In this document: in pieces, positions 1 to 64,000 of the stretch
How positions within the stretch are numbered: the stretch's first letter is position 1
How the letters are laid out: every line of letters starts with the position of its first letter
Assembly: GCF_009931435.1 (NCBI RefSeq)
Contig: NZ_CP043414.1
Strand: one strand, 5' to 3'
Length of the DNA: 64,000 nucleotides
Origin: Escherichia coli
GTDB taxonomy: Bacteria; Pseudomonadota; Gammaproteobacteria; Enterobacterales; Enterobacteriaceae
Notes under the pieces: generated by a model
Database searches by the model: none
Told to the model about the DNA's origin: nothing
Seen by the model: the letters and a program-made list of their open reading frames with translations, nothing else
Program-made: the position numbers and the translations under genes

Positions 1-309
1 GCACGCAATTACCCGCAGCGTCCGTCGCTTGCGCACTGTATGGTCTTCGCGGGCTACGTTGCGACGCCGCTGTTTTTAAGCGGTCTGGTGGCGCTTTACC
101 CGCTGGTCTGGTTGTGTGCGCTGGTCGGCACGGTGGCGCTGTTTTACACCGGCTACCTGCTTTACCTCGGTATTCCAAGCTTCCTGAATATCAACAAAGA
201 GGAAGGCCTTAGCTTCTCCAGTTCGACGCTGGCGATTGGCGTGCTGGTACTGGAAGTGCTGCTCGCCCTTACCGTTATACTATGGGGTTACGGTTATCGT
301 TTGTTCTAG
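1..309 (+). CDS. yohC: Inner membrane protein YohC, C-terminal part (5' end lies before the window)
   Basis: ORF 40..309 in frame 1 with no upstream stop in the window; hydrophobic multi-helix sequence; position next to pbpG matches K-12 synteny. Confidence 0.6.
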   Translation, partial: ARNYPQRPSLAHCMVFAGYVATPLFLSGLVALYPLVWLCALVGTVALFYTGYLLYLGIPSFLNINKEEGLSFSSSTLAIGVLVLEVLLALTVILWGYGYRLF

Positions 310-482
310 AAAGTTCTTTTGTGTTGCATTGCTGGCGTAAATGTCAGCAATGCAGCATTTCCTCACGATTCTCCTTTGACGATCGCACTTTTTGCTCGTT
401 ATGATGGCGTCGCTAGCCTCAGTAAATCCTTACTCCGGCGGTGCGCAACCCGTGCGCGTGAACCACTATCTGAATGCTCATC

Positions 483-1415
483 ATGCCGAAATTTCGAGTT
501 TCTTTATTTAGCCTGGCCCTGATGCTGGCTGTGCCTTTTGCACCACAGGCCGTTGCGAAAACGGCAGCCGCTACCACCGCTTCACAGCCGGAAATTGCCT
601 CCGGTAGCGCGATGATTGTTGATCTGAATACCAACAAAGTGATCTATTCGAACCACCCGGATTTGGTGCGTCCGATTGCGTCTATCAGTAAATTAATGAC
701 CGCGATGGTTGTGCTGGATGCACGATTGCCGCTGGATGAAAAACTGAAAGTGGATATCAGCCAGACGCCGGAGATGAAAGGGGTCTATTCGCGCGTACGA
801 CTGAACAGCGAAATCAGCCGTAAAGAGATGCTGTTGCTGGCGCTGATGTCTTCAGAAAACCGCGCGGCGGCAAGCCTTGCGCACCATTATCCCGGTGGTT
901 ACAAAGCCTTTATTAAGGCGATGAATGCGAAAGCGAAATCGCTCGGAATGAACAACACGCGCTTTGTTGAACCGACCGGATTGTCGGTGCATAACGTTTC
1001 AACTGCCCGTGACTTAACCAAACTGCTCATTGCCAGCAAACAATATCCGTTGATTGGTCAGTTAAGTACTACCAGGGAAGATATGGCAACCTTCTCTAAC
1101 CCGACGTATACGCTGCCGTTCCGCAATACTAACCATCTGGTGTATCGCGATAACTGGAATATTCAGTTAACCAAAACCGGCTTTACCAATGCGGCGGGCC
1201 ATTGTCTGGTGATGCGTACGGTTATCAATAATAAACCGGTGGCGCTGGTAGTGATGGATGCGTTTGGCAAATATACCCATTTTGCCGATGCCAGCCGCCT
1301 GCGTACCTGGATTGAAACCGGTAAAGTGATGCCTGTTCCGGCAGCAGCGTTGAGCTATAAAAAACAAAAAGCCGCCCAGATGGCGGCGGCGGGGCAGACG
1401 GCGCAGAACGATTAA
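483..1415 (+). CDS. pbpG: D-alanyl-D-alanine endopeptidase, penicillin-binding protein 7
   Basis: 313-aa ORF; internal start MPKFRVSL gives the 310-aa product with signal peptide; SxxK motif (SISK) and SxN motif (SEN) present. Confidence 0.9.
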
Positions 1416-1607
1416 GGGTAGGCAGGATAAGGCGTTTACGCCGCATCAGGCATTCGGAGCACAATGCCTGATGCGATGCTTGCGCATCTTATCAGGCCTA
1501 CAAACGTGACGCGTCCGTAGGCAGGATAAGGCGTTCACGCCGCATCCGGCATTCGGTGCACGATGCCTGATGCGATGCTTCTATTTGCATCAGACATCCA
1601 GCCGTAT
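1416..1607. repeat. REP/BIME cluster, at least two REP copies in opposite orientation
   Basis: Repeated gcaggataaggcgtt(t/c)acgccgcatc(a/c)ggcattcgg units and imperfect palindromes tgcctgatgcgatgctt in the pbpG-dld intergenic region. Confidence 0.7.
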
Positions 1608-3323
1608 TTACTCCACTTCCTGCCAGTTTTTCCGCTTACTGGTTTTACCGATCCCCGGATTCATGCTGTTGGTCGGATCGTTCTCGCGATAGAACTTCTG
1701 CAACGTCTCCGGTGCTTTATACAAATGACCGACGTTATGCTCGGCAGGGTATTGCGCGCCGCGCTGCTGTAGCAGTTCCAGCATCTGTTCTTTCAACGCA
1801 TGCACATCCACGCCTTTTTTAACGATGTAATCCTGATGGAAGACATAGCACATAAAATGGCCGTAATAGAGCTTGTGCACCAACTGACTGTCGATCTCCG
1901 GCGGTAAATGCTCATACCATTCGGTGTCGTTACGCCGCAGAGCGATATCCAGCGCCAGAATGTCTTCGACTTCATCGGAATGCACGGCCTGATAACGAAT
2001 TGCTGCGCCCGCAGCGGCGAAACGGTGTAAAAACGCTTTGCTGCCTTCCTCCGGCGTACAGACAAAGAAATCGCCCTCGGCCTGTTTGAAATAATCCACC
2101 AGCCACGATTTAGCTTCGCCGACGCCATCGCCCGCCATTTTTAACAGCAGATGATGTTCATATTTATCGCGCCAGCTTTTCATACGCGGTGGTAAATGGC
2201 TGGGGAACAGGTGACCGAATTTTTGCATCGCACGGTCGGTAAAATGCGGACGGAAGAATTTCACTTTCTCCAGCATCGCATCGGTGCGTCCCTTGAGATT
2301 AAAGAAGAACGGCATCTTGTCGGTGCCTAACTTATCAATCATCAGGAAGGTGTCTTTGCCGTATTTTTCCGCGATATCGTAGATATCCCGGTGCATATAT
2401 TCCCCGGCAACCGGCAGGTTCTCGAAATTAGCCAGGATATGGCGGCGGATTTCGGTCAGTACTTCCGGCTGGTTGGTGCCGATATAAAACACCTGCTGAT
2501 TTTTTTCTGCTTCGAAGGTATCAAGACGTACCGCAAAGACGGCCAGTTTACCGGCGCAACCGGAGGATTCAAACAGGCGATCCGGGTCGGCGTTATAACG
2601 TGCGGGTGTGTCGGCTTCAATATCACGAACGCGGTGGACATAGTCATAATCGTGGGCGTGACGACCATCGTGGCGCACATCGTCATCTTTGATGCGATCG
2701 TCATCCAGCTTGCTAAGGATCTGCTCCGGCGTTTCGCCGAGATCAATCCCCAGATGGTTCACCAGCGTCAGTTTGCCGTCTTCATTTATACGCGCGAATA
2801 ACGACATTTCGGTATACGCCGGGCCACGCTGCACCAGCGAGCCGCCGGAGTTGTTACAAATACCGCCGATGACCGATGCGCCTATACACGATGAGCCAAT
2901 CACCGAGTGCGGTTCGCGTCCCAGCGGTTTGAGGGCTTTTTCCAGCGAATAAAGCGTGGTGCCCGGATAGGCCAGCACCTGTTCGCCCTTGCCAAGAACG
3001 TGCAGCTTGTCGAGACGCAGGGTGCTGATGATCACGATATCGCGATCATAGTCGTTACCGTTTGGCGTCGAGCCTTCGGTCAGACCTGTATTGGCAGCCT
3101 GCATCAGAATAATTTTGTCGGCGGTGACGCAGGCTTTCAGCACCCGCCACAATTCCAGTAGTGAGCCAGGGAAAACGACAGCCAGCGCGTCGCCCTGACC
3201 AGAACGGAAGCCCTTGCGATAGCGGGCCGTTTTTGCGGGATCGGTGAGCAGGTGTGAATGACCGACCAGACGGGCAAGTTCATTCAAAAAGGCTTTATTA
3301 TCAGTTGTTGTCATGGAAGACAT
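1608..3323 (-). CDS. dld: FAD-dependent D-lactate dehydrogenase
   Basis: 582-aa ORF; internal start MSSMTTTDNKAFLNEL gives the 571-aa protein as I recall Dld. Confidence 0.9.
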   Translation of the reverse strand: MSSMTTTDNKAFLNELARLVGHSHLLTDPAKTARYRKGFRSGQGDALAVVFPGSLLELWRVLKACVTADKIILMQAANTGLTEGSTPNGNDYDRDIVIISTLRLDKLHVLGKGEQVLAYPGTTLYSLEKALKPLGREPHSVIGSSCIGASVIGGICNNSGGSLVQRGPAYTEMSLFARINEDGKLTLVNHLGIDLGETPEQILSKLDDDRIKDDDVRHDGRHAHDYDYVHRVRDIEADTPARYNADPDRLFESSGCAGKLAVFAVRLDTFEAEKNQQVFYIGTNQPEVLTEIRRHILANFENLPVAGEYMHRDIYDIAEKYGKDTFLMIDKLGTDKMPFFFNLKGRTDAMLEKVKFFRPHFTDRAMQKFGHLFPSHLPPRMKSWRDKYEHHLLLKMAGDGVGEAKSWLVDYFKQAEGDFFVCTPEEGSKAFLHRFAAAGAAIRYQAVHSDEVEDILALDIALRRNDTEWYEHLPPEIDSQLVHKLYYGHFMCYVFHQDYIVKKGVDVHALKEQMLELLQQRGAQYPAEHNVGHLYKAPETLQKFYRENDPTNSMNPGIGKTSKRKNWQEVE

Positions 3324-3518
3324 TTTCCACTCCTTGTGGTGGCGAAAAAATATCACAAACTAGCATAGCGCCTTGTATGACAATTCAGCGAGTGAATATT
3401 TTGAAAATTCAGACAATAAACTGAGCATTCTTTTTCTCTCTCCATCATGCTTATGGCAAACTACGGTTTTTGCACCATTTTCGCTGCCTCGTCGGGCAAC
3501 AGAGGAAGAATAATCCAT

Positions 3519-5816
3519 ATGAAATGGCTATGTTCAGTAGGTATCGCGGTGAGTCTGGCCCTGCAACCAGCACTGGCGGATGATTTATTCGGTAACCATC
3601 CATTAACGCCTGAAGCGCGTGATGCGTTCGTCACCGAACTGCTCAAGAAAATGACAGTTGATGAGAAAATTGGTCAGCTGCGCTTAATCAGCGTCGGCCC
3701 GGATAACCCGAAAGAGGCGATCCGCGAGATGATCAAAGACGGGCAGGTTGGAGCGATTTTCAACACCGTAACCCGTCAGGATATCCGCGCCATGCAGGAT
3801 CAGGTGATGGAACTGAGCCGCCTGAAAATTCCTCTTTTCTTTGCTTATGACGTGCTGCACGGTCAACGCACGGTGTTCCCGATTAGCCTCGGTCTGGCCT
3901 CTTCTTTTAATCTTGATGCGGTGAAAACGGTCGGGCGTGTCTCTGCTTATGAAGCCGCAGATGATGGCCTGAACATGACCTGGGCACCGATGGTCGATGT
4001 CTCGCGCGATCCGCGCTGGGGACGTGCTTCCGAAGGTTTTGGGGAAGATACGTATCTCACTTCGATTATGGGTAAGACTATGGTGGAAGCGATGCAGGGT
4101 AAAAGCCCGGCAGATCGCTACTCGGTGATGACCAGCGTCAAACACTTTGCCGCTTACGGCGCGGTAGAAGGCGGTAAAGAGTACAACACCGTCGATATGA
4201 GTCCGCAGCGCCTGTTTAACGACTATATGCCGCCGTACAAAGCGGGGCTGGATGCAGGCAGCGGTGCGGTAATGGTGGCGCTGAACTCGCTGAATGGCAC
4301 GCCAGCAACTTCCGACTCCTGGCTGCTGAAAGATGTGCTGCGCGATCAGTGGGGCTTTAAAGGCATTACCGTTTCCGATCATGGCGCAATCAAAGAGCTG
4401 ATTAAACATGGCACGGCGGCAGACCCGGAAGATGCGGTGCGCGTGGCGCTGAAATCCGGCATCAACATGAGTATGAGCGATGAGTATTACTCGAAGTATC
4501 TGCCTGGGTTGATCAAATCCGGCAAAGTGACGATGGAAGAGCTGGACGACGCTGCCCGCCACGTGCTGAACGTCAAATATGATATGGGGCTGTTCAACGA
4601 CCCATACAGCCACCTTGGACCGAAAGAGTCTGACCCGGTGGATACTAATGCTGAAAGCCGCCTGCACCGCAAAGAAGCGCGTGAAGTGGCACGCGAAAGC
4701 CTGGTGTTGCTGAAAAACCGTCTCGAAACGTTACCGCTGAAAAAATCAGCCACCATTGCGGTGGTTGGGCCACTGGCGGACAGCAAACGTGACGTGATGG
4801 GCAGCTGGTCCGCAGCCGGTGTTGCCGATCAATCCGTGACCGTACTGACCGGGATTAAAAATGCCGTCGGTGAAAACGGTAAAGTGCTGTACGCCAAAGG
4901 GGCGAACGTTACCAGTGACAAAGGCATTATCGATTTCCTGAATCAGTATGAAGAGGCGGTCAAAGTCGATCCGCGTTCGCCCCAAGAGATGATTGATGAA
5001 GCGGTGCAAACCGCGAAACAATCTGATGTGGTGGTGGCTGTGGTCGGTGAAGCTCAGGGGATGGCGCACGAGGCTTCCAGCCGTACCGATATTACTATTC
5101 CGCAAAGCCAACGTGACTTGATTGCGGCGCTGAAAGCCACCGGTAAACCGCTGGTGCTGGTGCTGATGAACGGACGTCCACTGGCGCTGGTGAAAGAAGA
5201 TCAGCAGGCTGATGCGATTCTGGAAACCTGGTTTGCGGGGACTGAAGGCGGTAATGCGATTGCCGATGTGTTGTTTGGCGATTACAACCCGTCGGGCAAG
5301 CTGCCGATGTCCTTCCCGCGTTCTGTCGGGCAGATCCCGGTGTACTACAGCCATCTGAATACCGGTCGGCCGTATAATGCCGACAAGCCGAACAAATACA
5401 CTTCGCGTTATTTTGATGAAGCTAACGGGGCGCTGTATCCGTTCGGCTATGGTCTGAGCTATACCACCTTCACCGTCTCTGATGTGAAACTTTCTGCGCC
5501 GACCATGAAGCGTGACGGCAAAGTGACCGCCAGTGTGCAGGTGACGAACACCGGTAAGCGCGAAGGGGCGACGGTAGTGCAGATGTACTTGCAGGATGTG
5601 ACGGCTTCCATGAGTCGCCCGGTGAAGCAGCTGAAAGGCTTTGAGAAAATCACCCTGAAACCGGGCGAAACTCAGACCGTCAGCTTCCCGATTGATATCG
5701 AGGCGCTGAAGTTCTGGAATCAACAGATGAAATATGACGCCGAGCCTGGCAAGTTCAATGTCTTTATCGGCACTGATTCCGCACGCGTTAAGAAAGGCGA
5801 GTTTGAGTTGCTGTAA
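3519..5816 (+). CDS. bglX: Periplasmic beta-glucosidase, glycoside hydrolase family 3
   Basis: 789-aa ORF; start at MKWLCSVGIAVSLALQPALA (signal peptide) gives 765 aa; GH3 motifs. Confidence 0.9.
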   Translation: MKWLCSVGIAVSLALQPALADDLFGNHPLTPEARDAFVTELLKKMTVDEKIGQLRLISVGPDNPKEAIREMIKDGQVGAIFNTVTRQDIRAMQDQVMELSRLKIPLFFAYDVLHGQRTVFPISLGLASSFNLDAVKTVGRVSAYEAADDGLNMTWAPMVDVSRDPRWGRASEGFGEDTYLTSIMGKTMVEAMQGKSPADRYSVMTSVKHFAAYGAVEGGKEYNTVDMSPQRLFNDYMPPYKAGLDAGSGAVMVALNSLNGTPATSDSWLLKDVLRDQWGFKGITVSDHGAIKELIKHGTAADPEDAVRVALKSGINMSMSDEYYSKYLPGLIKSGKVTMEELDDAARHVLNVKYDMGLFNDPYSHLGPKESDPVDTNAESRLHRKEAREVARESLVLLKNRLETLPLKKSATIAVVGPLADSKRDVMGSWSAAGVADQSVTVLTGIKNAVGENGKVLYAKGANVTSDKGIIDFLNQYEEAVKVDPRSPQEMIDEAVQTAKQSDVVVAVVGEAQGMAHEASSRTDITIPQSQRDLIAALKATGKPLVLVLMNGRPLALVKEDQQADAILETWFAGTEGGNAIADVLFGDYNPSGKLPMSFPRSVGQIPVYYSHLNTGRPYNADKPNKYTSRYFDEANGALYPFGYGLSYTTFTVSDVKLSAPTMKRDGKVTASVQVTNTGKREGATVVQMYLQDVTASMSRPVKQLKGFEKITLKPGETQTVSFPIDIEALKFWNQQMKYDAEPGKFNVFIGTDSARVKKGEFELL

Positions 5817-5823
5817 TGCTTTA

Positions 5824-5852
5824 GTAAGGGCGCGACGTCTGCGCCCTTTGCC
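5824..5852 (+). terminator. Rho-independent terminator after bglX
   Basis: GC hairpin aagggcgcgacgtctgcgccctt followed by T-rich tract just past the bglX stop. Confidence 0.6.
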
Positions 5853-5960
<108 letters not shown>

Positions 5961-6088
5961 AAATATGCCCTTTAAGTATTTATCTGATTCTGCAACTGAA
6001 TCCTTCCGCTCAGGCTAACCCCGCCATTATCAACTATGCTTTTCTCTTAATTCGCTGAAAACAACAGTAAAAGAATGAGGAAAGCATC

Positions 6089-7006
6089 ATGCCACTCTCA
6101 AAGCTCTGGGCAGGTTCACTGGTTTTGTTGGCAGCCGTGAGCCTGCCGCTACAGGCGGCTTCCCCCGTTAAAGTCGGTTCGAAAATCGATACCGAAGGCG
6201 CGCTACTCGGCAACATTATTTTGCAAGTGCTGGAAAGCCACGGCGTACCGACGGTGAATAAAGTCCAGTTGGGAACCACGCCGGTGGTGCGCGGGGCGAT
6301 TACTTCCGGTGAACTGGATATCTATCCGGAATATACCGGCAATGGCGCGTTTTTCTTTAAAGATGAAAACGATGCGGCGTGGAAAAATGCCGGGCAAGGC
6401 TACGAGAAAGTCAAAAAGCTCGATGCAGAACAAAACAAGTTAATCTGGCTGACGCCTGCGCCTGCAAATAACACCTGGACCATCGCCGTGCGTCAGGATG
6501 TTGCAGAGAAAAACAAACTCACTTCGCTTGCCGACCTGAGTCGTTATCTGAAAGACGGTGGCACCTTCAAACTGGCGGCCTCAGCAGAGTTTATCGAACG
6601 CGCCGATGCCTTACCCGCTTTTGAAAAAGCCTATGGCTTTAAGCTCAGTCAGGATCAGTTGCTGTCACTGGCCGGTGGCGACACTGCGGTGACAATCAAA
6701 GCTGCTGCCCAGCAAACATCCGGCGTTAATGCGGCGATGGCTTACGGCACCGACGGCCCGGTCGCGGCGCTGGGGCTGCAAACCTTAAGCGATCCGCAAG
6801 GCGTGCAACCTATCTACGCGCCTGCACCAGTGGTGCGTGAATCGGTGTTGAAGGAGTATCCGCAAATGGCACAGTGGCTACAGCCAGTCTTCGCCAGCCT
6901 CGATGCAAAAACATTGCAGCAACTGAATGCCAGCATTGCTGTGGAAGGACTGGATGCCAAAAAAGTGGCTGCCGACTACCTGAAACAAAAAGGGTGGACG
7001 AAGTAA
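6089..7006 (+). CDS. osmF: Periplasmic glycine betaine-binding protein of an osmoprotectant ABC transporter
   Basis: 305-aa ORF with signal peptide; first gene of a four-gene operon with tightly spaced or overlapping junctions. Confidence 0.85.
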   Translation: MPLSKLWAGSLVLLAAVSLPLQAASPVKVGSKIDTEGALLGNIILQVLESHGVPTVNKVQLGTTPVVRGAITSGELDIYPEYTGNGAFFFKDENDAAWKNAGQGYEKVKKLDAEQNKLIWLTPAPANNTWTIAVRQDVAEKNKLTSLADLSRYLKDGGTFKLAASAEFIERADALPAFEKAYGFKLSQDQLLSLAGGDTAVTIKAAAQQTSGVNAAMAYGTDGPVAALGLQTLSDPQGVQPIYAPAPVVRESVLKEYPQMAQWLQPVFASLDAKTLQQLNASIAVEGLDAKKVAADYLKQKGWTK

Positions 7007-7012
7007 TTTCCC

Positions 7013-8170
7013 GTGACTTATTTCCGTATTAATCCTGTTCTGGCGCTGCTACTGTTGCTGACGGCAATCGCAGCGGCGCTGCCGTTTATCAGTTACGCGC
7101 CTAATCGTTTAGTCTCGGGTGAGGGGCGTCATCTCTGGCAGCTGTGGCCGCAAACGATCTGGATGCTGGTGGGCGTTGGTTGCGCCTGGCTGACCGCCTG
7201 TTTTATTCCCGGTAAAAAAGGCAGCATTTTTGCACTCATTCTGGCGCAATTCGTCTTCATATTGCTGGTGTGGGGCGCGGGAAAGGCGGCGACACAACTG
7301 GCGCAAAATGGCAGTGCGCTGGCGCGTACCAGCCTCGGCAGTGGTTTCTGGCTGGCTGCGGCGCTGGCATTGCTGGCCTGTAGCGATGCCATCCGCCGAA
7401 TCTCCACGCATCCGCTGTGGCGCTGGTTGTTGCATATGCAGATTGCCATTATTCCGCTGTGGTTGCTGTATTCCGGCGCGCTTAACGATCTCTCGCTAAT
7501 GAAAGAATACGCCAACCGTCAGGATGTATTTAATGACGCGCTGGCGCAACATCTGACGTTGCTGTTTGGTGCGGTGCTGCCTGCGTTAGTGATTGGTGTG
7601 CCGCTGGGCGTCTGGTGCTACTTTTCCACTGCGCGGCAGGGGGCGATTTTTTCTCTGCTGAATGTCATTCAGACCGTGCCTTCGGTGGCGCTCTTTGGCC
7701 TGTTGATTGCGCCGCTTGCCGCGCTGGTTACGGCCTTTCCGTGGCTGGGTAAGCTCGGCATAGCAGGAACCGGAATGACACCCGCACTGATTGCGCTGGT
7801 GCTCTATGCCTTGCTGCCGCTGGTGCGCGGTGTGGTAGTCGGCTTGAACCAGATCCCGCGCGATGTGCTGGAGAGCGCCAGAGCGATGGGCATGAGCGGG
7901 GCGCAGCGATTCCTGCATGTTCAGTTACCGCTGGCGTTACCGGTATTTCTGCGCAGCCTGCGGGTGGTGATGGTGCAAACCGTCGGCATGGCGGTGATTG
8001 CGGCGTTAATCGGCGCAGGTGGTTTTGGTGCGCTGGTTTTCCAGGGGCTGCTAAGCAGTGCCATTGATTTAGTGTTGCTGGGGGTGATCCCGGTAATCGT
8101 ACTGGCGGTGCTGATCGACGCACTGTTCGATCTGGTTATCGCACTGCTGAAGGTGAAAAGTAATGATTGA
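7013..8170 (+). CDS. yehY: ABC transporter permease
   Basis: 385-aa polytopic membrane ORF; 6 bp after osmF and overlapping yehX. Confidence 0.85.
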
Positions 8171-9089
8171 ATTTAGCCATGTCAGCAAACTGTTCGGCAC
8201 ACAAAAAGCCGTTAACGATCTCAATCTCAATTTTCAGGAGGGGAGTTTTTCGGTGCTGATTGGTACATCAGGCTCCGGTAAATCCACCACATTGAAAATG
8301 ATCAACCGTCTGGTAGAGCATGACAGCGGAGTGATCCGCTTTGCCGGAGAAGAAATTCGCTCGCTGCCAGTGCTGGAGTTGCGCCGCCGGATGGGCTATG
8401 CCATTCAATCTATTGGCCTGTTTCCCCACTGGAGCGTGGCGCAAAACATTGCCACTGTGCCGCAATTACAAAAATGGCCTCGGGCGCGGATCGACGACCG
8501 TATTGACGAATTAATGGCGCTACTGGGGCTGGAGCCAAATTTGCGTGAGCGTTATCCGCATCAGCTTTCCGGCGGTCAGCAGCAACGTGTGGGAGTGGCG
8601 CGCGCACTGGCTGCCGATCCGCAAGTCTTATTGATGGATGAACCCTTTGGCGCACTGGACCCGGTAACGCGCGGTGCGTTGCAACAAGAGATGACGCGCA
8701 TTCACCGTTTGCTGGGGCGTACCATTGTGCTGGTCACTCATGATATTGATGAGGCGCTACGGCTGGCAGAACATCTGGTATTGATGGATCACGGTGAAGT
8801 GGTGCAGCAGGGTAATCCTCTGGCGATGCTGACTCGTCCGGCGAATGATTTCGTCCGCCAGTTTTTTGGCCGTAGTGAACTGGGTGTGCGCCTGCTTTCG
8901 TTACGTAGCGTGGCGGATTATGTGCGTCGCGAAGAGCGGGCTGAAGGTGAGGCGCTGGCAGAAGAGATGACGCTACGCGATGCGCTCTCCCTGTTTGTCG
9001 CGCGGGGATGCGAAGTGCTGCCGGTGGTGAACACGCAGGGCCAGCCTTGCGGTACGCTGCATTTTCAGGATCTGCTGGTGGAGGCGTAA
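8163..9089 (+). CDS. yehX: ABC transporter ATP-binding protein
   Basis: Walker [13 protein letters not shown] signature LSGGQQQRV, Walker B LLMDEP. Confidence 0.9.
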
Positions 9090-9093
9090 GCGT

Positions 9094-9825
9094 ATGAAGA
9101 TGTTGCGCGATCCGCTGTTCTGGCTCATTGCTCTGTTTGTGGCACTGATTTTCTGGCTGCCTTACAGCCAGCCGCTGTTTTCTGCCTTGTTCCCACAACT
9201 GCCACGCCCCGTTTATCAGCAAGAAAGTTTTGCTGCTCTGGCACTGGCTCATTTCTGGCTGGTGGGAATTTCGAGTTTGTTTGCGGTGATCATTGGCACA
9301 GGTGCCGGAATTATTGTTACTCGCCCGTGGGGCGCGGAATTTCGCCCACTGGTGGAAACTATTGCCGCCGTTGGGCAGACTTTTCCGCCCGTTGCGGTGC
9401 TGGCGATTGCTGTTCCGGTGATGGGGTTTGGTCAGCAACCGGCGATTATCGCCTTGATCCTGTACGGTGTGCTGCCCGTCCTGCAGGCGACACTTGCCGG
9501 GCTGGGATCGATTGATGCCAGCGTGACAGAAGTTGCTAAGGGTATGGGAATGAGCCGTGGACAGCGACTGCGTAAGGTTGAGCTACCGCTGGCAGCTCCA
9601 GTGATTCTGGCGGGTGTACGAACTTCGGTGATTATCAACATTGGCACGGCGACGATCGCCTCAACGGTAGGGGCCAACACGCTGGGTACGCCCATCATCA
9701 TCGGACTTAGCGGATTTAATACTGCGTATGTGATCCAGGGAGCGTTACTGGTGGCACTGGCGGCGATCATCGCAGACCGCCTGTTTGAAAGGCTGGTGCA
9801 GGCGCTTAGCCAGCACGCAAAATAA
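9094..9825 (+). CDS. yehW: ABC transporter permease
   Basis: 243-aa membrane ORF immediately after yehX. Confidence 0.85.
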
Positions 9826-9972
9826 AGGTATAACCTGCGAGCATGACGCCACCAATTCCGCCTAACGCCATAAAAAGGAACAGGGCGATGACCCCAATTT
9901 TAGCTATGCGCATAATGCACTCCTTATGTTAACGAAAGGATTGTACAGTAAAGCGCATTTGTTAACGAATCA

Positions 9973-10704
9973 TTAAATGCCGAGTGGGAAAATATCATGG
10001 CCTTGTTCCTGCCAACTGGTAAGTTGCTGCTGTTGGGCAGAGGTTCGATTTTCACCGCACCACACCAGCAATGTACGGCCTTCGAACAGTTCAGGGCGTA
10101 GTTGATTGAGCGAGTGGGCGAGGACATCAATGCGCCATCCTTGTTGACTGGCAATCCAGCCCTCTAGCCACAGACGGGTGGTATCCTGAATATTCCAGCC
10201 AACCACCAGCGCATCTTTACCCTGTTTTTTACGTGCCGAAGCCAGACAAATGGCGATGTAGTTGATCAGTACGCCGTCGAGGATCGCCAGCAGCGCCTGG
10301 AGAGTCGGTTGTTGGCACTGAAGCCGTCGGCGCAGAGGAATAAACAGGTGCGTGGTGAGTGTCTGGGCGGGGTAATCCTGACCGCGCTCTTTGATCCACG
10401 TTCGCAGGCTATGCAGATTGCCACTTTGCAGGTAAGTCAGTAATGTTTCTTGCTGATCGCGCCAGCCGTTCTGCACATCAACATTTTCATTACTGAGCAG
10501 CATTTTAACTTTGCTGACCTGCACGCCGTTGTCGATCCAGCGTTTGATCTCGCGGATCCGGTCAATATCGGCATCATTGAACAGCCGATGACCGCCGTCT
10601 GTCCGTTGCGGTTTCAGCAATCCGTAACGCCTCTGCCACGCGCGTAACGTGACAGGGTTAATATCACAAAGCAACGCCACTTCACCAATTGTGTAAAGCG
10701 CCAT
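9973..10704 (-). CDS. mlrA: MerR-family transcriptional regulator of curli (csgD) expression
   Basis: 243-aa ORF; N-terminal MerR helix-turn-helix MALYTIGEVALLCDINPVTLRAWQRRYGLLKPQRTDGGHRLF. Confidence 0.9.
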   Translation of the reverse strand: MALYTIGEVALLCDINPVTLRAWQRRYGLLKPQRTDGGHRLFNDADIDRIREIKRWIDNGVQVSKVKMLLSNENVDVQNGWRDQQETLLTYLQSGNLHSLRTWIKERGQDYPAQTLTTHLFIPLRRRLQCQQPTLQALLAILDGVLINYIAICLASARKKQGKDALVVGWNIQDTTRLWLEGWIASQQGWRIDVLAHSLNQLRPELFEGRTLLVWCGENRTSAQQQQLTSWQEQGHDIFPLGI

Positions 10705-10925
10705 CGTCTCACCCTTGCTCGCGAGGTCCCAGTTTAACTTTAGACGCAGTTTTGCGAACCAGGTAGTTTTGCCCGTTTTTTGTTCATCTATAGGGTGATT
10801 TTATTTTTGCCAGGCGATTTTGAGTGATCGTACTCACGAATTCTCATTTTTCTGCAAGAGTTCAAAGAAAGTTAAACGCAGGCAATGTATGTTACGCGTT
10901 TTAAAGGGAAGTGTGGTTTGCGGGT

Positions 10926-12611
10926 ATGTACGATTTTAATCTGGTGTTGCTGCTGCTTCAGCAGATGTGCGTTTTTTTAGTCATTGCGTGGTTAATGAGT
11001 AAAACGCCATTATTCATACCGTTAATGCAGGTCACGGTTCGTCTGCCGCATAAATTTCTCTGCTACATCGTCTTTTCCATTTTCTGCATCATGGGCACCT
11101 GGTTTGGGCTGCATATTGACGATTCTATTGCCAATACCCGTGCGATAGGCGCGGTAATGGGCGGCTTACTCGGCGGTCCGGTCGTCGGTGGGCTGGTTGG
11201 TCTGACCGGCGGGTTACATCGATATTCGATGGGGGGCATGACCGCGCTAAGTTGCATGATCTCGACCATCGTTGAAGGATTGCTCGGCGGCCTGGTACAC
11301 AGCATCCTGATCCGTCGCGGGCGCACTGATAAAGTCTTTAACCCCATTACCGCCGGTGCCGTCACGTTCGTCGCTGAAATGGTGCAAATGTTGATCATCC
11401 TGGCGATCGCCCGACCTTATGAAGATGCGGTGCGTCTGGTGAGTAATATTGCTGCGCCAATGATGGTCACCAATACCGTCGGCGCGGCGCTGTTTATGCG
11501 TATATTGCTCGATAAACGCGCGATGTTTGAAAAATACACTTCGGCTTTTTCTGCTACTGCGCTGAAAGTGGCTGCCTCGACGGAAGGCATTTTGCGCCAG
11601 GGGTTTAACGAAGTGAACAGCATGAAAGTGGCACAGGTGCTGTATCAGGAGCTGGATATTGGTGCAGTCGCGATTACCGATCGAGAGAAATTGCTGGCCT
11701 TTACCGGAATTGGTGACGACCACCATTTACCCGGCAAACCGATTTCTTCGACTTATACCTTAAAAGCGATTGAAACCGGTGAAGTGGTCTACGCCGATGG
11801 CAACGAAGTGCCTTACCGTTGCTCGTTGCATCCGCAATGCAAACTGGGTTCGACGCTGGTGATTCCGTTGCGTGGTGAAAATCAGCGGGTGATGGGCACC
11901 ATCAAATTGTATGAAGCCAAAAACCGTTTGTTCAGTTCAATCAATCGCACGCTGGGCGAGGGGATTGCGCAATTGCTTTCGGCGCAGATTCTCGCTGGGC
12001 AATATGAGCGGCAAAAAGCGATGCTCACCCAGTCAGAGATCAAACTACTTCACGCCCAGGTGAACCCCCATTTTCTGTTCAATGCGCTTAACACCATTAA
12101 AGCGGTGATCCGCCGCGACAGCGAACAGGCCAGTCAGCTGGTGCAGTATCTTTCCACTTTTTTCCGTAAAAACTTAAAGCGGCCTTCGGAGTTTGTTACT
12201 CTCGCCGACGAAATTGAACATGTGAATGCTTATCTGCAAATTGAAAAGGCGCGCTTCCAGTCGCGGTTGCAGGTCAACATTGCTATTCCGCAAGAATTAT
12301 CCCAGCAGCAATTGCCCGCGTTTACCCTGCAACCGATTGTGGAAAACGCTATTAAACATGGGACATCACAACTGCTCGATACAGGGCGAGTGGAAATCAG
12401 CGCCCGACGTGAGGGGCAACATTTGATGCTGGAGATCGAAGACAATGCTGGTTTGTATCAACCGGTAACCAATGCCAGTGGGCTGGGGATGAATCTGGTG
12501 GATAAGCGTTTACGTGAACGGTTTGGCGATGACTATGGGATAAGCGTCGCCTGTGAGCCTGATAGTTACACCCGAATAACGTTACGACTACCATGGAGGG
12601 ACGAGGCATGA
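10926..12611 (+). CDS. btsS: Sensor histidine kinase (LytS type) of the BtsS/BtsR pyruvate-sensing two-component system
   Basis: 566-aa ORF; start [10 protein letters not shown] gives 561 aa; 5TM-Lyt membrane domain, GAF and His-kinase regions (HFLFNALN). Confidence 0.85.
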
Positions 12612-13327
12612 TTAAAGTCTTAATTGTCGATGATGAGCCGTTAGCACGGGAGAACCTGCGCGTATTTTTGCAGGAGCAGAGTGATATTGAAATTGTCGGC
12701 GAGTGTTCAAACGCTGTAGAAGGGATCGGCGCGGTGCATAAACTGCGCCCGGACGTGCTGTTTCTTGATATCCAGATGCCGCGTATTAGCGGTCTGGAAA
12801 TGGTGGGGATGCTCGACCCGGAACATCGTCCGTATATCGTTTTTCTCACCGCGTTTGACGAATACGCCATTAAAGCCTTTGAAGAACATGCATTTGATTA
12901 TCTCCTGAAGCCAATTGATGAAGCGCGGCTGGAGAAAACGCTGGCGCGTTTGCGTCAGGAGCGCAGCAAGCAGGATGTTTCGCTGTTACCGGAAAATCAA
13001 CAGGCGCTGAAATTTATCCCTTGTACGGGGCATAGTCGGATTTATTTGCTGCAAATGAGAGATGTAGCATTTGTCAGCAGTCGGATGAGCGGTGTCTACG
13101 TTACCAGCCACGAAGGGAAAGAAGGTTTTACCGAACTGACTTTGCGCACCCTGGAGAGCCGTACACCACTACTGCGCTGCCATCGTCAGTACCTGGTTAA
13201 CCTCGCGCATTTACAGGAGATTCGTCTGGAAGATAACGGCCAGGCCGAGTTGATTTTACGTAATGGCTTAACTGTTCCGGTCAGCCGCCGCTATCTGAAA
13301 AGTTTAAAAGAGGCGATTGGCCTGTAA
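12608..13327 (+). CDS. btsR: LytTR-family response regulator
   Basis: Start [16 protein letters not shown] gives 239 aa; receiver domain plus LytTR; overlaps the btsS stop. Confidence 0.85.
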
Positions 13328-13373
13328 AAGACTGCTAAAATGGTTTTTTGCCTCATCAACACCTGAAGGCCTC

Positions 13374-13844
13374 ATGCTAAGTAACGATATTCTGCGCAGC
13401 GTGCGCTACATTTTGAAAGCCAATAATAACGACCTGGTGCGCATTCTGGCGCTGGGTAATGTCGAAGCCACTGCGGAACAGATCGCCGTCTGGCTACGCA
13501 AAGAAGACGAAGAAGGGTTTCAGCGTTGTCCGGACATTGTTCTGTCTTCATTCCTGAATGGCCTGATTTATGAAAAACGTGGCAAGGATGAGTCAGCGCC
13601 GGCACTGGAGCCGGAACGTCGCATTAATAACAACATCGTGCTGAAAAAATTACGTATCGCGTTTTCGCTGAAAACTGATGATATTCTGGCGATCCTTACC
13701 GAACAGCAGTTCCGCGTTTCGATGCCGGAAATTACGGCGATGATGCGTGCACCGGATCATAAAAACTTCCGCGAATGCGGCGATCAATTTTTACGTTATT
13801 TTTTGCGTGGACTGGCAGCGCGCCAGCATGTGAAGAAAAGCTAA
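13374..13844 (+). CDS. yehS: DUF1456-family protein YehS
   Basis: 175-aa ORF; internal start MLSNDILRSV gives 156 aa. Confidence 0.75.
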   Translation: MLSNDILRSVRYILKANNNDLVRILALGNVEATAEQIAVWLRKEDEEGFQRCPDIVLSSFLNGLIYEKRGKDESAPALEPERRINNNIVLKKLRIAFSLKTDDILAILTEQQFRVSMPEITAMMRAPDHKNFRECGDQFLRYFLRGLAARQHVKKS

Positions 13845-13850
13845 GACGGG

Positions 13851-13882
13851 CATGGCGGCCATGCGAAAAACATGGCCGCCGA
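13851..13882. terminator. Bidirectional hairpin between convergent yehS and yehR
   Basis: Palindrome ggcggccatgcgaaaaacatggccgcc between the two stop codons. Confidence 0.5.
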
Positions 13883-13886
13883 CAGA

Positions 13887-14348
13887 TTATTTCACTTCTT
13901 TAAAACCAGCGGCTTTCATCACCAGTTCCATTTGCGCCATAGTGATACCTTTTTTGGCATCTTCAGCAGAAACGTTGATACCTGAAATACCCTGCAGGGC
14001 TTTAAAATCAACTTTTTCCATATCGATAGTCACGTTTTCCTGAGCATAAGTATCGGTAAAGGTTAATTTTTCTTCAACGCCAGGGATGTTTTTATATTTG
14101 GCACTTAACGGCTCAAGTGTCTTGGCAGCATCTTCTTTGGTGGTTGCACCAATGGAAGCAAATTGAATTTTGGTTTCAGAAGATTGCTTAAGAACCTTGT
14201 CACCTTTGTAGACATAGGTAATAGCAATTTCAGTACCGTTCAGATTAGCGCTAAATTTCTTCGATTCTTCTTTGTCACCGCAGCCAGCAAGAGAGAAAAC
14301 CAGAACAGATGCAACAACAAGGGAAAACAGCTTATTGAAAGCCTTCAT
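13887..14348 (-). CDS. yehR: Lipoprotein YehR
   Basis: Start MKAFNKLFSLVVASVLVFSLAGC (lipobox LAGC) gives 153 aa. Confidence 0.8.
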   Translation of the reverse strand: MKAFNKLFSLVVASVLVFSLAGCGDKEESKKFSANLNGTEIAITYVYKGDKVLKQSSETKIQFASIGATTKEDAAKTLEPLSAKYKNIPGVEEKLTFTDTYAQENVTIDMEKVDFKALQGISGINVSAEDAKKGITMAQMELVMKAAGFKEVK

Positions 14349-14479
14349 GTAAAACTCCATTTTATTTAATCAAGGAACTGGTGACCACACCAGGGGCCAT
14401 ATAGGATATGCCTAATACCTTGGCGTGAGCAGTCCGGAACTGGAGTAGAACTCTTTGTAAAAAGCACTATTTGTTCTTG

Positions 14480-16471
14480 TTACTCAAGCAAGGTTAATAA
14501 TTGTTCGCAAAGCAAAACGCAGTTATTCATTGCTTCTCCCCGTGCCTCGCCTTCTGTATTACGAAATTGTCCCAACACATGTGCCAGCCGATAAAAACCC
14601 ATCGCGGTGAGTTCATTGACCAGCAACTCTGACTGACTAATGGCACTCTGTTCCTGATAGCGCCAGCCATTATGGAGCAGTTGAATAAGCAACGCCTGAC
14701 AGCGCATCAGTAACTGATGAGTGGTAGACGGTACAGGCAGAACGCTGGCAGAAGGTAGCGGTGTCACAGGCGCAGTTTCTGCGTCCAGTGCCCAGGCGCG
14801 GGTTTGCGTCATCATTACTCGTGGTTCCAGTGTCAATTGCCCCTCAGCAAAATTGATAAACCCAGAAACCAGACTAACGGGATCTTCTGTTTGTTGTAAT
14901 AGAGCTGCCATGCGTTCAACAGCAAAGGGCGCACTGGCTGAAGCTGGCAGTGATAACGTCAGCACATTATCTTCACCTTCGCCACTGATTACCTGCGCAT
15001 CCAGTGTCTGCCGACTGCTGTCCCAACCGAGTGAAATGCACTCTTCTACTGGCAGAATAAATAAGTTATCGACCTGGTTAAGCGGTCGTATGGCGGCTGG
15101 CGGACGTTGGCGTAAATATTCCCGCAAAGCCACAATGCCCGGCTGGCGCAGTGGTGCGCTCAACATTTGCCAGGCATCAGGCGACAGCGGAACAACACTG
15201 CTTAAGCGGTTGCGGGTAGCTAATAGCAACTCGCCATCGGCACTGCGTTTTGCTGCTTGTGAAACAATTTGCCCACCCGCCAGCGCGCCAGCCTGAAAAC
15301 TAAACAGCCGCCGTTTTGCCGCTGGAGAGTTATCCTGTTCACTTCTCGGCCAACTGCGCGAAAGATGCAAAATACTGCCGGTGTCGGGATCGGTGAACCA
15401 GATGCGTAAACCATACCGCTCATTATCCTGCCAGCAACGCATACCTAGTGACACCAGCCGCAAATGATCAAGCTTTGCTTCGCCAGCAATGCCTGCGCCA
15501 ACGACCGTGCGCCACGGTATGGGCGGTACTTCACCGACACTGTCACGTCGCGCTATCTCTTGTGCACTGTTCAAGCGACTGGTTAACGCCGCAAGCTGGC
15601 ACAAGCATTTTCCGGCATGATAGTGGCTGGCGCGGGCGTGGAAGGCATCAACGCTTGCCCGTAGCTGTCGTAGTGATTCACTTACCCAACGCCAGTTGCA
15701 GCGTTCCGCCGCTTGCTGCGCGCGGCTGAAAGCAGCCTCGTAATGAATAAGCGGCTGGCTGATCCCGCCCAGCCATAATGCCTGACTTAATTGCTGAACA
15801 TAGTGACGACATGCTTTACCTTCGTCGCTGGAAAACGGATCGTCAGATGATGTGACGTGTTCACTGTGCATCTGCCAGATCAAATGAGTAAATTCTGCTT
15901 GTTGATTTTTGGCCTCGACGAAGGCCTGCACAGCCAGTACTACGTGTTCACACAGCGTTCCTTCAATACAGTCACAACGGGCGAAACGAATGCTGCTGCG
16001 GGAATAAAAACGCACATCGCTCATCGGTAAGCGGGCAGAGGGAATTTCGCCCGGGGTGCAGAACAACTCAATGGTGATGCCTTTAGCGACCAGCGCCTGC
16101 GCGCGTTTGCGCGTGGTATTGGGCAGGGTAGCCAGTTCTTCCTGCCAGATTGCCGGATCCCACTCTTCTTCTTTTTCCGTAGGCTGGGCGGTGGCACAAA
16201 GTCGTTGATAACTTAACACCAGCATCACGCGATGACGGCACATGCCGCTGGCCCCGCAGCTGCATTGAGCCTCTTTCAGTGCCTGACTGTTCGCCAGCCG
16301 GGTACGGACACCGTCACTGAACGTGGCGATTAAAGCGCCGTTCTCATGGCAGATTTCCGGGACATTGCCATTTTCCAGTTCCTTAAGGCTGCGCTTCACA
16401 AAACCAGCATTGCTTAACGCCGTCAGGGCCTGCGGTGTCAGTTCTAATAATTCCGGACGTAGTGAATTCAT
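14480..16471 (-). CDS. yehQ: SWIM zinc-finger protein YehQ (start uncertain)
   Basis: Two CxCxnCxH motifs (CSCGASGMCRH and CDCIEGTLCEH); first ATG (MNSLRPELLEL) lies directly after the yehP stop. Confidence 0.75.
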   Translation of the reverse strand: MNSLRPELLELTPQALTALSNAGFVKRSLKELENGNVPEICHENGALIATFSDGVRTRLANSQALKEAQCSCGASGMCRHRVMLVLSYQRLCATAQPTEKEEEWDPAIWQEELATLPNTTRKRAQALVAKGITIELFCTPGEIPSARLPMSDVRFYSRSSIRFARCDCIEGTLCEHVVLAVQAFVEAKNQQAEFTHLIWQMHSEHVTSSDDPFSSDEGKACRHYVQQLSQALWLGGISQPLIHYEAAFSRAQQAAERCNWRWVSESLRQLRASVDAFHARASHYHAGKCLCQLAALTSRLNSAQEIARRDSVGEVPPIPWRTVVGAGIAGEAKLDHLRLVSLGMRCWQDNERYGLRIWFTDPDTGSILHLSRSWPRSEQDNSPAAKRRLFSFQAGALAGGQIVSQAAKRSADGELLLATRNRLSSVVPLSPDAWQMLSAPLRQPGIVALREYLRQRPPAAIRPLNQVDNLFILPVEECISLGWDSSRQTLDAQVISGEGEDNVLTLSLPASASAPFAVERMAALLQQTEDPVSLVSGFINFAEGQLTLEPRVMMTQTRAWALDAETAPVTPLPSASVLPVPSTTHQLLMRCQALLIQLLHNGWRYQEQSAISQSELLVNELTAMGFYRLAHVLGQFRNTEGEARGEAMNNCVLLCEQLLTLLE

Positions 16472-17604
16472 GACTGAAGATTCTCCGCAAGCCAGGTCGC
16501 CAGTTCGCCTGGCGTCATCGCGGCTATTTGTGCGCCGACATTTACCAGCGCCTGGGCTGTATCGCGGTCGTAGCAAGGTGTTGCGGTGCTATCGAGCGCT
16601 GCCAGTCCCAGCACTTTGATGCCGCTCTGGACACACTTTTTCACCTGATGCGTCAGCAATGATGATGAACCCCCTTCATAGAAATCGCTCACGAGGATAA
16701 TGACGCTTTTCGCTGGTTGTTCAATAAGTTGCCGACCATACTCCACGGCACTGGCGATATTGGTCCCGCCGCCCAGTTGTACTTTCATTAATAACTCTAC
16801 CGGATCAGCAACGTCTGCCGTGAGATCAACGACGCTGGTGTCAAAAGCGACCAGATGGGTGCGGATACCGGGTAACTGCCATAAACAGGCCGCCATCACC
16901 GCTGAGTGGATCACCGAATCGACCATTGATCCGCTTTGATCAACCAGTAACACCAGCTGCCATTGTTCGCTATGGCGTTTAATTCGGCTGTTAAAGCGGG
17001 GGGATTCGATATACAACTTGCCGTGTTGCGGGTGCCAGTGTTGCAGGTTGGCGCGCAGAGTACTTTTGAAATCGAAATTACGCGCCAGTGGAATAAATGA
17101 GCGGCGACGGCGATCGCGTACACCTGAAAAAGCCTGACGAACTTCCTTTGCCAGTCGCGCCATAATTTCTTCAACAACCTGGCGCACTATCCGGCGGGCG
17201 GCAGCCAGCACTTCGGGATTCATCAGATGTTTGGTGTGCAAAACGGCGCGTAGCAGGCTTTCAGAGGGCTGCATACGTTCCAGCACGTCGAGATTCGTCA
17301 CCACATCTTCAATGCCGTAGCGCAGTACGGCATCGCTTTCCAGCCGCTCAATCACCTGTTGCGGGAACAGCGTGTGAATACTGTTGATCCAATCAGGGGT
17401 GGTGAGATTTGAGCCACCTAATCCACCGGAGCGTTCACCACGCTGGAGCCGTTCAGGGTCGCGCCCGTACAGCCACTCCAGCGCGTGGTCTATCCGCCGG
17501 GCGTTGTCATCCAGCCCACAAAGCGTCGTTTCTGCCGCTTCGCCAAGAATTAATCGCCAGCGTTGTAGCTCACGAGTGGTCAGAAGATCGTTCAGTTCAG
17601 ACAT
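16468..17604 (-). CDS. yehP: von Willebrand factor A domain protein YehP
   Basis: Internal start MSELNDLLTT gives 378 aa; MIDAS-like DxSxS motif (LVDQSGSM); overlaps the yehM stop. Confidence 0.8.
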   Translation of the reverse strand: MSELNDLLTTRELQRWRLILGEAAETTLCGLDDNARRIDHALEWLYGRDPERLQRGERSGGLGGSNLTTPDWINSIHTLFPQQVIERLESDAVLRYGIEDVVTNLDVLERMQPSESLLRAVLHTKHLMNPEVLAAARRIVRQVVEEIMARLAKEVRQAFSGVRDRRRRSFIPLARNFDFKSTLRANLQHWHPQHGKLYIESPRFNSRIKRHSEQWQLVLLVDQSGSMVDSVIHSAVMAACLWQLPGIRTHLVAFDTSVVDLTADVADPVELLMKVQLGGGTNIASAVEYGRQLIEQPAKSVIILVSDFYEGGSSSLLTHQVKKCVQSGIKVLGLAALDSTATPCYDRDTAQALVNVGAQIAAMTPGELATWLAENLQS

Positions 17605-19876
17605 GGAAAACTCCCCAGTGTTGCAGTGATGCCAGTGCCTGCTGTTCGAGTTGTTGATGATGTGCAATGGCTTGCGGTGGGCAATGCAACGGCATTTGCA
17701 GCGCCGAAACGGGAAGCTGAGCGAGCTGGTAATGCTCAAGCACCTGATGCGCCAGCGTCCCGCGTTCTCGTGGCGGTAGCCAGGCCATCGCCGCGCGCAA
17801 ATCGGGCAGGGCGTTAATAAAATCGGCGTCACTCAGTTGATTCAAATGGCTGCTGAAACCGGCGATAAATGCAGGCTGACTGGCCAGTTGATGGCGGGCT
17901 AATGCCAGCAAACCGTGCAGCGCCTCGCCAGATTGTGCCGGGGATAATTGTGCCAGCATCGTCAGCGCCGCTTCGGCACTGGCGTTGGGATGTTCCAGAC
18001 GCATCAGCGCGCCAAGGGCCGCACCGCGATCCAGCGCTGGGGCATGAATCGCCTGACTGCGACGTTCCAGTAAGGCTACCGCCGCAGAAAGCGAAACGCC
18101 GGGTAAATTAACGCCGCTATTTAGATCGCGCAGGATATGGCAAAGCGCCTGCCAGCTATGCAGGTGAGCGTGAAACTCCTTCTCATCCGGCCTGCCGTTG
18201 GATTCACATAGCCACAGTGTGCGATCGATAGCCGCGTATAACGTCGTCTGTAATATCTGCGCGCCTTGCATACCGCTGATTTCATCGAGCTGCCACAAGG
18301 CGTAAAGCACTTCCAGCGCCTGGCCCATTTCGGCAAACTGATTTTCCTGGGCGATTAATAATGTGAGTTGTTCCAGTAATTGCTGACTGAAGGACGCCAG
18401 ACCCGCTAACGCTGCCTGGCTAAGACATGTGGTGATGCCGCTGATTCCACCCGCGTCCAGCATATCGGCTTCTAATTTATTGCGTGCGGCCTCCTGGAGT
18501 GTGGCACCAAAGCAGGCGGCTTCAATCAATGCCGCATGTTGGCTAAGTGGCTGGGTTAATGTCCAGCGTTCTTCACCGTTGCCCGCCAGCGTCAGTGTAC
18601 TTCCGTGCTGGCGCACAATGCCGGGAATCTCCAGTATTGCCAACCGATGTAGCACCTGACTTTGCGCCAGTCCATCGGGGGTAAAGCGATTTAAGGTAAG
18701 CTCCGCCGGAAGAGAGATTCCGGTACGTTCCAGTTCGCAGGTGACATCTTTTGGCAGAGGTGGCTGTGGCGTCGAGGGGGCAAGTTTACCGAATCCGTCA
18801 CCTGCTAATGTGTCTATCAACGTTACCAGTATCGGATCGGTATCGGGATGAATAACGCCGCGATAGCTCCACGGCAACGGCGCGTTCAGGGCTTCTTTGA
18901 TCAGCGAGCCTGCTATAGCATCCAGCCAGTCAGTGCGTAACGGTAGTGTATGACCGCGCAACTGTGCCAGTGCCATCGCATGCAGATGAGCGGCAGCCAT
19001 ATCCGCTGTTGAAGCAGGCAAGTGGTGCTGGCGCAAACGGGTAAGAACCGTTTTTAGTAGTTGTTCACCTGCCTGCTGCAAGCCCCACCGCCAGCACCAG
19101 TTTTGCCAGACCGGGGCAGGCATTCCTGAAAGGTATCCTGCCAGCACATCAAGGCGCTTTTCACTGTATGGCGTGAGATAGCAACCTGTAACGGCATCAT
19201 CCTGTGAGAGCAATTCTGGCTTGTTAATTTCTTGCGGGCATTCGCGCCACATTTTTGCAAGTGCCGGAGCGTGCCAGCCTCCGCAGACGACTAATACGTC
19301 GCCATTATTTTGCTGCATCGCCCATGCAATCCAGCGGGCCATAAAGGCTTCGCGCTGACGATTGAGTGCATCGCCGGAGGCGTCGCCCCGCAGTTGTGCA
19401 AAATAGTGCGCCAGTGCAGAGGGTAATATAGTTTGCTGGCTTTCATCTTCGAACAGGTGATCCCACAGAGTGTCGCTGTTATCCATACGAGTGGCACGCA
19501 GCAACAAAGCCTGGCTTTCCTCTTGCGTACCGGGTGACTCGTCCTCTTCTTCACTCTGCGCCCAGCAAGGCAAATCGATGAAGTAAGTTTGTGCCTGAAT
19601 ACGACGTGCGGCTTGTAGCGCCTGCCACTCCGGCGAAAATTCAGCAAATGGCGTCCAGGCACCACGCCCGGGGGCCGCACCGTCCTGATACTGGCAATAA
19701 CTGTAAATAGCTACCGGAAGCTGGTGGGCTAACAACAGTTCGTCTACCCGGTCATTAAAATCAGCCGGGCCTTCAATCAACACGTATCGTGGCCGCTGGC
19801 TTTCGATTAACGATTTCACCAGCCGGGCGCAGGCCGGACTATGATGCCGGATGCCGACAATTAACGGCTCGCTCAT
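17597..19876 (-). CDS. yehM: Uncharacterised protein YehM
   Basis: Internal start MSEPLIVGIRHH gives 759 aa; overlaps the yehL 3' end; no recognisable catalytic motif. Confidence 0.75.
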   Translation of the reverse strand: MSEPLIVGIRHHSPACARLVKSLIESQRPRYVLIEGPADFNDRVDELLLAHQLPVAIYSYCQYQDGAAPGRGAWTPFAEFSPEWQALQAARRIQAQTYFIDLPCWAQSEEEDESPGTQEESQALLLRATRMDNSDTLWDHLFEDESQQTILPSALAHYFAQLRGDASGDALNRQREAFMARWIAWAMQQNNGDVLVVCGGWHAPALAKMWRECPQEINKPELLSQDDAVTGCYLTPYSEKRLDVLAGYLSGMPAPVWQNWCWRWGLQQAGEQLLKTVLTRLRQHHLPASTADMAAAHLHAMALAQLRGHTLPLRTDWLDAIAGSLIKEALNAPLPWSYRGVIHPDTDPILVTLIDTLAGDGFGKLAPSTPQPPLPKDVTCELERTGISLPAELTLNRFTPDGLAQSQVLHRLAILEIPGIVRQHGSTLTLAGNGEERWTLTQPLSQHAALIEAACFGATLQEAARNKLEADMLDAGGISGITTCLSQAALAGLASFSQQLLEQLTLLIAQENQFAEMGQALEVLYALWQLDEISGMQGAQILQTTLYAAIDRTLWLCESNGRPDEKEFHAHLHSWQALCHILRDLNSGVNLPGVSLSAAVALLERRSQAIHAPALDRGAALGALMRLEHPNASAEAALTMLAQLSPAQSGEALHGLLALARHQLASQPAFIAGFSSHLNQLSDADFINALPDLRAAMAWLPPRERGTLAHQVLEHYQLAQLPVSALQMPLHCPPQAIAHHQQLEQQALASLQHWGVFHV

Positions 19877-19886
19877 GCATCTTTCC

Positions 19887-20975
19887 TCACGGCAGGCGGT
19901 GGCGAGCTTGATAATAAGCCTGCCAGTGAGCTTCTTTATGTGTAGCGACACGTTGTTCGAAGTAACGGCGCAGACGTGCGCGATCTTCTTCGTTATCTTT
20001 GACGATGGTTCCGGCAATACAGTCCACCAGGTCGGCTGGCTCCCCCGCGCGATTCGCTAAAAACCAGGCGCGGACGCCCACGGCGTGGGCCACGTTAACG
20101 GCTTCAGCGGTGGACATAATCGCTGTAAAGGTATCCATTGAGGTTTTCTTTTCGCCGTTGGCACGCAGATCGCGGAAGGTGCGGACCAGTAACTCCAGTA
20201 CCGCGTCAGGCACTTTATGCGGAATGCCACTATGGGCCAATAAACGCGCCGAAGCACTGGCGACCAGTTCCAGTTCCTGGGCGAAATCCATAATCGGAAA
20301 GACAGTTTCAAAATCGAATCGACGTTTTAGTGCCGCGCTCATTTCATTAACGCCGCGATCGCGGGTATTGGCAGTGGCAATAATATTAAAGCCTTCTCGC
20401 GCATAGAGCTGACTGGCTTCACCAGTGAGTTCCGGCACCGTCATAACCCTGTCAGAAAGCATACCTAACAGACAGTCTTGTACTTCCAGTGGTGTACGCG
20501 TTATCTCTTCAAAACGGACAATTTTGCCGTCGCGCATTCCCTGGTAGAGCGGGGCAGGGACCAGCGCTTCCGTTGACGGACCATGATTAATAAGCAGGGC
20601 GTAGTTCCAGCCGTACTTGATTTGATCTTCGGTGGTAGATGCGCCGCCCTGGATAGTTAACCCAGCATCGCCGCTAATAGCGGTTGCCAGTAATTCAGAC
20701 AGGAGCGATTTTGCGGTGCCTGGTTCCCCCACCAACATCAAACCGCGCCCGGTAGCAAGAGTGACTAACATGCGTTCGACAGCGGAGGGACTAATCACGA
20801 CTTTACGGCTGATATTTTGCGCGCTATCGCCAAGAATAAAAGAACGGGCCGCAGGCAAACTTAACTGCCAACCGGGCGGGCAAGGTGCGTGATCATTTTG
20901 TTTTAATTTTGCCAGTTCATCGGCGTATAACACAGCGGCAGGTGGACGCTGCAGATGATTATTCTGCGGTGACAT
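19887..20975 (-). CDS. yehL: MoxR-like AAA+ ATPase YehL
   Basis: Walker A LVGEPGTAKS; start at MSPQNNHLQRPP has an AGGGA Shine-Dalgarno-like sequence upstream and gives 362 aa (the ORF-track start at 21041 has none). Confidence 0.8.
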   Translation of the reverse strand: MSPQNNHLQRPPAAVLYADELAKLKQNDHAPCPPGWQLSLPAARSFILGDSAQNISRKVVISPSAVERMLVTLATGRGLMLVGEPGTAKSLLSELLATAISGDAGLTIQGGASTTEDQIKYGWNYALLINHGPSTEALVPAPLYQGMRDGKIVRFEEITRTPLEVQDCLLGMLSDRVMTVPELTGEASQLYAREGFNIIATANTRDRGVNEMSAALKRRFDFETVFPIMDFAQELELVASASARLLAHSGIPHKVPDAVLELLVRTFRDLRANGEKKTSMDTFTAIMSTAEAVNVAHAVGVRAWFLANRAGEPADLVDCIAGTIVKDNEEDRARLRRYFEQRVATHKEAHWQAYYQARHRLP

Positions 20976-21094
20976 ATATTCATCCCTGAAATGTATTAAT
21001 GAAATAAAAGATATTTTACGCGCAATAAATGTTTGGCGCATTAGTTGTTTGAGCGGAAAATATCTGGAAAGCAGATCACAGTAAATAAAAAAAC

Positions 21095-21235
21095 CTGCTG
21101 GTGAGGCAGGTTCTTTTATTTACTACTTTCAGGCCTAACACCACGGCCTGTGCAACATCGTGTTCCAACGAACGAATTATAACCACCGCTGGACCCCGTT
21201 GCAATTAAGATAATGAGATTTATAATCCTGACAGT
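21095..21235 (-). ncRNA. orzO: Candidate OrzO antitoxin sRNA, copy 1 (boundaries approximate)
   Basis: On the minus strand the hairpin aacctgcctcaccagcaggtt is followed by a 7-T run, i.e. a terminator for a transcript running divergently from the zorO leader. Confidence 0.35.
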
Positions 21236-21407
21236 TGGGAGGTTGCGCCGGATCGAACCAATTTCAAGTCCTGGCTACCGGACGGGTGGTGCTGCAGGTG
21301 GTGCCCTGATCCGGAGTGCAACATCGTGGTCCAACATACGTAAACCAGTATCGACAGGCAGTGTAAGGGTAAGGTGCTGGTGTTGCGCTCCTTAATAAGG
21401 AGAGCGG

Positions 21408-21497
21408 ATGGACACGCTGACACAAAAGTTAACCGTGCTCATTGCCGTACTGGAGTTATTAGTGGCTCTGTTACGGTTGATTGATTTGTTGAAGTAA
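21408..21497 (+). CDS. zorO: Type I toxin ZorO, 29-aa hydrophobic peptide, copy 1
   Basis: atg..taa ORF encoding MDTLTQKLTVLIAVLELLVALLRLIDLLK, preceded by ggagag Shine-Dalgarno-like sequence and followed by hairpin gggggaaaataccgcttccccc plus T-tract; matches my recollection of ZorO. Confidence 0.75.
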   Translation: MDTLTQKLTVLIAVLELLVALLRLIDLLK

Positions 21498-21704
21498 CGG
21501 GCAAATTGAAACGCATCTAAGGGGGAAAATACCGCTTCCCCCTTTAATAAAATGATTACTGTTTTTAATAATTCATCATATAACTCATTTTTATTTATAA
21601 ATTCATCGATTTTATATTCAACGCACCATTTGACCGGGATGTAAATATTTATGGTGGGCTATTGGCAAAAAATATCTGGAAAGTAGATCGCAGAAAATAA
21701 AAGA

Positions 21705-21845
21705 ACCTGCTGGTGAGGCAGGTTCTTTTATTTACTACAGTGACGCTAACTTGCTGATTGTGCAACATTTCGTACCAACGAATAAATTATAACCATATCC
21801 ACACTCCATTGCAATTCAGTGAATGAGATTTATAATCCTGCCCGT
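21705..21845 (-). ncRNA. orzO: Candidate OrzO antitoxin sRNA, copy 2 (boundaries approximate)
   Basis: Same minus-strand hairpin plus U-rich tract as copy 1. Confidence 0.3.
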
Positions 21846-22017
21846 TGGGAGGTTGTGCCGGATCGGACCAATTTTAAGTCCTGGCTGCCGGACGGGTGGT
21901 GCCGCAGGCGGTGCCCTGATCCGGAGAGCAACGTTTCGTACCAACATACGTAAACCAGTATCGACAGGCAGTGTAAGGGTAAGGTGCTGGTGTTGCGCTC
22001 CTTAATAAGGAGAGCGG

Positions 22018-22107
22018 ATGGACACGCTGACACAAAAGTTAACCGTGCTCATTGCTGTACTGGAGCTATTAGTGGCTCTGTTACGGTTGATTGATTTGTT
22101 GAAGTAA
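22018..22107 (+). CDS. zorO: Type I toxin ZorO, copy 2
   Basis: Peptide identical to copy 1 despite synonymous nucleotide differences (gcc to gct, tta to cta). Confidence 0.75.
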   Translation: MDTLTQKLTVLIAVLELLVALLRLIDLLK

Positions 22108-22160
22108 CGGGCAAATTGAAACGCATCTAAGGGGGAATACCGTTTCCCCCTTTAATAAAG

Positions 22161-22481
22161 CTATTTTTCTATTTGTTGGATGAATATATTTTGTAGTTCA
22201 CGATTAAAAATTGCTATTACAGTTTTAGGTGATTCACCTCGTAATTTACGCTCATCAATAAATTCATCTCTTATATAAATCAACGCATCATTTATTAGCG
22301 GGTCGACATCTTCTCGATCACGTTGATGAAATGTTGGATGTAGCCGGAATCGCTCCAACCGGTAGACGGAACCAGTAAATAATTCAGAGCGTTTATGGAC
22401 CTCAAGTCTGAAGGAAAACGGATCTTCAGGTACAGGGTCCTCATAATCGTAAATAGCGACCAGCTCTTTTTGCACGATCAT
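22161..22481 (-). CDS. yehK: Small uncharacterised protein YehK
   Basis: 106-aa ORF downstream of yehI; acidic; no known motif. Confidence 0.7.
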   Translation of the reverse strand: MIVQKELVAIYDYEDPVPEDPFSFRLEVHKRSELFTGSVYRLERFRLHPTFHQRDREDVDPLINDALIYIRDEFIDERKLRGESPKTVIAIFNRELQNIFIQQIEK

Positions 22482-22540
22482 CGCTTTCCCGTTGGTAAGT
22501 CGTGTTGAAAACGGGCAGTCGCATCACTGCCCGTTGTGTT

Positions 22541-25500
22541 TTAATGGAAAATGACGTCGGGTGCGCTTAACGCCTCACTCAAATCAAACACATCAAGTGC
22601 GGCAAAAGTGACAGATTTATTGTCACGGTACACTCGAAGAGAACGGAAGCTCATTAGCGCTTTGCTATCAGCACTGTAGTGGTTAAAACCGGGTGAAAAC
22701 TTAAGGACCAGCCGATACTCGCCCAGGTCATAGACACATGCGTCCTCAAAACCTGACTCCCAGCCTTTGTATCGCATTCCCATAAGTTGCCCAACGGTTG
22801 CGGATTTACCTTCCCAGCGAGTCAGGCTGTTACTGGCTGACTCGTCAGGTGTGAGCAGCACTGTGCGCCGCATCAACTGGCGAAAAGGCGGCATAATTTC
22901 GTAATCGGCAAAAACCTGTGCAAATTCACTGCGCATTTCTGCTGTCATTTCTAACGGGTGGGCAATGCCAATCAGATCATCCGCAGGCAGGTCAATTGGC
23001 TCATCTTGTGCGTTGCAGAATTCCCCCTCTGCGGCCACACGAAAGGCGTTGAGTAAACGACGCGGTTCATTTGCCGGATAAACCGCCCATATTAATCGCT
23101 GAGTAACCAGGCGGGTAAAGGGATGATTAACAAACAGAGAATGAAAATCTGCCAGCGACCAGCGTCGGGTGGTGCGCAGGGCAGTTTCAAGACGTGGGAG
23201 CAGGTTTTTGCTCACCTGAGTGGCATCTTTTTTTAGCCCTTTTAGTCGGGCCAGTGCCTCGGGTGCTTTCAGTTGATCGTCATCGGCGCGCAACCGGGGA
23301 ACGCTTTTCTGGCGAACGTTTTGCTGATCAAAGATAACCGGGTTGAGGTTTTCATCGAAGCGAACGGTAAACTGCCGGGGTCCAAAATCAAATATCAACG
23401 CCTGCGGATCATCCAGGCCCAGTGTTGGGACTAATCTGTCCGCTAACTCTTCCTGGCTTAGTCCACGATTTTCTGCGACCACCTGAAGAAATTCCGCCGC
23501 GTTATCACGTAAGGGACGGGATTTCGCCCGTTGCGATATATGATGCAGCTGTATCAGCGCCATATCATTATTCATCAGGGTAAGTATGTTCAGGCCACTG
23601 ACGGCACGGGCAGATTTGCCTTCCTGTGGCCAGGCGAGGATCTGTGTTGTCAGATCCCGAGCCGTGCTTTCGTCACCAAAGAGACTTAACGCCAAAAAAG
23701 CCCAGTTGTCTTTTGCGGGGGCGCCAGCCTGTTGCCAGGCGGTGAAGAGATCCCTGGCAAAAGCGGCCAGCGTTTGTGGCTGGCAGAACGTTTTCAGTTG
23801 TTCCAGCCCACAATAAAAACGTCCGCCCTGGGTAAAGCGCAGCATTTCGCCGATAATTTCCAGAGCATCATCAGTAACAGGTTGATTATTCGTGATAATT
23901 CTCGGTCTGGACCACATTGTCGGATGCCAGAAATCAGGGGCTTTGGGAATGCGTGCCGGGTAAATGTCCATTGGACCCTGTTTAAGTAATTGCTCTAGGG
24001 AAGGCCATACATCTGTACGCTGCCAACGATTGGCTACAGTTTGTAGCAATTCGCCATGTCCTTGTTCGTAAAGTAAACGCAGGGCAAGTAATGCAGCTTC
24101 GCTATTATCGCTGGATTTGGTGTAGACAAGAGGGATAAGTGCCGTAGCCGTATGCTCCGGCCATTGTAAAATCCACTGGCGAGCCAGATTACGCTGGCCC
24201 GCAAAACGATGCCAGACGCGGGCAACGGGCAGAGCCAGTTCTGTTGCGCCAAAATGAATCAGCAGCGGAAATATCTCTTTGGGATGTCGGGCAAAGGCGG
24301 TGATTAATCCGGGCAAAGCATCGGTACCCAGGACACTTAACAGATATTCTACCCCGGTGTAATGAAAATCAGCCGCGACAATTTGTTGCCAGCACGATAC
24401 CGCCATTTCGCGCGGCATCTGCGCGATAAGGTACAGATTCCAAATCCCCCAACGCTTTTCATTACCATAGTAAAATCCGTGCTGAAAAGTTCGCCACCCT
24501 CCCATCAACGCAATGCTATCTTGTGCCAGTAATGATTTGGTGGCTTCTTCCCGGTACTGTTTAGATTTGGCCTGATGCGCGTGATAAGTATGCAAAAGTC
24601 CTATTGATGTGTATTCTTGCAGTTGCTGAGTATCAAAGGCATCCAGCTGTCCATTAAGAAGACGCTTATTAAATTCCAGGCTATGAACGTCAAAACCTAA
24701 TTCCCGCAAGAAGGTATCCGCCCCTCTGTTAGCAAGACGTTCGTCAAAAGACATGGCGCTAAAATGGTCAATTGCAGTTTGCTGTTCCGGCGTCCAGTGT
24801 TTATTCGGCGACTTGTACGCTTGCGGTACAAGCGTAAGTTCAGGTAGCGAAAAGTGAGTTATGGAAGTCTTTTTCCTGCCACGCCATGGTGGTGAAACGA
24901 GGATTTCAGGCAGACTGCTGTTATTGGTGCTATCAATAACCGGTTTTGGCGAAGCCGATAAATAACTATTCACCACTGCCCGGGCTTGAGTACTTAACGA
25001 CGGGATCACCTCTTCTGCCAGTTGTGGCTGCGATGCCATCAGCGTTTGTAACAGCGTATGCCAGTATTCATCACGTGCTTTTTGCTGTGCAGGCAGCTTT
25101 TTGTCTTCGATGATAGGATAACCAGGGCGCGCAGGGGGGGCTTTTAACGCCAGCAGTTCTGCCAGTGCGGCGAGCGTCGCATGGGGGAAGTTTTTACTGT
25201 ATTTAGCCACACGTTGCAGGCTGGGTTTGTTTTTATCAGCCACCAGTAGCAAGGTGCGGATGACTTGCGGATGGTTAATTTGTACCAGCAGACTGCCGCA
25301 ATCTTCTTTATGTGCATACATCGCGAGGCGCGGAACGGCTGCCAGTCCTTGTTCGCGCAAAAGGGCAGCGCAGGCCGCGTAGCCGAAGTGGTTTTCATGC
25401 GACATGTAGCTGGCTTCGCGATCGCTAAATATATCCTGACTCCAGTAGTGATCGAGTTTTCTGACCGCGCTGGGGTCATTAGCAACAACTTTTAACCACT

Positions 25501-26197
25501 CCTTAGAATGATAATGAGTCCGTGGGCATTCAAGGCCTATCAACTCATTGGCGATTTCTGGTTTCTCCGGGAGGATGAGTGCAATAAAAGGACGGCGAAC
25601 TTTGGGTATTCCTGGCAGTGCGGCAATGAGTTTGTCGGCGCAACGCTGCCAGCAGCTTTCCTCTGCCAGAGAGAGATGCTTACGCAGTCGGAGATCGAAT
25701 TCGTTATAGGTTTCTGAGCGATAACCATAGCCATAGCCATAGTCCTCCTTCTGATACTGCAATGTTACTACCAGAGGATCACTCTCATAACACCGTACAA
25801 TAAACTGGCGTGCAATCACCACCTCAGTCGCATATTCCAGCCCCTCTTGTTGGACGATTTCGTCGAGTAACTGTTGGCTATCATTTTGCGCGATACAGGC
25901 TAGCGCCGCCATTGTCCGGGCCGGAATTGAGGGTTTGTGCTCGCCGATCAAGTTGATGGCTTGCGTAATGGCCGACTGCCACTCCAGTGAAAAATTTTCA
26001 TAACGCCAGACAATGTTTTTTTTCTTCTCAGCAATGTGTAGCAATTTATCACCCAGTGTCTGGATGAGGCTTTCAGTGATAACAGGCACCGGTTCGCCCG
26101 GCCAATTGCGATGGCTGAGTGGTGTTTTGCCTTTTTTATATTTCAGTTCCAGTTGGGCGTTATCCGCCAGCCACGGTAATTCCTTGTCCATGCTCAT
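22541..26197 (-). CDS. yehI: Giant DUF4132-family protein YehI (no WGR domain)
   Basis: 1218-aa ORF; C-terminal region is paralogous to the two upstream genes (shared FDFGPRQFTV block); start is 4 bp from the upstream stop. Confidence 0.8.
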   Translation of the reverse strand: MSMDKELPWLADNAQLELKYKKGKTPLSHRNWPGEPVPVITESLIQTLGDKLLHIAEKKKNIVWRYENFSLEWQSAITQAINLIGEHKPSIPARTMAALACIAQNDSQQLLDEIVQQEGLEYATEVVIARQFIVRCYESDPLVVTLQYQKEDYGYGYGYRSETYNEFDLRLRKHLSLAEESCWQRCADKLIAALPGIPKVRRPFIALILPEKPEIANELIGLECPRTHYHSKEWLKVVANDPSAVRKLDHYWSQDIFSDREASYMSHENHFGYAACAALLREQGLAAVPRLAMYAHKEDCGSLLVQINHPQVIRTLLLVADKNKPSLQRVAKYSKNFPHATLAALAELLALKAPPARPGYPIIEDKKLPAQQKARDEYWHTLLQTLMASQPQLAEEVIPSLSTQARAVVNSYLSASPKPVIDSTNNSSLPEILVSPPWRGRKKTSITHFSLPELTLVPQAYKSPNKHWTPEQQTAIDHFSAMSFDERLANRGADTFLRELGFDVHSLEFNKRLLNGQLDAFDTQQLQEYTSIGLLHTYHAHQAKSKQYREEATKSLLAQDSIALMGGWRTFQHGFYYGNEKRWGIWNLYLIAQMPREMAVSCWQQIVAADFHYTGVEYLLSVLGTDALPGLITAFARHPKEIFPLLIHFGATELALPVARVWHRFAGQRNLARQWILQWPEHTATALIPLVYTKSSDNSEAALLALRLLYEQGHGELLQTVANRWQRTDVWPSLEQLLKQGPMDIYPARIPKAPDFWHPTMWSRPRIITNNQPVTDDALEIIGEMLRFTQGGRFYCGLEQLKTFCQPQTLAAFARDLFTAWQQAGAPAKDNWAFLALSLFGDESTARDLTTQILAWPQEGKSARAVSGLNILTLMNNDMALIQLHHISQRAKSRPLRDNAAEFLQVVAENRGLSQEELADRLVPTLGLDDPQALIFDFGPRQFTVRFDENLNPVIFDQQNVRQKSVPRLRADDDQLKAPEALARLKGLKKDATQVSKNLLPRLETALRTTRRWSLADFHSLFVNHPFTRLVTQRLIWAVYPANEPRRLLNAFRVAAEGEFCNAQDEPIDLPADDLIGIAHPLEMTAEMRSEFAQVFADYEIMPPFRQLMRRTVLLTPDESASNSLTRWEGKSATVGQLMGMRYKGWESGFEDACVYDLGEYRLVLKFSPGFNHYSADSKALMSFRSLRVYRDNKSVTFAALDVFDLSEALSAPDVIFH

Positions 26198-26200
26198 TCC

Positions 26201-29200
26201 TTATTCAAACAGGGCTTCGATGTCGTTAATTAACTCGCTAGCGGTGATGTCATCGAGTGCGGAGAACTGCGCTTCCTGTGTTGAATCAATCCCCCAGCCA
26301 TAGCTTTCTGCTTTGCCTTCCCATAGCCACAGCTTGCTTAAGAGTTGCTCGGCACTGAGTTCGGCTGGCGACATACCAACTGCAAATCCTTCATCGATTT
26401 CCATGATTAATGACCAGCGGCCCAGAGGTTTGATCATCCAGCCGATCCAGCCACCGTCCTGCGGTTCACCACGCATCCAGCCTTTATTCGCCAGCCCCAT
26501 TACCCGACCGCTCGGGCATTTTCTGCCTGCCCAGCGGGTCAATTCGCTGGCATTGCGCTCGGTTTCTGTCAGGGCGTAACTGTTACGGTCGAGCTGGCGG
26601 AACGGCGGTAGCAGTTCGTAGTCGGCAAAAAGCTGACCAAAGGCGGCAGCATCCGTGGGTGATATTTCCAGAACGTGAGGAATGCCAACAGAGATATCGC
26701 CTTCCGGCAGGGTGAAAAGATCATCGTCAGCGGTGCTGTAGCTGTTATCTTCCGCCACACGGAAGCACGCCAGTAACTGGTTGTCTGCGCTATAAATGCC
26801 CCAAATCAGACGGCGGGTTAAGTGGCAGACCAGCGGATGCTCAACCAGAAAGAGCTGAAAGTTTTCTGGCGACCAGCGGCGGCGCAGGCACATGGCGGAT
26901 TCCAGCCTTGCCACCTGCTGGGCGGCAACGGTACGCGCATCTTTTTTCAGCAGTTTGTAGCGGTTAACTGCATCGTTCGCTTGAGTTTCATCATCGCTTT
27001 TGTTCGGTTTAGGCAAGTCTTTCAGGCGGCTGCCGGAAGCATCACGCACAAACGGTTTTAAGGTTTCATCAAAGCTGACGGTGAACTGCCGTGGCCCGAA
27101 ATCCAGCAGCAGCGAACCGTTATCATCCAGACCGAGATCCGGTGCTAACCGGTCTTCAAGCTCCGCCACCGTGAGTTCGCGGCTCTCGGCAATGTCGGCA
27201 ATTTTTTCTTTTGCCCGCTCCTGTAATGCTTTGAATTTCAGTTTCTGGGCGATGCCGTTAAGCTGCATCAGGGCGATATCACTACCGATAGCAGCGAGAA
27301 TATCCAGCCCGACGGTGGCGCGTTTATGCTGGGATTCACCAGGCCAGGCGCGAATCAAAGGCGTCAGTTTGCGGGCGGTATCATCGTTGCCGAGAACACC
27401 TAACGCAGTGAACGCCCAGCTTTCTTTCGACGGTGCGCCAGCGGTCTGCCAGGCGGTAAACAGATCCCAGGCAAATTCAGCCAGTGAGTCGGCGGTACAG
27501 GCATCTTTCACCTGCAATAATCCCGCATACAGAGCCTCTTCCTGAGGGAAGCGGAGCATTTCACCGAGGTGGAGGAGGGCGTTATCTGGCAGTGATTGGG
27601 CGTTTGCTTTTAATACCGGGCGTGTCCAGAGCGATGGCTGATAAAAGGCCGGAAGTGTCGGGATTTTAGTCGGGTGATTATCTAAGGGATCGAGCGCAAG
27701 TAGAGCGTTCACCGCATCGGTTACTTCCGGCTGGTTATAACGCTGGGCGATTTCTTGCAGTAATGACGGATAACCACTTTCAATCAACATACGTAAGGCG
27801 GCGCGGGCGTTATCCTGGGCTTCACCAGCTTTGCCGAGTGCCGCAGGCAACAGGCCGATAATGGCATGTTCCGGATATTTCAGCAGCCAAGTGCGGGCGT
27901 CTTGTCGTAGAGTTTTGAGTTTGTTAAAGGCGCGGGCGACGGCAGGAGCCAGTTCCGTTGCGGCAAAATAATTAGCAACCGCAAAACCTTCTTGAGGGTA
28001 GCGTGAAAACGAGTGTAGAAAACCACTCATACCTGCCAGTCGCAAATAAAGCATGACAGGTTTTACCGCGGTATGCGGCTCTTTGCTGAGAAACTCCCAT
28101 AGTTTAATCGCTTTTTGCATAGGTAAAAAGGGAAGTGAGTTGAGATGCCACTCCCCCTGATACGGTGCATGGTGGGCTTTAAACATTTGGATGAGTGTAG
28201 CGAAGTCCTCACGTTCCCATGCGTCAATTGCCGAGTCAGAAGCGCCGATATATTTATATGTGTCAAAATCCCAGCGGCGATACCCCAGCGAGTAAAGGAA
28301 ATCTTTAGCACCTTCACCTGGCTTATGCGATTCCCAGTCCCAATGAGTTTGAAACTCTTTTGCTTCTGTGTCGGTTATTGTGCATATGGATTTGAGTTTG
28401 AGCGGTGCTAAATCCAACACCGGAATCGTCGATTTTTTCTTTTTCGAAAGCCAGGGAGGTAAGACTAATACGGCTGGCAGTAGAGCGGCGCAGGCATGGT
28501 TTGACGGTTGTATCAGTTGTTGCTGGCATGATTTCAGCACTTCAACTGCGGCTGTCGAGAGCCAGGGAGTGACCTGTTCTGCCAGTGCCGGTTGCGAGAT
28601 AAGCATCGTCATTAGCATAATGCGCCAACTATTCTCTTCTTTTTGCGCAAGAAGTTCCGCCAGTGCTGCCAGTGCTGCGTGTGGGAACGCAGCGCAGGCT
28701 TTCGTCATTCGATCGTGACAGCGTTTAGTAAGCCCGGCTACACGTATAAGCAGTGTTAATGCGAACGGATGATTGATATGACGCAACACATCGGCGCAGT
28801 AGTCACTTGCGGCATAGGGAGCAAATCGGGGCAGGGCTGCAACACCTTGCTCCTGTAATACGGTGGCTGACAATATCGCACCACAATAGTAATCATCAAA
28901 AATGGCATATGGCTCGTGATATTTTTCTAATGAGGCAAGAATGTGCTCATCAGTCGCCACTATTTTTAGCCACTCAAGCGAGGGTAATTTTTTTTTCCCC
29001 AGTAGACGCTGGGCAATTTCATGTGCAATTTCTGGTTTTTCGGGTAATAACAAAGCAATTAATGGTTGCCGCCATTCTGGAATATGTGGAATTGCGGCAA
29101 TAAGTTTTTGTGCACATTTTTGCCAGAGAGACTCTTCCGCCAGTGATAAATGTTTCCGTAGGCGTAATTCAAAACTGGAATATTGCTGCAGGTTATCAGG

Positions 29201-29989
29201 TGCAATACCAGACGGCAGAATAATAATGGTATTATTCGCATAATCCCATTCAATATCAATCTGTTGAAGATGTATTACTACATCAGTAGCATATTCCAGG
29301 CCACCTTCCTGAACGAGCTGATCCATAACATCCTCACGCTCTTTATATCTCGTGCACTTCAGTTCAAGTGCCGTGAGTACAGCCATTACTGGTGATGGTA
29401 ACTGTGTTGTTTTCAGGCAGTCGATCTGACTGAGCGCCTGGGAGATGGCGTTTTGCCATTCTAAAGAACAGGCGCTGAAATCAAATGTGGCTGTTTTATT
29501 ATCCCGTTGCGACACGCTACAGGCTAAGCGACGTAACTGGGTCAAGTTGTCTGCTTGCTGAACAGGAACTCCGGGAAAGCGGCGATGGCTTAACGTGGTG
29601 TGTACAACTTCGGGCGGAAAAACGACAGCAATATCTTTCGCCAGCCACGGTAAAACATCATCTGTATTTTTGTCAGCCACACGGGCTTCTGCTACGCAAA
29701 AGGGTTGTTCCTGAATAATGGTGGATAAGGCCGCTACCTTGAGAGAATCCGTTACCGTTTGGGAAGGTTGCAAAGAATTATCCTTCGCTTGCCCCACATA
29801 CCCCTTCTTCACCTTCTCCGCAATCAGCCTCAGTTCCGCTTTTTCCGCCGCCGCAGCATCAGCAAAGCTTTTTACCTGGCTTTGCCCGTTGGTACTGACT
29901 TTGCCCCAACTAATATGCAGCTCGTTTCCCTGTTGCTCCACTGCCCAGAATTTATGTGATTTTTCGTCCTGATAAATATAGGTTTTCAT
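26201..29989 (-). CDS. WGR-domain plus DUF4132 protein, molR/yehH-like paralog A (intact)
   Basis: 1262-aa ORF; N-terminus MKTYIYQDEKSHKFWAVEQQGNELHISWGKV is WGR-like; aaggaa Shine-Dalgarno-like sequence upstream; C-terminus ends LDDITASELINDIEALFE. Confidence 0.8.
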   Translation of the reverse strand: MKTYIYQDEKSHKFWAVEQQGNELHISWGKVSTNGQSQVKSFADAAAAEKAELRLIAEKVKKGYVGQAKDNSLQPSQTVTDSLKVAALSTIIQEQPFCVAEARVADKNTDDVLPWLAKDIAVVFPPEVVHTTLSHRRFPGVPVQQADNLTQLRRLACSVSQRDNKTATFDFSACSLEWQNAISQALSQIDCLKTTQLPSPVMAVLTALELKCTRYKEREDVMDQLVQEGGLEYATDVVIHLQQIDIEWDYANNTIIILPSGIAPDNLQQYSSFELRLRKHLSLAEESLWQKCAQKLIAAIPHIPEWRQPLIALLLPEKPEIAHEIAQRLLGKKKLPSLEWLKIVATDEHILASLEKYHEPYAIFDDYYCGAILSATVLQEQGVAALPRFAPYAASDYCADVLRHINHPFALTLLIRVAGLTKRCHDRMTKACAAFPHAALAALAELLAQKEENSWRIMLMTMLISQPALAEQVTPWLSTAAVEVLKSCQQQLIQPSNHACAALLPAVLVLPPWLSKKKKSTIPVLDLAPLKLKSICTITDTEAKEFQTHWDWESHKPGEGAKDFLYSLGYRRWDFDTYKYIGASDSAIDAWEREDFATLIQMFKAHHAPYQGEWHLNSLPFLPMQKAIKLWEFLSKEPHTAVKPVMLYLRLAGMSGFLHSFSRYPQEGFAVANYFAATELAPAVARAFNKLKTLRQDARTWLLKYPEHAIIGLLPAALGKAGEAQDNARAALRMLIESGYPSLLQEIAQRYNQPEVTDAVNALLALDPLDNHPTKIPTLPAFYQPSLWTRPVLKANAQSLPDNALLHLGEMLRFPQEEALYAGLLQVKDACTADSLAEFAWDLFTAWQTAGAPSKESWAFTALGVLGNDDTARKLTPLIRAWPGESQHKRATVGLDILAAIGSDIALMQLNGIAQKLKFKALQERAKEKIADIAESRELTVAELEDRLAPDLGLDDNGSLLLDFGPRQFTVSFDETLKPFVRDASGSRLKDLPKPNKSDDETQANDAVNRYKLLKKDARTVAAQQVARLESAMCLRRRWSPENFQLFLVEHPLVCHLTRRLIWGIYSADNQLLACFRVAEDNSYSTADDDLFTLPEGDISVGIPHVLEISPTDAAAFGQLFADYELLPPFRQLDRNSYALTETERNASELTRWAGRKCPSGRVMGLANKGWMRGEPQDGGWIGWMIKPLGRWSLIMEIDEGFAVGMSPAELSAEQLLSKLWLWEGKAESYGWGIDSTQEAQFSALDDITASELINDIEALFE

Positions 29990-30001
29990 TGCTAATTCCT
30001 T

Positions 30002-33000
30002 TTAATTAAACAGTGATTCAATGTCGTTAATCAGCTCGCTGGCGGTGATGTCGTCGAGTACGGAGAAAGTGGGTGAGGATTGCTTACCATAGCGATCATA
30101 AGGGGCGGTGATTTTTACGCTTTCGACAGGCAGCAGGTCGCTATACCCCGTTTCGCCATAAATTAATGAAAAAGGTTCTGTTTCAAGTTCGAGAGCGCCA
30201 TAAGGGGTAGATTTGCGCATCGCATAGACGCTGCCGCTTTCTTCCAGACGTTGCCAGCCTCGGCGCTCTAGCCCGACAATACGTCCGGCCTGACAGAGCT
30301 GTCCTTGCCAGCGTGTCAGGTCGTGGGTATTCCGTTCATTATCAGCAAGACGATAACTACCACGATCGAGCTGTTGGAAGGGGGGAAGCAGTTCGTAATC
30401 AGCGTAAATTTGCCTGAATGCAGCGGCAGATTCAGGGGGGATTTCCAGCACATGCGGTATACCGATGTTTCCTGCTGGCAGCGTGAATAACTCATCCTGC
30501 ATATCGCTGTAAGTGCTGTCTTCTGCGACCCGGAAGCAGGCAATCAGCGTGTTTTCCTCAGTATATACTCCCCATAACAGCCGTCGGGTTAAGTGACGTA
30601 CCAGCGGATGCTCCACCAGAAACAGGCGGAACTGTTCTGCCGTCCAGCGTCTGCGCTGGCACATAGCCTGCTCCAGACGATCAATCTGCTGACTGGCAAT
30701 GGCGCGCACATCTTTCTTCAATTGTTTGAAGAGGTTAACGGCGTCAGTTGCCAGTGTTTTATCATCGCTCTGATTTGGTTTGGGTAAATCTTTCAGGACT
30801 TTGCCGTTTGCATCGCGCACTACAGGTTTTAAGGTTTCGTCAAAACCAACGGTGAATTGACGTGGGCCGAAATCCAGTATCAGCGAGCCACTGCTATCAA
30901 GCCCTAAATCTGAAGCCAGGCGGTCTTCCAGTTCAGCCATTGTCAGTCCGCGATTTTCGGCGACCATATTGATTTTGTCGCGGGCGTGTTCCTGCAATGC
31001 TTTGAATTTAATCTTTTGTGCAATGCCATTAAGCAGCATCAGCGCAATATCGCTACCGATACTGGCTAACACATCCAGCCCAGAAACCGCACGTTTATGC
31101 TGGGATTCACCCGGCCAGACCCGGATAAGCGGGGTTAGTTTACGCGCGGTGTCGTCATTGCCTAAAATCCCCAGCGAGGTAAATGCCCAGTTTTCTTTTG
31201 CGGGCGCGCCAGATTCCATCCATGCCGTGTAGAGATCCCAGCCAAAGTCAGCCAGTGATTCCCGGGTGAAGATTTCTCTAATGATATCCAGTCCAGCGTA
31301 GGCGGTAATGTCGCGAGGGAAGCTCAACATAGTGCCCAGGTGGCGCATAGCGTCATCGGACAGAGGCAGATTGTTACTTTTAAGCCGTGGTCTGCGCCAT
31401 AAGGTGAACTGATAAAAGCCGGGCAGTGGGGCGATTTTTGCGGGATATTCTTCCAGCGGATCGCTATCGAACAATGTTGCCAGCGCAGCTAAAACATCTG
31501 GTTGATTATATCCTTGGGCAATTTCCTCAATCGTTTCTCGCTGGTTTAAATTCACCAGCAGGCGAAGCGCCTGGCGGGCACAATCACGATCTTTTCCTTG
31601 TTTGCCCAGTGCCACAGGAAGTAGCCCGGCGGTGGCATGGCGTGGGTAATCAGTTAGCCAGTTTCGCGTATCTTCATAAGACATTTTTTTCTGTAATTGT
31701 TGCGCCATCGGTAAGGCCAGGTCACTGACACCGAGGAAAAAGGGGAAGAAGCACAGACGTCGTGGATCACGTTGCAGGCAGGTCATAAATGAAGGTATGG
31801 CGGCGCTACCAAAAATTGCCAGAATATTTCCCTCATCAGAGTAGTTATCTTCTTTGACTATCTGGTTAAGAAAAGAAATGGCCTGTTGACCAGGCAGGTA
31901 ACAGAGGGCAATGAGATTCCAGCTTTTGTATGCATTGTTATGGTATTGCACAAATTCAGCATTGAGTGCTGGAAAATCGAAGCGTAGCAGGGCATCAACG
32001 GCGCTTTGTGGCGCCGGAATTTTTTCGTAGATTTTTTCTCCGCTTTCCCGCCATTTTTCAAAACCAAGATGCCACAGTATTTGTTGCTCCGGTGTAAGCG
32101 GTATTAAGTGTTTCTCCCAGCTTGCTTTTTTTATCGGCGGCAGGTCGGTAAACAATGTTTGTTTTGTCGCCTGCTGTTGGGCTATTTGCTGGAAGCGGGT
32201 GACAAGGTAAGTACGGGTTAGTCTTTTGGCAATCTCGGGAGTGACATCAGAAACAGAAGGAACTGGAAGCACTGGAAGATCAAACACAGGCGTATTTTTC
32301 TTTTTCTCTTTGGTCATCCAGGGCGGCGAAACAAACAGCTCCGGCAACATATCCACAGTGGCATATTCACATTCTTCAGCTACTGGCTGCGGACGACATT
32401 CAGATAAGATGCCTGCCGCTTTAGCATTAACCCAGGGAATGACGTCACATACCAACTCTGGCCTGATGGTAATCAGTTTGATAAGTGCGTTACGCCACTG
32501 TGCATCTTCGTGTATTGCAAGCAAAGTAGCATAAGCGGCAATAGCTGCAGCGGGATGTTTTTGACAGGCTTTGCTTAAGTATTCCAGGTGCTTTTTCTTG
32601 CCAATCACAGCGAGGATCAGAATTTGAATCGCATCCGGGTGATTCGTTTTCCATAGCCATTTGACAAGATTTTCAGTCTCGCTGTTGCGCTCGAAAAGAT
32701 AAGTGGGATTGTCAGAATGCTCTTCCGTAAACTCAAGAAGGATCTGGCTTACACCCCGAATTCCATTATTCGCCAGCAACATTGCCAGATAAGCGCGAAA
32801 ATTACGAAAATCACGATACAACGGTGGGAAGTCGTATTTTTCCACTGTACTCAGAGCAGTATCATCGGTTATCACCAGTCTTAACCAGGTCATCGCCGGA
32901 ACGTTTTGGTCTGCATAGCGTAGAGCCATAGCATTGGCAATATCCGGGCGTTCAGGGAGCAGTAACGCGGCAAAAGGTTGCCGTGCTGGAGATAGCGAGG

Positions 33001-33811
33001 GAATAGCCGCGAGTACTTTATCTACACAGCGTTGCCACTCATCTTCTGAAGTGAGTGAAAGATGATGACATAGACGTTGATGCCAACTAGGTAGCGATTC
33101 TGCTTCGTGATTAGGTGGAATGATGGTGGTTACTGCGCCTTTTACTGGTTTATATTTGAGTTGAATAGCGAGAAGGGCAATTTCAACGGCACTTTCCAGA
33201 CCACAGCGAATGACTAAGTCATCGACCAATTCATCTGCAGAGTAAGAGTTCCAAAAACTCCAAAGCAATGCTGCATCAGATTGCGCACTTCCTGTCTGTT
33301 GACTACCCAGAATTCGCATTTGTAACTCAGCAAACGCCTGCTGCCAGTTTTCTGGATAAGAACGGTAATTGTTGTCGGGATCATATGCCCTGGTGTTATC
33401 TGCAATACGCTTCCATATCTCACCGTCTTTGCGCAGATAATTGATCTCTCTGGGGCGAGAGCGATGTGGAAAAGCAAATCGGTTAATATCGTCGGTTAGC
33501 GGAATGGCTGCATCATCAGCCAGCCATGGGCGTTTGTTTTTACTCTCAGGTGAAGTTTCAACTTCAGGAGTGACTTTGGTGACGGGGGGGATATGCACGT
33601 TTGCCGAAGCGTCTTCCACATAGCCTTTTTTCGTTTTCTCAGCGATAAGCTTCAGTTCCGCTTTTTCCGCCGCCGCAGCATCCGCAAAGCTTTTTATCTG
33701 GCTTTGCCCTTGGGTGCCAACTTTTCCCCAACTGATATGCAACTCGTTACCTTGCTGCCCCACCGCCCAGAATTTATGCGATTTTTCGTCCTGATAGATA
33801 TAACTCTTCAT
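30002..33811 (-). CDS. WGR-domain plus DUF4132 protein, molR/yehH-like paralog B (intact)
   Basis: 1269-aa ORF; N-terminal 65 aa nearly identical to paralog A; agggaa Shine-Dalgarno-like sequence upstream; C-terminus ends LDDITASELINDIESLFN. Confidence 0.8.
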   Translation of the reverse strand: MKSYIYQDEKSHKFWAVGQQGNELHISWGKVGTQGQSQIKSFADAAAAEKAELKLIAEKTKKGYVEDASANVHIPPVTKVTPEVETSPESKNKRPWLADDAAIPLTDDINRFAFPHRSRPREINYLRKDGEIWKRIADNTRAYDPDNNYRSYPENWQQAFAELQMRILGSQQTGSAQSDAALLWSFWNSYSADELVDDLVIRCGLESAVEIALLAIQLKYKPVKGAVTTIIPPNHEAESLPSWHQRLCHHLSLTSEDEWQRCVDKVLAAIPSLSPARQPFAALLLPERPDIANAMALRYADQNVPAMTWLRLVITDDTALSTVEKYDFPPLYRDFRNFRAYLAMLLANNGIRGVSQILLEFTEEHSDNPTYLFERNSETENLVKWLWKTNHPDAIQILILAVIGKKKHLEYLSKACQKHPAAAIAAYATLLAIHEDAQWRNALIKLITIRPELVCDVIPWVNAKAAGILSECRPQPVAEECEYATVDMLPELFVSPPWMTKEKKKNTPVFDLPVLPVPSVSDVTPEIAKRLTRTYLVTRFQQIAQQQATKQTLFTDLPPIKKASWEKHLIPLTPEQQILWHLGFEKWRESGEKIYEKIPAPQSAVDALLRFDFPALNAEFVQYHNNAYKSWNLIALCYLPGQQAISFLNQIVKEDNYSDEGNILAIFGSAAIPSFMTCLQRDPRRLCFFPFFLGVSDLALPMAQQLQKKMSYEDTRNWLTDYPRHATAGLLPVALGKQGKDRDCARQALRLLVNLNQRETIEEIAQGYNQPDVLAALATLFDSDPLEEYPAKIAPLPGFYQFTLWRRPRLKSNNLPLSDDAMRHLGTMLSFPRDITAYAGLDIIREIFTRESLADFGWDLYTAWMESGAPAKENWAFTSLGILGNDDTARKLTPLIRVWPGESQHKRAVSGLDVLASIGSDIALMLLNGIAQKIKFKALQEHARDKINMVAENRGLTMAELEDRLASDLGLDSSGSLILDFGPRQFTVGFDETLKPVVRDANGKVLKDLPKPNQSDDKTLATDAVNLFKQLKKDVRAIASQQIDRLEQAMCQRRRWTAEQFRLFLVEHPLVRHLTRRLLWGVYTEENTLIACFRVAEDSTYSDMQDELFTLPAGNIGIPHVLEIPPESAAAFRQIYADYELLPPFQQLDRGSYRLADNERNTHDLTRWQGQLCQAGRIVGLERRGWQRLEESGSVYAMRKSTPYGALELETEPFSLIYGETGYSDLLPVESVKITAPYDRYGKQSSPTFSVLDDITASELINDIESLFN

Positions 33812-33951
33812 CCGCGTTCCCTGTATTTATATCCAGTTATAAGCGGATGCTAGCAGTTAATGAAAAAAATTAAGAGCGTTGAACAAACAAGAAAACAACT
33901 TTAGGAATTCATAAAGAAAAGGCGCTGTCGATGCAGCGCCTTGAAGGGGGA

Positions 33952-35985
33952 TTATTTCACCTGATGGCCCGGTTTAGCACCGGCATCCGGGCTTAGCAGG
34001 AAAATATCTTTCCCGCCAGGACCGGCAGCCATCACCATGCCTTCAGAGATACCGAAGCGCATTTTACGTGGTGCCAGGTTAGCCACCATAATGGTGTGAC
34101 GACCAATAAGTGCCTGCGGATCCGGGTAAGCAGAACGAATGCCGGAGAAGACATTGCGTTTTTCACCGCCGAGATCCAGTGTCAGGCGCAGCAGTTTGTC
34201 AGAACCTTCAACAAACTCTGCGTTTTCAATCAGCGCCACGCGCAGGTCAACTTTAGCGAAGTCGTCAAAGGTGATGGTTTCCTGAATCGGATCATCTGCC
34301 AGCGGGCCAGTCACGGGGGCGGCAGTGGCTTTCACTTCTTCTTTAGACGCTTCCACCAGTGCTTCAACCTGCTTCATATCGATGCGGTTATACAGCGCCT
34401 TGAACGGATTCACTTTGTGGCCCAGCAGCGGTTGCTGGATGCCATCCCAGGTCAGTTCCGTATTGAGGAATGCTTCTGCACGCTCGGTCAGTTTTGGCAG
34501 TACCGGCTTCAGGTAAGTCATCAGTACGCGGAACAGGTTAATGCCCATAGAGCAAATCGCCTGCAGGTCAGCATCGCGACCTTCCTGCTTCGCCACCACC
34601 CACGGAGCCTGTTCATCGACATAGCGGTTAGCCAGGTCAGCCAGTGCCATGATTTCGCGCACTGCTTTACCAAATTCACGGCTTTCCCATGCTTCACCAA
34701 TCACTTCAGCGGCATCCGTGAAGGTTTTGTACAACTGCGGGTCAGCCAGTTCGCTTGCCAGCACGCCGTCAAAACGTTTGTTGATAAAGCCTGCGTTACG
34801 GGACGCCAGATTAACCACTTTGTTGACGATATCGGCATTCACACGCTGAACGAAATCTTCCAGGTTGAGATCGATATCATCAATGCGCGAAGAGAGTTTC
34901 GCAGTGTAGTAGTAACGCAGGCTGTCAGCGTCAAAATGATTCAGCCAGGTGCTGGCTTTAATAAAGGTGCCGCGAGACTTGGACATCTTCGCGCCGTTCA
35001 CCGTTACATAGCCGTGAACAAACAGGTTGGTCGGCTTGCGGAAGTTGCTACCTTCCAACATGGCAGGCCAGAACAGGCTGTGGAAGTAAACAATATCTTT
35101 ACCGATGAAGTGGTACAGCTCGGCGGTGGAGTCTTTCTTCCAGTATTCATCGAAGCTTACGCTGTCGCCGCGCTTGTCACACAGATTCTTGAAAGAACCC
35201 ATGTAGCCAATCGGTGCGTCCAGCCAGACGTAGAAATATTTGCCCGGCGCGTTCGGAATTTCAAAACCGAAGTACGGTGCATCGCGGGAGATATCCCATT
35301 GTTGCAGGCCAGATTCAAACCACTCCTGCATTTTGTTTGCCACCTGCTCCTGCAACGCACCGCTGCGGGTCCATGCCTGCAGCATTTCGCTGAAAGAGGG
35401 CAGATCAAAGAAGAAGTGTTCAGAATCACGCATTACCGGGGTAGCGCCAGAAACCACCGATTTCGGCTCGATCAGTTCAGTCGGGCTATATGTTGCGCCG
35501 CAGACTTCACAGTTATCGCCGTATTGATCCGGTGATTTACATTTCGGGCAGGTGCCTTTCACAAAACGGTCCGGCAGGAACATGCCTTTTTCCGGATCGT
35601 ACAGTTGAGAGATGGTGCGGTTTTTAATAAAACCGTTTTCCTTCAGGCGAGTATAGATAAGCTCAGACAACTGACGGTTCTCTTCACTGTGCGTCGAGTG
35701 ATAGTTGTCATAGCTGATGTTAAAGCCTGCGAAATCAGTCTGATGCTCCTGACTCATTTCGCCAATCATCTGCTCCGGAGTGATACCAAGCTGCTGAGCT
35801 TTCAGCATGATTGGTGTACCGTGGGCATCGTCGGCGCAGATGAAGTTGACCTCGTGGCCGCGCATTCGCTGGTAACGGACCCAGACATCAGCCTGGATGT
35901 GCTCCAGCATATGGCCGAGGTGGATTGAGCCGTTAGCGTACGGCAGTGCGCACGTCACCAGAATTTTCTTCGCGACTTGAGTCAT
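33952..35985 (-). CDS. metG: Methionine--tRNA ligase
   Basis: Start [29 protein letters not shown] (HIGH motif) gives 677 aa; KMSKS motif present. Confidence 0.95.
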
Positions 35986-36152
35986 AGTAGGCATTACTTC
36001 TTTGTAGTGAAAAGGGCTTAGATAGTACCAAATGGGGCATGGTTACGTAAGTCCTGTGCAAGCATCTTATGATGCATTATTAGGTAAGTACTTAGCTGTT
36101 AACTTCAGGTAAACTAATAGCGATAAGTTATCTTTATAAATAAGGAGTCGGG

Positions 36153-37262
36153 ATGAACGAACAATCCCAGGCCAAATCACCAGAAGCCCTGCGCGCAATG
36201 GTCGCCGGGACACTGGCCAATTTTCAGCACCCAACCCTCAAGCATAACCTCACCACGCTGAAAGCGTTGCACCATGTCGCCTGGATGGACGACACGCTGC
36301 ATGTGGAACTGGTTATGCCGTTCGTATGGCATAGCGCGTTCGAAGAGTTAAAAGAGCAATGTAGCGCCGAACTGCTGCGCATTACCGGGGCGAAAGCTAT
36401 CGACTGGAAACTGTCGCACAATATCGCCACCTTAAAACGCGTGAAGAATCAGCCGGGAATTAACGGCGTGAAGAACATCATTGCGGTCAGCTCCGGTAAA
36501 GGCGGCGTGGGTAAATCCTCCACGGCGGTAAATCTGGCGCTGGCACTGGCGGCGGAAGGGGCGAAAGTCGGCATTCTGGACGCCGATATCTACGGCCCAT
36601 CAATACCCACCATGCTGGGCGCAGAAAATCAGCGTCCAACTTCGCCGGACGGTACCCATATGGCACCGATTATGTCTCATGGACTGGCAACCAATTCAAT
36701 TGGTTATCTGGTCACTGACGACAATGCGATGGTGTGGCGTGGTCCGATGGCGAGCAAGGCGTTAATGCAGATGTTGCAGGAAACCTTGTGGCCGGATCTC
36801 GACTATCTGGTGCTTGATATGCCGCCAGGCACCGGTGACATTCAATTGACACTGGCACAAAACATTCCAGTAACTGGCGCGGTAGTGGTCACCACCCCGC
36901 AGGACATTGCGTTGATCGATGCGAAAAAAGGCATTGTGATGTTCGAGAAAGTCGAGGTTCCGGTGCTCGGTATTGTCGAGAACATGAGTGTGCATATTTG
37001 CAGTAACTGTGGTCACCATGAACCGATTTTCGGTACCGGTGGTGCAGAGAAACTGGCCGAGAAATACCACACGCAGTTGCTGGGGCAGATGCCGTTACAC
37101 ATTTCCTTACGTGAAGATCTCGATAAAGGCACGCCAACAGTTATCAGCCGTCCGGAGAGCGAATTTACTGCTATCTACCGCCAGCTGGCTGACCGCGTTG
37201 CAGCCCAGCTTTATTGGCAGGGAGAAGTCATTCCTGGCGAGATTTCCTTCCGCGCGGTCTGA
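36153..37262 (+). CDS. mrp: Fe-S cluster carrier ATPase Mrp/ApbC
   Basis: 369-aa ORF; P-loop SGKGGVGKSS; CxxC motif (CSNCGHH). Confidence 0.9.
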   Translation: MNEQSQAKSPEALRAMVAGTLANFQHPTLKHNLTTLKALHHVAWMDDTLHVELVMPFVWHSAFEELKEQCSAELLRITGAKAIDWKLSHNIATLKRVKNQPGINGVKNIIAVSSGKGGVGKSSTAVNLALALAAEGAKVGILDADIYGPSIPTMLGAENQRPTSPDGTHMAPIMSHGLATNSIGYLVTDDNAMVWRGPMASKALMQMLQETLWPDLDYLVLDMPPGTGDIQLTLAQNIPVTGAVVVTTPQDIALIDAKKGIVMFEKVEVPVLGIVENMSVHICSNCGHHEPIFGTGGAEKLAEKYHTQLLGQMPLHISLREDLDKGTPTVISRPESEFTAIYRQLADRVAAQLYWQGEVIPGEISFRAV

Positions 37263-37289
37263 CGCGCATTAACCTTTTTGGTTGTTTTT

Positions 37290-37342
37290 TATACACCGCA
37301 GAGATGTTACATTGATGCGGTGTATTTGTTTTTGCCGCATTA
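37290..37342 (+). terminator. Rho-independent terminator after mrp
   Basis: Hairpin acaccgcagagatgttacattgatgcggtgt followed by tttgttttt. Confidence 0.5.
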
Positions 37343-37524
37343 ATGAACACTTATTTAATGCTGCGAATATTCTGCGGACCTTCGTCCGAAACTCTATAAA
37401 GTCGATTGATCGTACAGGCAATGCATCATTATCATCCTTCGTGGCTGTGTAGTGGATGTACAGCTATAGTTTGTTATGCACTCATTCTATCCAGGCATAA
37501 CCTTTACTACAGGGATAACGTTCA

Positions 37525-37806
37525 ATGAATAAGTACTGGCTGTCAGGAATTATTTTTCTTGCCTATGGAATGGCTTCTCCCGCGTTCTCTTCACAGACTG
37601 CCACATTAACGATTAATGGCAGGATCAGTCCCCCAACATGCAGTATGGCTATGGTTAATGGTCAACCTCAACAGCATTGTGGTCAGTTAACGTATGATGT
37701 TGATACCCGTCATCAGGTTTCTTCGCCAGTCAAAGGTGTGACGACAGAAGTGGTTGTTGCAGGTAGCGATAGCAAACGTCGAATCGTGTTAAATCGCTAC
37801 GATTAA
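37525..37806 (+). CDS. yehE: Small secreted protein YehE
   Basis: 93-aa ORF with N-terminal signal peptide, upstream of the fimbrial operon. Confidence 0.75.
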   Translation: MNKYWLSGIIFLAYGMASPAFSSQTATLTINGRISPPTCSMAMVNGQPQQHCGQLTYDVDTRHQVSSPVKGVTTEVVVAGSDSKRRIVLNRYD

Positions 37807-38101
37807 TTTGCCACCCTGGTTTTTTAAGCGGATTTAGAAAGCTGAAATCATTCGTGTGAATGATTTCAGCTTTTTTATTGATATTAATAATACCATTTAA
37901 AAAAATCTGCATTAATTAATAGATGTGATAAATATTTAATATGCTTAAGTATTTGTTGTATTTATATTGCAATAGTTAATTTGTTTTAAATCAATAAAAC
38001 AATATGTTTACATTGCGGCAACTTTTTTGATGTGAGAAATTTGTTTCCAAGAGATACAGACTCTTAACAACCAAAAAATAAATTTTATTAAGGGACATAT
38101 T

Positions 38102-38644
38102 ATGAAACGTTCAATTATTGCTGCCGCTGTCTTTTCTTCTTTTTTTATGAGCGCTGGGGTATTTGCCGCAGACGTTGATACCGGAACATTAACCATTAAA
38201 GGGAATATTGCAGAATCTCCGTGTAAATTCGAAGCGGGTGGCGATTCAGTAAGTATTAATATGCCAACTGTACCAACCACTGTCTTTGAAGGTAAAGCTA
38301 AATACTCGACCTATGATGATGCAGTCGGTGTAACCAGCAGCATGTTAAAAATTAGCTGTCCGAAAGAAGTTGCTGGTGTAAAACTCTCGTTGATTACCAA
38401 CGATAAAATAACCGGAAACGATAAGGCGATAGCCAGTAGCAACGATACCGTGGGGTACTATCTCTATTTAGGTGATAACAGCGATGTCCTGGATGTTTCT
38501 GCACCTTTTAACATTGAAAGTTATAAAACAGCGGAAGGTCAATATGCTATTCCGTTTAAAGCAAAATACCTGAAGCTGACAGATAATTCAGTGCAATCAG
38601 GTGATGTGTTATCTTCTCTGGTTATGCGTGTGGCGCAGGATTAA
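38102..38644 (+). CDS. yehD: Chaperone-usher fimbrial major subunit
   Basis: 180-aa ORF with signal peptide and fimbrial subunit architecture. Confidence 0.85.
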   Translation: MKRSIIAAAVFSSFFMSAGVFAADVDTGTLTIKGNIAESPCKFEAGGDSVSINMPTVPTTVFEGKAKYSTYDDAVGVTSSMLKISCPKEVAGVKLSLITNDKITGNDKAIASSNDTVGYYLYLGDNSDVLDVSAPFNIESYKTAEGQYAIPFKAKYLKLTDNSVQSGDVLSSLVMRVAQD

Positions 38645-38659
38645 TAAATAAAATTTCAA

Positions 38660-38712
38660 ATTTCTCCAGGTAATAAACATGGCCGCTATCCCCATGGCGG
38701 CCTTTTAATTTA
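38660..38712 (+). terminator. Intra-operon hairpin (attenuator) after yehD
   Basis: Palindrome ggccgctatccccatggcggcc followed by ttttaattt. Confidence 0.5.
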
Positions 38713-38724
38713 AGAGGCATTAAG

Positions 38725-39399
38725 ATGAAAGGATTATTAGCTTTACTCATTTCTTCTATGGTCCTTCCTGCACATGCCGGTATTGTCATCTACGGGACGC
38801 GTATTATTTACCCGGCAGAAAACAAAGAAGTGACGGTGCAGTTGATGAATCAGGGAAACCGTTCTTCGCTGCTGCAGGCGTGGATTGATGATGGCGATAC
38901 GTCGTTACCACCAGAAAAAATTCAGGTTCCTTTCATGTTAACGCCACCAGTGGCAAAAATAGGGGCAAATTCCGGGCAGCAAGTAAAAATCAAAATTATG
39001 TCGAATAAACTGCCCACTAATAAAGAGAGCATTTTTTATCTGAATGTTCTGGATATTCCACCAAATAGTCCAGAGCAAGAGGGCAAGAATGCACTGAAAT
39101 TTGCAATGCAAAACAGAATCAAATTGTTTTACCGGCCTGCGGGTATTGCACCGGTAAATAAAGCGACATTTAAAAAGTTACTGGTAAATCGCAGTGGCAA
39201 TGGATTGGTGATAAAAAATGACTCAGCAAATTGGGTAACGATTTCGGATGTCAAAGCTAATAATGTCAAAGTCAATTATGAAACTATTATGATTGCCCCC
39301 TTAGAAAGTCAGAGTATTAATGTCAAAAGTAATAATGCGAATAACTGGTATCTGACCATTATCGATGACCATGGCAACTATATTAGTGACAAAATTTAA
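38725..39399 (+). CDS. yehC: Periplasmic fimbrial chaperone (PapD-like); start uncertain
   Basis: 224-aa ORF with signal peptide and chaperone-like sequence. Confidence 0.8.
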   Translation: MKGLLALLISSMVLPAHAGIVIYGTRIIYPAENKEVTVQLMNQGNRSSLLQAWIDDGDTSLPPEKIQVPFMLTPPVAKIGANSGQQVKIKIMSNKLPTNKESIFYLNVLDIPPNSPEQEGKNALKFAMQNRIKLFYRPAGIAPVNKATFKKLLVNRSGNGLVIKNDSANWVTISDVKANNVKVNYETIMIAPLESQSINVKSNNANNWYLTIIDDHGNYISDKI

Positions 39400-41895
39400 T
39401 TGCAGGAGCTGCCTATGTTGAGAATGACCCCACTTGCATCAGCAATCGTAGCGTTATTGCTCGGCATTGAAGCTTATGCAGCTGAAGAAACCTTTGATAC
39501 CCATTTTATGATAGGTGGAATGAAAGACCAGCAGGTTGCAAATATTCGTCTTGATGATAATCAACCCTTGCCGGGGCAGTATGACATCGATATTTATGTC
39601 AATAAGCAATGGCGCGGGAAATATGAGATTATTGTTAAAGACAACCCGCAAGAAACATGTTTATCAAGGGAAATTATCAAGCGGTTAGGCATTAATACCG
39701 ATAACTTTGCCAGCGGTAAGCAATGTTTAACATTTGAGCAACTTGTTCACGGTGGGAGATATACCTGGGATATCGGAGTTTTTCGTCTCGATTTCAGTGT
39801 ACCGCAGGCGTGGGTGGAGGAACTGGAAAGTGGCTATGTTCCACCGGAAAACTGGGAGCGGGGTATTAATGCGTTTTATACCTCTTATTATGTGAGTCAG
39901 TATTACAGCGACTATAAAGCGTCGGGTAATAGCAAGAGTACATATGTACGTTTTAACAGCGGGTTAAATTTACTGGGGTGGCAACTGCATTCTGATGCCA
40001 GTTTCAGTAAAACAAATAGCAATCCAGGGGTGTGGAAAAGCAATACCCTGTATCTGGAACGTGGATTTGCCCAACTTCTCGGCACGCTTCGCGTGGGTGA
40101 TATGTACACATCAAGCGATATTTTCGATTCTGTTCGCTTCAGCGGTGTGCGGTTGTTTCGTGATATGCAGATGTTGCCTAACTCGAAACAAAATTTTACT
40201 CCACGGGTGCAGGGGATTGCTCAGAGTAACGCGCTGGTAACGATTGAACAGAACGGTTTTGTGGTTTATCAGAAAGAGGTTCCTCCTGGCCCGTTTGCGA
40301 TTACAGATTTGCAGTTGGCCGGTGGTGGAGCAGATCTTGATGTCAGCGTGAAAGAGGCGGACGGTTCGGTAACCACCTATCTGGTGCCTTATGCAGCAGT
40401 GCCGAATATGCTGCAACCCGGCGTGTCGAAATATGATTTTGCGGCAGGTCGTAGCCATATTGAAGGGGCGAGCAAACAAAGTGATTTTGTTCAGGCGGGT
40501 TATCAGTATGGTTTTAATAACTTATTGACGCTGTATGGCGGATCGATGGTCGCGAATAATTATTACGCGTTCACTTTGGGCACAGGCTGGAATACACGCA
40601 TTGGTGCCATTTCCGTCGATGCCACGAAGTCGCATAGTAAACAAGACAACGGCGATGTGTTTGACGGGCAAAGTTATCAAATTGCCTACAACAAATTTGT
40701 GAGCCAAACGTCGACGCGTTTTGGTCTGGCGGCCTGGCGTTATTCGTCGCGTGATTACCGGACATTTAACGATCACGTTTGGGCAAACAATAAAGATAAT
40801 TATCGCCGTGATGAAAACGATATCTATGACATTGCCGATTATTACCAGAACGATTTTGGCCGTAAAAATAGCTTTTCTGCCAATATGAGCCAGTCATTGC
40901 CAGAAGGCTGGGGTTCTGTGTCCTTAAGTACGTTATGGCGAGATTACTGGGGGCGTAGCGGCAGCAGTAAGGATTATCAGTTGAGTTATTCCAACAACCT
41001 GCGACGGATAAGCTATACCCTCGCGGCAAGCCAGGCTTATGACGAGAATCATCATGAAGAGAAACGTTTTAATATTTTTATATCGATTCCCTTTGATTGG
41101 GGTGATGACGTTACGACGCCTCGTCGGCAAATATATATGTCTAACTCAACGACGTTTGATGATCAGGGTTTTGCCTCAAATAATACGGGATTATCGGGAA
41201 CCGTTGGAAGCCGGGATCAATTTAACTATGGGGTCAACCTGAGTCATCAGCATCAGGGAAATGAAACGACAGCTGGAGCGAATTTAACCTGGAACGCGCC
41301 GGTGGCAACGGTGAATGGCAGTTATAGTCAGTCGAGTACTTATCGACAGGCTGGAGCCAGTCTTTCAGGGGGCATTGTCGCCTGGTCGGGTGGCGTTAAT
41401 CTGGCGAACCGTCTTTCCGAAACGTTTGCTGTGATGAATGCGCCAGGAATTAAAGATGCTTATGTCAATGGGCAAAAATATCGCACAACAAACCGTAATG
41501 GAGTGGTGGTATACGACGGAATGACACCTTATCGGGAAAATCACCTGATGCTGGATGTGTCGCAAAGCGATAGCGAAGCAGAATTACGTGGCAACCGGAA
41601 CATTGCCGTCCCTTTTCGCGGCGCGGTTGTACTGGTTAATTTTGATACCGATCAGCGCAAGCCCTGGTTTATAAAAGCGTTAAGAGCGGATGGGCAACCA
41701 TTAACGTTTGGTTATGAAGTCAATGATATCCACGGTCACAATATTGGTGTTGTCGGTCAGGGAAGCCAGTTATTTATCCGCACTAATGATGTACCGCCAT
41801 CGGTTAATGTGGCAATTGATAAACAACAAGGGCTCTCATGCACAATCACCTTCGGTAAAGAGATTGATGAAAATAGGAATTATATTTGCCAGTAA
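39400..41895 (+). CDS. yehB: Outer-membrane fimbrial usher; start uncertain
   Basis: 831-aa ORF, beta-barrel usher architecture, immediately after the chaperone. Confidence 0.85.
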   Translation: MQELPMLRMTPLASAIVALLLGIEAYAAEETFDTHFMIGGMKDQQVANIRLDDNQPLPGQYDIDIYVNKQWRGKYEIIVKDNPQETCLSREIIKRLGINTDNFASGKQCLTFEQLVHGGRYTWDIGVFRLDFSVPQAWVEELESGYVPPENWERGINAFYTSYYVSQYYSDYKASGNSKSTYVRFNSGLNLLGWQLHSDASFSKTNSNPGVWKSNTLYLERGFAQLLGTLRVGDMYTSSDIFDSVRFSGVRLFRDMQMLPNSKQNFTPRVQGIAQSNALVTIEQNGFVVYQKEVPPGPFAITDLQLAGGGADLDVSVKEADGSVTTYLVPYAAVPNMLQPGVSKYDFAAGRSHIEGASKQSDFVQAGYQYGFNNLLTLYGGSMVANNYYAFTLGTGWNTRIGAISVDATKSHSKQDNGDVFDGQSYQIAYNKFVSQTSTRFGLAAWRYSSRDYRTFNDHVWANNKDNYRRDENDIYDIADYYQNDFGRKNSFSANMSQSLPEGWGSVSLSTLWRDYWGRSGSSKDYQLSYSNNLRRISYTLAASQAYDENHHEEKRFNIFISIPFDWGDDVTTPRRQIYMSNSTTFDDQGFASNNTGLSGTVGSRDQFNYGVNLSHQHQGNETTAGANLTWNAPVATVNGSYSQSSTYRQAGASLSGGIVAWSGGVNLANRLSETFAVMNAPGIKDAYVNGQKYRTTNRNGVVVYDGMTPYRENHLMLDVSQSDSEAELRGNRNIAVPFRGAVVLVNFDTDQRKPWFIKALRADGQPLTFGYEVNDIHGHNIGVVGQGSQLFIRTNDVPPSVNVAIDKQQGLSCTITFGKEIDENRNYICQ

Positions 41896-41910
41896 TAATC
41901 GGGTGGCTCT

Positions 41911-42945
41911 ATGAAAATTCGCATAATGTTATTTATATTAATTATGATGGTAATGCCTGTGAGTTATGCAGCATGTTATGGAGAGTTATCTGCTCAGCAT
42001 AATTTGGCTGTTCAGGGGGATTTTGCACTGACTCAAACACAAACGGCGACATATGAGCATAATTTCAACGATTCATCATGTGTGAGTACAAATACCATCA
42101 TTCCCATGAATTCATCGGATATTATTGTTGGGCTGTATAACGATACTATTAAATTAAATTTACATTTTGAATGGATCAATAAAAACAACATCACGTTGTC
42201 AAATAATCAGACCAGTTTCACCAGTGGTTATTCGATAACGGTAACACCTGCGGCTAGTAATGCAAAAGTAAATGTTTCTGCGGGGGGCAGCGGTTCAGTG
42301 ATGATTAATGGTGTTGCGACATTATCCAGTGCTTCATCATCGACACGCGGGAGTGCTGCAGTACAATTTTTACTGTGTTTATTCGGTGGCAAGTCATGGG
42401 ATGCATGTGTAAATAGCTACAGAAATGCATTGGCACAAAATGCAGGTGTCTATTCCTTTAATCTGACATTGTCATACAACCCGATAACCACAACCTGCAA
42501 ACCGGACGATTTATTAATTACTTTAGAGAGTATTCCCATTTCACAATTACCAGCTACAGGTAACAAAGCAACAATAAATAGTAACAAAGGGGATATTGTT
42601 CTGCGTTGTAAAAACTTATTAGGTCAACAAAATCAAACATCACGGAAAATGCAGGTGTATTTATCAAGTTCTGATTTGTTAACCAACAGCAACACAATAC
42701 TGAAAGGTGCGGAAGATAATGGCGTAGGATTTATTCTTGAAAGTAATGGTTCTCCAGTCACACTTTTAAATATCACTAACAGCAGTAAAGAATACACAAA
42801 TTTAAAAGAAATTGCGGCAAAGTCAAAACTTACAGATACAACGGTTTCAATTCCGGTAACTGCCAGTTACTACGTCTACGATACAAATAAAGTTAAATCT
42901 GGCGCTCTGGAGGCTACCGCCTTAATCAACGTGAAATATGATTAA
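41911..42945 (+). CDS. yehA: Fimbrial adhesin-like protein
   Basis: 344-aa ORF with signal peptide; last gene of the operon. Confidence 0.8.
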   Translation: MKIRIMLFILIMMVMPVSYAACYGELSAQHNLAVQGDFALTQTQTATYEHNFNDSSCVSTNTIIPMNSSDIIVGLYNDTIKLNLHFEWINKNNITLSNNQTSFTSGYSITVTPAASNAKVNVSAGGSGSVMINGVATLSSASSSTRGSAAVQFLLCLFGGKSWDACVNSYRNALAQNAGVYSFNLTLSYNPITTTCKPDDLLITLESIPISQLPATGNKATINSNKGDIVLRCKNLLGQQNQTSRKMQVYLSSSDLLTNSNTILKGAEDNGVGFILESNGSPVTLLNITNSSKEYTNLKEIAAKSKLTDTTVSIPVTASYYVYDTNKVKSGALEATALINVKYD

Positions 42946-42989
42946 TAACAAGTAAGACGAGCAAGTGGCTAATAATAAAAAATAACAAG

Positions 42990-43030
42990 GTGTCTGCATT
43001 TCCCCCTCATGATGAGGGGGCTTTTTTTAG
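42990..43030. terminator. Bidirectional terminator between yehA and rcnB
   Basis: Palindrome ccccctcatgatgaggggg flanked by T-runs on both strands. Confidence 0.55.
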
Positions 43031-43365
43031 CGATGATAAAAAATCTCACCGTCGTAGGCTTTAATGATTTTACCGTCGGCATCGTTGATCAACACGTATG
43101 CGCCACCCATATAGGTCCAGTGCGTTCCGGCATCAGGAGCGGGCAGGTTACGTAACTGCCACTGCTTAATGTTGTACTCATCGGTGCGGTACATCTCTGG
43201 GACGGTATCGCCTGGTTTGAAATGCTTAAAGTCAGCAATGAAACTGCTTAACTCATACTTAGAAATTCCCGAGGTATTGGTCGAACCCGCGGTGGCTGGT
43301 GCGGCCCAGGCGGCACTGGTAACCAGCAATAGCGCACCCAGCAACATCTTATTTTTAATGGTCAT
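43027..43365 (-). CDS. rcnB: Periplasmic nickel/cobalt homeostasis protein RcnB
   Basis: Start MTIKNKMLLGALLLVTSAAWA (signal peptide) with ggagag Shine-Dalgarno-like sequence gives 112 aa; the 172-aa ORF-track call has a spurious N-terminal extension. Confidence 0.85.
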   Translation of the reverse strand: MTIKNKMLLGALLLVTSAAWAAPATAGSTNTSGISKYELSSFIADFKHFKPGDTVPEMYRTDEYNIKQWQLRNLPAPDAGTHWTYMGGAYVLINDADGKIIKAYDGEIFYHR

Positions 43366-43569
43366 ATACTCTCCACTTTGGGGATCTGTAATATCAGTCG
43401 CATATCTTTCCTGCCATACAATATAACTGACAAGCGATATTTTGTTAGTGATCCCATGATTTCGTAAAAAGTGTAAATGAAAGGATGCCCTAAAAGCATC
43501 CTTAGCGAGCAGAGAGCCAGCGGAAATAGCTGATTTAAGAATCATCCTGGGCTGAAGATAACATGCAGC

Positions 43570-44391
43570 CTATCGCATAATGCCCATAAAGCCATGCACG
43601 CCCATATACACCCCAACTAAGCCAATCAACAGACTGGAAAAATAGGGCGCACGTTTAGCGAGAGTGTTAAATCCGCTCCAGCGTTTTGCGACCTGCTGAA
43701 CGCTGATTGCTGCGCCAACGCCTACGGTGACCAGCGTTAACGCCAGGCCAATGCTGAAACTGACGACCAGTGTTGCGCCCAGTGTCAGGGCTTTCAACTG
43801 AATACAAATCAACAGCACGGTAATTGCTGCCGGGCAGGGGATCAGTCCACCTGTTAACCCAAACAATAAAATTTGCCAGTTGGTCACTTCTCTGCCATTG
43901 AAGCGTCGTTTGATGTCATTGGCATGGGCTCGTGCATGAGCATCCTGATACTCCCCATGTTCGTGATGGTGATGATGTCCATGGTCGTGGTGATCTTCGT
44001 GATCGTGATGATACTCATGATCATGCCCGTGCATATTCTCCAGCCAGTTGCGTTCGCCGCGCCAGGTACGCCAGAACATCCAGAACGCGGTGCCAATAAT
44101 GATCACCGCGGAAATCAACTGGAGCCACGGTTCTGCAGATTGAGCAGTAAAACGTTTGCTGATCACCATCCCGCCAAAGGCAATCAACCAGACCACCGCG
44201 GTATGCGAAAGGGTTGCTGCCAGTCCGAGCATCACCGCCTGTTTAATGGTGCCTTTGATGGCGATGATAAACGCCGCCATCATCGTTTTTGAGTGCCCTG
44301 GTTCCAGGCCATGAAGCGCACCAAGTAAGATGGCGCTGGGAATGAAGAACCAGGCGTTTCCTTGCTGAAGAAGAGTGGTAAATTCGGTCAT
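43570..44391 (-). CDS. rcnA: Nickel/cobalt efflux permease RcnA
   Basis: 273-aa membrane ORF with histidine-rich loop HGHDHEYHHDHEDHHDHGHHHHHEHGEYQDAHARAHA. Confidence 0.9.
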   Translation of the reverse strand: MTEFTTLLQQGNAWFFIPSAILLGALHGLEPGHSKTMMAAFIIAIKGTIKQAVMLGLAATLSHTAVVWLIAFGGMVISKRFTAQSAEPWLQLISAVIIIGTAFWMFWRTWRGERNWLENMHGHDHEYHHDHEDHHDHGHHHHHEHGEYQDAHARAHANDIKRRFNGREVTNWQILLFGLTGGLIPCPAAITVLLICIQLKALTLGATLVVSFSIGLALTLVTVGVGAAISVQQVAKRWSGFNTLAKRAPYFSSLLIGLVGVYMGVHGFMGIMR

Positions 44392-44428
44392 GATAATAAT
44401 TCTTAGTATTAATTCGGCAATCCGATTC

Positions 44429-44463
44429 TACTCCCCCCCAGTACCTGATACTACCCCCCAGTA
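44429..44463. promoter_or_regulatory. Two RcnR operator sites in the rcnA-rcnR divergent promoter region
   Basis: tactcccccccagta (44429..44443) and tactaccccccagta (44449..44463), each a TACT-G6-N-AGTA inverted repeat on the complementary strand. Confidence 0.8.
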
Positions 44464-44511
44464 GAATAATAGTGCTATGATTTTTCATGTTCTTGTTAAC
44501 CAGGTGTTGCC

Positions 44512-44784
44512 ATGTCTCATACAATCCGTGATAAACAGAAACTGAAAGCGCGTGCCAGTAAGATTCAGGGTCAGGTCGTGGCGCTCAAGAAAATGCTCGA
44601 CGAGCCGCACGAATGCGCAGCTGTTCTACAACAGATTGCTGCTATCCGTGGCGCGGTAAACGGTCTGATGCGGGAAGTGATTAAAGGTCATCTGACGGAA
44701 CACATCGTTCACCAGGGGGATGAGCTAAAACGTGAAGAAGATCTGGATGTCGTTCTGAAGGTGCTGGATTCATATATCAAATAA
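44512..44784 (+). CDS. rcnR: Ni/Co-responsive transcriptional repressor RcnR
   Basis: 90-aa ORF ([29 protein letters not shown]), CsoR/RcnR family. Confidence 0.9.
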
Positions 44785-44869
44785 TTTCACAACGTTATTG
44801 TAATCCCGCCGTTTTTCCTCGTTTACAACGTGTGCGCGGGACATTACCATCCATCTCTGCGATTCATCA

Positions 44870-45006
44870 TCGCAACCAAACGACTCGGGGTGCCCTTCTG
44901 CGTGAAGGCTGAGAAATACCCGTATCACCTGATCTGGATAATGCCAGCGTAGGGAAGTCACAGACCACCAGGTCATTGCTTCTTCACGTTATGGCAGGAG
45001 CAAACT
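44870..45006 (+). promoter_or_regulatory. Thiamine pyrophosphate (TPP) riboswitch in the thiM leader
   Basis: Canonical aptamer ggggtgcccttctgcgtgaaggctgagaaatacccgtatcacctgatctggataatgccagcgtagggaa, then an expression platform containing the ggcaggag Shine-Dalgarno sequence just before the thiM ATG. Confidence 0.9.
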
Positions 45007-45795
45007 ATGCAAGTCGACCTGCTGAGTTCCGCGCAATCAGCGCACGCGTTAAACCTCTTTTACCAACACTCTCCTCTTGTGCATTGCATGACCAATGATG
45101 TGGTGCAAACCTTTACTGCCAATACTTTACTGGTGCTCGGTGCATCGCCAGCGATGGTTATCGAAGCAGAAGAGGCCAGTCAATTTGCGGCTATCGCCAG
45201 TGCCTTGCTAATTAACGTCGGCACGCTGACGCAGCCACGCGCACAGGCAATGCGTGCTGCCGTTGAACAGGCAACACACTCCCAAACGCCCTGGACGCTT
45301 GATCCGGTCGCGGTTGGCGCACTCGATTATCGTCGCCGTTTTTGTCATGAACTTTTATCTTTTAAACCGACAGCGATACGTGGTAATGCTTCGGAAATCA
45401 TGGCATTAGCTGGCGTTGCTAATGGTGGACGGGGAGTGGACACCACTGACGCCGCGGCTAACGCGATACCTGCTGCACAAACACTGGCACGGGAAACTGG
45501 CGCAATCGTCGTGGTCACTGGCGAGGTGGATTATATTACCGATGGTCGTCGCACCGTTGGCATTCACGGCGGCAATTCGTTAATGACCAAAGTGGTAGGA
45601 ACTGGCTGTGCATTATCGGCAGTTGTCGCTGCCTGTTGTGCATTACCAGGCGATATGCTGGAAAATATCGCATCTGCCTGTCACTGGATGAAACAAGCCG
45701 GAGAACGCGCCGTCGCCAGAAGTGAAGGGCCTGGCAGTTTTGTTCCCCATTTTCTTGATGCGCTCTGGCAATTGACGCAGGAGGTGCAGGCATGA
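45007..45795 (+). CDS. thiM: Hydroxyethylthiazole kinase
   Basis: 262-aa ORF directly downstream of the TPP riboswitch; overlaps thiD by 4 nt. Confidence 0.9.
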
Positions 45796-46592
45796 AACGG
45801 ATTAACGCTCTGACAATTGCAGGCACTGATCCCAGTGGTGGCGCAGGAATTCAGGCAGATCTCAAAACGTTCTCTGCACTTGGTGCTTATGGTTGTTCAG
45901 TAATAACCGCCCTGGTAGCGCAAAACACCCGAGGCGTGCAATCGGTGTATCGCATAGATCCTGATTTTGTCGCCGCGCAGTTGGATTCGGTGTTCACTGA
46001 TGTGCGAATCGACACCACTAAAATCGGTATGTTGGCGGAAACCGATATTGTTGAAGCGGTGGCAGAACGGTTGCAACGTTATCAGATCCAAAACGTGGTA
46101 CTCGACACCGTTATGCTGGCAAAAAGCGGCGACCCTCTGCTTTCACCTTCGGCGGTTGCCACGCTGCGCAGTCGATTATTGCCACAGGTTTCATTAATAA
46201 CGCCAAACTTGCCCGAAGCTGCCGCCTTGCTCGACGCGCCACACGCGCGCAACGAACAGGAAATGCTGGAACAAGGGCGATCGCTGTTGGCGATGGGCTG
46301 TGGCGCAGTGCTAATGAAAGGTGGTCATCTGGATGATGAGCAAAGCCCGGACTGGCTGTTTACTCGCGAGGGGGAACAACGGTTTACTGCACCGCGCATT
46401 ATGACCAAAAACACCCACGGCACTGGTTGTACGCTCTCTGCGGCGTTGGCTGCACTGCGCCCGCGCCATACAAACTGGGCTGACACCGTCCAGGAGGCAA
46501 AAAGCTGGCTTTCATCGGCGTTAGCCCAGGCCGACACGCTGGAAGTTGGTCACGGTATTGGTCCGGTTCACCACTTCCACGCCTGGTGGTGA
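45792..46592 (+). CDS. thiD: Hydroxymethylpyrimidine / phosphomethylpyrimidine kinase
   Basis: 266-aa ORF; ribokinase-like motifs. Confidence 0.9.
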
Positions 46593-46647
46593 GCACCTTA
46601 CTATAGCTGCTTTGGTTATTGTCAGTATTTAGCGCTGACATTCAGGG

Positions 46648-47475
46648 ATGAAACCAATGCAGCTGAGAATCACCAGTCGAAAAAAATTCACCGCTTTATT
46701 ATGCGCTCTTGGGCTAATTTCCATCGTTGCAATTTATCCGCGTCAGACGGTGAATTTTTTCTATTCGACAGCAATTCAGATTAAAGACTACATCCACTTC
46801 TACGGTTATCGTCCGGTTAAATCTTTCGCTATTCGCATTCCTGCCAGTTACACCATTCACGGAATAGATGTTTCGCGCTGGCAGGAGCGGATCGACTGGC
46901 AGCGGGTGGCAAAAATGCGCGATAACGGTATTCGCTTGCAATTTGCCTTTATCAAGGCGACGGAAGGCGAAAAACTGGTGGACCCGTATTTTTCGCGTAA
47001 CTGGCAACTAAGCCGCGAAAATGGCCTGTTGCGTGGGGCGTATCATTATTTTTCCCCGTCGGTATCCGCCTCAGTTCAGGCGCGATTATTTCTGCAAACG
47101 GTGGATTTTGCCCACGGTGATCTCCCTGCTGTGCTGGACGTAGAAGAGCGCGGAAAATTATCGGCGAAGGAATTACGCAAGCAGGTAAGTCAGTGGCTAA
47201 AAATGGTCGAAAAAAGCACAGGAAAAAAGCCGATTATTTATGCAGGCGCGACGTTTTATCACACGAATCTGGCGGGGTATTTCAATGAATATCCGTGGTG
47301 GGTGGCTCACTATTATCAACGTCGTCCGGACAATGACGGCATGGCCTGGCGCTTCTGGCAGCATTCCGACCGTGGACAGGTAGATGGCATTAATGGTCTG
47401 GTGGATTTTAATGTGTTTAATGGCACGGTGGAGGAGCTGCAGGGATTCGTTGATGGGATTAAAGAAACGCCTTAA
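46648..47475 (+). CDS. yegX: Glycoside hydrolase family 25 (lysozyme-like) protein; start uncertain
   Basis: 275-aa ORF with N-terminal hydrophobic segment and GH25-like sequence. Confidence 0.75.
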   Translation: MKPMQLRITSRKKFTALLCALGLISIVAIYPRQTVNFFYSTAIQIKDYIHFYGYRPVKSFAIRIPASYTIHGIDVSRWQERIDWQRVAKMRDNGIRLQFAFIKATEGEKLVDPYFSRNWQLSRENGLLRGAYHYFSPSVSASVQARLFLQTVDFAHGDLPAVLDVEERGKLSAKELRKQVSQWLKMVEKSTGKKPIIYAGATFYHTNLAGYFNEYPWWVAHYYQRRPDNDGMAWRFWQHSDRGQVDGINGLVDFNVFNGTVEELQGFVDGIKETP

Positions 47476-47526
47476 ATAAGAAGCAGTGATATACTCCCAC
47501 CAGACTCCCTGGCAGGAAAAAGACAA

Positions 47527-48273
47527 ATGGAACAAGCGCATACCCAGCTGATTGCCCAACTGAACGAACGTATTTTAGCGGCGGATAACACGCCGCTTTA
47601 TATTAAGTTTGCCGAAACGGTGAAAAATGCCGTGCGCAGCGGGGTGCTGGAACATGGCAATATTTTACCCGGCGAGCGCGATTTAAGTCAGTTAACCGGC
47701 GTTTCGCGCATTACGGTGCGCAAGGCGATGCAGGCGCTGGAAGAAGAGGGCGTGGTGACACGTTCGCGCGGCTACGGCACGCAGATTAATAACATCTTTG
47801 AATACTCGTTAAAAGAAGCGCGAGGATTTTCTCAGCAGGTGGTGTTGCGCGGGAAAAAGCCCGATACGCTATGGGTTAACAAGCGAGTGGTTAAATGCCC
47901 TGAAGAGGTGGCGCAGCAATTGGCGGTCGAAGCGGGTAGTGATGTCTTTTTGCTTAAGCGTATTCGCTATGTTGATGAAGAAGCGGTCTCTATTGAGGAG
48001 TCGTGGGTTCCGGCGCATTTAATTCATGATGTTGATGCCATCGGAATCTCTCTTTATGACTACTTCCGCAGTCAGCATATTTTTCCAAAGCGTACCCGTT
48101 CCCGCGTTAGCGCCCGGATGCCGGATGCCGAGTTTCAGTCACATATTCAATTAGATAGTAAAATACCGGTGCTGGTGATCAAGCAAGTGGCGCTTGACCA
48201 ACAGCAACGGCCTATTGAGTACAGCATCAGCCACTGTCGCAGTGATCTATACGTTTTTGTGTGTGAGGAGTAG
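47527..48273 (+). CDS. yegW: GntR-family transcriptional regulator
   Basis: 248-aa ORF; N-terminal winged helix-turn-helix, UTRA-like C-terminal domain. Confidence 0.8.
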   Translation: MEQAHTQLIAQLNERILAADNTPLYIKFAETVKNAVRSGVLEHGNILPGERDLSQLTGVSRITVRKAMQALEEEGVVTRSRGYGTQINNIFEYSLKEARGFSQQVVLRGKKPDTLWVNKRVVKCPEEVAQQLAVEAGSDVFLLKRIRYVDEEAVSIEESWVPAHLIHDVDAIGISLYDYFRSQHIFPKRTRSRVSARMPDAEFQSHIQLDSKIPVLVIKQVALDQQQRPIEYSISHCRSDLYVFVCEE

Positions 48274-49212
48274 TTCCTCGCGGGTTGGCGCGCAATCACC
48301 GCCGCGATGCCCGACAACCCACGACGCCACTGCATTGCCCAGCAATACGGCATCCGCCAGTGGCAAACCAGAGGCCAGTCCAGCTAATACGCCACCTGCA
48401 TGACTGTCGCCCGCCCCAATGGTGTCTACAACTTGCGTTGGAAATGCCGGGATGCAGCCAGAAGCGTTATTGCTGAAATACCATGCGCCTTCTTTATCGA
48501 GACGAACGATCAACGGCGCGGCAAATTTCTCCTGCCATTGCTTGCCAAGTGTTGTTATCTCTGCTGATAAAGCAAAACGTTCGGCGGCAATCTCACCCTC
48601 CTGACGATTGAGTGACACTAAAGGTCGACAGGCCATGATTCGCGCCAGTAATGCATCCGGGATATCGCCAATACGTGGGCCAAAATCGATGAACGGCGTC
48701 ACGTCTTGCAGACTCTCCAGCCATTCCACTAACAATTCACCGCAGGGCGAGGCCAGTTGATAACCAGAAAAATAGAGCAGGCTGCCAGGCGCAACGGTTA
48801 ATCGCGCCAACCATTCGCGATTCCACTGATTTTCCACACCACTGAACGACATAAACGTGCGTTCACCATCAGGCTCAACCAGCGCCAGACACCAGCCGTT
48901 ATCGCCTTCGGCGTTATCGATGAGGCTGATTAATCCTTCTTTCGCCATCCGGTTACGAATAATTTCCGCCCACACACCCTGGCCGAGCGGCAGGGCATTA
49001 CCCGCTTCGATACCGAGGCGCTTTAACGCCACGGCAATATTCAGTGCGCAGCCGCCAACGTTAACGCTCTGCTGTTTCAGTTCGATATCGCACCCACGCC
49101 AGGGGAGGGCATAAGCGTCGGCGATCACATCAATGACTGCCGCGCCGACGACCATCACCGGCTGACGCGTGGTTAATTCAGGCAGCAGCGTGTGTAATCG
49201 AGCGCCGCTCAT
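48247..49212 (-). CDS. yegV: PfkB-family carbohydrate/nucleoside kinase
   Basis: 321-aa ORF; ribokinase-family motifs (GAGDSHAGG); 3' end overlaps convergent yegW. Confidence 0.8.
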   Translation of the reverse strand: MSGARLHTLLPELTTRQPVMVVGAAVIDVIADAYALPWRGCDIELKQQSVNVGGCALNIAVALKRLGIEAGNALPLGQGVWAEIIRNRMAKEGLISLIDNAEGDNGWCLALVEPDGERTFMSFSGVENQWNREWLARLTVAPGSLLYFSGYQLASPCGELLVEWLESLQDVTPFIDFGPRIGDIPDALLARIMACRPLVSLNRQEGEIAAERFALSAEITTLGKQWQEKFAAPLIVRLDKEGAWYFSNNASGCIPAFPTQVVDTIGAGDSHAGGVLAGLASGLPLADAVLLGNAVASWVVGHRGGDCAPTREELLLTHKNV

Positions 49213-50213
49213 GCCGCCTCCCGTTGTTGGCGATACTTTGCCAGCGCCGTGGCATAATGATTAAAATCAAGCTGATTTACCGCATCCAGCTCCGTCTTAA
49301 ACGCAGGATCGATAGCGTTAACGCCATGCAATGCGCCGCAAATCGCCGTCGCCATAGCGCCGATGGTGTCTGTGTCGCCGCCAAGGTTAGCGCACAGGAT
49401 GGCGCAACGGTTCGGGTCGGTTTGTGCCAGTTCAACCAGCGCAATGGCGCACGGAACGGACTCAATAGTACTGGTACCTGCCCCAACCACCTGATACAGC
49501 TGTTCGCTGGCGGATTCGGTGCCGTCGGCATTGCGCACAATTTTCAGCGCAATCTCCAGACGTGCTGCCAGTGAGGCGCTGAAGGTAGTGATGCGTTTTT
49601 GCTGTGCATGTCGCGCAATCGAGGGTAGAGAATCAACAATCGCTGACCAGCTTTCTCCGTCAATGGCACGGGAAATCGCCCATGCGATGACTACCGCACC
49701 TGCCACCGCCAGATCGGATTTATGGGTCGGGCTGGACGCCAGCGCCACATCATCAATAAAGGAATCAACATTGCGCGCCGGAAGCAAACAACCTAATGGC
49801 GAGACGCGCATCGCTGCGCCGTTGGTCACGCCATTGTTTTCCAGTTCAGCAACGGGTTTACCGTCGCGAATGGCGTTAAGCGCAATCTTCGAGGTCGGAC
49901 CTAGTACGTTTTTGTTAAAGGCGTCGAAACGCAGCGCCCAGTCGAGAATATTACGCCCAATCAGATCCGGATCGATCTTGCCTTCACGTTCCAGTAACGC
50001 ATCCGCCAGACACAGCGCCATCGAGGTATCGTCGGTGAATTCGGCGCGGTTAAAATAACAGGCCGCGTTATTCTCCTTTGGTCCAGGAAGAAAACGGTCA
50101 ATCCAGCCAAAGTGTGCTTTAACGCGGCTGCGTGGCCAAAGCTCGGAGGGCATCCCCATCGCATCCCCTAACGCCTGCCCATAAAGAGCACCGAGAATAC
50201 GTTCTGTTTTCAT
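49209..50213 (-). CDS. yegU: ADP-ribosylglycohydrolase-family protein
   Basis: 334-aa ORF; overlaps yegV and yegT junctions. Confidence 0.8.
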   Translation of the reverse strand: MKTERILGALYGQALGDAMGMPSELWPRSRVKAHFGWIDRFLPGPKENNAACYFNRAEFTDDTSMALCLADALLEREGKIDPDLIGRNILDWALRFDAFNKNVLGPTSKIALNAIRDGKPVAELENNGVTNGAAMRVSPLGCLLPARNVDSFIDDVALASSPTHKSDLAVAGAVVIAWAISRAIDGESWSAIVDSLPSIARHAQQKRITTFSASLAARLEIALKIVRNADGTESASEQLYQVVGAGTSTIESVPCAIALVELAQTDPNRCAILCANLGGDTDTIGAMATAICGALHGVNAIDPAFKTELDAVNQLDFNHYATALAKYRQQREAA

Positions 50214-51487
50214 TTAACTTCCCCTTGTGTCAACGCAATATCGCGATCATCGACCTTGATAGCCGTAATTTCGTTGTCGGATTCGCGGAAAAAAATCATG
50301 AACAGCACGGCGATAATGGCAATCATCACCGCGCCGAAAGTCCACATCCCGGACCAGTTGAAAGTCAGTCCGTTTACCGGTTCCGGATAAGCGAACATCT
50401 TTTCCATCATCACACCGCCAAGACGATAGCCGAGCAAACTGCCGAATCCCTGGCAGCAGAGCGTGATCAGCCCCTGCGCAGCGGTACGCATATGCACGGG
50501 GGCTTTTTTATCGACATAGATGTAAGCGGTAACGTAGTAAAAATCGTAACTTACGCCATGCAGCAAAATGCCGAGGAACAGTAACGCGTAGGTGAAATAT
50601 TCATCCGCACTACCGTAAATAAAGAAGCCATAGCGGATCGCTGCGGTGACCAGACCAAGTAATAATACCTTTTTGATACCAAAGCGTTTAGTGAAAAACG
50701 GTAATGCCAGCATAAAGAATATTTCAGAGAACTGGCCGAGCGTCATCCAGCCGGTGGCATTTTTCATGCCGACTTCGGTCAGATAACCGTTGGCAAAGAT
50801 GTAATAGAACGCCAGTGGCATCGCAAACAGGAATGAACAGAAGAAAAAGACGAGGAAGTTTTTATCGCGCAGCAGGATCAGCGCATCCAGGCCGAGCATG
50901 ACTTTAATATCCATTTTGCCGGTGCTTTTTGGTGGCGTGTCGGGCAGGAAAAACGCAAACACACCGAGCAGAGCAGAACTTCCGGCGGTAATCAGCAGCG
51001 GGATGTTAGTCGGTGAGATATCGGCATACCCCAGTATTTGCGGCAAGAAACCACATGCCAGACCGGAGGCAATCCAGCCGATAGTGCCCATCACACGAAT
51101 GCGCGGGAAATCACGCTCAACATCCGGCACGTTGGCAAAAGCGATGCTGTTAGTCAGCGCAATGGTCGGCATATAGGTTAGCGAGTAGGCCAGCAGTAAC
51201 GGGAAGAACCCGGCAAAAGTGGTCTGTTGCGCAGCGAAATACATCAGCAGCGCGCCTGCGAACATCAATACCGCCAGCACTTTCTGCGCCGAGAAAAAGC
51301 GGTCAGTGATGGAGCCAACCAGAATTGGCGACAGGATCGCCGCAATGGCGGTACAGGCATACGACCAGCCAATTTCTCCGGCACTAAAACCGCTTTTACT
51401 TAACCACAACCACAATGGCACAAACCACGCGCCCCAGATAAACCATTCAACAAACATCATGAACGACAGCTTTGCTGTTGTTTTCAT
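50210..51487 (-). CDS. yegT: MFS nucleoside:H+ symporter-family transporter
   Basis: 425-aa polytopic membrane ORF. Confidence 0.8.
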   Translation of the reverse strand: MKTTAKLSFMMFVEWFIWGAWFVPLWLWLSKSGFSAGEIGWSYACTAIAAILSPILVGSITDRFFSAQKVLAVLMFAGALLMYFAAQQTTFAGFFPLLLAYSLTYMPTIALTNSIAFANVPDVERDFPRIRVMGTIGWIASGLACGFLPQILGYADISPTNIPLLITAGSSALLGVFAFFLPDTPPKSTGKMDIKVMLGLDALILLRDKNFLVFFFCSFLFAMPLAFYYIFANGYLTEVGMKNATGWMTLGQFSEIFFMLALPFFTKRFGIKKVLLLGLVTAAIRYGFFIYGSADEYFTYALLFLGILLHGVSYDFYYVTAYIYVDKKAPVHMRTAAQGLITLCCQGFGSLLGYRLGGVMMEKMFAYPEPVNGLTFNWSGMWTFGAVMIAIIAVLFMIFFRESDNEITAIKVDDRDIALTQGEVK

Positions 51488-51743
51488 CTTTTAATTCCTT
51501 CATGACAGGTAATGTAAGGTACACGATGACAATACCACTTAATAATACCTTTTAAATACCTTTGCGGTGAAAACTTGACCGCGCTAACATTTTTTCTGAT
51601 GAATCGAGCCAACAGAAAACGCTGAAAAAACATCCAAAAGATGGAAAAACTCGCCCGTAACGACCAGGATTATGATTGCCCGCAAAAGGCGGGCCAGGAC
51701 AATCCATAGCCGATATCCAATCGGAATTTACGGGAGCATAGTA

Positions 51744-52796
51744 ATGACAGATATTGCGCAGTTGCTTGGCAAAGACGCCGACAACCTTTTACAGCACCGT
51801 TGTATGACAATTCCTTCTGACCAGCTTTATCTCCCCGGACATGACTACGTAGACCGCGTAATGATTGACAATAATCGCCCGCCAGCGGTGTTACGTAATA
51901 TGCAGACGTTGTACAACACCGGGCGTCTGGCTGGCACAGGATATCTTTCTATTCTGCCGGTTGACCAGGGCGTTGAGCACTCTGCCGGAGCTTCATTTGC
52001 CGCTAACCCGCTCTACTTTGACCCGAAAAACATTGTTGAACTGGCGATCGAAGCGGGCTGTAACTGTGTGGCGTCAACCTACGGCGTGCTGGCATCGGTA
52101 TCGCGGCGTTACGCGCATCGCATTCCATTCCTTGTCAAACTTAATCACAACGAGACGCTAAGTTACCCGAACACTTACGATCAAACGCTGTATGCCAGCG
52201 TGGAGCAGGCGTTCAACATGGGCGCGGTGGCGGTTGGCGCGACCATCTATTTTGGCTCGGAAGAGTCACGTCGCCAGATTGAAGAAATTTCTGCGGCTTT
52301 TGAACGTGCGCACGAGCTGGGCATGGTGACCGTGCTGTGGGCCTATTTGCGTAACTCCGCCTTTAAGAAAGATGGCGTCGATTATCACGTTTCGGCTGAC
52401 CTGACCGGCCAGGCTAACCATCTGGCGGCAACCATAGGCGCAGATATCGTCAAACAAAAAATGGCGGAAAATAACGGCGGCTATAAAGCGATTAATTACG
52501 GTTATACCGACGATCGCGTGTACAGCAAGTTGACCAGCGAAAACCCGATTGATCTGGTGCGTTATCAGTTAGCTAACTGCTATATGGGTCGGGCTGGGTT
52601 GATAAACTCCGGCGGTGCTGCGGGCGGTGAAACTGACCTCAGCGATGCAGTGCGTACTGCGGTTATCAACAAACGCGCTGGCGGAATGGGGCTGATTCTT
52701 GGACGTAAGGCGTTCAAGAAATCGATGGCTGACGGCGTGAAACTGATTAATGCCGTGCAGGACGTTTATCTCGATAGCAAAATTACTATTGCCTGA
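51744..52796 (+). CDS. fbaB: Class I fructose-bisphosphate aldolase
   Basis: Start [16 protein letters not shown] gives 350 aa. Confidence 0.9.
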
Positions 52797-52799
52797 TAC

Positions 52800-52950
52800 G
52801 CCTCATACGAACAGCACCACCCCGTAGGACGGATAAGGCGTTTACACTGCATCCGGCAACCTATGCCTGATGCGACGCGGAAGCGTCTTATCATGCCTAC
52901 ATAGCACTGCCACGTATGTTTACACCGCATCCGGCATAAAAACACGCGCA
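52800..52950. repeat. REP/BIME cluster
   Basis: ggacggataaggcgtttacactgcatccggcaa and gcctgatgcgacgc REP-like palindromes after fbaB. Confidence 0.65.
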
Positions 52951-53051
52951 CTTTGCTACGGCTTCCCTATCGGGAGGCCGTTTTTTTTTGCCTTTTACTC
53001 CTCGAACAATTTTCACATTGTCGTTTTTGTGATCGTTATCTCGACATTTAA

Positions 53052-53976
<925 letters not shown>

Positions 53977-53977
53977 T

Positions 53978-55251
<1,274 letters not shown>

Positions 55252-55260
55252 GGACGGTAT

Positions 55261-55713
55261 ATGACTAACCTGTTTGTTCGTAGCGGAATTTCTTTTGTCG
55301 ATCGTAGCGAAGTTTTAACCCATATCGGTAATGAGATGCTCGCCAAAGGTGTGGTTCATGATACCTGGCCACAGGCATTAATTGCCAGAGAAGCAGAATT
55401 CCCTACCGGGATAATGCTTGAGCAGCACGCCATTGCAATACCGCATTGTGAGGCGATTCATGCTAAGTCGTCAGCCATTTATCTGTTAAGGCCAACAAAT
55501 AAAGTTCATTTTCAGCAAGCGGATGATGATAACGACGTGGAGGTATCGTTGGTTATTGCGTTGATTGTGGAAAATCCGCAGCAGCAATTGAAACTTTTAC
55601 GCTGTTTATTTGGCAAGTTACAACAGCCCGATATCGTCGAGACACTAATCACTCTTCCTGAAACCCAGTTAAAGGAATACTTCACAAAGTATGTTTTAGA
55701 TTCAGACGAATAA
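55261..55713 (+). CDS. gatA: Galactitol PTS EIIA component
   Basis: 150-aa ORF. Confidence 0.9.
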   Translation: MTNLFVRSGISFVDRSEVLTHIGNEMLAKGVVHDTWPQALIAREAEFPTGIMLEQHAIAIPHCEAIHAKSSAIYLLRPTNKVHFQQADDDNDVEVSLVIALIVENPQQQLKLLRCLFGKLQQPDIVETLITLPETQLKEYFTKYVLDSDE

Positions 55714-55743
55714 ATCCCTCTGTAACAATAAAAAGGACTATTT

Positions 55744-56028
55744 ATGAAACGCAAGATTATTGTCGCTTGCGGAGGCGCGGTTGCGACCTCTACGATGGCG
55801 GCGGAAGAAATTAAAGAGTTGTGTCAGAATCATAATATTCCTGTTGAATTAATCCAGTGTCGGGTTAATGAAATAGAAACCTATATGGATGGTGTGCATT
55901 TGATATGCACCATTGCCAAAGTGGATCGTAGTTTTGGCGATATTCCGTTAGTTCACGGCATGCCTTTTATTTCTGGTGTCGGTATCGAAGCATTACAAAA
56001 TAAAATTCTGACTATCTTACAGGGGTGA
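55744..56028 (+). CDS. gatB: Galactitol PTS EIIB component
   Basis: 94-aa ORF with N-terminal phospho-cysteine region ([12 protein letters not shown]). Confidence 0.9.
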
Positions 56029-56031
56029 CCT

Positions 56032-57387
56032 ATGTTTTCAGAAGTCATGCGTTATATTCTCGACCTCGGCCCTACAGTGATGCTGCCGGTTGTCATCATT
56101 ATTTTTTCTAAAATATTAGGCATGAAGGCAGGCGATTGCTTTAAAGCGGGTCTGCATATCGGGATTGGCTTTGTTGGCATTGGCCTTGTGATTGGCTTAA
56201 TGCTGGATTCCATTGGTCCGGCGGCGAAAGCGATGGCGGAAAATTTCGACCTGAATCTGCATGTGGTCGATGTCGGCTGGCCGGGCTCTTCACCAATGAC
56301 CTGGGCGTCGCAAATTGCGCTGGTGGCGATTCCGATTGCGATATTGGTTAACGTGGCGATGTTACTGACCCGTATGACGCGGGTGGTAAATGTTGATATC
56401 TGGAATATCTGGCATATGACCTTCACCGGCGCGTTGCTGCACCTGGCAACCGGTTCATGGATGATAGGGATGGCAGGTGTGGTAATTCACGCGGCGTTTG
56501 TTTATAAGCTCGGCGACTGGTTTGCCCGCGATACCCGAAATTTCTTTGAGCTGGAAGGTATTGCTATTCCGCACGGTACGTCGGCGTATATGGGGCCGAT
56601 TGCGGTGCTGGTCGATGCTATCATCGAGAAAATCCCAGGCGTTAACCGAATTAAATTTAGCGCCGACGATATTCAGCGCAAATTTGGCCCTTTTGGCGAA
56701 CCTGTCACCGTGGGTTTTGTGATGGGGCTGATTATCGGCATCCTCGCGGGTTACGATGTCAAAGGTGTATTGCAGCTGGCGGTAAAAACGGCGGCAGTTA
56801 TGCTGCTGATGCCACGGGTGATTAAACCCATCATGGATGGTTTAACGCCCATCGCTAAGCAGGCCCGTAGTCGTTTACAGGCGAAGTTCGGCGGTCAGGA
56901 GTTCCTGATTGGCCTGGATCCCGCATTACTGCTGGGGCATACGGCGGTGGTATCGGCAAGCCTGATTTTTATCCCACTCACCATTTTAATTGCTGTTTGT
57001 GTGCCGGGTAATCAGGTGCTGCCGTTTGGCGATCTTGCCACTATCGGCTTCTTTGTGGCGATGGCGGTCGCGGTGCATCGTGGAAATCTGTTCCGCACCT
57101 TAATCTCGGGTGTCATCATTATGAGCATCACCCTGTGGATCGCGACGCAAACTATTGGTTTGCACACCCAACTGGCGGCTAATGCTGGGGCGTTAAAAGC
57201 CGGGGGTATGGTGGCTTCAATGGATCAGGGCGGTTCTCCCATTACCTGGTTACTGATTCAGGTTTTCTCCCCGCAAAATATTCCCGGTTTCATTATTATC
57301 GGTGCAATTTATCTGACCGGTATTTTCATGACCTGGCGTAGAGCGCGTGGCTTTATTAAACAAGAGAAAGTCGTTCTCGCAGAATAA
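56032..57387 (+). CDS. gatC: Galactitol PTS EIIC permease
   Basis: 451-aa polytopic membrane ORF. Confidence 0.9.
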   Translation: MFSEVMRYILDLGPTVMLPVVIIIFSKILGMKAGDCFKAGLHIGIGFVGIGLVIGLMLDSIGPAAKAMAENFDLNLHVVDVGWPGSSPMTWASQIALVAIPIAILVNVAMLLTRMTRVVNVDIWNIWHMTFTGALLHLATGSWMIGMAGVVIHAAFVYKLGDWFARDTRNFFELEGIAIPHGTSAYMGPIAVLVDAIIEKIPGVNRIKFSADDIQRKFGPFGEPVTVGFVMGLIIGILAGYDVKGVLQLAVKTAAVMLLMPRVIKPIMDGLTPIAKQARSRLQAKFGGQEFLIGLDPALLLGHTAVVSASLIFIPLTILIAVCVPGNQVLPFGDLATIGFFVAMAVAVHRGNLFRTLISGVIIMSITLWIATQTIGLHTQLAANAGALKAGGMVASMDQGGSPITWLLIQVFSPQNIPGFIIIGAIYLTGIFMTWRRARGFIKQEKVVLAE

Positions 57388-57434
57388 TTTTTACCTGAGG
57401 GGGAGGTTATCCCCCTTAACAATCAGGAGTTTTT

Positions 57435-58475
57435 ATGAAATCAGTGGTGAATGATACTGATGGTATCGTGCGCGTTGCAGAAAGCGTCATTCCTGAAATT
57501 AAACATCAGGATGAGGTGCGGGTAAAAATTGCCAGCTCGGGCTTATGTGGTTCCGATTTACCCAGGATATTTAAAAATGGTGCACATTATTATCCAATAA
57601 CGTTAGGCCATGAATTTAGCGGCTATATTGATGCGGTGGGATCCGGTGTTGATGATTTACACCCTGGCGATGCGGTTGCCTGTGTGCCGTTATTACCCTG
57701 TTTTACTTGTCCAGAGTGTCTGAAAGGGTTTTATTCCCAGTGCGCAAAATATGATTTTATTGGCTCGCGGCGTGATGGTGGATTTGCTGAATATATTGTC
57801 GTTAAGCGAAAAAATGTCTTTGCTCTACCCACGGATATGCCTATTGAGGATGGGGCTTTTATTGAGCCGATTACCGTTGGTCTGCATGCTTTTCATTTAG
57901 CGCAAGGTTGTGAGAATAAAAACGTTATTATTATTGGTGCCGGAACCATTGGCCTGCTGGCTATTCAGTGCGCTGTCGCGCTGGGAGCAAAGAGTGTGAC
58001 GGCTATCGACATTAGCTCAGAAAAACTGGCACTGGCAAAATCTTTCGGTGCGATGCAAACATTTAACAGTAGCGAAATGAGCGCGCCGCAAATGCAGAGC
58101 GTTTTACGCGAACTGCGTTTTAATCAGCTTATCCTCGAGACGGCTGGCGTACCGCAAACTGTCGAACTGGCGGTAGAGATTGCCGGTCCTCATGCCCAAC
58201 TGGCGCTGGTGGGCACGTTGCATCAGGATCTGCATTTAACATCGGCAACGTTTGGCAAAATATTGCGTAAAGAGCTGACGGTTATCGGCAGTTGGATGAA
58301 CTATTCCAGCCCTTGGCCGGGGCAGGAGTGGGAAACGGCGAGCCGGTTGCTGACAGAACGTAAGTTAAGCCTGGAGCCATTAATCGCTCACCGTGGAAGC
58401 TTTGAAAGCTTCACCCAGGCGGTGCGTGACATCGCTCGTAATGCCATGCCGGGCAAAGTGTTGCTCATTCCATGA
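57435..58475 (+). CDS. gatD: Galactitol-1-phosphate 5-dehydrogenase (Zn-dependent)
   Basis: 346-aa ORF; GHEFSG zinc motif and GAGTIG NAD-binding fold. Confidence 0.9.
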   Translation: MKSVVNDTDGIVRVAESVIPEIKHQDEVRVKIASSGLCGSDLPRIFKNGAHYYPITLGHEFSGYIDAVGSGVDDLHPGDAVACVPLLPCFTCPECLKGFYSQCAKYDFIGSRRDGGFAEYIVVKRKNVFALPTDMPIEDGAFIEPITVGLHAFHLAQGCENKNVIIIGAGTIGLLAIQCAVALGAKSVTAIDISSEKLALAKSFGAMQTFNSSEMSAPQMQSVLRELRFNQLILETAGVPQTVELAVEIAGPHAQLALVGTLHQDLHLTSATFGKILRKELTVIGSWMNYSSPWPGQEWETASRLLTERKLSLEPLIAHRGSFESFTQAVRDIARNAMPGKVLLIP

Positions 58476-58479
58476 AACC

Positions 58480-58512
58480 GCGGGCCAGCGTGATGCTGGC
58501 CCGGTATTGTGC
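58480..58512 (+). terminator. Hairpin after gatD
   Basis: Palindrome cgcgggccagcgtgatgctggcccg downstream of the gatD stop. Confidence 0.45.
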
Positions 58513-58574
58513 AAAACAGATCATTCACCAATGGTCCCCCTTCGTTTACACTAGCCACAATTGAATATGGGTAA

Positions 58575-59354
58575 ATGACGATGAATTCATTCGAGCGAAG
58601 GAATAAGATCATCCAATTAGTGAATGAACAGGGAACCGTGCTTGTTCAGGATCTGGCGGGAGTATTTGCTGCCTCGGAAGCGACAATCCGTGCCGATTTG
58701 CGCTTTCTCGAACAAAAAGGCGTGGTTACGCGCTTTCATGGCGGTGCGGCGAAAATAATGTCCGGTAATAGTGAAACCGAGACCCAGGAAGTCGGGTTTA
58801 AAGAGCGATTTCAGCTCGCCAGCGCGCCCAAAAACAGAATAGCGCAGGCGGCAGTCAAAATGATCCATGAAGGGATGACCGTTATTCTCGACAGCGGAAG
58901 TACCACAATGCTTATCGCCGAAGGATTAATGACCGCTAAAAATATCACGGTGATTACCAACAGTCTCCCGGCTGCGTTTGCCCTTTCCGAAAATAAAGAC
59001 ATTACTCTGGTCGTCTGCGGTGGCACGGTCCGCCATAAAACGCGCTCGATGCATGGTTCCATTGCCGAGCGTTCATTGCAGGATATTAATGCCGATTTAA
59101 TGTTTGTCGGTGCTGATGGTATTGATGCGGTTAATGGTATTACGACCTTTAATGAAGGTTATTCGATTAGCGGGGCGATGGTCACCGCCGCTAATAAAGT
59201 GATTGCCGTTCTCGATTCATCGAAATTTAACCGTCGCGGTTTTAATCAGGTACTGCCAATCGAAAAAATTGACATTATTATTACCGATGATGCTGTGTCT
59301 GAGGTGGATAAACTGGCATTGCAGAAGACACGGGTAAAATTAATTACGGTGTAG
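58575..59354 (+). CDS. gatR: DeoR-family galactitol operon repressor, uninterrupted (start may be the third codon)
   Basis: 259-aa ORF with N-terminal DeoR helix-turn-helix and C-terminal sugar-phosphate binding domain; no insertion element. Confidence 0.85.
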   Translation: MTMNSFERRNKIIQLVNEQGTVLVQDLAGVFAASEATIRADLRFLEQKGVVTRFHGGAAKIMSGNSETETQEVGFKERFQLASAPKNRIAQAAVKMIHEGMTVILDSGSTTMLIAEGLMTAKNITVITNSLPAAFALSENKDITLVVCGGTVRHKTRSMHGSIAERSLQDINADLMFVGADGIDAVNGITTFNEGYSISGAMVTAANKVIAVLDSSKFNRRGFNQVLPIEKIDIIITDDAVSEVDKLALQKTRVKLITV

Positions 59355-59356
59355 TA

Positions 59357-59405
59357 TTGTTCTGTATGCCGGATAAGGTATTTACACTGCATCCGGCATT
59401 TCGGA
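59357..59405. repeat. REP element
   Basis: tgccggataaggtatttacactgcatccggca palindrome after gatR. Confidence 0.6.
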
Positions 59406-59435
59406 TTCTCCCTGGTTCAAGAGAGAATAGTTTGA

Positions 59436-60335
59436 TTAACGCAATAATGGACAATCTGGTGGTAATCGACAACGCAACGCCGCCGGAAGTATTTCAATAT
59501 GAAAGTTTTGTCCGCTCAACGGTTCGCCATCAAGATTAAAAGTGATTTCGTGTGGGGCTTGTATATCAAACCACGACGAAGCGCCTTCGATAATATTCGG
59601 GTTATCTTCGTCAGATTTTAAGGTTGATACGAGAGCCGGAAGAATTTCATCGCCGGTAAAAATGCGCAGTTGCAGCAAGCCATCGTTAATTAACGCGTTC
59701 GGACACAATTGCTGACCGCCACCGGCCTGACGCCCGTTACCAATACCAATGACCAGGGCGTCACCTTGCCAGTGAAAGTTTTCACCGCGGATTTCACAAC
59801 GGTCCGGTTGCAGAGTATCCATGCGCATTAAGCCATGAATGATGTAAGAGACGCCACCCAGCGCGGCTTTTAATTTTTCCGGCGTTTCTGTGGTAATACG
59901 CGTCCCAAATCCGCCTGTCGCCATATTAATAAAACAGGTTTGTTTGTTGACCTGCGCCATATCTATCGCAATGGCGTTACCGGCAATTGCCAGTTTCAGC
60001 GCCTTATCCAGTGCCTCAGGAATCCCTACACTGGTGGCAAAATCATTGGCGGTTCCTAATGGCAAAATTCCCAGCGCGGGTATGTCATCCCCCTCACACT
60101 GAATCAACGCCGTAGAAACTTCATTAATGGTGCCATCGCCACCACCGGCAATCACCGTTGCGACGCCCAACTTCCGGGCCTCCTCTACATATCGTGCGGC
60201 ATCGCCTTTCTCCCAGGTGACCCGCACATGGATCGTCATTCCTTCCTCACGCAACAGCATAATTGCTTCGCGCAAGGGTAGATTGTCAGTACTTTTGCCA
60301 TTAAGAATCAGTAAGCTGGCGGGAAATTCTGCCAT
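59436..60335 (-). CDS. yegS: Lipid kinase YegS (diacylglycerol-kinase catalytic domain family)
   Basis: 299-aa ORF; GGDGT motif ([12 protein letters not shown]). Confidence 0.9.
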
Positions 60336-60741
60336 GATCGTATGTGCCTTTATGATTGGTCTGTAGATAGTGTAGAGCAGAAAACAAAAGGTGGAGTCAG
60401 AACAGGATGAAAGTCGGAGGATAAAAAGTCAGTTCAAGTATGGAGGATTCAGTGGTTACCACCAGGAGCTTGCAATGGGGGACAGCGAATACTAACGGCT
60501 GCCACCGATAAATTTCAAAAAAGAGCATATACCTAATATTCAACTAAACAGTGGCATCTTCAATATAATATATTAAAGCCCCCATGGAGTTACCCTGAAG
60601 GGCCTCAATGTCCGTAATTCCTACTTATGTAGGAAATGTTGTACAGAACATTTATTATAATCCTATTCAATTATAATAATCATGCCATTATTATATTTAA
60701 ACACTAGAGAGTGTCGTTGGTATTTAATGGGGGAAGGTGAG

Positions 60742-61059
60742 ATGAAAAAGATAGCTGCTATATCATTAATTAGTATTTTTATTGTGTCTGGTTGTGCTGT
60801 GCATAATGATGAGACAAGTATCGGTAAATTTGGTCTTGCATATAAAAGTAATATTCAGCGTAAACTCGATAACCAATACTACACCGAAGCCGAAGCTTCT
60901 TTAGCCAGGGGCAGAATATCTGGTGCAGAAAATATAGTAAAAAATGATGCAGCCCATTTCTGTGTTACTCAGGGCAAAAAAATGCAGATAGTTGACCTGA
61001 AGACAGAAGGTGCAGGATTACATGGCGTCGCTCGTCTGACATTCAAATGTGGAGAGTGA
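60742..61059 (+). CDS. yegR: Small lipoprotein YegR
   Basis: Start MKKIAAISLISIFIVSGC (lipobox) gives 105 aa. Confidence 0.75.
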   Translation: MKKIAAISLISIFIVSGCAVHNDETSIGKFGLAYKSNIQRKLDNQYYTEAEASLARGRISGAENIVKNDAAHFCVTQGKKMQIVDLKTEGAGLHGVARLTFKCGE

Positions 61060-61217
61060 GAATATTTTTTGGTAAGCGTCAAACATGCGCGTTCTGGTTG
61101 TGCTTAGCCGGAACCTGTGCGAGCACGATGCCGTTACGTGAAAGGCATCGTGCTATGAAGGGAGATTCTATCGATGTGGTCAATGGAAGACGGTGACCAG
61201 GGATAGGGCTTATGCAT

Positions 61218-61244
61218 AAAAAATAAGCCCGTGTAAGGGAGATT
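61218..61244. other. Unoccupied P2-type phage attachment core (attB) within the cyaR 3' end
   Basis: aaaaaataagcccgtgtaagggagatt matches the P2 att core as I recall it; no prophage genes are present between yegR and yegQ. Confidence 0.6.
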
Positions 61245-61304
61245 ACACAGGCTAAGGAGGTGGTTCCTGGTACAGCTAGCATTTTATGGGTTATGTTTTT
61301 CAGC
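61218..61304 (-). ncRNA. cyaR: Hfq-dependent, CRP-activated sRNA CyaR (RyeE)
   Basis: Minus-strand sequence gctgaaaaacataacccataaaatgctagctgtaccaggaaccacctccttagcctgtgtaatctcccttacacgggcttatttttt matches CyaR as I recall it, including the terminator hairpin and U-tail. Confidence 0.85.
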
Positions 61305-61388
61305 GAAACGGATGATAACCTTAATAAATGCAGCTGTATGTGATCGGTTTCTAAGAATTTTCCATCCGGGAAAAATAATCGAAATTAA

Positions 61389-62750
61389 TCACTTACCGTG
61401 GGGGTTACGCGTGGTTTCCCCGGAGAAATGACGCATCAGCAGCGCGTAATTTAGCTCAAGATCCTGCGGCACCGGGAGCCACACAGTATAACCATCGCCT
61501 GGTGCTACCGGCATAGCTTCGCCTTTGGCGTTTTCCATGTGCTCAAGGGTAAAGTTAATGTTGCCTTGCGGCGTCATCAGCTCAAGGCTGTCGCCAACGG
61601 AGAATTTATTTTTCACCGCTACCGCCGCGAGGTCCCCCTTGCGCTCACCGGTAAACTCACCAACAAACTGCTGGCGGTCAGAAACCGAATAACCGTATTC
61701 GTAGTTCTGATAATCGTCGTGAGTATGACGACGCAGGAAACCTTCGGTATAGCCACGATGCGCCAGACCTTCCAGAGTTTCCAGCAGGCTGGTATCGAAC
61801 GGTTTGCCCGCAGCGGCATCATCGATAGCTTTACGATAAACCTGTGCGGTGCGTGCGCAATAGTAGAAAGATTTAGTACGGCCTTCGATCTTCAGCGAAT
61901 GCACGCCCATTTTGGTCAGGCGTTCTACATGGGCGATGGCGCGCAGATCTTTCGAGTTCATGATGTAAGTGCCGTGCTTATCTTCAAACGCGGTCATATA
62001 CTCGCCCGGACGCTGGGCCTCTTCGATCATAAACACTTTGTCGGTTGGTGCGCCGATACCCAGCGTCGGCTCAACATTTTGCACCGGAATCGGCTCGTAC
62101 TTGTGTACGATGTTGCCAACATCATCTTCTTTCCCTTCCTGGACGTTGTACTCCCAGCGGCAGGCGTTGGTGCAGGTGCCCTGGTTCGGGTCGCGCTTGT
62201 TGATATAGCCAGAGAGCAGGCAGCGACCGGAGTAGGCCATGCACAGCGCGCCGTGAACGAAGATCTCGATCTCCATATCCGGCACCTGATTGCGGATCTC
62301 TTCAATCTCTTCCAGCGACAGCTCGCGAGAGAGGATCACGCGGGTCAGGCCCATTTGCTGCCAGAATTTCACCGTCGCCCAGTTCACGGCGTTAGCCTGC
62401 ACCGAAAGGTGGATCGGCATTTCAGGGAAGTGCTCACGCACCAGCATAATCAGCCCTGGATCGGACATAATCAGCGCATCCGGCCCCATTTCCACCACCG
62501 GTTTCAGGTCACGGATAAAGGTTTTCAGCTTGGCGTTGTGCGGTGCAATGTTGACCACGACATAAAACTTTTTCCCCAGCGCGTGGGCTTCATTGATGCC
62601 GAGCTGAAGATTTTCGTGGTTGAATTCGTTGTTGCGCACACGCAGGGAATAACGCGGCTGGCCCGCATAAACAGCATCTGCGCCATAAGCGAAAGCGTAA
62701 CGCATATTTTTCAGCGTTCCCGCCGGGGAAAGGAGTTCCGGTTTAAACAT
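61389..62750 (-). CDS. yegQ: Peptidase U32-family protein
   Basis: 453-aa ORF. Confidence 0.85.
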   Translation of the reverse strand: MFKPELLSPAGTLKNMRYAFAYGADAVYAGQPRYSLRVRNNEFNHENLQLGINEAHALGKKFYVVVNIAPHNAKLKTFIRDLKPVVEMGPDALIMSDPGLIMLVREHFPEMPIHLSVQANAVNWATVKFWQQMGLTRVILSRELSLEEIEEIRNQVPDMEIEIFVHGALCMAYSGRCLLSGYINKRDPNQGTCTNACRWEYNVQEGKEDDVGNIVHKYEPIPVQNVEPTLGIGAPTDKVFMIEEAQRPGEYMTAFEDKHGTYIMNSKDLRAIAHVERLTKMGVHSLKIEGRTKSFYYCARTAQVYRKAIDDAAAGKPFDTSLLETLEGLAHRGYTEGFLRRHTHDDYQNYEYGYSVSDRQQFVGEFTGERKGDLAAVAVKNKFSVGDSLELMTPQGNINFTLEHMENAKGEAMPVAPGDGYTVWLPVPQDLELNYALLMRHFSGETTRNPHGK

Positions 62751-62852
62751 AATTCTCTCGTTCTGATGACAGGTCAGATCCGCTTCACCTGATGAAGCGG
62801 TTAGGGGAGTGCCCCCACTTTAAGGGCGGGCATTGTAGCGCAATCGGCGGGT

Positions 62853-63149
62853 TTAGCTCCAGTGTAAATGTCTGGTGGCGTCCTGGTTTTGGTTAAGGAT
62901 ACGAATGACGATAATTTCCCCTGGTGATTGCAGGAAATAAATGACGTGGCGTTCAAAAGAAAGAACAAAAATACCTTCGCCTAATTCAGGTCTGGGCGTA
63001 CCTATATTATTGTTACTCAGAATCTGGAGAACGTCTGAAAGATGTTCCACATATCTGTCGGCTTGTGGTTCGCCGAAATGGTGATAGCTGTAATACCAGA
63101 TGCCTTCTAAATCCTCATTGGCTTTTGGCATGAGTTTAATAATACGCAC
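62853..63149 (-). CDS. ParE/RelE-superfamily type II toxin
   Basis: 98-aa ORF with ParE-like motifs (EDLEGIWYY, IIVIRILNQNQD); begins 2 bp after the stop of the upstream antitoxin-like gene. Confidence 0.7.
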   Translation of the reverse strand: MRIIKLMPKANEDLEGIWYYSYHHFGEPQADRYVEHLSDVLQILSNNNIGTPRPELGEGIFVLSFERHVIYFLQSPGEIIVIRILNQNQDATRHLHWS

Positions 63150-63150
63150 A

Positions 63151-63402
63151 TTATTTCCTTATCCCTGCTTTCACCTTCCGTAAGAACGCGTCCTTTTCCC
63201 ACGGCTGAGCTTCACCACTACTCAACCCTTCTGCGAGCATGTCACGTAACGCTTGCAGGCGAGACTCTGCTTGCTTTTCTCGAAGTAATCGCAGTGACTC
63301 ACGGATCACTTCGCTTTGGGTGCGATAGTCGCCGGATTCAATTAAGGACTCGATAAATTCACGCAACTCATCGCCGAGATCAACCGTCATCGTTCTGGCC
63401 AT
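63151..63402 (-). CDS. ParD-like (ribbon-helix-helix) type II antitoxin
   Basis: Start MARTMTVDLGDELREFIESLIESGDYRTQSEVIRESLRLLREKQ matches the COG3609 ParD pattern and gives 83 aa; the ORF track extends 15 codons further upstream. Confidence 0.7.
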   Translation of the reverse strand: MARTMTVDLGDELREFIESLIESGDYRTQSEVIRESLRLLREKQAESRLQALRDMLAEGLSSGEAQPWEKDAFLRKVKAGIRK

Positions 63403-63655
63403 TTTACGCCCGCCTGTAAGTAAAAATCTTACATCAGTGTATGTCATAAACCGGATAGCGTCACGAAAGTATTAGAAGATATTTTGGCACATGAACATGT
63501 TCAGGAGGATAAGTATGGGATGGTAAACAAAGAAAGCACAACGAGTGCTCGTCAGTGCCCACTATTTTAATGGCGGCGGTTACTCTTAATTATTAATAAC
63601 TAAGCGTTATTTGGATATAAAGCCGGACGCCAACAACCCACGCCCGGCATCGTAA

Positions 63656-63988
63656 TTACGTATTGTCTTTCACCGTCTGGCTTGTGCCATTGGCTTTAAC
63701 GGAGGCAATTCCGGTTTCACGAGATTGCGCGGTGGCGTACATCTGGCTGGAGCCGATAATTTGATGATTAGCGGCTTTCAGATTGAAATAGAATTTGCCG
63801 TTACTTGCCGTTTTTTTCTCATAGCGTTCTTCTTGCGGGCTGTTGCTACGCACCGACGCGATGCCCTTTTCCGCAGAGGCTTTTGAGGTATACAGCTCGC
63901 TGGTGAGGATAGTCTCACCATTGCCCGCTTTTAGCACAAACCGGAACTGATTATCACTGCTCTTACTGAGTTCAAACCAACCAGCCAT
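63656..63988 (-). CDS. yegP: DUF1508 (UPF0339) tandem-repeat protein YegP
   Basis: 110-aa ORF with two internal repeats (FRFVLKAGNGETILTSELYTSKASAEKGIASVR and FYFNLKAANHQIIGSSQMYATAQSRETGIASVK). Confidence 0.8.
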   Translation of the reverse strand: MAGWFELSKSSDNQFRFVLKAGNGETILTSELYTSKASAEKGIASVRSNSPQEERYEKKTASNGKFYFNLKAANHQIIGSSQMYATAQSRETGIASVKANGTSQTVKDNT

Positions 63989-64000
63989 AATGACTCCTTG

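Follow-up and report, generated by a model that had tools for sequence, protein, structure and literature searches.

The locus analysed here raises the question of whether a fimbrial operon of Escherichia coli is silenced through the AT-rich DNA in front of it, and whether the hairpin behind its first gene shapes the ratio of its products. Both ideas were put forward in the original prediction, which was made from the sequence of the window (the whole stretch of DNA analysed, 64 kb long). The locus holds an intact Yeh operon, and we consider it probable that its AT-rich leader, with an inferred promoter, is silenced by H-NS, that the hairpin following the pilin gene favours an excess of pilin, and that the pili bind pectin.

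The locus can be identified with certainty as the chromosomal Yeh chaperone-usher pilus operon of E. coli (Table 1). It is flanked by apbC (mrp) and yehE on one side and by rcnB on the other, and yehE, yehD, yehC, yehB and yehA are annotated at this position in 5221 of 5426 complete E. coli genomes. In the closest genome, RefSeq annotates all of these genes with the same lengths, and thus the operon is intact. The predicted gene order yehD, yehC, yehB, yehA was confirmed, and its coordinates proved exact. The start codon of yehB is the ATG at 39415; the TTG at 39400 in the list of open reading frames merely extends the frame upstream.

Table 1. Positions of the genes and control elements at the yeh locus in the window
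Feature	Position	Strand	Description
Analysed region	37807-42945	+	First base past the yehE stop codon to the end of the yehA stop codon
yehE	37525-37806	+	ORF; 93-aa DUF2574 protein; predicted signal peptide; mature N-terminus like the pilin donor-strand region
yehE intrinsic terminator	37836-37876	+	Core stem 37841-37870, T-run 37871-37876
Distal leader	37877-37949	+	Fast-evolving, AT-rich
Proximal leader	37950-38101	+	Deeply conserved; putative yehDCBA promoter/operator region; ends with Shine-Dalgarno AAGGG at 38090-38094
Perfect inverted repeat	37981-38002		TTGTTTTA-N6-TAAAACAA; operator-like; overlaps candidate -35
Sigma-70 candidate promoter	37985-38014	+	-35 TTTAAA 37985-37990, 18-bp spacer, -10 TACATT 38009-38014
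yehD (K-12 name; yehA in UPEC papers)	38102-38644	+	Major pilin, 180 aa; Pfam Fimbrial PF00419
Post-pilin hairpin and U-tract	38681-38711	+	Stem-loop 38681-38702, TTTTAATTT 38703-38711
yehC	38725-39399	+	Periplasmic chaperone, 224 aa; Shine-Dalgarno AAGAGG upstream; PapD_N and PapD_C
yehB	39415-41895	+	Outer-membrane usher, 826 aa; Shine-Dalgarno AGGAG upstream; PapC_N, Usher and PapC_C
yehA (K-12 name; yehD in UPEC papers)	41911-42945	+	Two-domain tip adhesin, 344 aa
Operon terminator	43002-43028	+	CCCCCTCATGATGAGGGGG then CTTTTTTT; adjoins the stop codon of convergent rcnB

The products were assigned by comparison with Pfam and solved structures. YehD matches PF00419 (E 3e-7, above the cut-off), and the family profile also matches FimA structures. 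YehC contains both chaperone domains according to its matches to PapD_N (E 6e-42) and PapD_C (E 3e-8), and YehB matches PapC_N (E 6e-34), Usher (E 5e-196) and PapC_C (E 9e-9). In YehA, residues 21-193 match the solved receptor-binding domain PDB 9N4G (E 6e-102), and residues 184-344 match PF00419, the C-terminal pilin domain. The chaperone and the usher would assemble polymers of YehD, with the pectin-binding adhesin at the tip. Yeh has been placed in the gamma-4 chaperone-usher clade (PMC7098969, PMC12778044).

AT-rich leader and H-NS

The spacer between yehE and yehD is 295 bp long, and its G+C content is 24.7%, compared with 50% in the window as a whole. Among all segments of 295 bp, no more than 0.1% are as low in G+C, every one of them overlapping this spacer, and no other stretch within the 64 kb falls below 30% G+C. 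Homopolymer runs of at least four A or T occur eight times in the leader, five of them at least six long, and nine unbroken A/T runs of 8-19 bp each are present. The density of TpA steps is twice that of the window. The very AT-rich leader of about 300 bp with long A/T runs was thus correctly described, and it is the lowest in G+C in the window. The genes of the operon are AT-rich too (G+C 0.41 for yehD, 0.39 for yehC and 0.37 for yehA, against 0.50 for the window).

The phasing of A-tracts, on which curvature depends, is not significant: the 10-bp-period power is 1.33, compared with 0.78 +/- 0.31 in shuffles, and 6.8% of the shuffles reach the observed value. The matches of the leader to the published high-affinity motif of H-NS (TCGATAAATT-like) are all at 2 mismatches. 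In the whole window, 85 matches to this motif were found and 68 are expected, so that it is not enriched.

The silencing by H-NS is supported by published work, all of it on K-12. According to two papers (PMC5797941, PMC3559732), K-12 yehDCBA appears in two data sets of H-NS binding, is termed H-NS-repressed with reference to Korea et al. 2010, and is up 3.6-fold on over-production of the H-NS antagonist SlyA. BolA also induces the operon in K-12 (PMC4337573), and Yeh fimbriae were observed by electron microscopy after forced expression (PMC7098969). Thus, the effect of hns and the formation of fimbriae on induced expression, both named in the original prediction as its tests, have already been answered in its favour. 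The term cryptic is appropriate for K-12 in the laboratory, but not elsewhere: expression at 28 °C is reported in O157 (PMC7098969), and according to a 2026 paper (PMC12778044) the Yeh adhesin has pectin as its ligand and promotes colonisation of the gut. Judging from the K-12 literature, H-NS would coat the AT-rich DNA during standard laboratory growth and leave the promoter nearly silent, and SlyA, BolA, low temperature or gut signals may lift the repression. The operon, its silencing by H-NS, the pili and the pectin receptor are already published, and the original prediction adds nothing new. As a Yeh operon with an AT-rich, H-NS-targeted leader and a post-pilin hairpin is well known, the locus is an ordinary one, although the conservation between genera of the promoter-adjacent part of the leader is unexpected.

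Phase variation is common among fimbrial operons. A phase switch as in pap (Dam/Lrp, paired GATC) or fim (invertible promoter segment) could therefore be considered, and the leader does contain several short inverted repeats. However, these repeats consist of AT-rich DNA, and the promoter region is not enclosed by them. GATC is absent from the leader and from 23 of 25 orthologous leaders, and neither a recombinase gene nor a regulator gene is located between apbC and rcnB. We regard a phase switch as highly improbable.

Conserved proximal half of the leader

The two halves of the leader differ in conservation. In the distal leader, 11 of 73 alignment columns are at least 90% conserved, and the identity to other genera is 0.37-0.52, which is about that of neutral sites. 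In the proximal 152 bp, 84 of 157 columns are at least 90% conserved. This half is 68-80% identical to those of Salmonella, Citrobacter and Superficieibacter, where the identity of the 4-fold sites is 0.27-0.56 (saturated). In 5314 of 5426 E. coli genomes it occurs exactly once, in all of them at >=90% identity. A 27-nt motif embedded in it recurs without mismatch in 25 loci and is found only once in the window, and the TTGTTTTA-N6-TAAAACAA palindrome is almost invariant between genera.

Of 25 orthologous leaders, 24 have the sigma-70 candidate, at one and the same column of the alignment. It is a weak match to the consensus (four of six positions in each hexamer, with a spacer of 18 bp), matches of this quality are frequent in such DNA, and the promoter scan of the region found fewer promoter-like sites than in shuffles. 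From this candidate, the start of yehD transcription is predicted near 38021, and transcription of yehD-yehC-yehB-yehA would thus begin within the conserved half. Since the proximal leader is conserved despite saturated neutral sites and holds the candidate promoter with the overlapping palindrome, it is interpreted as a sequence-specific control region. The conserved blocks, among them the palindrome over the -35 element, are probably targets of sequence-specific factors.

The leader might instead be a foreign AT-rich spacer bound by H-NS non-specifically, carrying no sequence-specific information beyond the promoter. Its extreme AT content, the AT-richness of the whole operon and the neutral rate of change in the distal 70 bp would agree with this. 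The conserved columns and the exact 27-nt motif of the proximal half do not, and neither does its high identity between genera in which the pilins are just 30-39% identical. We consider a mere spacer unlikely; as judged from the alignments, the proximal half is under sequence-specific constraint and is not merely AT-rich DNA.

The conserved half could also work as RNA, namely as a small RNA, as a riboswitch or as a 5' UTR with a defined structure. Conservation indeed remains high past the predicted start, where a short AAGAG-N7-CTCTT repeat is among the conserved elements. However, RNAalifold on 18 orthologues resulted in -1.9 kcal/mol with practically zero covariation and no consensus structure, and the Rfam search produced no match near the gathering score. 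A possible 8-codon ORF at 38005 lacks a conserved start codon. A function as RNA is thus very unlikely. The 152-bp promoter region, the palindrome and the candidate -35 and -10 elements are precise targets for finding the regulator of Yeh/Stc.

Hairpin between yehD and yehC

The predicted intra-operon hairpin after the major subunit gene exists, and its structure is strongly conserved. It consists of GGCCGCTAT-CCCC-ATGGCGGCC, forming 9 pairs in a G+C-rich stem, and is located 36 nt past the yehD stop codon and 22 nt ahead of the ATG of yehC. The U-tract TTTTAATTT follows with 6 T in 8, and the hairpin passes the terminator-like scan. The folding energy is -14.5 to -15.7 kcal/mol, and the single-sequence z value of about -2 is modestly unusual. 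It is the comparative data that make the hairpin convincing: two compensated pairs are found within Escherichia, and each of the 34 distinct homologous spacers carries a G+C-rich hairpin, the sequences of these hairpins being unrelated.

As only 22 nt separate the hairpin from the start codon of yehC, the genes yehC, yehB and yehA would be expressible by read-through only, and therefore the pilin would outnumber their products. The hairpin may halt part of the transcripts, shield the pilin message from decay at its 3' end, or do both.

The U-tract is not conserved. Among the 8 nt that follow the stem, at least 5 are T in 13 of the 34 relatives and at most 2 in 10 of them, the latter including Yhl/O157-type and E. 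albertii alleles. A stem-loop that is universal and a U-tract that is not would fit a 3' stabiliser, or exonuclease barrier, of a processed pilin message in place of a terminator, and the stoichiometry would then arise from differential decay of the mRNA. Processed pilin mRNAs stabilised by a hairpin are known in pap and provide a precedent. On the other hand, TTTTAATTT follows the stem here and in K-12, and the scan classifies the hairpin as terminator-like. A stabiliser in place of a terminator is accordingly a possible but less favoured explanation. Termination and stabilisation by the hairpin are not mutually exclusive.

YehE and comparison with known systems

The intrinsic terminator of yehE folds with -26 kcal/mol (z -5.3). 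Among 18 orthologues, 94.9% of the alignment cells pair, compared with 35-47% with the partner slid, and 41 double-change cells were counted against 12.5 in shuffles; this strong terminator is thus supported by covariation. yehE is a separate transcription unit outside the yehD leader. The small secreted protein predicted directly upstream of the operon is present; its secretion is suggested by an N-terminal signal-peptide-like segment, read from the alignment, that ends in AFS/AFA. YehE matches DUF2574 of Pfam (E 1e-51). Where the operon lies at this position, its gene stands next to it almost without exception; it is absent from a Citrobacter sedlakii locus, and it also accompanies the operon in three loci at other positions.

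According to hhalign, residues 1-42 of YehE are aligned with residues 1-44 of the YehD family (probability 96.8%, E 3e-10), and YehE shares with pilins the predicted signal peptide, the N-terminal extension and the first Cys strand. Residues 1-44 of YehD match DUF2574 (E 8e-4), and there are weak profile matches to 181-aa pilins. None of 21 YehE orthologues matches PF00419, even at E-values up to 10. YehE further has an N-terminus resembling a donor strand, a pair of invariant cysteines and ...RYD at its C-terminus.

We tentatively suggest that yehE and the pilus genes belong, together with the 152-bp leader and its invariant core, to a single conserved module, although this is doubtful as a whole. 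A putative sequence-specific regulator binding to the palindrome and to adjacent blocks of the yehD promoter, and not H-NS alone, would time the Yeh/Stc pili, and YehE might be a pilin-derived mini-subunit in assembly or in periplasmic feedback rather than a neighbour without relation to the pilus. The universal post-pilin hairpin and the pilin-like YehE are testable parts of the control of subunit ratio and assembly in a minimal four-gene pilus system.

The closest counterpart is yehDCBA of K-12 and the Yeh system of UPEC, which has the same position (apbC-yehE ... rcnB), the same four genes and the same lengths. The proteins are 93-99% identical to those of K-12, and the proximal leader is 97% identical. 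The loop of the hairpin has one C more in the window than in K-12. Over its whole length, the locus in the window is an allele with 95-96% identity to most E. coli genomes; the best one reaches 98.8%. The UPEC literature reverses the names, with yehA for the pilin and yehD for the adhesin (PMC12778044).

The Yhl (Yeh-like) pilus of phylogroup E/O157:H7 (strain ERL04-3476) shares the locus, the architecture, the conserved proximal leader and the hairpin stem. It differs in the receptor-binding domain of its adhesin, which is of another type (PDB 8V9V), in its hairpin, which has no U-tract, and in the pilin, chaperone and YehE, which are just 68-87% identical. Stc of Salmonella (stcABCD), the orthology of which to Yeh has been stated (PMC3559732), and the Citrobacter orthologues are syntenic and contain yehE; the usher is 64-81% and the chaperone 56-71% identical. 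Their leaders are AT-rich and 272-295 bp long (one outlier of 319 bp) with the same core motif, and a hairpin follows the pilin gene. In contrast, the pilins are only 30-39% identical, the adhesin is mostly unrecognisable, and the sequence of the hairpin is unrelated.

In pap, fim and K99, a G+C-rich stem-loop is located right after the major subunit gene and before the assembly genes, and it is thought to give an excess of pilin. The yeh hairpin is located likewise after the pilin gene, with a U-tract that varies among the yeh relatives. The cryptic, H-NS/SlyA-controlled elf, sfm, yad, hlyE and gsp loci of K-12 resemble yeh in the AT-rich promoter, the reported binding of H-NS and the induction on over-production of SlyA (PMC5797941). 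Compared with these loci, yeh is distinguished by promoter-proximal DNA that is conserved well past what AT-richness demands.

Gene content and conservation of the locus

The gene order at 33.9-45.8 kb of the window is metG(-), apbC, yehE, yehD, yehC, yehB, yehA, rcnB(-), rcnA(-), rcnR and thiM. A yehDCBA operon had been predicted at 37807-42945, and these coordinates are exact: they begin with the first base past the end of yehE and finish with the stop codon of yehA. Gene order and lengths match those annotated in the closest genome and in K-12 MG1655, except for a longer K-12 yehC. Thus, the operon is intact, and the Pfam domains agree with the predicted functions (see the table). In addition, YehA residues 21-193 match the solved receptor-binding domain PDB 9N4G (E 6e-102). 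According to a megablast search with 37400-43100, the locus is present in 5423 of the 5426 complete E. coli genomes, and at least 80% of this region is covered in 5221 of them; the annotation is always yehE/yehD/yehC/yehB/yehA. The identity is 98.8% to the closest E. coli genome and 95-96% to most genomes. Some clinical lineages (strains EC01440 and ST131 EC958) have a yeh locus disrupted by IS1 insertions, and the copy in the window is intact.

Two start codons were considered. In the K-12 annotation (NC_000913.3 2191601-2191645), yehC encodes 239 aa and starts 45 nt upstream, at an ATG within the hairpin that follows yehD. One extra C in the hairpin loop of the window (38680-38724) closes this frame after nine codons, and other genera do not share the K-12 N-terminal extension. 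The closed frame and the unconserved extension argue that the true yehC is most likely the 224-aa form from ATG 38725, the form given in PGAP annotations. For yehB, list_orfs gives a start at TTG 39400, directly after the yehC stop codon; the annotated ATG 39415 has AGGAG at the proper distance, and it is the likelier start.

Downstream, the rcnB ORF has 172 aa (43027-43545) versus 112 aa in annotations (43027-43365), and the T-run of the yehA terminator overlaps the rcnB stop codon. A TPP riboswitch is expected before thiM at about 44890-44986, by annotation transfer from the closest genome (locus L001, 9991-10087).

For comparison, 80 loci encoding YehC relatives were collected, with one genome per species, and seven neighbouring proteins were located in each. 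The syntenic arrangement apbC-yehE-yehD-yehC-yehB-yehA-rcnB was found in Escherichia species, in Salmonella enterica subsp. arizonae and diarizonae, and in many Citrobacter. Two Superficieibacter loci and one metagenome-assembled Enterobacteriaceae genome carry yehE and the operon without apbC or rcnB nearby, and in the latter genome yehE is divergent from the operon. Between the window and loci L009-L037, the pilin identity across genera is 30-39%, versus 64-81% for the usher and 56-71% for the chaperone. The pilin being far less conserved, the exposed subunit turns over fast relative to the assembly machinery.

Features of the yeh locus (window coordinates unless residues are stated)
Feature	Position	Description	Context or source
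yehE terminator	37836-37876	long hairpin with T6 run; -26 kcal/mol, z -5.3	30 nt past yehE end
Perfect palindrome	37981-38002	TTGTTTTA-N6-TAAAACAA	overlaps candidate -35
Candidate sigma-70 promoter	37985-37990 (-35); 38009-38014 (-10)	TTTAAA, 18-bp spacer, TACATT	common to 24/25 leaders
Post-pilin hairpin	38681-38702	GGCCGCTAT-CCCC-ATGGCGGCC, then TTTTAATTT	36 nt past yehD stop, 22 nt before yehC ATG
YehE		DUF2574 protein	Pfam
YehD		pilin	Pfam PF00419
YehC		PapD-type chaperone, both domains	Pfam
YehB		usher: PapC_N, Usher, PapC_C	Pfam
YehA	residues 184-344	pilin domain	Pfam

The leader between yehE and yehD

The original prediction described the leader as AT-rich with long A/T runs. The 295 bp at 37807-38101 have 24.7% G+C versus 50% for the window, and the yehE-yehD spacer is the sole place in 64 kb with a 295-bp stretch below 30% G+C. 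The spacer contains eight homopolymer runs (A or T, at least 4 long) and nine stretches of 8-19 bp made up of A/T without interruption, and TpA steps occur at 10.8 per 100 bp versus 4.8 across the window. The composition, the A/T runs and the TpA excess confirm the observation. The H-NS motif and A-tract phasing are classical correlates of H-NS. The consensus motif TCGATAAATT, with up to two mismatches, is not enriched and hence is uninformative. A-tract phasing at about 10 bp, used as a proxy for curvature, is not significant, as 6.8% of shuffles attain the observed power.

The same-strand yehE-yehD spacer is 272-295 bp long in 24 of 25 loci (the window counted) and 319 bp in locus L020, and its G+C content is 24-32% in all 25. 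Three parts can be told apart in the alignment of these leaders: first the yehE terminator, then a distal part that evolves fast (37877-37949), and last a proximal part that is conserved (37950-38101). In the proximal leader, the identity of other genera to the window is 68-80%, versus 37-52% in the distal part; for four-fold degenerate sites, the corresponding values are 0.42-0.56 in apbC and 0.27-0.38 in yehB. Columns conserved to at least 90% number 84/157 in the proximal leader and 11/73 in the distal part. A 27-nt core of the proximal leader, AATCAANAAAACANNNNNTTTACATTG, occurs once in the window and is exact in 25 loci, every one with yehE upstream; it was not found in paralogous operons without yehE. 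Further conserved blocks are located at 37950-37970, 38031-38041 and 38050-38066. Among the 5426 E. coli genomes, the proximal leader is single-copy in 5314 and always at least 90% identical, even where the whole locus is at 80-90%. These comparisons add to the known picture a promoter-proximal control region that is conserved far past what AT-richness requires.

RNAalifold gave no consensus structure for the proximal leader of 18 orthologues, and a structured 5' UTR or sRNA was rejected on this ground. A search of 37200-43200 against Rfam, with E up to 1, returned only sub-threshold chance matches on terminators. According to both results, the constraint on the proximal leader acts on DNA. 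A leader peptide at 38005 (MFTLRQLF) was also rejected, as its start codon is not conserved, and so was a Pap-type or fim-type switch, as neither GATC nor a recombinase is present.

A simple sigma-70 scan, placed on the 25-leader alignment, gives one candidate common to 24 leaders, TTTAAA-18-TACATT. From the conservation of this candidate, we infer that it is the promoter; it predicts a yehDCBA start near 38021, so that about 80 nt of leader would be untranslated. The tool's sole leader promoter match, TTGATA-17-AAAAAT (37878-37906), was discarded; its position falls within the distal part, which is not conserved, and the allele of the Yeh-like type Yhl lacks it.

yehE and the hairpin after the pilin gene

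In 18 orthologues, the 13 core pairs of the yehE terminator are 94.9% paired versus 35-47% in slid registers, and 41 double-change cells were counted versus 12.5 in shuffles. This covariation-supported terminator, another comparative addition, sets yehE apart as a unit separate from yehDCBA. Its inner stem (ATCATT ... GAATGAT, 37848-37864) is kept in sequence across genera, and the outer stem covaries freely. Because a terminator alone needs no such sequence conservation, the inner-stem palindrome may serve as a DNA site as well.

YehE orthologues have a signal-peptide-like N-terminus, a mature start (S/T)DTATLTI(N/S)G(R/K)V..PTC, two invariant cysteines and a C-terminal motif R(Q/R)IVLNRYD. 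The putative signal peptide and the N-terminal strand resemble those of pilins, and the C-terminal ...RYD resembles ...KYD of the adhesin. In profile-profile comparison, YehE residues 1-42 match the YehD family with 96.8% probability (E 3e-10), and YehD residues 1-44 cross-match DUF2574. A profile search found 33 YehE relatives among 1.84 billion representatives; the majority have about 90 aa, and among the others are a few 181-aa pilins, whose N-termini gave the match. The yehE product looks pilin-derived, and with its terminator it counts as one comparative addition. None of the orthologues matches the Pfam Fimbrial model, the YehE profile has no match in the PDB below E 0.1, and our literature search on yehE/DUF2574 found no relevant paper. 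The AlphaFold2 model (21 orthologues; mean pLDDT 58.6) is too poor for a fold search. Because of the missing pilin match in Pfam and the poor model, a pilin-derived mini-subunit is offered only as a hypothesis.

A hairpin after the major subunit gene had also been predicted, and it is present in the window. Taken alone, the hairpin stands out only mildly (z about -2), and comparison with relatives gives stronger evidence. A perfect G+C-rich hairpin of 6-13 bp was found in all 34 distinct spacers, each time stronger than at least 95% of same-spacer shuffles, and its sequence is wholly replaced across genera. Within Escherichia, compensatory G-C to A-U changes are observed at two stem positions, together with a U·G to C-G change. 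The T-run after the hairpin is not conserved: at least five T are found in the next 8 nt in 13 spacers, and two or fewer in 10, including those of the O157/Yhl-type allele and E. albertii. The selected feature is the stem-loop, universally conserved after the pilin gene, with the U-tract optional; this is the remaining comparative addition. As the 22 nt before yehC leave no room for a promoter, the assembly genes need read-through and the element must leak. The stem-loop may cause partial termination, may stabilise the 3' end of the pilin message, or may do both. The comparative additions sharpen hypotheses, and the classification is unchanged.

Comparison with known systems

The Yeh operon is already known, and published experiments on K-12 and relatives support the original interpretation. 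PMC5797941 lists K-12 yehDCBA as a cryptic chaperone-usher operon that two data sets on H-NS binding include; the operon is described there as H-NS-repressed and as functional under a constitutive promoter (citing Korea et al. 2010), and SlyA over-production raises its expression 3.6-fold. BolA over-production induces yehD and yehC (PMC4337573). Yeh is a core-associated fimbrial type, intact in 92% of surveyed strains, and Stc of Salmonella is its orthologue (PMC3559732). Of the fimbrial promoters of S. Typhi, that of stc is one of the more active (PMC5809473). When ECs2914-2918 were induced from a construct beginning at yehE, Yeh fimbriae were visualised and adhesion to HeLa cells was raised; according to earlier work cited there, the yeh promoter is active in O157:H7, more so at 28 °C (PMC7098969). 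In a 2026 paper (PMC12778044), the adhesin domain was solved, pectin binding was shown, and a yeh mutant in a fim-negative background had a gut-colonisation defect.

The same paper defined the sister type Yhl, and its gene names are the reverse of those in K-12. K-12 names run from yehD (pilin) to yehA (adhesin), versus yehA (pilin) to yehD (adhesin) in UPEC papers and the PDB; the 'YehD protein' of 9N4G is K-12 YehA. The Yhl allele is found in some E. coli (O157-type, phylogroup E). At the same locus, the O157-type allele has the Yhl adhesin (PDB 8V9V, E 2e-111), whereas the window has the Yeh type. The proximal leader of the Yhl allele is 91% identical to that of the window, whereas its adhesin receptor-binding domain matches 8V9V and not 9N4G (locus L003 6009-7040 versus 41911-42945). 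The difference between Yhl and Yeh resembles an allelic replacement in which the control region stayed fixed and the adhesin head, the pilin and YehE around it were exchanged.

Follow-up and report, generated by a model that had tools for sequence, protein, structure and literature searches.

The window, i.e. the whole stretch of 64,000 nucleotides of Escherichia coli DNA that was analysed (contig NZ_CP043414.1, assembly GCF_009931435.1), contains a nickel/cobalt efflux locus composed of the following genes and operators:

43570..44391, minus strand: rcnA coding sequence, an open reading frame of 273 codons encoding a 273-aa Ni(II)/Co(II) efflux membrane protein
44512..44784, plus strand: rcnR, encoding a Ni/Co-responsive repressor of 90 aa, divergent from rcnA and upstream of it (Pfam PF02583, 3.5e-21)
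43027..43365, minus strand: rcnB, encoding a periplasmic accessory protein of 112 aa, downstream of rcnA (Pfam PF11776 RcnB, 1.7e-19)
44429..44443, minus strand: RcnR operator 1, exact pattern match to TACT-G6-N-AGTA, 0 expected by chance
44449..44463, minus strand: RcnR operator 2, exact match to the same pattern, 0 expected by chance

The original prediction that the central gene encodes RcnA was borne out by family searches, in which the protein matched Pfam PF03824 NicO over residues 13-272 (2e-69, 234.5 bits at a cut-off of 27.7) and the NCBIfam nickel/cobalt efflux transporter NF007454 over residues 1-273 (4e-167, 554.5 bits at a cut-off of 195). Further Pfam similarity, to DsbD_2 and SfLAP, was weak in both cases. 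The product of the divergent gene scored 197 bits against the NCBIfam RcnR equivalog (cut-off 138), the operator consensus was taken from PMC7055735, and the RefSeq genomes of E. coli that were fetched have an annotated rcnB in the corresponding position. The family matches, together with the two operators and the synteny with rcnR and rcnB, point to the standard chromosomal rcnR-rcnAB nickel/cobalt efflux unit, and on the strength of its sequence the annotation of rcnA in the window is secure. Nickel and cobalt resistance through efflux is known for the K-12 orthologue, as credited to Rodrigue 2005 and Iwig 2006 in passages of PMC7055735 and PMC7689651.

RcnA of K-12 (YohM, b2106) occupies the same chromosomal position and is likewise accompanied by rcnR, two RcnR operators and rcnB. 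The two proteins are 98% identical, and their membrane cores differ at 3 residues only. At the nucleotide level the divergence of rcnA from K-12 amounts to about 4.9% outside the loop discussed below, most of it synonymous, while rcnB and rcnR diverge by 4.1% and 1.5%, respectively. When the surrounding 12 kb (38000-50000) was compared with 5,426 complete E. coli genomes, the best match was only 98.1% identical; the gene order yehB-yehA-rcnB-rcnA-rcnR-thiM-thiD-yegX and so on is fully conserved in this region. The window seems, from these comparisons, to represent a somewhat divergent lineage of E. coli with few members among the complete genomes.

Several observations concern the neighbourhood of the locus. 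A TPP riboswitch (RF00059, 71.5 bits at a gathering score of 54.3) lies immediately beyond rcnR on the plus strand at 44876-44972, upstream of thiM and thiD (45007-45795 and 45792-46592), and the annotation of RefSeq genomes shows it in this place as well. On the other side, rcnB is adjoined by a 344-aa open reading frame on the plus strand (41911-42945), which corresponds to yehA, a putative fimbrial-like adhesin of the yeh chaperone-usher operon. The mechanically produced list of open reading frames contains one of 172 aa at 43027-43545 on the minus strand, of which only the last 112 codons (43027-43365) constitute the annotated RcnB; its N-terminal extension spans the rcnA-rcnB intergenic region.

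The feature of rcnA that gave rise to this study is a histidine-rich segment, which can be described at two levels:

43954..44031, minus strand: core of the His-rich loop, aa 121-146, HGHDHEYHHDHEDHHDHGHHHHHEHG, made of degenerate tandem repeats and the site of all E. coli length variation that was read
43873..44070, minus strand: whole hydrophilic loop, aa 108-173 (66 aa), between hydrophobic segments 3 and 4, with 8 K/R, 13 D/E and 17 H

The peptide quoted in the original prediction was found exactly at residues 121-146, and the predicted stretch of about 35 residues dominated by His, Asp and Glu corresponds to aa 121-156 (36 aa), which hold 17 His, 5 Asp and 4 Glu and thus 17 of the 21 histidines of the whole protein. 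The coordinates originally given for it, 43570-44391, are correct for the entire gene and not for the loop itself. Within the 26 residues of the core there are 15 His, 4 Asp and 3 Glu; at a His frequency of 2.4% outside the core, the binomial probability of at least 15 His in 26 residues is 3.6e-18. The coding strand of this segment consists almost wholly of CAT, CAC, GAT, GAC, GAA and GAG codons, so the description of the DNA as low in complexity and rich in cat, cac and gat was accurate, with an imperfect period-18 array in addition. Tandem Repeats Finder placed this array at 43957-44022, with 3.1-3.5 copies, 71-73% matches and a period-9 sub-pattern, and a repeat search in the window loop returned three copies spaced by 18 nt with 73-79% identity. 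Perfect repeat units occur in the window allele in at most 2 copies.

Hydropathy analysis of the window RcnA revealed six hydrophobic segments, with the His-rich part between the third and the fourth. Since 15 K/R residues fall on loops 1, 3 and 5 and 4 on the other side, the positive-inside rule would place the His loop in the cytoplasm, where it had been put in the original prediction and where the loop of homologues is also predicted to lie (PMC11247825). RcnA may thus be pictured as a six-helix inner-membrane exporter, in which a long hydrophilic and presumably cytoplasmic loop connects two halves of three helices each. Compared by BLASTP, the two halves (residues 1-120 and 147-273) had no detectable similarity (E = 28). 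A sequence search of the PDB returned no structure of the RcnA family; the hits were artefacts of the His run, which aligned with proteins that are His-tagged or rich in His, the best of them a cobaltochelatase (E-value 2.4e-4). AlphaFold2, run on a shallow alignment of 9 sequences, gave an unusable model (mean pLDDT 36.8, pTM 0.28), in which the core loop appears as coil between helices 88-121 and 147-164.

Variation of the loop in the species was assessed by megablast of rcnA against the 5,426 complete E. coli genomes. The gene was present in 5,365 of them, and no match was obtained in the remaining 61. Lengths were tabulated for an evenly spaced sample of 59 full-length matches, of which 51 encode a protein of 274 aa; forms of 281 and 283 aa were found twice each, and those of 267, 273, 278 and 282 aa once each. 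Searches focused on the loop added RcnA lengths of 265, 269, 279, 285, 289, 291 and 293 aa. The predicted difference in loop length between strains is therefore real: RcnA of E. coli spans 265-293 aa in at least 14 length classes, and a single loop length common to all strains is clearly not what the rcnA alleles of this species display. The 274-aa form nevertheless prevails, occurring in about 86-88% of genomes across many lineages, while the core loop ranges from 18 to 46 aa across the catalogued alleles, which include HD, HE and mixed types.

In the alleles that were read, this variation is strictly localized. When 9 full alleles were aligned as proteins and by codons, the insertions and deletions proved to be confined between the conserved anchors WLENM and EYQ. 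When 19 loops were read codon by codon, every indel in all 19 lay inside the His loop, comprised whole repeat units (3, 6, 9 or 18 nt) and preserved the reading frame. All 18 RefSeq rcnA alleles that were fetched are annotated as intact coding sequences, and none is flagged as a pseudogene. Outside the loop RcnA is under strong purifying selection, since pairwise comparison of the 9 full-length alleles gave a total of 847 synonymous versus 74 non-synonymous codon differences there.

Some irregularities at the locus were encountered in the course of these comparisons. The alleles of 278 aa (L003 601-1437) and 281 aa (L006 601-1446) stop one codon early, ending in GIM instead of GIMR, a C-terminal difference that is unrelated to the loop. 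Insertion sequences or deletions have struck the locus repeatedly in other strains. In strain LR-03, rcnB is truncated by IS1; in strain SY3626, IS1 adjoins rcnR, which is annotated there as a longer coding sequence; and in strain 81EVA an element of the IS3 family underlies a partial rcnA match. Only the first 111 nt of rcnA match in strain ZF31, where they adjoin yehA. One rcnA match is located on a plasmid instead of the chromosome, and in a few genomes rcnA matches at two places.

The alleles fall into three classes, which differ by 3.5-5.8% outside the loop and, in addition, by many substitutions. In the class that comprises K-12 and the window, the loop is built of degenerate units of 18 and 9 nt. 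The 18-nt unit CATCATCACGATCACGAA is present in 1 or 2 copies, and the second copy extends the core loop, which has 27 residues in K-12, to 32 residues; some alleles bear an extra 9-nt duplication, CATCATCAC, which results in a 35-residue core. At least 95% identity to the K-12 loop fragment was found in 4,699 of 5,363 genomes, and all 52 of those sampled had the K-12 length. The window protein, of 273 aa and with 15 His in a loop beginning HGHDHEYHHDHEDHH, is one codon shorter than that of K-12, of 274 aa and with 17 His in a loop beginning HGHDYEHHHHDHEHHH. The core of 26 residues in the window differs from the K-12 loop by this one codon (3 nt), at a (CAT)3 run, and by three substitutions. 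The length class of the window is rare (28 of 5,363 genomes, or 0.5%); its members are 96.4-100% identical over a 250-nt fragment, and there is no length variant among them.

The two other classes contain perfect hexanucleotide arrays. In the O157 class, (GACCAC)n encodes (Asp-His)n with n of 4, 5, 6, 7, 9, 10 or 11 and proteins of 279-293 aa. Such alleles (E <= 1e-90) were found in 266 genomes, only 133 of which have n = 6. In the HE class, (CACGAG)n encodes (His-Glu)n with n of 3, 4 or 5 and proteins of 265-269 aa, and 85 of its 141 genomes have n = 4. The O157 array and that of the window occupy the same position in the same gene, but O157 rcnA combines the perfect (GACCAC)n with a 9-nt insertion, GACAACGAA, whereas the window has no perfect array.

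Because the His/Asp/Glu peptide is repetitive, the DNA that encodes it forms a short in-frame tandem-repeat array. Replication slippage in such an array would add or remove whole units of 3, 6, 9 or 18 nt without ever breaking the frame, and its rate may be expected to depend on repeat purity, so that perfect hexanucleotide arrays would behave as true variable-number repeats and degenerate ones, like those of K-12 and the window, would change in length only rarely. The O157 group provides the most direct evidence. Most of the sampled rows of different length show no other difference in the 280-nt fragment, the loss of identity being made up of gap columns alone (an identity of 97.9% corresponds to 6/286). 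Gap-only loss of identity, together with changes by whole 6-nt units among near-clonal O157 genomes, argues for replication slippage in situ and not for exchange of alleles. Degenerate arrays, in turn, kept their length across hundreds of lineages despite point differences of up to 4%. That degenerate arrays are stable and perfect ones variable indicates that mutability tracks repeat purity, as expected for slippage.

Slipped-strand length variation, as originally predicted for this loop, thus holds for the perfect-repeat alleles and is not evident for the allele in which it had been proposed. The repeat of the window is degenerate and all 28 genomes of its class have the same length, which makes rapid slippage a property of perfect-repeat alleles and not evidently one of the window allele. 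The window's own array looks stable, a rare and degenerate member of the locus, as far as can be judged from genome comparison. Substitutions between classes and the 3.5-5.8% divergence of the flanks indicate that part of the species-wide length diversity is old, having been passed on by descent or recombination.

In a rival account, slippage would have no real part in the length diversity. Ancient, stable allele lineages would have been swapped by homologous recombination, with the repeat-like character of the DNA a mere by-product of coding for His, Asp and Glu. Such a scheme would agree with the distance between the three classes outside the loop, with the sharing of the modal 274-aa length by about 87% of genomes in many lineages, and with the invariance of the 273-aa length in its 28 carriers. 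Nevertheless, half of the near-clonal O157 genomes differ in copy number. Most of the sampled rows that differ in length are otherwise identical over the 280-nt fragment, the HE class behaves likewise, and the steps are all whole 6-nt units; moreover, single-unit changes were directly seen during passage of Salmonella (PMC5183578). We therefore regard an account by recombination without slippage as very unlikely.

Two other possibilities appear more remote still. Repeats are prone to assembly errors and some of the records come from long-read assemblies, so the length variants might be artefacts of sequencing or assembly in a low-complexity region; however, all 19 alleles differ by whole units (3, 6, 9 or 18 nt), the fetched alleles are intact, in-frame coding sequences, the arrays do not exceed 66 nt, which is far below read length, and the values of n found in silico (4-11) agree with the 3-11 obtained by PCR fragment sizing (PMC3321953). 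An artefactual origin is accordingly extremely improbable. Equally improbable is that the array acts as a contingency locus, with the pump silenced by frameshift in an on/off manner. Simple-sequence repeats within genes often do serve phase variation, but here such a switch was rejected, given that the units are all multiples of 3 nt, that 19 of 19 alleles are in frame and that no pseudogene occurs among the fetched alleles; in the examples that were noticed, loss of rcnA or rcnB goes with IS elements or deletion. With units divisible by three throughout, the length of the loop varies and the gene is never switched off. The reading that we favour, with a probability of about 0.9, is that of a known rcnR-rcnA-rcnB efflux locus in which the length of the loop changes in frame by slippage of repeat units, at a rate set by their purity.

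The array is in fact familiar from strain typing, though under other names. VNTR-19 (identical to TR7) was described as a 6-bp repeat in ORF Z3274, for which a German study of 202 O157 isolates recorded 9 alleles and 3-11 repeats (PMC3321953); the PulseNet primer sequences are also given there. In rcnA of the O157:H7 strain G5295 (L008), the forward primer was found at 883-918 with 0 mismatches and the reverse primer at 1163-1191 with 1 mismatch. Since the primers lie inside rcnA and flank the loop, VNTR-19 is the RcnA loop. The homologous site for the forward primer in the window is as follows:

44074..44109, minus strand: site homologous to the VNTR-19/TR7 forward primer, with 3 mismatches

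For the reverse primer, a search of the window that allowed up to 3 mismatches found no match, and with 3 mismatches in one primer and more than 3 in the other the assay would probably fail on the window strain. A full-text search by gene name (rcnA or yohM) returned no paper that ties the gene to a variable repeat in E. coli; the link between rcnA and the typing locus in this species was found through the locus tag Z3274 and the mapping of primers.

Orthologous loops of the orthologous pump, likewise with an in-frame 6-nt unit, serve as typing loci in other enterobacteria. In Salmonella, the locus STTR5 consists of CACGAC units within yohM, as rcnA was formerly called, with 7-26 copies in S. 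Typhimurium (PMC1781188, PMC5183578), and it was shown to change in steps of one unit when passaged for up to 50 generations (PMC5183578). A 54-nt deletion, (HD)9, at nt 367 of rcnA arose during in vivo passage in chickens (PMC6760104). The Salmonella unit is a rotation of that of O157 and encodes His-Asp, and the deletion at nt 367 falls in codon 123, where the loop of E. coli is also located. The counterpart in K. pneumoniae is typing locus 27, where rcnA contains 0-19 copies of CATGGT (PMC3948817). Copy numbers of the Salmonella and Klebsiella arrays are much higher and their change has been measured in the laboratory, whereas the array of the window is short and degenerate. The same loop of the same family also varies in length between taxa; in cable bacteria it is expanded to 100-123 aa with 33-53 His (PMC11247825), compared with 66 aa and 17 His in the window.

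A separate problem is the function of the loop. Disordered His-rich cytoplasmic loops are present in other exporters of divalent metals, the CDF transporters of the CzcD, ZnT and MTP1 type, in which they are thought to bind or sense the substrate. The resemblance to RcnA is one of working principle only, as fold and family are unrelated, and no Cation_efflux (CDF) domain was found among the Pfam matches of RcnA, which comprise NicO, DsbD_2 and SfLAP only. The loop of RcnA is probably a flexible arm of low specificity, which would capture Ni(II) or Co(II) and pass the ion to the membrane pathway, or else act as a buffer; whether RcnA exports the metal or chelates it by means of the loop was called unclear in PMC11247825.

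One may speculate that the array is more than a neutral typing marker and serves as an in-frame device for tuning metal handling, although we consider this doubtful. In such a scheme, mutable perfect arrays would have evolved at least twice from a degenerate, stable ancestor similar to the window allele, as (Asp-His)n in O157 and as (His-Glu)n elsewhere, and the length and composition of the loop would set the capacity of nickel and cobalt efflux, the metal preference or the buffering according to niche. The mid-range bias of Salmonella STTR5 (PMC5183578) would then mean stabilising selection on the function of the loop.

Variation of the loop length by gain and loss of short repeats is already known and in routine use for strain typing; the description of three classes and the population figures given here are a catalogue and not a discovery, and contain nothing new in kind. 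The single codon by which the window allele is shorter than that of K-12 reflects ordinary variation between alleles, not an error. The practical value of the loop array lies in its discriminating power in outbreak typing of O157:H7, Salmonella and Klebsiella, and the natural allele series, with core loops of 18-46 aa, would constitute a ready panel on which the relationship of loop length and composition to nickel and cobalt resistance may be examined.

Follow-up and report, generated by a model that had tools for sequence, protein, structure and literature searches.

Tandem G-tract repeats between the divergent rcnA and rcnR genes of Escherichia coli: the known RcnR operator, its conservation, and its range of unit number

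Introduction

What do two neighboring cytosine runs, C7 and C6, do in the short gap between two divergent genes of an Escherichia coli chromosome? A preliminary description of a 64-kb stretch of DNA (64,000 nucleotides; hereafter the window) had read them as a pair of TACT-G6-N-AGTA inverted repeats, and had proposed that the pair is a metal-responsive repressor site in the divergent rcnA-rcnR region. A tandem TACT-G6-N-AGTA pair is the published operator of RcnR in strain K-12 (Iwig & Chivers 2009, as cited in PMC3902906, PMC7055735, and PMC7105576), and PMC7055735 cites Blaha et al. 2011 (Biochimie 93:434) together with Iwig & Chivers 2009 for this operator. According to PMC3902906, one RcnR tetramer binds each site with minor-groove contacts at the TACT/AGTA arms, and the G-tract gives the DNA A-form character. 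For the Salmonella protein, PMC5709419 reports that binding to an rcnA-promoter probe was fitted to two tetramers per DNA. It also reports that loading with Zn(II) weakens DNA binding by RcnR by a factor of at least 90, the coupling energy being similar to that of Co(II)-RcnR. We found no operator details in PMC4528141 or PMC11672702. Here, we ask how well the window pair corresponds to this operator, how the two sites are placed relative to mapped transcription start sites, and how far sequence and unit number are maintained in other genomes.

Results

We compared the genes on either side of the repeats to protein family models and to annotated genomes. Positions 44392..44511 are the exact 120-bp gap between two divergent open reading frames, and both repeats lie inside it. 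The minus-strand frame (43570..44391) is rcnA, the regulated gene, encoding a Ni/Co efflux pump; it matches NF007454, the NCBIfam model of the nickel/cobalt efflux transporter subfamily, with 554 bits (cutoff 195), and its product is 97% identical to K-12 RcnA (273 amino acids here, 274 in K-12). The plus-strand frame (44512..44784) is rcnR, encoding the Ni(II)/Co(II)-responsive repressor of the CsoR/RcnR family, with 197 bits to the NCBIfam equivalog NF011613 (cutoff 138). Its 90-amino acid translation contains His-3, Cys-35, His-60, and His-64, which we take to be the Ni/Co metal ligands of RcnR. Of 5426 complete E. coli genomes, 5319 contain the 120-bp intergenic sequence, which is 100% identical to that of strain 2013C-4282 and 97.5% identical to that of K-12. 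RefSeq names the flanking genes rcnA and rcnR in both strains, and 2013C-4282, identical over the 120-bp query, has the same RefSeq RcnR protein as K-12 (WP_000019944.1). The RefSeq neighbors are rcnB and yehA downstream of rcnA, and a TPP riboswitch, thiM, and thiD on the rcnR side. RefSeq annotation and NCBIfam matches together uphold the placement of the repeats in the rcnA-rcnR divergent region.

Three further features of this neighborhood may be recorded. The His-rich loop of RcnA is encoded at 43957..44022 by an imperfect 9/18-nt tandem repeat; compared with K-12, it has a one-codon deletion and several substitutions, and its length differs widely among genera, as seen from split tblastn hits. 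The rcnB-rcnA spacer (43366..43569) measures 204 bp in the window versus 218 bp in 2013C-4282, which points either to a different strain or to a 14-bp indel at this place. The TPP riboswitch (Rfam RF00059, 71.5 bits) lies at 44876..44972 on the plus strand between rcnR and thiM, and is annotated by RefSeq as well.

We next describe the repeats themselves. On the plus strand, site 1 reads TACTCCCCCCCAGTA (44429..44443), corresponding to TACT-C7-AGTA, and site 2 reads TACTACCCCCCAGTA (44449..44463), corresponding to TACT-A-C6-AGTA, in the context GATTC TACTCCCCCCCAGTA CCTGA TACTACCCCCCAGTA GAATAA. It is the minus strand, the sense strand of rcnA, that shows the published form TACT-G6-N-AGTA. A search of the 64-kb window with the pattern TACTGGGGGGNAGTA returned two exact matches, both on the minus strand, namely TACTGGGGGGGAGTA at 44429..44443 (TACT-GGGGGG-G-AGTA) and TACTGGGGGGTAGTA at 44449..44463 (TACT-GGGGGG-T-AGTA), and no others even with up to two mismatches. 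Each site is the same as in K-12. Direct reading and pattern search show that the preliminary description had the form and coordinates of the two repeats right to the base, and the plus-strand forms account for the C7 and C6 runs, as it had claimed. A repeat finder reports the sites as a 15-nt direct repeat with a start-to-start spacing of 20 bp, in agreement with the spacing described earlier, for which "about two helical turns" is a fair wording; this period is set by the 5-bp spacer CCTGA (44444..44448). An outer 8-bp inverted repeat, ATTCTACT (44425..44432) and AGTAGAAT (44460..44467), is arranged around the site pair. Dinucleotide shuffles of the window gave a mean of 0.14 matches at up to two mismatches, with two matches reached in 1 of 100 shuffles, and an arithmetic estimate puts the chance expectation for two exact matches of 14 specified bases at ~5e-4 per window. 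These shuffle statistics, along with the cross-species alignment outlined below, exclude a chance origin of the repeats.

The window shares with K-12 the 35-bp operator core (two sites plus 5-bp spacer), the flanking genes, and the 120-bp intergenic length. It differs by single-base changes at positions 44423, 44466, and 44489, all of which are located outside the core. Through the change at 44466, the outer repeat ATTCTACT/AGTAGAAT is perfect in the window strain. The 43-bp unit contains nested dyads, in which AGTA and TACT form the inner pair. Such an arrangement could be taken to mean that the repeats work by folding into a cruciform, hairpin, G-quadruplex, or i-motif instead of binding a protein, and the single-stranded DNA indeed folds better than its shuffles (z = -4.2). 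The fold, however, is worth only -4.5 kcal/mol and contains two 7-nt internal loops, whereas a quadruplex would have to be built from two G-runs when an intramolecular one needs four. The C-tracts moreover are direct and not inverted repeats, and the literature assigns the sites to RcnR. We therefore regard a structural role of the DNA itself as extremely improbable, and treat the pair as a protein binding site below.

To define which parts of the intergenic region are maintained, we collected rcnR loci with an RcnR protein query, taking one genome per species. The resulting 80 loci come from Escherichia, Citrobacter, Salmonella, Raoultella, Kosakonia, Buttiauxella, Cedecea, Rahnella, Hafnia, Erwinia, Tatumella, Edwardsiella, Morganella, and one Vibrio. 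A divergent gene for RcnA is present in 79 loci, and the last one is truncated by a contig end; the sites accompany rcnR in 79 of 80 loci. Two strict TACT-N-C6-AGTA sites are present upstream of rcnR in 56 loci, spaced by 20 bp in 55 cases and by 21 bp in one; in a mismatch-scored scan, the loci outside these 56 mostly carry variant sites or another copy number. We then aligned 77 full rcnA-rcnR intergenic regions, from Enterobacterales and the one Vibrio, using MAFFT and without anchoring on the motif. The majority-base frequency is 0.99 in site 1 and 0.94 in site 2. It amounts to 0.88 in the ATTC flank, 0.68 in the GAAT flank, 0.65 in the spacer, 0.60 in the rcnA-proximal flank, and 0.48 in the rcnR 5' UTR. 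Within the intergenic region, near-invariance is confined to the two sites in these 77 loci, and even the "N" of the motif is fixed in each site across the alignment (on the minus strand, G for site 1 and T for site 2). A lack of conservation of the sites in rcnA promoters of the Enterobacteriaceae had been named in the preliminary description as one finding that would speak against an RcnR operator; we find them to be the best-conserved block in 77 loci, so that the interpretation withstands this check.

Conservation within E. coli bears on a different reading, in which slipped-strand phase variation alters the length of the C7 and C6 runs and thereby switches the rcnA or rcnR promoter on and off. 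Length variants do occur: site 2 has C5 in E. coli 2014C-3051, the matching records span 118, 119, or 121 bp in several assemblies, and in four representatives of other species the run of site 1 is C6 or C8, or that of site 2 is C5 or C7. Homopolymer sequencing errors may, however, account for some of the rare 1-nt differences, and the 41-nt core at 44425..44465 is exact in 4836 of 5359 matching E. coli records, with 503 more being 95-99% identical, which falls short of hypervariability. C7 and A-C6 are retained across many genera, the opposite of what a contingency locus would show, and the conserved dyad arms on either side of the tracts are what one would look for in a protein site. We reject phase variation because the tract lengths are nearly fixed, and consider its probability negligible. 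As a separate observation, length differences of 1 or 2 nt in several complete E. coli assemblies may represent either real slippage or homopolymer errors of long-read sequencing.

We mapped transcription start sites (TSSs) from the genome-wide K-12 table of Kim et al. 2012 (PMC3415461, supplementary file 2) onto the window, which differs from K-12, the source of these TSSs, at 3 of 120 intergenic positions, including the rcnR +1 base. The major rcnA TSS (44418, minus strand; 25 reads) leaves a 5' UTR of 27 nt and places site 1 at -25..-11 and site 2 at -45..-31. A minor rcnA TSS (44439, minus strand; 12 reads; 5' UTR of 48 nt) is located inside site 1, with site 2 at -24..-10. The rcnR TSS (44489, plus strand; 11 reads; 5' UTR of 23 nt) has site 1 at -60..-46 and site 2 at -40..-26. 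Together, the two sites extend from -11 to -45 in the main rcnA promoter and from -26 to -60 in the rcnR promoter. The hexamer TAGAAT (44425..44430, minus strand) occupies -12..-7 relative to the major rcnA start and shares bases with the outer AGTA half of site 1; its position relative to the K-12 start suggests that it is the -10 element of the main rcnA promoter. By the same reasoning, TGcTATGAT (44473..44481, plus strand), which begins 9 bp downstream of site 2 and ends 8 nt upstream of the TSS, is the probable extended -10 element of rcnR. Of the 56 two-site loci, 42 have the motif TGnTAnnnT 9 bp downstream of site 2 and 3 more have it at 8 bp, and the corresponding columns of the 77-region alignment show a conservation of 0.79.

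Position 44489, the mapped +1 of rcnR, is a G in the window and an A in K-12. A generic sigma-70 scan proposed an rcnA -10 element ending at 44393 and an rcnR promoter running into the coding region; both were discarded, as they clash with the experimental TSSs. The long rcnA 5' UTR showed no structure beyond that of its shuffles (z = -0.24).

A fixed position relative to the rcnR promoter is also informative as to which protein binds the sites. The main binder could be another regulator, such as FrmR, the closest paralogue of RcnR (76 bits versus the FrmR model), or Fur, for which a box-like 14/19 match adjoins the rcnA start codon (44386..44410). Yet the Fur-like element is separate from the G-tract sites, being at least 19 bp away, the sites accompany rcnR in 79 of the 80 loci surveyed and lie at a fixed distance from the rcnR -10 element, and the literature names RcnR as the binder. 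A main binder other than RcnR thus appears very unlikely to us, if slightly less so than the structural and phase-variation readings. RcnR remains the protein to which we assign the sites.

The number of operator units, each of ~20 bp, is not the same in all genomes (loci L003, L052, L054-L056, L059-L061, L066, L067, L072, L075, L076, and L079-L083). Two units are found in most Enterobacterales, one or three in certain genera, and one in a few E. coli strains, giving intergenic length classes of ~100, 120, and 142 bp. In E. coli 97_3250 (97-3250), an exact 20-bp deletion leaves a single TACT-C7-AGTA; strains 90-3040 and 2013C-3492 match this single-unit allele over the full 100 bp in one piece, so that single-unit E. 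coli comprise at least three strains and at most ~14 records. Enterobacter sp. CC120223-11, Erwinia psidii, and Edwardsiella anguillarum (the one-unit species representatives L054, L075, and L076) have one site in intergenic regions of 100-102 bp, and the rcnR -10 element is still 8-9 bp from it. Morganella retains site 1 and a degenerate remnant of site 2. Three units are present in nine loci (six Kosakonia, one Phytobacter, and two metagenome-assembled genomes), where a third, weaker unit, AACT-C7-AGTT, is located 21 bp after site 2 in intergenic regions of 141-143 bp. In all unit-number variants, the site nearest the promoter is still at its usual distance from the rcnR -10 element. These comparisons describe the operator as what may be a copy-number-variable array of ~20-bp units. 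Unit count might possibly tune the Ni/Co response, be it through cooperativity, the set point, or the balance between rcnA and rcnR, a suggestion that we put forward tentatively.

A larger change is seen in E. whittamii Sa2BVA5 (L011), where the whole operator/promoter region and approximately the first 10 rcnA codons are missing. The deletion measures ~150 bp and lies between imperfect 12-bp direct repeats, CCAGGCGTTTCC and CCAGGTGTTGCC, both of which are present in the window, at 44350..44361 and 44500..44511, respectively. The regulated system may truly have been lost in this genome, or the gap may stem from the assembly.

Discussion

Our analysis makes it highly probable that the G-tract pair is a tandem type-1 operator of the Ni(II)/Co(II)-responsive RcnR, common to the divergent rcnA(B) and rcnR promoters. 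This assignment is based on sequence, gene context, conservation, and the positions of the sites relative to experimentally mapped TSSs. For RcnR binding, its stoichiometry, and metal-induced release, we rely on published work on the identical K-12 sequence and on Salmonella. The earlier proposal of a metal-responsive repressor site is borne out to this extent, as the identity of the genes holds and the 35-bp core is identical to that of K-12. The pair is an already known RcnR operator on an ordinary E. coli chromosome.

How would this operator act on two promoters at once? Metal-free RcnR tetramers would occupy both TACT-G6-N-AGTA sites, in the published account with one tetramer per site touching the TACT/AGTA repeats and with the unbroken G-tract being recognized by its shape. 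The 35-bp pair would then cover the main rcnA promoter from -10 to -35, including TAGAAT, as well as the rcnR -35 region and the sequence upstream of it. Because the sites cover both core promoters, bound RcnR would be expected to shut RNA polymerase out of both, and we infer steric promoter occlusion as the mode of repression. Iwig and Chivers, in their 2009 study, are said to have also described non-specific contacts of RcnR with the flanking DNA and wrapping of the DNA. Binding of Ni(II) or Co(II) to RcnR would lower its affinity for DNA, and its release would allow transcription of both the efflux pump and the repressor, resulting in negative autoregulation.

We compared the window pair to operators of related repressors. 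It belongs with the type 1 operators of the CsoR/RcnR (DUF156) family, which also includes the RcnR paralogue FrmR. Other members of the family respond to formaldehyde (FrmR), Cu(I) (CsoR), or persulfide (CstR), and their operators have arm sequences unlike those of RcnR, whereas the arms and the G6 tract in the window have the RcnR-specific form. Type 2 CsoR operators, for example those of Streptomyces lividans and B. subtilis, are likewise described in PMC3902906 as G-tract pseudopalindromes with GTA anchor dyads and A-form-like DNA. In these, 2-4 bases separate two short G/C tracts and each site takes up two tetramers, whereas the tract is unbroken in each window site, which in published accounts binds a single tetramer.

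For the understanding of this operator, little changes. It is a textbook metal-responsive site that has been characterized biochemically, and PMC7105576 describes its reuse as "rcnO" in synthetic cobalt-inducible circuits, where a foreign promoter gains RcnR- and Co-dependent control. What our analysis adds is a quantitative conservation footprint from ~77 species representatives, the placement of published transcription starts on both divergent promoters, and a natural range of one to three operator units. The unit variants could serve as a natural set for studying how tandem sites of the CsoR/RcnR family set repression strength.

A further conserved block, at 44386..44410, overlaps the rcnA start codon. 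Its consensus is CATGAGAATGATTCTTAG, which contains the palindrome AGAAT-N-ATTCT, and on either strand it agrees with the 19-bp Fur-box consensus at 14 of 19 positions, a score of at least 14 being reached at only 11 of ~128,000 window positions. As far as its letters go, the block could be a putative Fur site that links rcnA to iron, or it could be a translation-initiation signal; the latter is considered because rcnA is without an obvious Shine-Dalgarno sequence. Our search of the literature yielded no usable information on a Fur box at rcnA.

Elsewhere in the window, several RNA elements were recognized by their Rfam models. Two copies of the OrzO-P antitoxin sRNA (RF02083) are found on the minus strand, at 21087..21162 (98.9 bits) and 21699..21772 (87.3 bits), and imply a duplicated zor-orz type I toxin-antitoxin locus. 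Matches at the Rfam gathering score further include the CyaR sRNA (61221..61306, minus strand), the nucleoid-associated RNA naRNA4 (1421..1498, plus strand), and a Peptidase-S11 cis-regulatory motif (398..478, plus strand).

Follow-up and report, generated by a model that had tools for sequence, protein, structure and literature searches.

The thiM TPP riboswitch in a further Escherichia coli lineage: a predicted translational OFF switch in the thiMD leader

Our findings place the E. coli thiM TPP riboswitch, almost beyond doubt, in the stretch of E. coli DNA analyzed here (64,000 nucleotides of contig NZ_CP043414.1, hereafter the window), where it would serve as a translational OFF switch within the 150-nt leader of thiMD. 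The element is that of K-12 carried in another E. coli lineage, and as such it is already known and ordinary. Its value lies in providing a positive control for scanning, being a known non-coding regulator that a track of open reading frames misses. Beyond what is known, the analysis offers two leads: a rare but probably neutral allele of the expression platform, and the aptamer as a site of mobile-element integration in a small percentage of E. coli genomes. The features are listed below, with leader nucleotide 1 set at window position 44872.

44822-44850, + strand: sigma-70-like promoter candidate, TTTACA-17 nt-TACCAT, from a consensus scan only (9/12 matches)
44857, + strand: inferred transcription start, the C of CUGC, from published numbering
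44859-44873, + strand: small 5'-terminal hairpin GCGAU-UCAUC-AUCGC with a 5-bp stem, predicted in the minimum-free-energy fold
44876-44972, + strand: TPP riboswitch aptamer, by match to RF00059; paired core P1-P5 at 44882-44959
44910-44915, + strand: J3-2 UGAGAA (U39-A44), pyrimidine-binding pocket, read from the sequence
44963-44974, + strand: hairpin of nt 92-103, GACC-ACCA-GGUC, holding G100/G101, predicted in both states
44977-44986, + strand: switching segment or anti-Shine-Dalgarno UGCUUCUUCA, nt 106-115, from folding and conservation
44993-45000, + strand: ggcaggag, with the Shine-Dalgarno (SD) core AGGAG at 44996-45000, six bases before the ATG at 45007
45007-45795, + strand: thiM, hydroxyethylthiazole kinase (TIGR00694, 328 bits, cutoff 256; PGAP)
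45792-46592, + strand: thiD, HMP / HMP-P kinase (TIGR00097, 361 bits, cutoff 205)
45047-45118, + strand: stretch rich in C and poor in G, with the counterparts of the K-12 Rho sites, by homology

The initial annotation had claimed a TPP riboswitch in this leader and named an Rfam scan as the test that could overturn it. The scan returned a + strand match to RF00059 (TPP) at 44876-44972, scoring 71.5 bits against a gathering score of 54.3 (E 4.2e-12 over both strands of the 64-kb window), which covers the full model (1-105 of 105) and is the single TPP match in the whole window. Canonical pairs occupy 21 of the 23 pairs of the model, and the three-way junction is present, in which P1 closes one arm made of P2/J3-2/P3 and another made of P4/P5; like that of K-12, the window aptamer lacks the optional P3a stem. 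The P4/P5 'thi-box' ACCUGAUCUGGAUAAUGCCAGCGUAGGGAA occurs verbatim at 44927-44956 and is identical in K-12. Both this element and J3-2 are invariant or nearly so among 77 aligned leaders, U39 to A43 being invariant throughout, and contacts to TPP are made by G40, G42 and A43 (Lang et al. 2007, PMC2018614). No differences separate the window aptamer from K-12 nt 5-90, the identity in fact holding over nt 1-90, and high-affinity, selective TPP binding has been shown experimentally for the K-12 aptamer (PMC2018614, PMC1920254). With nt 1 at 44872, the residues discussed in the literature (G18, G19, C24, U39-A44, U62, A69 and G100/G101) fall into exact register. The same annotation had described the element as a known one, and this is borne out by PGAP (RefSeq), which annotates a 'TPP riboswitch' at the same bases, between rcnR and thiM, in E. 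coli 2013C-4282, a genome with 100% identity to the window across 246 bases around the site.

With its end 35 nt before thiM and on the same strand, the aptamer lies in the 5' leader of a thiamine gene. Locally, the gene order runs from rcnB and rcnA on the - strand through rcnR (44512-44784, its identity confirmed by an NCBIfam equivalog model) and a 222-nt spacer to thiM and thiD. That the switch controls thiMD, as first proposed, agrees with the next two open reading frames, which are ThiM and ThiD and whose coding sequences share 4 nt (ATGA). In Bastet et al. 2017 (PMC5499598) the thiM ORF begins at residue 151 and the tetranucleotide CUGC serves as primer for transcription; the start is placed at 44857 because 45007-150 = 44857 and positions 44857-44860 read CTGC. 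The promoter candidate lies 7 nt upstream of this start, and both hexamers are the same in K-12. The stem of the 5'-terminal hairpin is kept in K-12 and Escherichia and not in other genera. A 68-aa antisense ORF at 44770-44976 was considered and dismissed, as it has no family match.

Folding of the leader recovered two alternative arrangements, a TPP-free helix and an SD hairpin, which are the structures expected of a platform able to sequester the SD that had been noted just upstream of the thiM ATG. In the unconstrained fold, aptamer nt 71-89 (44942-44960) pair with nt 106-125 (44977-44996), such that the partner of the switching segment is aptamer nt 79-89, and the SD core is partly open, with an unpaired probability of about 0.35 in the ensemble. 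The minimum-free-energy structure reproduces the nt 71-86 : 108-125 helix of the published TPP-free model, in which chemical and enzymatic probing of K-12 RNA paired nt 71-86 with nt 108-125 and found the SD modified at 126-129 (Rentmeister et al., PMC1920254). When the aptamer pairs of the Rfam model were enforced as a proxy for the ligand-bound state, 44977-44986 paired with 44992-45002 (nt 106-115 with nt 121-131), CUUCUU (44979-44984) pairing with the SD, and the unpaired probability of the SD dropped to 0.01. This predicted sequestration agrees with the chemical-probing and reporter data for K-12 (PMC1920254, PMC5499598). At the core of the switch, CUUCUU has two complements, GGGAAG at the aptamer's 3' end and the SD. 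By nearest-neighbor energies the enforced state lies ~10 kcal/mol above the free state, and ligand or tertiary energy together with co-transcriptional folding, which are outside the folding model, must therefore supply the difference. Plain folding stability was dropped as evidence of structure, the minimum free energy of the leader having a z-score against shuffles of only -0.43; the information lies in which helices form and in the folds under constraint. Together, the features by which sequence, folding and comparison define an RF00059 aptamer and an SD-sequestering OFF switch are all present, the support for the OFF switch being in silico and comparative.

The platform is not confined to the untranslated leader. 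In K-12 it takes in the first ~22 nt of the thiM ORF (PMC5499598), which corresponds to about 45028, and mutation of G100/G101 abolishes control (PMC1920254). The functional unit is accordingly slightly larger than the interval 44870-45006 given in the initial annotation, extending from the inferred start at 44857 to about 45028. Across genera, the first thiM codons CAACCUGACCUGCU (45013-45023) are near-invariant at synonymous sites, and a CCUGC within them is complementary to the GCAGG of the SD region. Such constraint on the beginning of the ORF fits its membership in the expression platform.

In the mechanism we propose, low TPP would leave the 3' half of the aptamer (nt 71-89) free to pair with nt 106-125, thus occupying CUUCUU and leaving AGGAG available, so that thiM would be translated, with translation of thiD coupled to it through the ATGA overlap. 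At high TPP, the ligand would settle into the three-way-junction aptamer with its pyrimidine in J3-2 and its pyrophosphate in P4/P5. Binding would lock P1, P4 and P5 and release CUUCUU, which would then pair with AGGAG in the hairpin of 44977-44986 with 44992-45002 and block initiation. Untranslated thiM RNA would in turn expose a C-rich Rho loading site, leading to an early end of transcription inside thiM. Of this scheme, the present analysis supplies the aptamer's identity, two pairings that exclude each other and are both conserved, and the lack of an intrinsic terminator. TPP binding, SD protection, reporter repression and Rho termination would carry over from the near-identical K-12 sequence.

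Rho enters this scheme through K-12, where TPP-dependent translational repression is followed by Rho termination at +231, +237 and +262 (Bastet et al. 2017, PMC5499598), Rho loading and termination having been mapped and thiM codons 20-34 implicated in the same study. These positions correspond to 45087, 45093 and 45118 in the window, and the segment from +191 to +215 is 36% C and 4-8% G in the window, the same as in K-12. By homology, the window would thus hold equivalent loading and termination sites. Two refinements to the earlier reading are that the platform reaches the first thiM codons and that in K-12 the translational block is followed by Rho termination in thiM. The involvement of Rho, the fall of thiMD mRNA with TPP in K-12 (PMC5499598) and the C-rich, G-poor tract retained in the window are also what would be seen if the riboswitch acted mainly on transcription, either by an intrinsic terminator/antiterminator or by a leader Rho site whose exposure the ligand controls directly. 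We regard this as very improbable. Between the aptamer and the thiM ATG there is no G+C-rich hairpin with a U-tract behind it, and terminator-like sites numbered zero in 44400-46800, where shuffled sequences gave an expectation of 2.6. Moreover, the Rho effect in K-12 requires thiM codons 20-34, disappears once translation is uncoupled, and is reproduced when moved behind a different translational riboswitch (PMC5499598). For the K-12 element it is also reported that TPP causes no termination within the leader in single-round in vitro transcription, and that transcriptional fusions retaining just six codons of thiM are unregulated. The dependence of the Rho effect on thiM codons and on translation therefore makes it a consequence of the translational block, and control of initiation remains the favored reading.

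Among known systems, the closest is the K-12 thiM TPP riboswitch, reportedly described by Winkler et al. 2002, which is like the window element in its locus (rcnR / thiM-thiD), promoter hexamers, aptamer sequence, anti-SD, SD, spacing and two alternative folds. The two differ by G91A in the leader, by three bases in early codons and by a thiM coding sequence that is 91.8% identical at the nucleotide level. Bacillus-type TPP riboswitches (such as the tenA and thiC leaders) use an intrinsic terminator/antiterminator; they share ligand and aptamer architecture with the window element, but their intrinsic terminator has no counterpart in the window. The E. coli thiC and thiB (tbpA) riboswitches share the aptamer class RF00059, yet belong to different operons with different expression platforms, and neither lies in the window. 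These two are reported to follow the same general logic, with translational repression and effects at the mRNA level (PMC5499598, PMC11487190). Structures of the thiM riboswitch are credited, through citation in PMC2018614, to Serganov 2006 and to Edwards & Ferre-D'Amare 2006.

Comparison of thiM leaders across species shows that both pairings are conserved. A ThiM-based scan of one genome per species gave 80 loci, of which 76 carry the leader, the four without a full leader being two from Providencia (no aptamer) and two from Pseudocitrobacter (truncated aptamer). Alignment was performed with MAFFT on 77 Enterobacteriaceae thiM leaders, 76 of them distinct. Among the 76 distinct leaders no variation is seen in P1, P2, P4 or P5, compensatory changes occur in P3, and the pairs formed by the switching segment with the SD and with GGGAAG are both at least 97% intact, although invariant, so that they speak for conservation and not for covariation. 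The RNAalifold consensus of the 77 leaders consists of the aptamer and a CUUCUU:GGCAGGAG hairpin, the GGAG of the SD is invariant in all of them, and the stem of the nt 92-103 hairpin co-varies between genera. Covariation in the anti-SD:SD helix was considered and set aside, since the core is invariant and supports conservation alone; gaps introduced by MAFFT misalign the flanking pairs, though changes from U-A to C-G between Escherichia and Enterobacter are visible there by eye. When the 76 distinct leaders were folded, the accessibility of the SD in Escherichia fell from 0.3-0.5 in the free state to 0.01 with the aptamer enforced, and in many other genera the equilibrium folds were ambiguous, with accessibility of about 0.2 in both states, because the SD there has a second partner in the conserved CCUGC of the first thiM codons. 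We therefore restrict the in-silico two-state claim to Escherichia. As a separate observation, the leader of Enterobacter hormaechei subsp. hoffmannii has P2/P3 rewritten in a compensatory manner, GUGCCCUUC...GAAGGCUGAGA becoming GUAGUGUUC...GAACAUUUGAGA, a change that includes C38U directly before the conserved UGAGA.

Within E. coli the riboswitch occurs in 5424 of 5426 complete genomes. From nt 1 to the ATG, the window leader differs from that of K-12 MG1655 by a single base, G91A at 44962 (0.7% divergence, 99.3% identity), compared with 8.2% divergence and 19 amino-acid changes across the thiM coding sequence, 94.9% identity for thiD and about 15% divergence in the spacer upstream of the transcription start. 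A near-invariant leader thus accompanies a controlled gene that has diverged by 8%. This pattern of divergence suggests recombinant thiM alleles behind a strongly constrained leader. The divergence of thiM from K-12 is also unusually high for an E. coli core gene. No evidence was found that the match is fortuitous or a decayed remnant without regulatory function, and such a reading is extremely improbable given a full-length RF00059 match at E 4e-12, a leader nearly identical to the experimentally characterized one of K-12, constraint on the leader much stronger than on the flanking coding sequence, and its presence in virtually every complete E. coli genome.

The single leader difference merits closer consideration, as it sits in the expression platform and is accompanied by further differences from K-12 in the first 11 codons of thiM: G154A (45025, Gly7Ser), A159C (45030) and T168A (45039). 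A91 is found in 7 of about 5400 E. coli genomes, G91 in 5382. Conceivably, the rare combination of A91, A154 and C159 alters the switch, a weaker outer OFF-state helix giving leakier repression or a shifted TPP threshold. In silico, the aptamer-enforced K-12 leader forms an outer OFF-state helix of nt 91-103 : 145-158 that is lost in the window sequence, which reverts to the local 92-103 hairpin (minimum free energy -38.0 against -39.9 kcal/mol for K-12), and G100/G101, which lie inside the 92-103 segment, are needed for control (PMC1920254). We nonetheless consider an altered switch unlikely. G91A and G154A together take about 2 kcal/mol from the predicted outer helix, an energy difference between alleles smaller than the error of the folding model. 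The SD-sequestering hairpin is untouched, the unpaired probability of the SD being 0.01 with A91 and G91 alike, and A is the commonest base at the nt 91 column in other genera, as it is in several other Escherichia species. The A91 allele is probably neutral. An apparent G91-C159 pair, seen in a chimeric sequence, is not compensatory and vanished with the real K-12 sequence, which has A159.

The second lead came from E. coli genomes that match the leader at two separate places, three of which were examined. The window itself represents an unoccupied site, without insertion; elsewhere, integrase-bearing elements lie inside the thiM aptamer in about 3% of E. coli genomes. In AH20I049 (locus L085, NZ_CP196267.1, 8925-20100) a 10.9-kb phage-satellite-like element lies between rcnR and thiM. 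It codes for a tyrosine integrase, a primase, an Icd-like protein, a HEPN protein and a fusion of prohead protease with major capsid protein, and on either side of it stands a 13-14 bp direct repeat, (A)GAAATACCCGTAT, of aptamer nt 41-54 (the site at 44912-44925 in the window). Only a 5'-truncated aptamer is left before thiM; this element destroys the riboswitch. Its attL junction occurs in 55-74 of 5426 complete E. coli genomes, O157:H7 included. In STEFF_1 (locus L086, NZ_CP048609.1, 8181-16148) a 7.7-kb island encoding a tyrosine integrase, an HNH endonuclease and a serine recombinase has an 82-nt copy of aptamer nt 2-83 (window 44873-44954) at each end. PGAP calls two TPP riboswitches there: the copy on the thiM side is complete, so that a rebuilt riboswitch precedes thiM. 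The second copy lacks the 3' strand of P1, and the integrase ATG follows 66 nt downstream of it, so that the thiM promoter and an aptamer without P1 precede the integrase gene. The junction of this island is present in 126 of 5426 genomes. The third case (locus L084, NZ_CM172609.1, 43742-48832) is a decayed 5.1-kb remnant that splits the aptamer and holds a truncated integrase, two IS3 copies and a DUF6453 protein between 13-bp repeats AATGCCAGCGTAG of nt 69-81 (window 44940-44952). The leaders of Pseudocitrobacter faecalis and P. vendiensis, in which only the 3' third of the aptamer remains, lose homology at the same base as this third insertion.

With at least three integrase-bearing elements inside it in other genomes, we lean towards the view that the aptamer DNA doubles as an attachment site for mobile elements. 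If so, mobile elements would be targeting an invariant leader of structured RNA for integration, much as they do tRNA genes. A search of papers for thiM as an integration site found no description, though catalogues of islands and prophages may already list it.

Several other Rfam matches were recorded in the window. Two tandem matches to the OrzO-P antitoxin sRNA, of 98.9 and 87.3 bits, lie on the - strand at 21087-21162 and 21699-21772, and each adjoins an identical 29-aa hydrophobic ORF, MDTLTQKLTVLIAVLELLVALLRLIDLLK, on the + strand at 21408-21497 and 22018-22107. The arrangement resembles a duplication of a zor-orz type I toxin-antitoxin locus. Also above the Rfam thresholds are the CyaR sRNA at 61221-61306 (- strand, 100.7 bits), naRNA4 at 1421-1498 (+ strand, 76.9 bits) and a Peptidase-S11 leader motif at 398-478 (+ strand, 72.8 bits).

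Follow-up and report, generated by a model that had tools for sequence, protein, structure and literature searches.

The GgaR-controlled yegTUV operon of Escherichia coli carries two copies of a predicted operator and probably serves salvage of a nucleoside-like compound

Organization of the yegTUV locus

The window analysed here is a 64-kb stretch of Escherichia coli DNA. It contains three adjacent minus-strand genes: yegT (50210-51487, 425 aa), the first of the operon, encodes a nucleoside:H+ symporter of the NHS family; yegU (49209-50213, 334 aa) encodes an ARH-fold di-metal glycohydrolase of the ADP-ribosylglycohydrolase family; and yegV (48247-49212, 321 aa), the last, encodes a PfkB-family kinase. 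On the plus strand, yegW (ggaR; 47527-48273, 248 aa) is convergent with yegV and encodes a repressor of the GntR/HutC type that carries a UTRA effector domain. The yegT stop and yegU start codons overlap in an ATGA (50210-50213, minus strand, GTTAAATGAAAAC), as do the yegU stop and yegV start codons (49209-49212, minus strand, GCGGCATGAGC), and the sequence ahead of the two junctions holds the Shine-Dalgarno-like runs GGGGAAG and GGGAGG. Overlaps of 4 bases are frequent in bacterial operons, so that an ATGA overlap is unremarkable on its own. The overlaps at yegTUV are conserved among relatives: among 79 related Enterobacterales loci, the overlap is 4 nt at the yegT/yegU junction in 68 and at the yegU/yegV junction in 56, and the coding ends of yegV and yegW overlap by 27 nt in 71. 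In the window the latter overlap spans 48247-48273 in both the ORF list and the sequence, and the yegV/yegW pair has been entered as an excludon (PMC12288877).

A sequence-only reading of this DNA had proposed three minus-strand genes with overlapping stop and start codons beside a convergent GntR regulator. The two ATGA overlaps in the ORF list and the sequence agree with this, as do the GntR and UTRA domains of YegW and its 27-nt coding overlap with yegV, and Pfam and the RefSeq annotation concur on the transporter, the ADP-ribosylglycohydrolase-family enzyme and the PfkB kinase. The best E. coli match carries the identical four genes at identical lengths in RefSeq, the best-matching E. coli chromosomes are 98-98.8% identical in DNA sequence, and yegTUV is present in 5416 of 5426 complete E. 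coli genomes. In genes, order, lengths and overlaps the locus is the same as E. coli K-12 yegTUV with ggaR (PMC10819704; 8ZOJ, PMC11979927), with no essential difference. yegTUV is a previously described core operon of E. coli with a dedicated repressor, YegW/GgaR.

Operators, promoter and terminator

YegW has GntR (Pfam, 3.1e-16) and UTRA (6.1e-36) domains. Previously, the protein was renamed GgaR and shown by ChIP-chip to be a single-target repressor with one genomic target, at yegTUV, where it binds two sites (PMC10819704). Northern blotting identified a single yegTUV mRNA of ~3.3 kb that is undetectable in the wild type and increases ~30-fold without GgaR, so the operon structure and its control by YegW had already been established by experiment (PMC10819704). 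In vitro, ADP-glucose at 10-100 uM releases GgaR from DNA, and glucose and ADP do not (PMC10819704).

We propose a primary GgaR operator, O1, at 51534-51560 (minus strand, GGTATTTAAAAGGTATTATTAAGTGGT), in which two direct GGTAT repeats lie 11 bp apart. In a phylogenetic footprint from Escherichia to Pectobacterium the O1 core, AAAGGTATTT(A/T)AAAGGTATTAT, is near-invariant and its flanks vary. A proposed secondary operator, O2 (50654-50680, minus strand, GGTATCAAAAAGGTATTATTACTTGGT), lies inside yegT at ORF nt 808-834, 880 bp downstream of O1 and in the same orientation. O1 falls within the published 190-bp GgaR-bound fragment, and O2 inside probe-5 (ORF nt 571-869), which was published as a weaker GgaR binder (PMC10819704). 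O1 and O2 are the only matches to the 27-nt operator pattern in the 64-kb window, where 0 are expected by chance. The two published GgaR sites thus correspond to two copies of the predicted 27-nt direct-repeat operator, a correspondence that is new here.

A sigma-70-like sequence at 51542-51571 (minus strand; TTCACC, 18-nt spacer, TATTAT; 9/12 matches) is a tentative promoter candidate whose −10 element would lie inside O1 and whose −35 element differs between genera. The CRP-like site TGTTA-N6-TCAAG (51574-51589) is conserved across genera; the pattern match is without significance by itself, and CRP binding in the fbaB/yegT spacer was found by Genomic SELEX (PMC3105977). Downstream of the yegV stop codon, antisense to the 3' end of yegW, lies a terminator-like hairpin with a U-rich tail (48153-48212, minus strand). 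RNA from the surrounding minus-strand segment (48100-48260) folds at −55.4 kcal/mol (z = −3.19); a simple terminator scan did not call the hairpin. The distance from the candidate promoter to the hairpin, ~3.4 kb, fits the 3.3-kb transcript on Northern blots (PMC10819704).

The transporter, hydrolase and kinase

YegT matches Pfam Nuc_H_symport (1.4e-183) and NCBIfam TIGR00889 (652.8 bits, cut-off 446.1), and differs from the crystallised YegT (PDB 8ZOJ) only by Q368P and the engineered K267A. The crystal structure has the NupG fold, and isothermal titration calorimetry (ITC) gave no binding of uridine, adenosine, cytidine or guanosine (PMC11979927). In family, fold and the TM10 GxxxD protonation motif (G311-x-x-x-D315), YegT resembles the nucleoside:H+ symporters NupG and XapB. 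Residues R136, T140, Q261, E264 and D323 of NupG are retained, whereas five pocket positions are changed (F143W, Q225A, N228Y, Y318H and F322Y).

YegU matches Pfam ADP_ribosyl_GH (PF03747, 3.3e-66). The closest folds to its AlphaFold model (pLDDT 97.7) are MJ1187 (TM 0.82/0.90), ARH3 and DraG; MJ1187, the nearest structure, is itself without known function. In low-identity pairwise alignments, read for YegU and YegV alike against presumed ligand contacts of ARH3 and ribokinase, YegU E24, T60-D61-D62 and D280-D282-T283 align with ARH3 E41, T76-D77-D78 and D314-D316-T317, and the metal ligands are near-invariant among 121 family representatives. YegU is therefore predicted to have a complete ARH-type di-metal active site with all catalytic residues of the family, and shares with ARH3, DraG, Tri1 and MJ1187 the all-alpha fold, the di-metal site and the catalytic Glu. 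It also differs from ARH3, DraG and Tri1. Its NCBIfam scores lie far below the equivalog cut-offs (DraG, 80.3 against 337; Tri1, 71.6 against 490), and ARH3 F143 and Y149, which we take to be adenine-stacking residues, align with N126 and V129, positions that vary across the family. Its genomic partners are likewise different, being a transporter and a kinase and not a transferase or target protein.

YegV (Pfam PfkB, 1.6e-54) retains G53-G54, N58, the NxxE motif and GAGD (D269) relative to E. coli ribokinase, and appears to be a catalytically complete PfkB kinase. D28 aligns with ribokinase D16, presumably a ribose contact, while ribokinase N14, K43 and E143, which we also take to contact ribose, are V26, C55 and A154 in YegV. 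The same altered pattern is shared by 8 orthologues and by 10 PfkB domains that are linked or fused to an ARH domain, and Lys or Asn is never found at these positions in the ARH-linked kinases. No NCBIfam equivalog cut-off was reached by YegV, whose best family similarity is to ribokinase (80 bits, cut-off 299.65). A 2025 listing gives YegV as an "uncharacterised sugar kinase".

Hydrolase-kinase coupling in other bacteria

The association of a YegU-type hydrolase with a PfkB kinase extends to distant bacteria. A scan of 10 long homologues gave nine ARH+PfkB fusions, with both domain orders represented, and ARH and PfkB genes are neighbours in all four unfused distant homologues, in the arrangements GntR/UTRA-ARH-NCS1-PfkB, ARH-PfkB-NCS1-nucleoside phosphorylase, ARH-NCS1-PfkB and ARH-PfkB. 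One fused ARH-PfkB gene is accompanied by a GntR/UTRA regulator, an ECF transporter, NCS1, a phosphopentomutase-like gene and DeoC. The transporter beside the pair belongs variously to the NHS, NCS1 or ECF family, and any regulator present is of the GntR/UTRA type. This coupling, by fusion and by kept adjacency, is new here; together with the operator sequence in two copies, the terminator candidate and the residue readings of YegU and YegV it is what the present analysis adds to the known operon.

Proposed function of yegTUV

These results suggest that yegTUV probably serves to break down or salvage a nucleoside-like ribosyl compound. The idea that the genes take up and process a ribosylated or nucleoside-like substrate had been put forward from the sequence and is upheld, the fusions and the adjacency backing the coupling of hydrolase and kinase. 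The account that we lean towards overall is a GgaR-controlled operon, with no tie to WGR genes, in which a riboside is imported, 5'-phosphorylated and cleaved. A non-canonical riboside would be imported by YegT, YegV would phosphorylate the ribose 5'-OH, and YegU would hydrolyse the ribosyl C1 bond to yield ribose-5-phosphate and the aglycone. The phosphorylated nucleotide-like intermediate may inactivate GgaR, and ADP-glucose may mimic it. The ATGA overlaps would couple translation of the three genes and should help to balance transporter, hydrolase and kinase.

As to the order of the two enzymes, we put the chance that the kinase acts before the hydrolase at about even. To our knowledge, all characterised ARH enzymes cleave at C1'' of a ribose bearing a 5''-phosphate ester, that is, ADP-ribose. 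The kinase-first order is favoured because of this 5''-phosphate ester, because YegV lacks three presumed ribose contacts of ribokinase, and because GgaR responds to a nucleotide-sugar and not to glucose or ADP. The metal site of ARH enzymes grips the ribose 2''- and 3''-hydroxyls, so an unphosphorylated riboside could also be a YegU substrate.

The proposed logic parallels the pseudouridine catabolic genes of E. coli, psuT-psuK-psuG (yeiM-yeiC-yeiN), which encode a nucleoside transporter, a PfkB-family kinase that forms a 5'-monophosphate, and a glycosidase whose products are ribose-5-phosphate and the base. Unlike yegTUV, this system has a NupC-type transporter, and PsuG has another fold and cleaves a C-glycoside. 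In Salmonella Typhimurium, STM4065 is presumably a permease and STM4068 a GntR-type repressor of STM4065-4066-4067. This operon is reported to combine a PfkB kinase with an ADP-ribosylglycohydrolase, and the kinase to phosphorylate aminoimidazole riboside (Dougherty and Downs 2003, via PMC3161100). The pairing of a riboside kinase with an ADP-ribosylglycohydrolase-family gene has a precedent here, although the gene order is unlike that of yegTUV. YegV also belongs to another PfkB subfamily and matches the AIRs kinase 1TYY at just E = 9e-4.

Alternative readings of the operon

The reverse order, in which YegU splits the riboside into free sugar and aglycone and YegV then phosphorylates ribose, has a smaller though appreciable chance. 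It would work as the Rih nucleoside hydrolases do together with ribokinase, ribokinases are among the top NCBIfam and PDB similarities of YegV, D28 and the catalytic D269 are kept, and fusion and adjacency are compatible with both orders; yet the three substituted ribose-contact positions, the score far under the ribokinase equivalog cut-off, the presence of RbsK in E. coli and the 5''-phosphate of known ARH substrates argue against it. Saito et al. (2024) proposed instead that YegTUV enlarges the ADP-glucose pool, through either import or synthesis, and that GgaR senses ADP-glucose and sets glycogen storage. The release of GgaR by ADP-glucose agrees with this, as do 2- to 3-fold more glycogen upon ggaR deletion and a GgaR-dependent ~3-fold rise of yegTUV mRNA with more glucose (PMC10819704); a yegV deletion was also low in glycogen in an earlier screen. 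However, a glycohydrolase and a PfkB kinase offer no obvious synthesis of ADP-glucose, the GgaR ligand panel did not include ADP-ribose or other nucleotide-like ligands, and elsewhere the ARH-PfkB neighbours are nucleobase/nucleoside-type transporters, nucleoside phosphorylase, a phosphopentomutase-like gene and DeoC, with no glg genes. PMC10819704 reports no enzymology and no ggaR/yegTUV epistasis. The ggaR phenotype may be secondary, since growth of the mutant in minimal medium is poor and slower growth goes with more glycogen synthesis (PMC10819704). We regard this model as unlikely, and the riboside model explains the published glycogen phenotype only indirectly.

Readings that link YegU to ADP-ribosylation fare less well. 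The ARH fold, the full catalytic site and the fact that its nearest characterised relatives are without exception ADP-ribosyl hydrolases would suit a protein or nucleic-acid de-ADP-ribosylase that, like DraG, Tri1 or ARH3, reverses a regulatory or toxin modification. This is very improbable in view of the scores far under the DraG and Tri1 cut-offs, the changed adenine-stacking positions, the translational coupling with transporter and sugar-kinase genes, the PfkB fusions elsewhere, and a neighbourhood that holds no ADP-ribosyltransferase and is negative in PADLOC. The gene identities, operon, regulator and substrate idea of the sequence-only reading stand, but its speculative link of YegU to WGR-domain proteins does not. 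Its spacing of about 17 kb is fair, since WGR domains are confirmed in two neighbouring genes (26201-29989 and 30002-33811, both minus strand) at distances of 15.4 and 19.2 kb from yegU. An ADP-ribose-related system joining them with YegU has in its favour only the shared window and the occurrence of WGR domains in PARPs, and is close to refuted. The WGR proteins consist of WGR+DUF4132 alone, with no PARP catalytic domain; the operator search found no GgaR operator near their genes, GgaR has a single genomic target by ChIP-chip (PMC10819704), and the two loci are separated by several unrelated transcription units, among metG, apbC, yehE, yehDCBA, rcnBA, rcnR, the TPP-riboswitch-thiMD unit, yegX and yegW. 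By the reading's own account, a defined role in nucleoside salvage, without regulatory or physical ties to the WGR proteins, would count against its idea, and of these it is the lack of a link that was found. We are highly confident that yegTUV is the known operon under GgaR control and is functionally unconnected with the WGR/DUF4132 genes. Hypervariability marks the WGR locus: 433 of 5426 genomes cover 80% or more of it, as against 5416 for yegTUV. In Pectobacterium and in unrelated bacteria, the yegTUVW module is found without a WGR or DUF4132 neighbour. In strain FG92-1 the whole WGR/yehLMPQ block is missing beside an IS1, and yegTUVW is intact.

Organization and conservation of the yegTUV operon

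The three minus-strand genes yegT (50210–51487, 425 aa, Pfam Nuc_H_symport), yegU (49209–50213, 334 aa, Pfam ADP_ribosyl_GH) and yegV (48247–49212, 321 aa, Pfam PfkB) are joined at both junctions by ATGA stop/start overlaps, each preceded by a Shine-Dalgarno-like purine run (GTTAAATGAAAAC at yegT/yegU and GCGGCATGAGC at yegU/yegV). Both overlaps are seen directly in the sequence, and the coordinates of the overlapping genes described in the sequence-only reading are exact. The convergent GntR regulator of that reading is yegW (47527–48273, plus strand, Pfam GntR+UTRA), which meets yegV; in the list of open reading frames for 46–54 kb the two coding regions share 27 nt (48247–48273). Among 79 related Enterobacterales loci, 68 have a 4-nt overlap of yegT and yegU, 56 have a 4-nt overlap of yegU and yegV, and 71 keep the 27-nt convergent overlap. 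A 4-base overlap is commonplace in bacterial operons and unremarkable by itself; those of yegTUV, however, are conserved. The thiM and thiD genes also overlap by 4 nt (45792–45795), which shows how ordinary such overlaps are.

The 4.5-kb yegTUVW region is 98.0–98.8% identical to the best-matching E. coli chromosomes. Of 5426 complete E. coli genomes, 5416 have the yegTUV region with a coverage of at least 80% (95–99% identity), and the matching genomes carry the annotation yegT, yegU, yegV and yegW; this near-universal coverage and matching annotation identify the locus as the E. coli core operon yegTUV. With annotation at textbook level and a description of its regulation in print since 2024, the locus is already known, so the finding as first stated adds nothing new. 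The small additions made here are an operator pair and the evidence from gene fusions, which make the substrate question more tractable.

In Pectobacterium, yegTUVW occurs without the fbaB and thiD flanks seen in Enterobacteriaceae, indicating that the four genes travel as a module. A functional tie to the adjacent thiMD genes was considered and dropped, because the adjacency is lost in Pectobacterium and had no other support. The yegX gene (46648–47475, plus strand; glycoside hydrolase family 25, lysozyme-like) separates thiD from yegW in Escherichia loci only and therefore falls outside the module and looks like a lineage-specific insertion; thiD directly adjoins yegW in Citrobacter, Salmonella, Enterobacter and others. 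A TPP riboswitch is found 5' of thiM-thiD (44876–44972, plus strand, 71.5 bits, over the gathering score), and a naRNA4/REP-like element just 3' of fbaB (52827–52897, plus strand) scores 56.1 bits, slightly under the Rfam gathering score of 59.5. The mechanically called fbaB reading frame begins at an upstream ATG (374 aa; extra stretch 51672–51743, plus strand). The annotated E. coli start is at 51744 (350 aa), so the true fbaB/yegT spacer is 256 bp (51488–51743).

Regulation by GgaR

yegTUV is a translationally coupled operon repressed by GgaR, the product of yegW. This protein belongs to the HutC subfamily of the GntR family, with an N-terminal GntR winged helix (59.2 bits) and a C-terminal UTRA domain (123.8 bits), and it scores under every named equivalog cut-off tested, PhnF and HutC included. 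YegW, since renamed GgaR, has one ChIP-chip peak genome-wide (Saito et al. 2024, PMC10819704). The same study reports two GgaR-bound fragments, one spanning 190 bp upstream of yegT and the other, where binding is weaker, spanning yegT ORF positions 571–869. In a ggaR mutant, yegT and yegV probes show the same ∼3.3-kb mRNA, for which the wild type gives no signal; without GgaR the mRNA is up about 30-fold and the divergent fbaB is unaffected. ADP-glucose at 10–100 µM frees GgaR from DNA, glucose and ADP do not, and the ggaR mutant has more glycogen and grows poorly in minimal glucose medium. No motif for GgaR is given in that paper (PMC10819704).

Three GGTAT repeats, spaced 11 and 13 bp, lie upstream of yegT. 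The 27-nt pattern derived from them, GGTATNNAAAAGGTATTATTANNTGGT, has exactly two matches in the 64-kb window, with none expected by chance, and we propose these as GgaR operators: O1 (51534–51560) and O2 (50654–50680, nt 808–834 of the yegT ORF). The two have the same orientation, lie 880 bp apart, and each falls within one of the two fragments bound by GgaR in the published gel shifts. With 22 upstream regions aligned, spanning Escherichia to Pectobacterium, the core AAAGGTATTT(A/T)AAAGGTATTAT hardly varies and the flanks diverge. A candidate −10 element (TATTAT, 51542–51547) sits inside O1; tentatively, O1 may cover the −10, which would explain repression by occlusion.

A distant cluster (contig L082) has a YegU 56% identical to that of E. 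coli and a GntR/UTRA regulator 31% identical to YegW. Its divergent spacer (5940–5970) carries two AACTGGAYTTA direct repeats, 11 bp apart, with the same architecture as the E. coli AAAGGTATTTA repeats but a different sequence. This comparison suggests that operator and regulator may have co-evolved.

Within the fbaB/yegT spacer, a CRP-like half-palindrome TGTTA-N6-TCAAG (51574–51589) is conserved across genera and is consistent with genomic SELEX, which placed CRP binding in this spacer (PMC3105977). The CRP consensus is not enriched in the window (194 matches vs 221 expected) and the bare pattern is not significant, so the case for this site is its conservation together with the published SELEX. 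An Rfam search of the yegT leader found no RNA element.

A simple terminator scan turned up no convincing candidate either between the convergent yegV and yegW genes or beyond them. By RNA folding, a long hairpin with a U-rich tail (48153–48212, z = −3.19) was found 3' of the yegV stop and antisense to the end of yegW, and is a plausible yegTUV terminator. A transcript running to it is predicted to measure about 3.4 kb, in line with the Northern blot. The candidate hairpin is antisense to yegW and within its coding sequence, and an RNA-seq study lists yegV/yegW as an excludon (PMC12288877). Given the overlap, the antisense hairpin and the excludon listing, induced yegTUV transcription may interfere with yegW; full induction of the operon may reduce expression of the repressor that acts on it, which would be a possible positive-feedback switch.

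The transporter, hydrolase and kinase

[quoted passage not shown] A GxxxD protonation motif in mid-TM10 (G311-V-S-Y-D315) aligns with NupG G319–D323 and is also given for YegT by Xiao et al. 2025, who solved the structure (PDB 8ZOJ) and found by ITC no significant binding of uridine, adenosine, cytidine or guanosine (PMC11979927). YegT keeps R136, T140, Q261 and E264 of NupG along with the protonation Asp, and differs at 5 of the 10 pocket/protonation residues compared (F143W, Q225A, N228Y, Y318H and F322Y). The YegT encoded here differs from the crystallised K-12 protein by Q368P (codon 368, 50384–50386), in a loop near the C-terminal domain; the sole other difference, K267A, is engineered in the crystal construct.

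YegU falls in the ADP-ribosylhydrolase (ARH) family (Pfam PF03747, 224.3 bits, threshold 26.2) and is modelled with the all-alpha ARH fold (pLDDT 97.7). Its best fold matches are MJ1187 (TM 0.82–0.90); a Thermus ARH-related protein; and ARH3 and DraG (TM 0.72–0.79). YegU residues E24, T60-D61-D62 and D280-D282-T283 align to ARH3 E41, T76-D77-D78 and D314-D316-T317; the catalytic Glu and all six ARH3 metal-site residues are present, and in 121 family representatives the conservation of D61, D62, D280 and D282 is 98% or higher. YegU is neither a DraG equivalog (TIGR02662, 80.3 bits, cut-off 337.05) nor a Tri1 equivalog (NF041672, 71.6 bits, cut-off 490), a PDB profile search and a fold search returned no characterised small-molecule enzyme close to it, and PADLOC gave no match for YegU or YegV. 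ARH3 F143 and Y149, which we take to be the aromatics that sandwich the adenine of ADP-ribose, align to YegU N126 and V129 at positions that vary in the family, with a 3-residue gap nearby that leaves the loop alignment uncertain. Within this uncertainty, the replacements hint at a substrate that may lack the adenosine moiety.

YegV belongs to the PfkB family (Pfam PF00294, 185.7 bits, threshold 25.8), and a 2025 survey lists it as an uncharacterised sugar kinase. Its G53-G54, N-R-Q-E (NxxE) and G266-A-G-D269 (GAGD, with the catalytic Asp) align with ribokinase, so that its sequence carries all three motifs expected of an active PfkB kinase. It is not a ribokinase equivalog (80 vs 299.65 bits and 58.7 vs 341 bits for TIGR02152 and NF008353) and reaches no equivalog threshold. 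The free-ribose contacts of E. coli RbsK are presumably N14, D16, K43, N46, E143 and D255. Three of these, D16, N46 and D255, are kept in YegV (D28 aligns with D16), and N14, K43 and E143 are replaced by V26, C55 and A154. This pattern recurs in every ARH-linked or ARH-fused PfkB domain examined.

ARH and PfkB genes are paired or fused in distant bacteria

A word-indexed homologue search reached close orthologues only, and the distant relatives came from an exhaustive search of cluster representatives, which, with E up to 0.001 as the limit, yielded 7049 homologues of YegU. Among the 150 best, fourteen have roughly double the usual length. An ARH+PfkB fusion was found in 9 of the 10 long homologues scanned, and both domain orders occur. 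A PfkB gene lies beside the ARH gene in all four unfused distant homologues whose contigs were examined. These loci read GntR/UTRA regulator, ARH, NCS1 transporter, PfkB; ARH, PfkB, NCS1, nucleoside phosphorylase; ARH, NCS1, PfkB; and ARH, PfkB. One fusion gene is accompanied by a GntR/UTRA regulator, an ECF transporter, NCS1, a phosphopentomutase-like gene and DeoC. Another (contig L092, 86–4172) shares an operon of overlapping genes with an NCS1 transporter and a hydrolase of the isochorismatase family. Because the isochorismatase family includes nicotinamidase, this one example on a short contig is a possible hint that some family members may process pyridine or amide-bearing ribosides.

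The adjacency and fusion of ARH and PfkB in distant bacteria argue that the conserved core is the hydrolase plus the kinase. The transporter is swapped for other nucleobase- or nucleoside-type families, and the regulator, where present, is of the GntR/UTRA type.

A proposed route for a non-canonical riboside

The uptake and processing of a nucleoside-like substrate suggested in the sequence-only reading is a reasonable interpretation; the connection to WGR genes speculated on alongside it is not supported. We propose that YegT would import a non-canonical riboside, that YegV would make its 5'-phosphate and that YegU would then cut the ribosyl bond, yielding ribose-5-phosphate and an aglycone. 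The phosphorylated, nucleotide-like intermediate would relieve repression by GgaR. Such a pathway has a parallel logic to the catabolism of pseudouridine by PsuK and PsuG. In the Salmonella STM4065–4067 operon, according to Dougherty and Downs 2003 as cited in PMC3161100, an ADP-ribosylglycohydrolase gene accompanies a PfkB kinase whose substrate is aminoimidazole riboside. This pairing parallels yegTUV, and YegV is only remotely related to the Salmonella kinase. The published ribose kinase RikA/STM3547 belongs to another PfkB gene cluster.

The order in which the two enzymes act could be reversed, with YegU cleaving the riboside before YegV phosphorylates the product. This is a serious rival that we judge unlikely. 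Action of the kinase first is favoured because characterised ARH substrates are phosphorylated (to our knowledge, in every one of them the ribose that is cut at C1'' carries a phosphate ester on its 5'' carbon), because YegV is without three of the presumed free-ribose contacts of ribokinase, and because GgaR responds to a nucleotide-sugar and not to a free sugar. The published model of the operon assigns YegTUV a different primary function, the feeding of ADP-glucose into glycogen. It draws on mutant phenotypes and one gel shift, data that we accept (PMC10819704). However, the paper reports neither enzymology nor epistasis with yegT, yegU and yegV, and it is not obvious how a glycohydrolase and a kinase would make ADP-glucose. 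Since growth rate and glycogen synthesis are inversely related (PMC10819704), the slow growth of the ggaR mutant could alone raise glycogen. We regard a primary role in glycogen synthesis as distinctly improbable.

It is possible, and we put it forward tentatively, that yegTUV and the ARH-PfkB pairs and fusions form an undescribed route for the uptake and breakdown of a non-canonical riboside beyond the standard nucleoside enzymes. The substrates may be alpha-linked ribosides or products of ADP-ribosylation or poly(ADP-ribose) breakdown, such as ribosyl-adenosine; biosynthetic ribosides, such as aminoimidazole riboside, may also be candidates. A search of the literature on ADP-ribosylglycohydrolase, PfkB and nucleosides or ribosides found no paper defining the substrate. 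As an operon, yegTUV is core to E. coli and to many Enterobacterales, and in the laboratory it is tightly repressed. Finding the compound would give a function to a large family that bears only the annotation "ADP-ribosylglycohydrolase family protein" and would show whether the reported glycogen phenotype is direct. If the proposed route is correct, YegU would be the founding ARH-fold enzyme for small-molecule nutrition and not for the reversal of protein modification.

The WGR/DUF4132 locus

Three large, intact DUF4132 genes lie on the minus strand, two with an N-terminal WGR domain (26201–29989, 1262 aa, and 30002–33811, 1269 aa) and one with DUF4132 only (22541–26197, 1218 aa), and adjoin genes with AAA_5, DUF5682, VWA_CoxE and SWIM domains (14480–21041, minus strand). 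A functional link between yegU and the WGR genes had been raised as a speculation. The three large proteins contain WGR and DUF4132 and no PARP catalytic domain, and the AAA_5, DUF5682, VWA_CoxE and SWIM neighbours include no ADP-ribosyltransferase. PADLOC gave no match for the DUF4132/WGR or yehLMPQ-like proteins and their cluster neighbours. Unrelated genes separate the WGR genes from yegV: metG, which has its own strong terminator, apbC, yehE, the yehDCBA fimbrial genes, rcnBA, rcnR, the TPP-riboswitch-thiMD unit, yegX and yegW. No WGR or DUF4132 neighbour was seen at any distant ARH-PfkB locus examined.

Against co-regulation of the two loci speaks a scan of the window, which found no GgaR operator-like sequence near the WGR genes, as does the single ChIP-chip target of GgaR (PMC10819704). 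Nor does their distribution support joint inheritance. Of the 5426 E. coli genomes, only 433 cover 80% or more of the two WGR genes, mostly at 90–95% identity, as compared to 5416 for yegTUV, and the WGR/DUF4132 locus is hypervariable among E. coli. The WGR connection is not supported and should be dropped. In strain FG92-1, an IS1 element and a deletion from yehR to metG have removed the whole WGR block and left yegTUVW intact.
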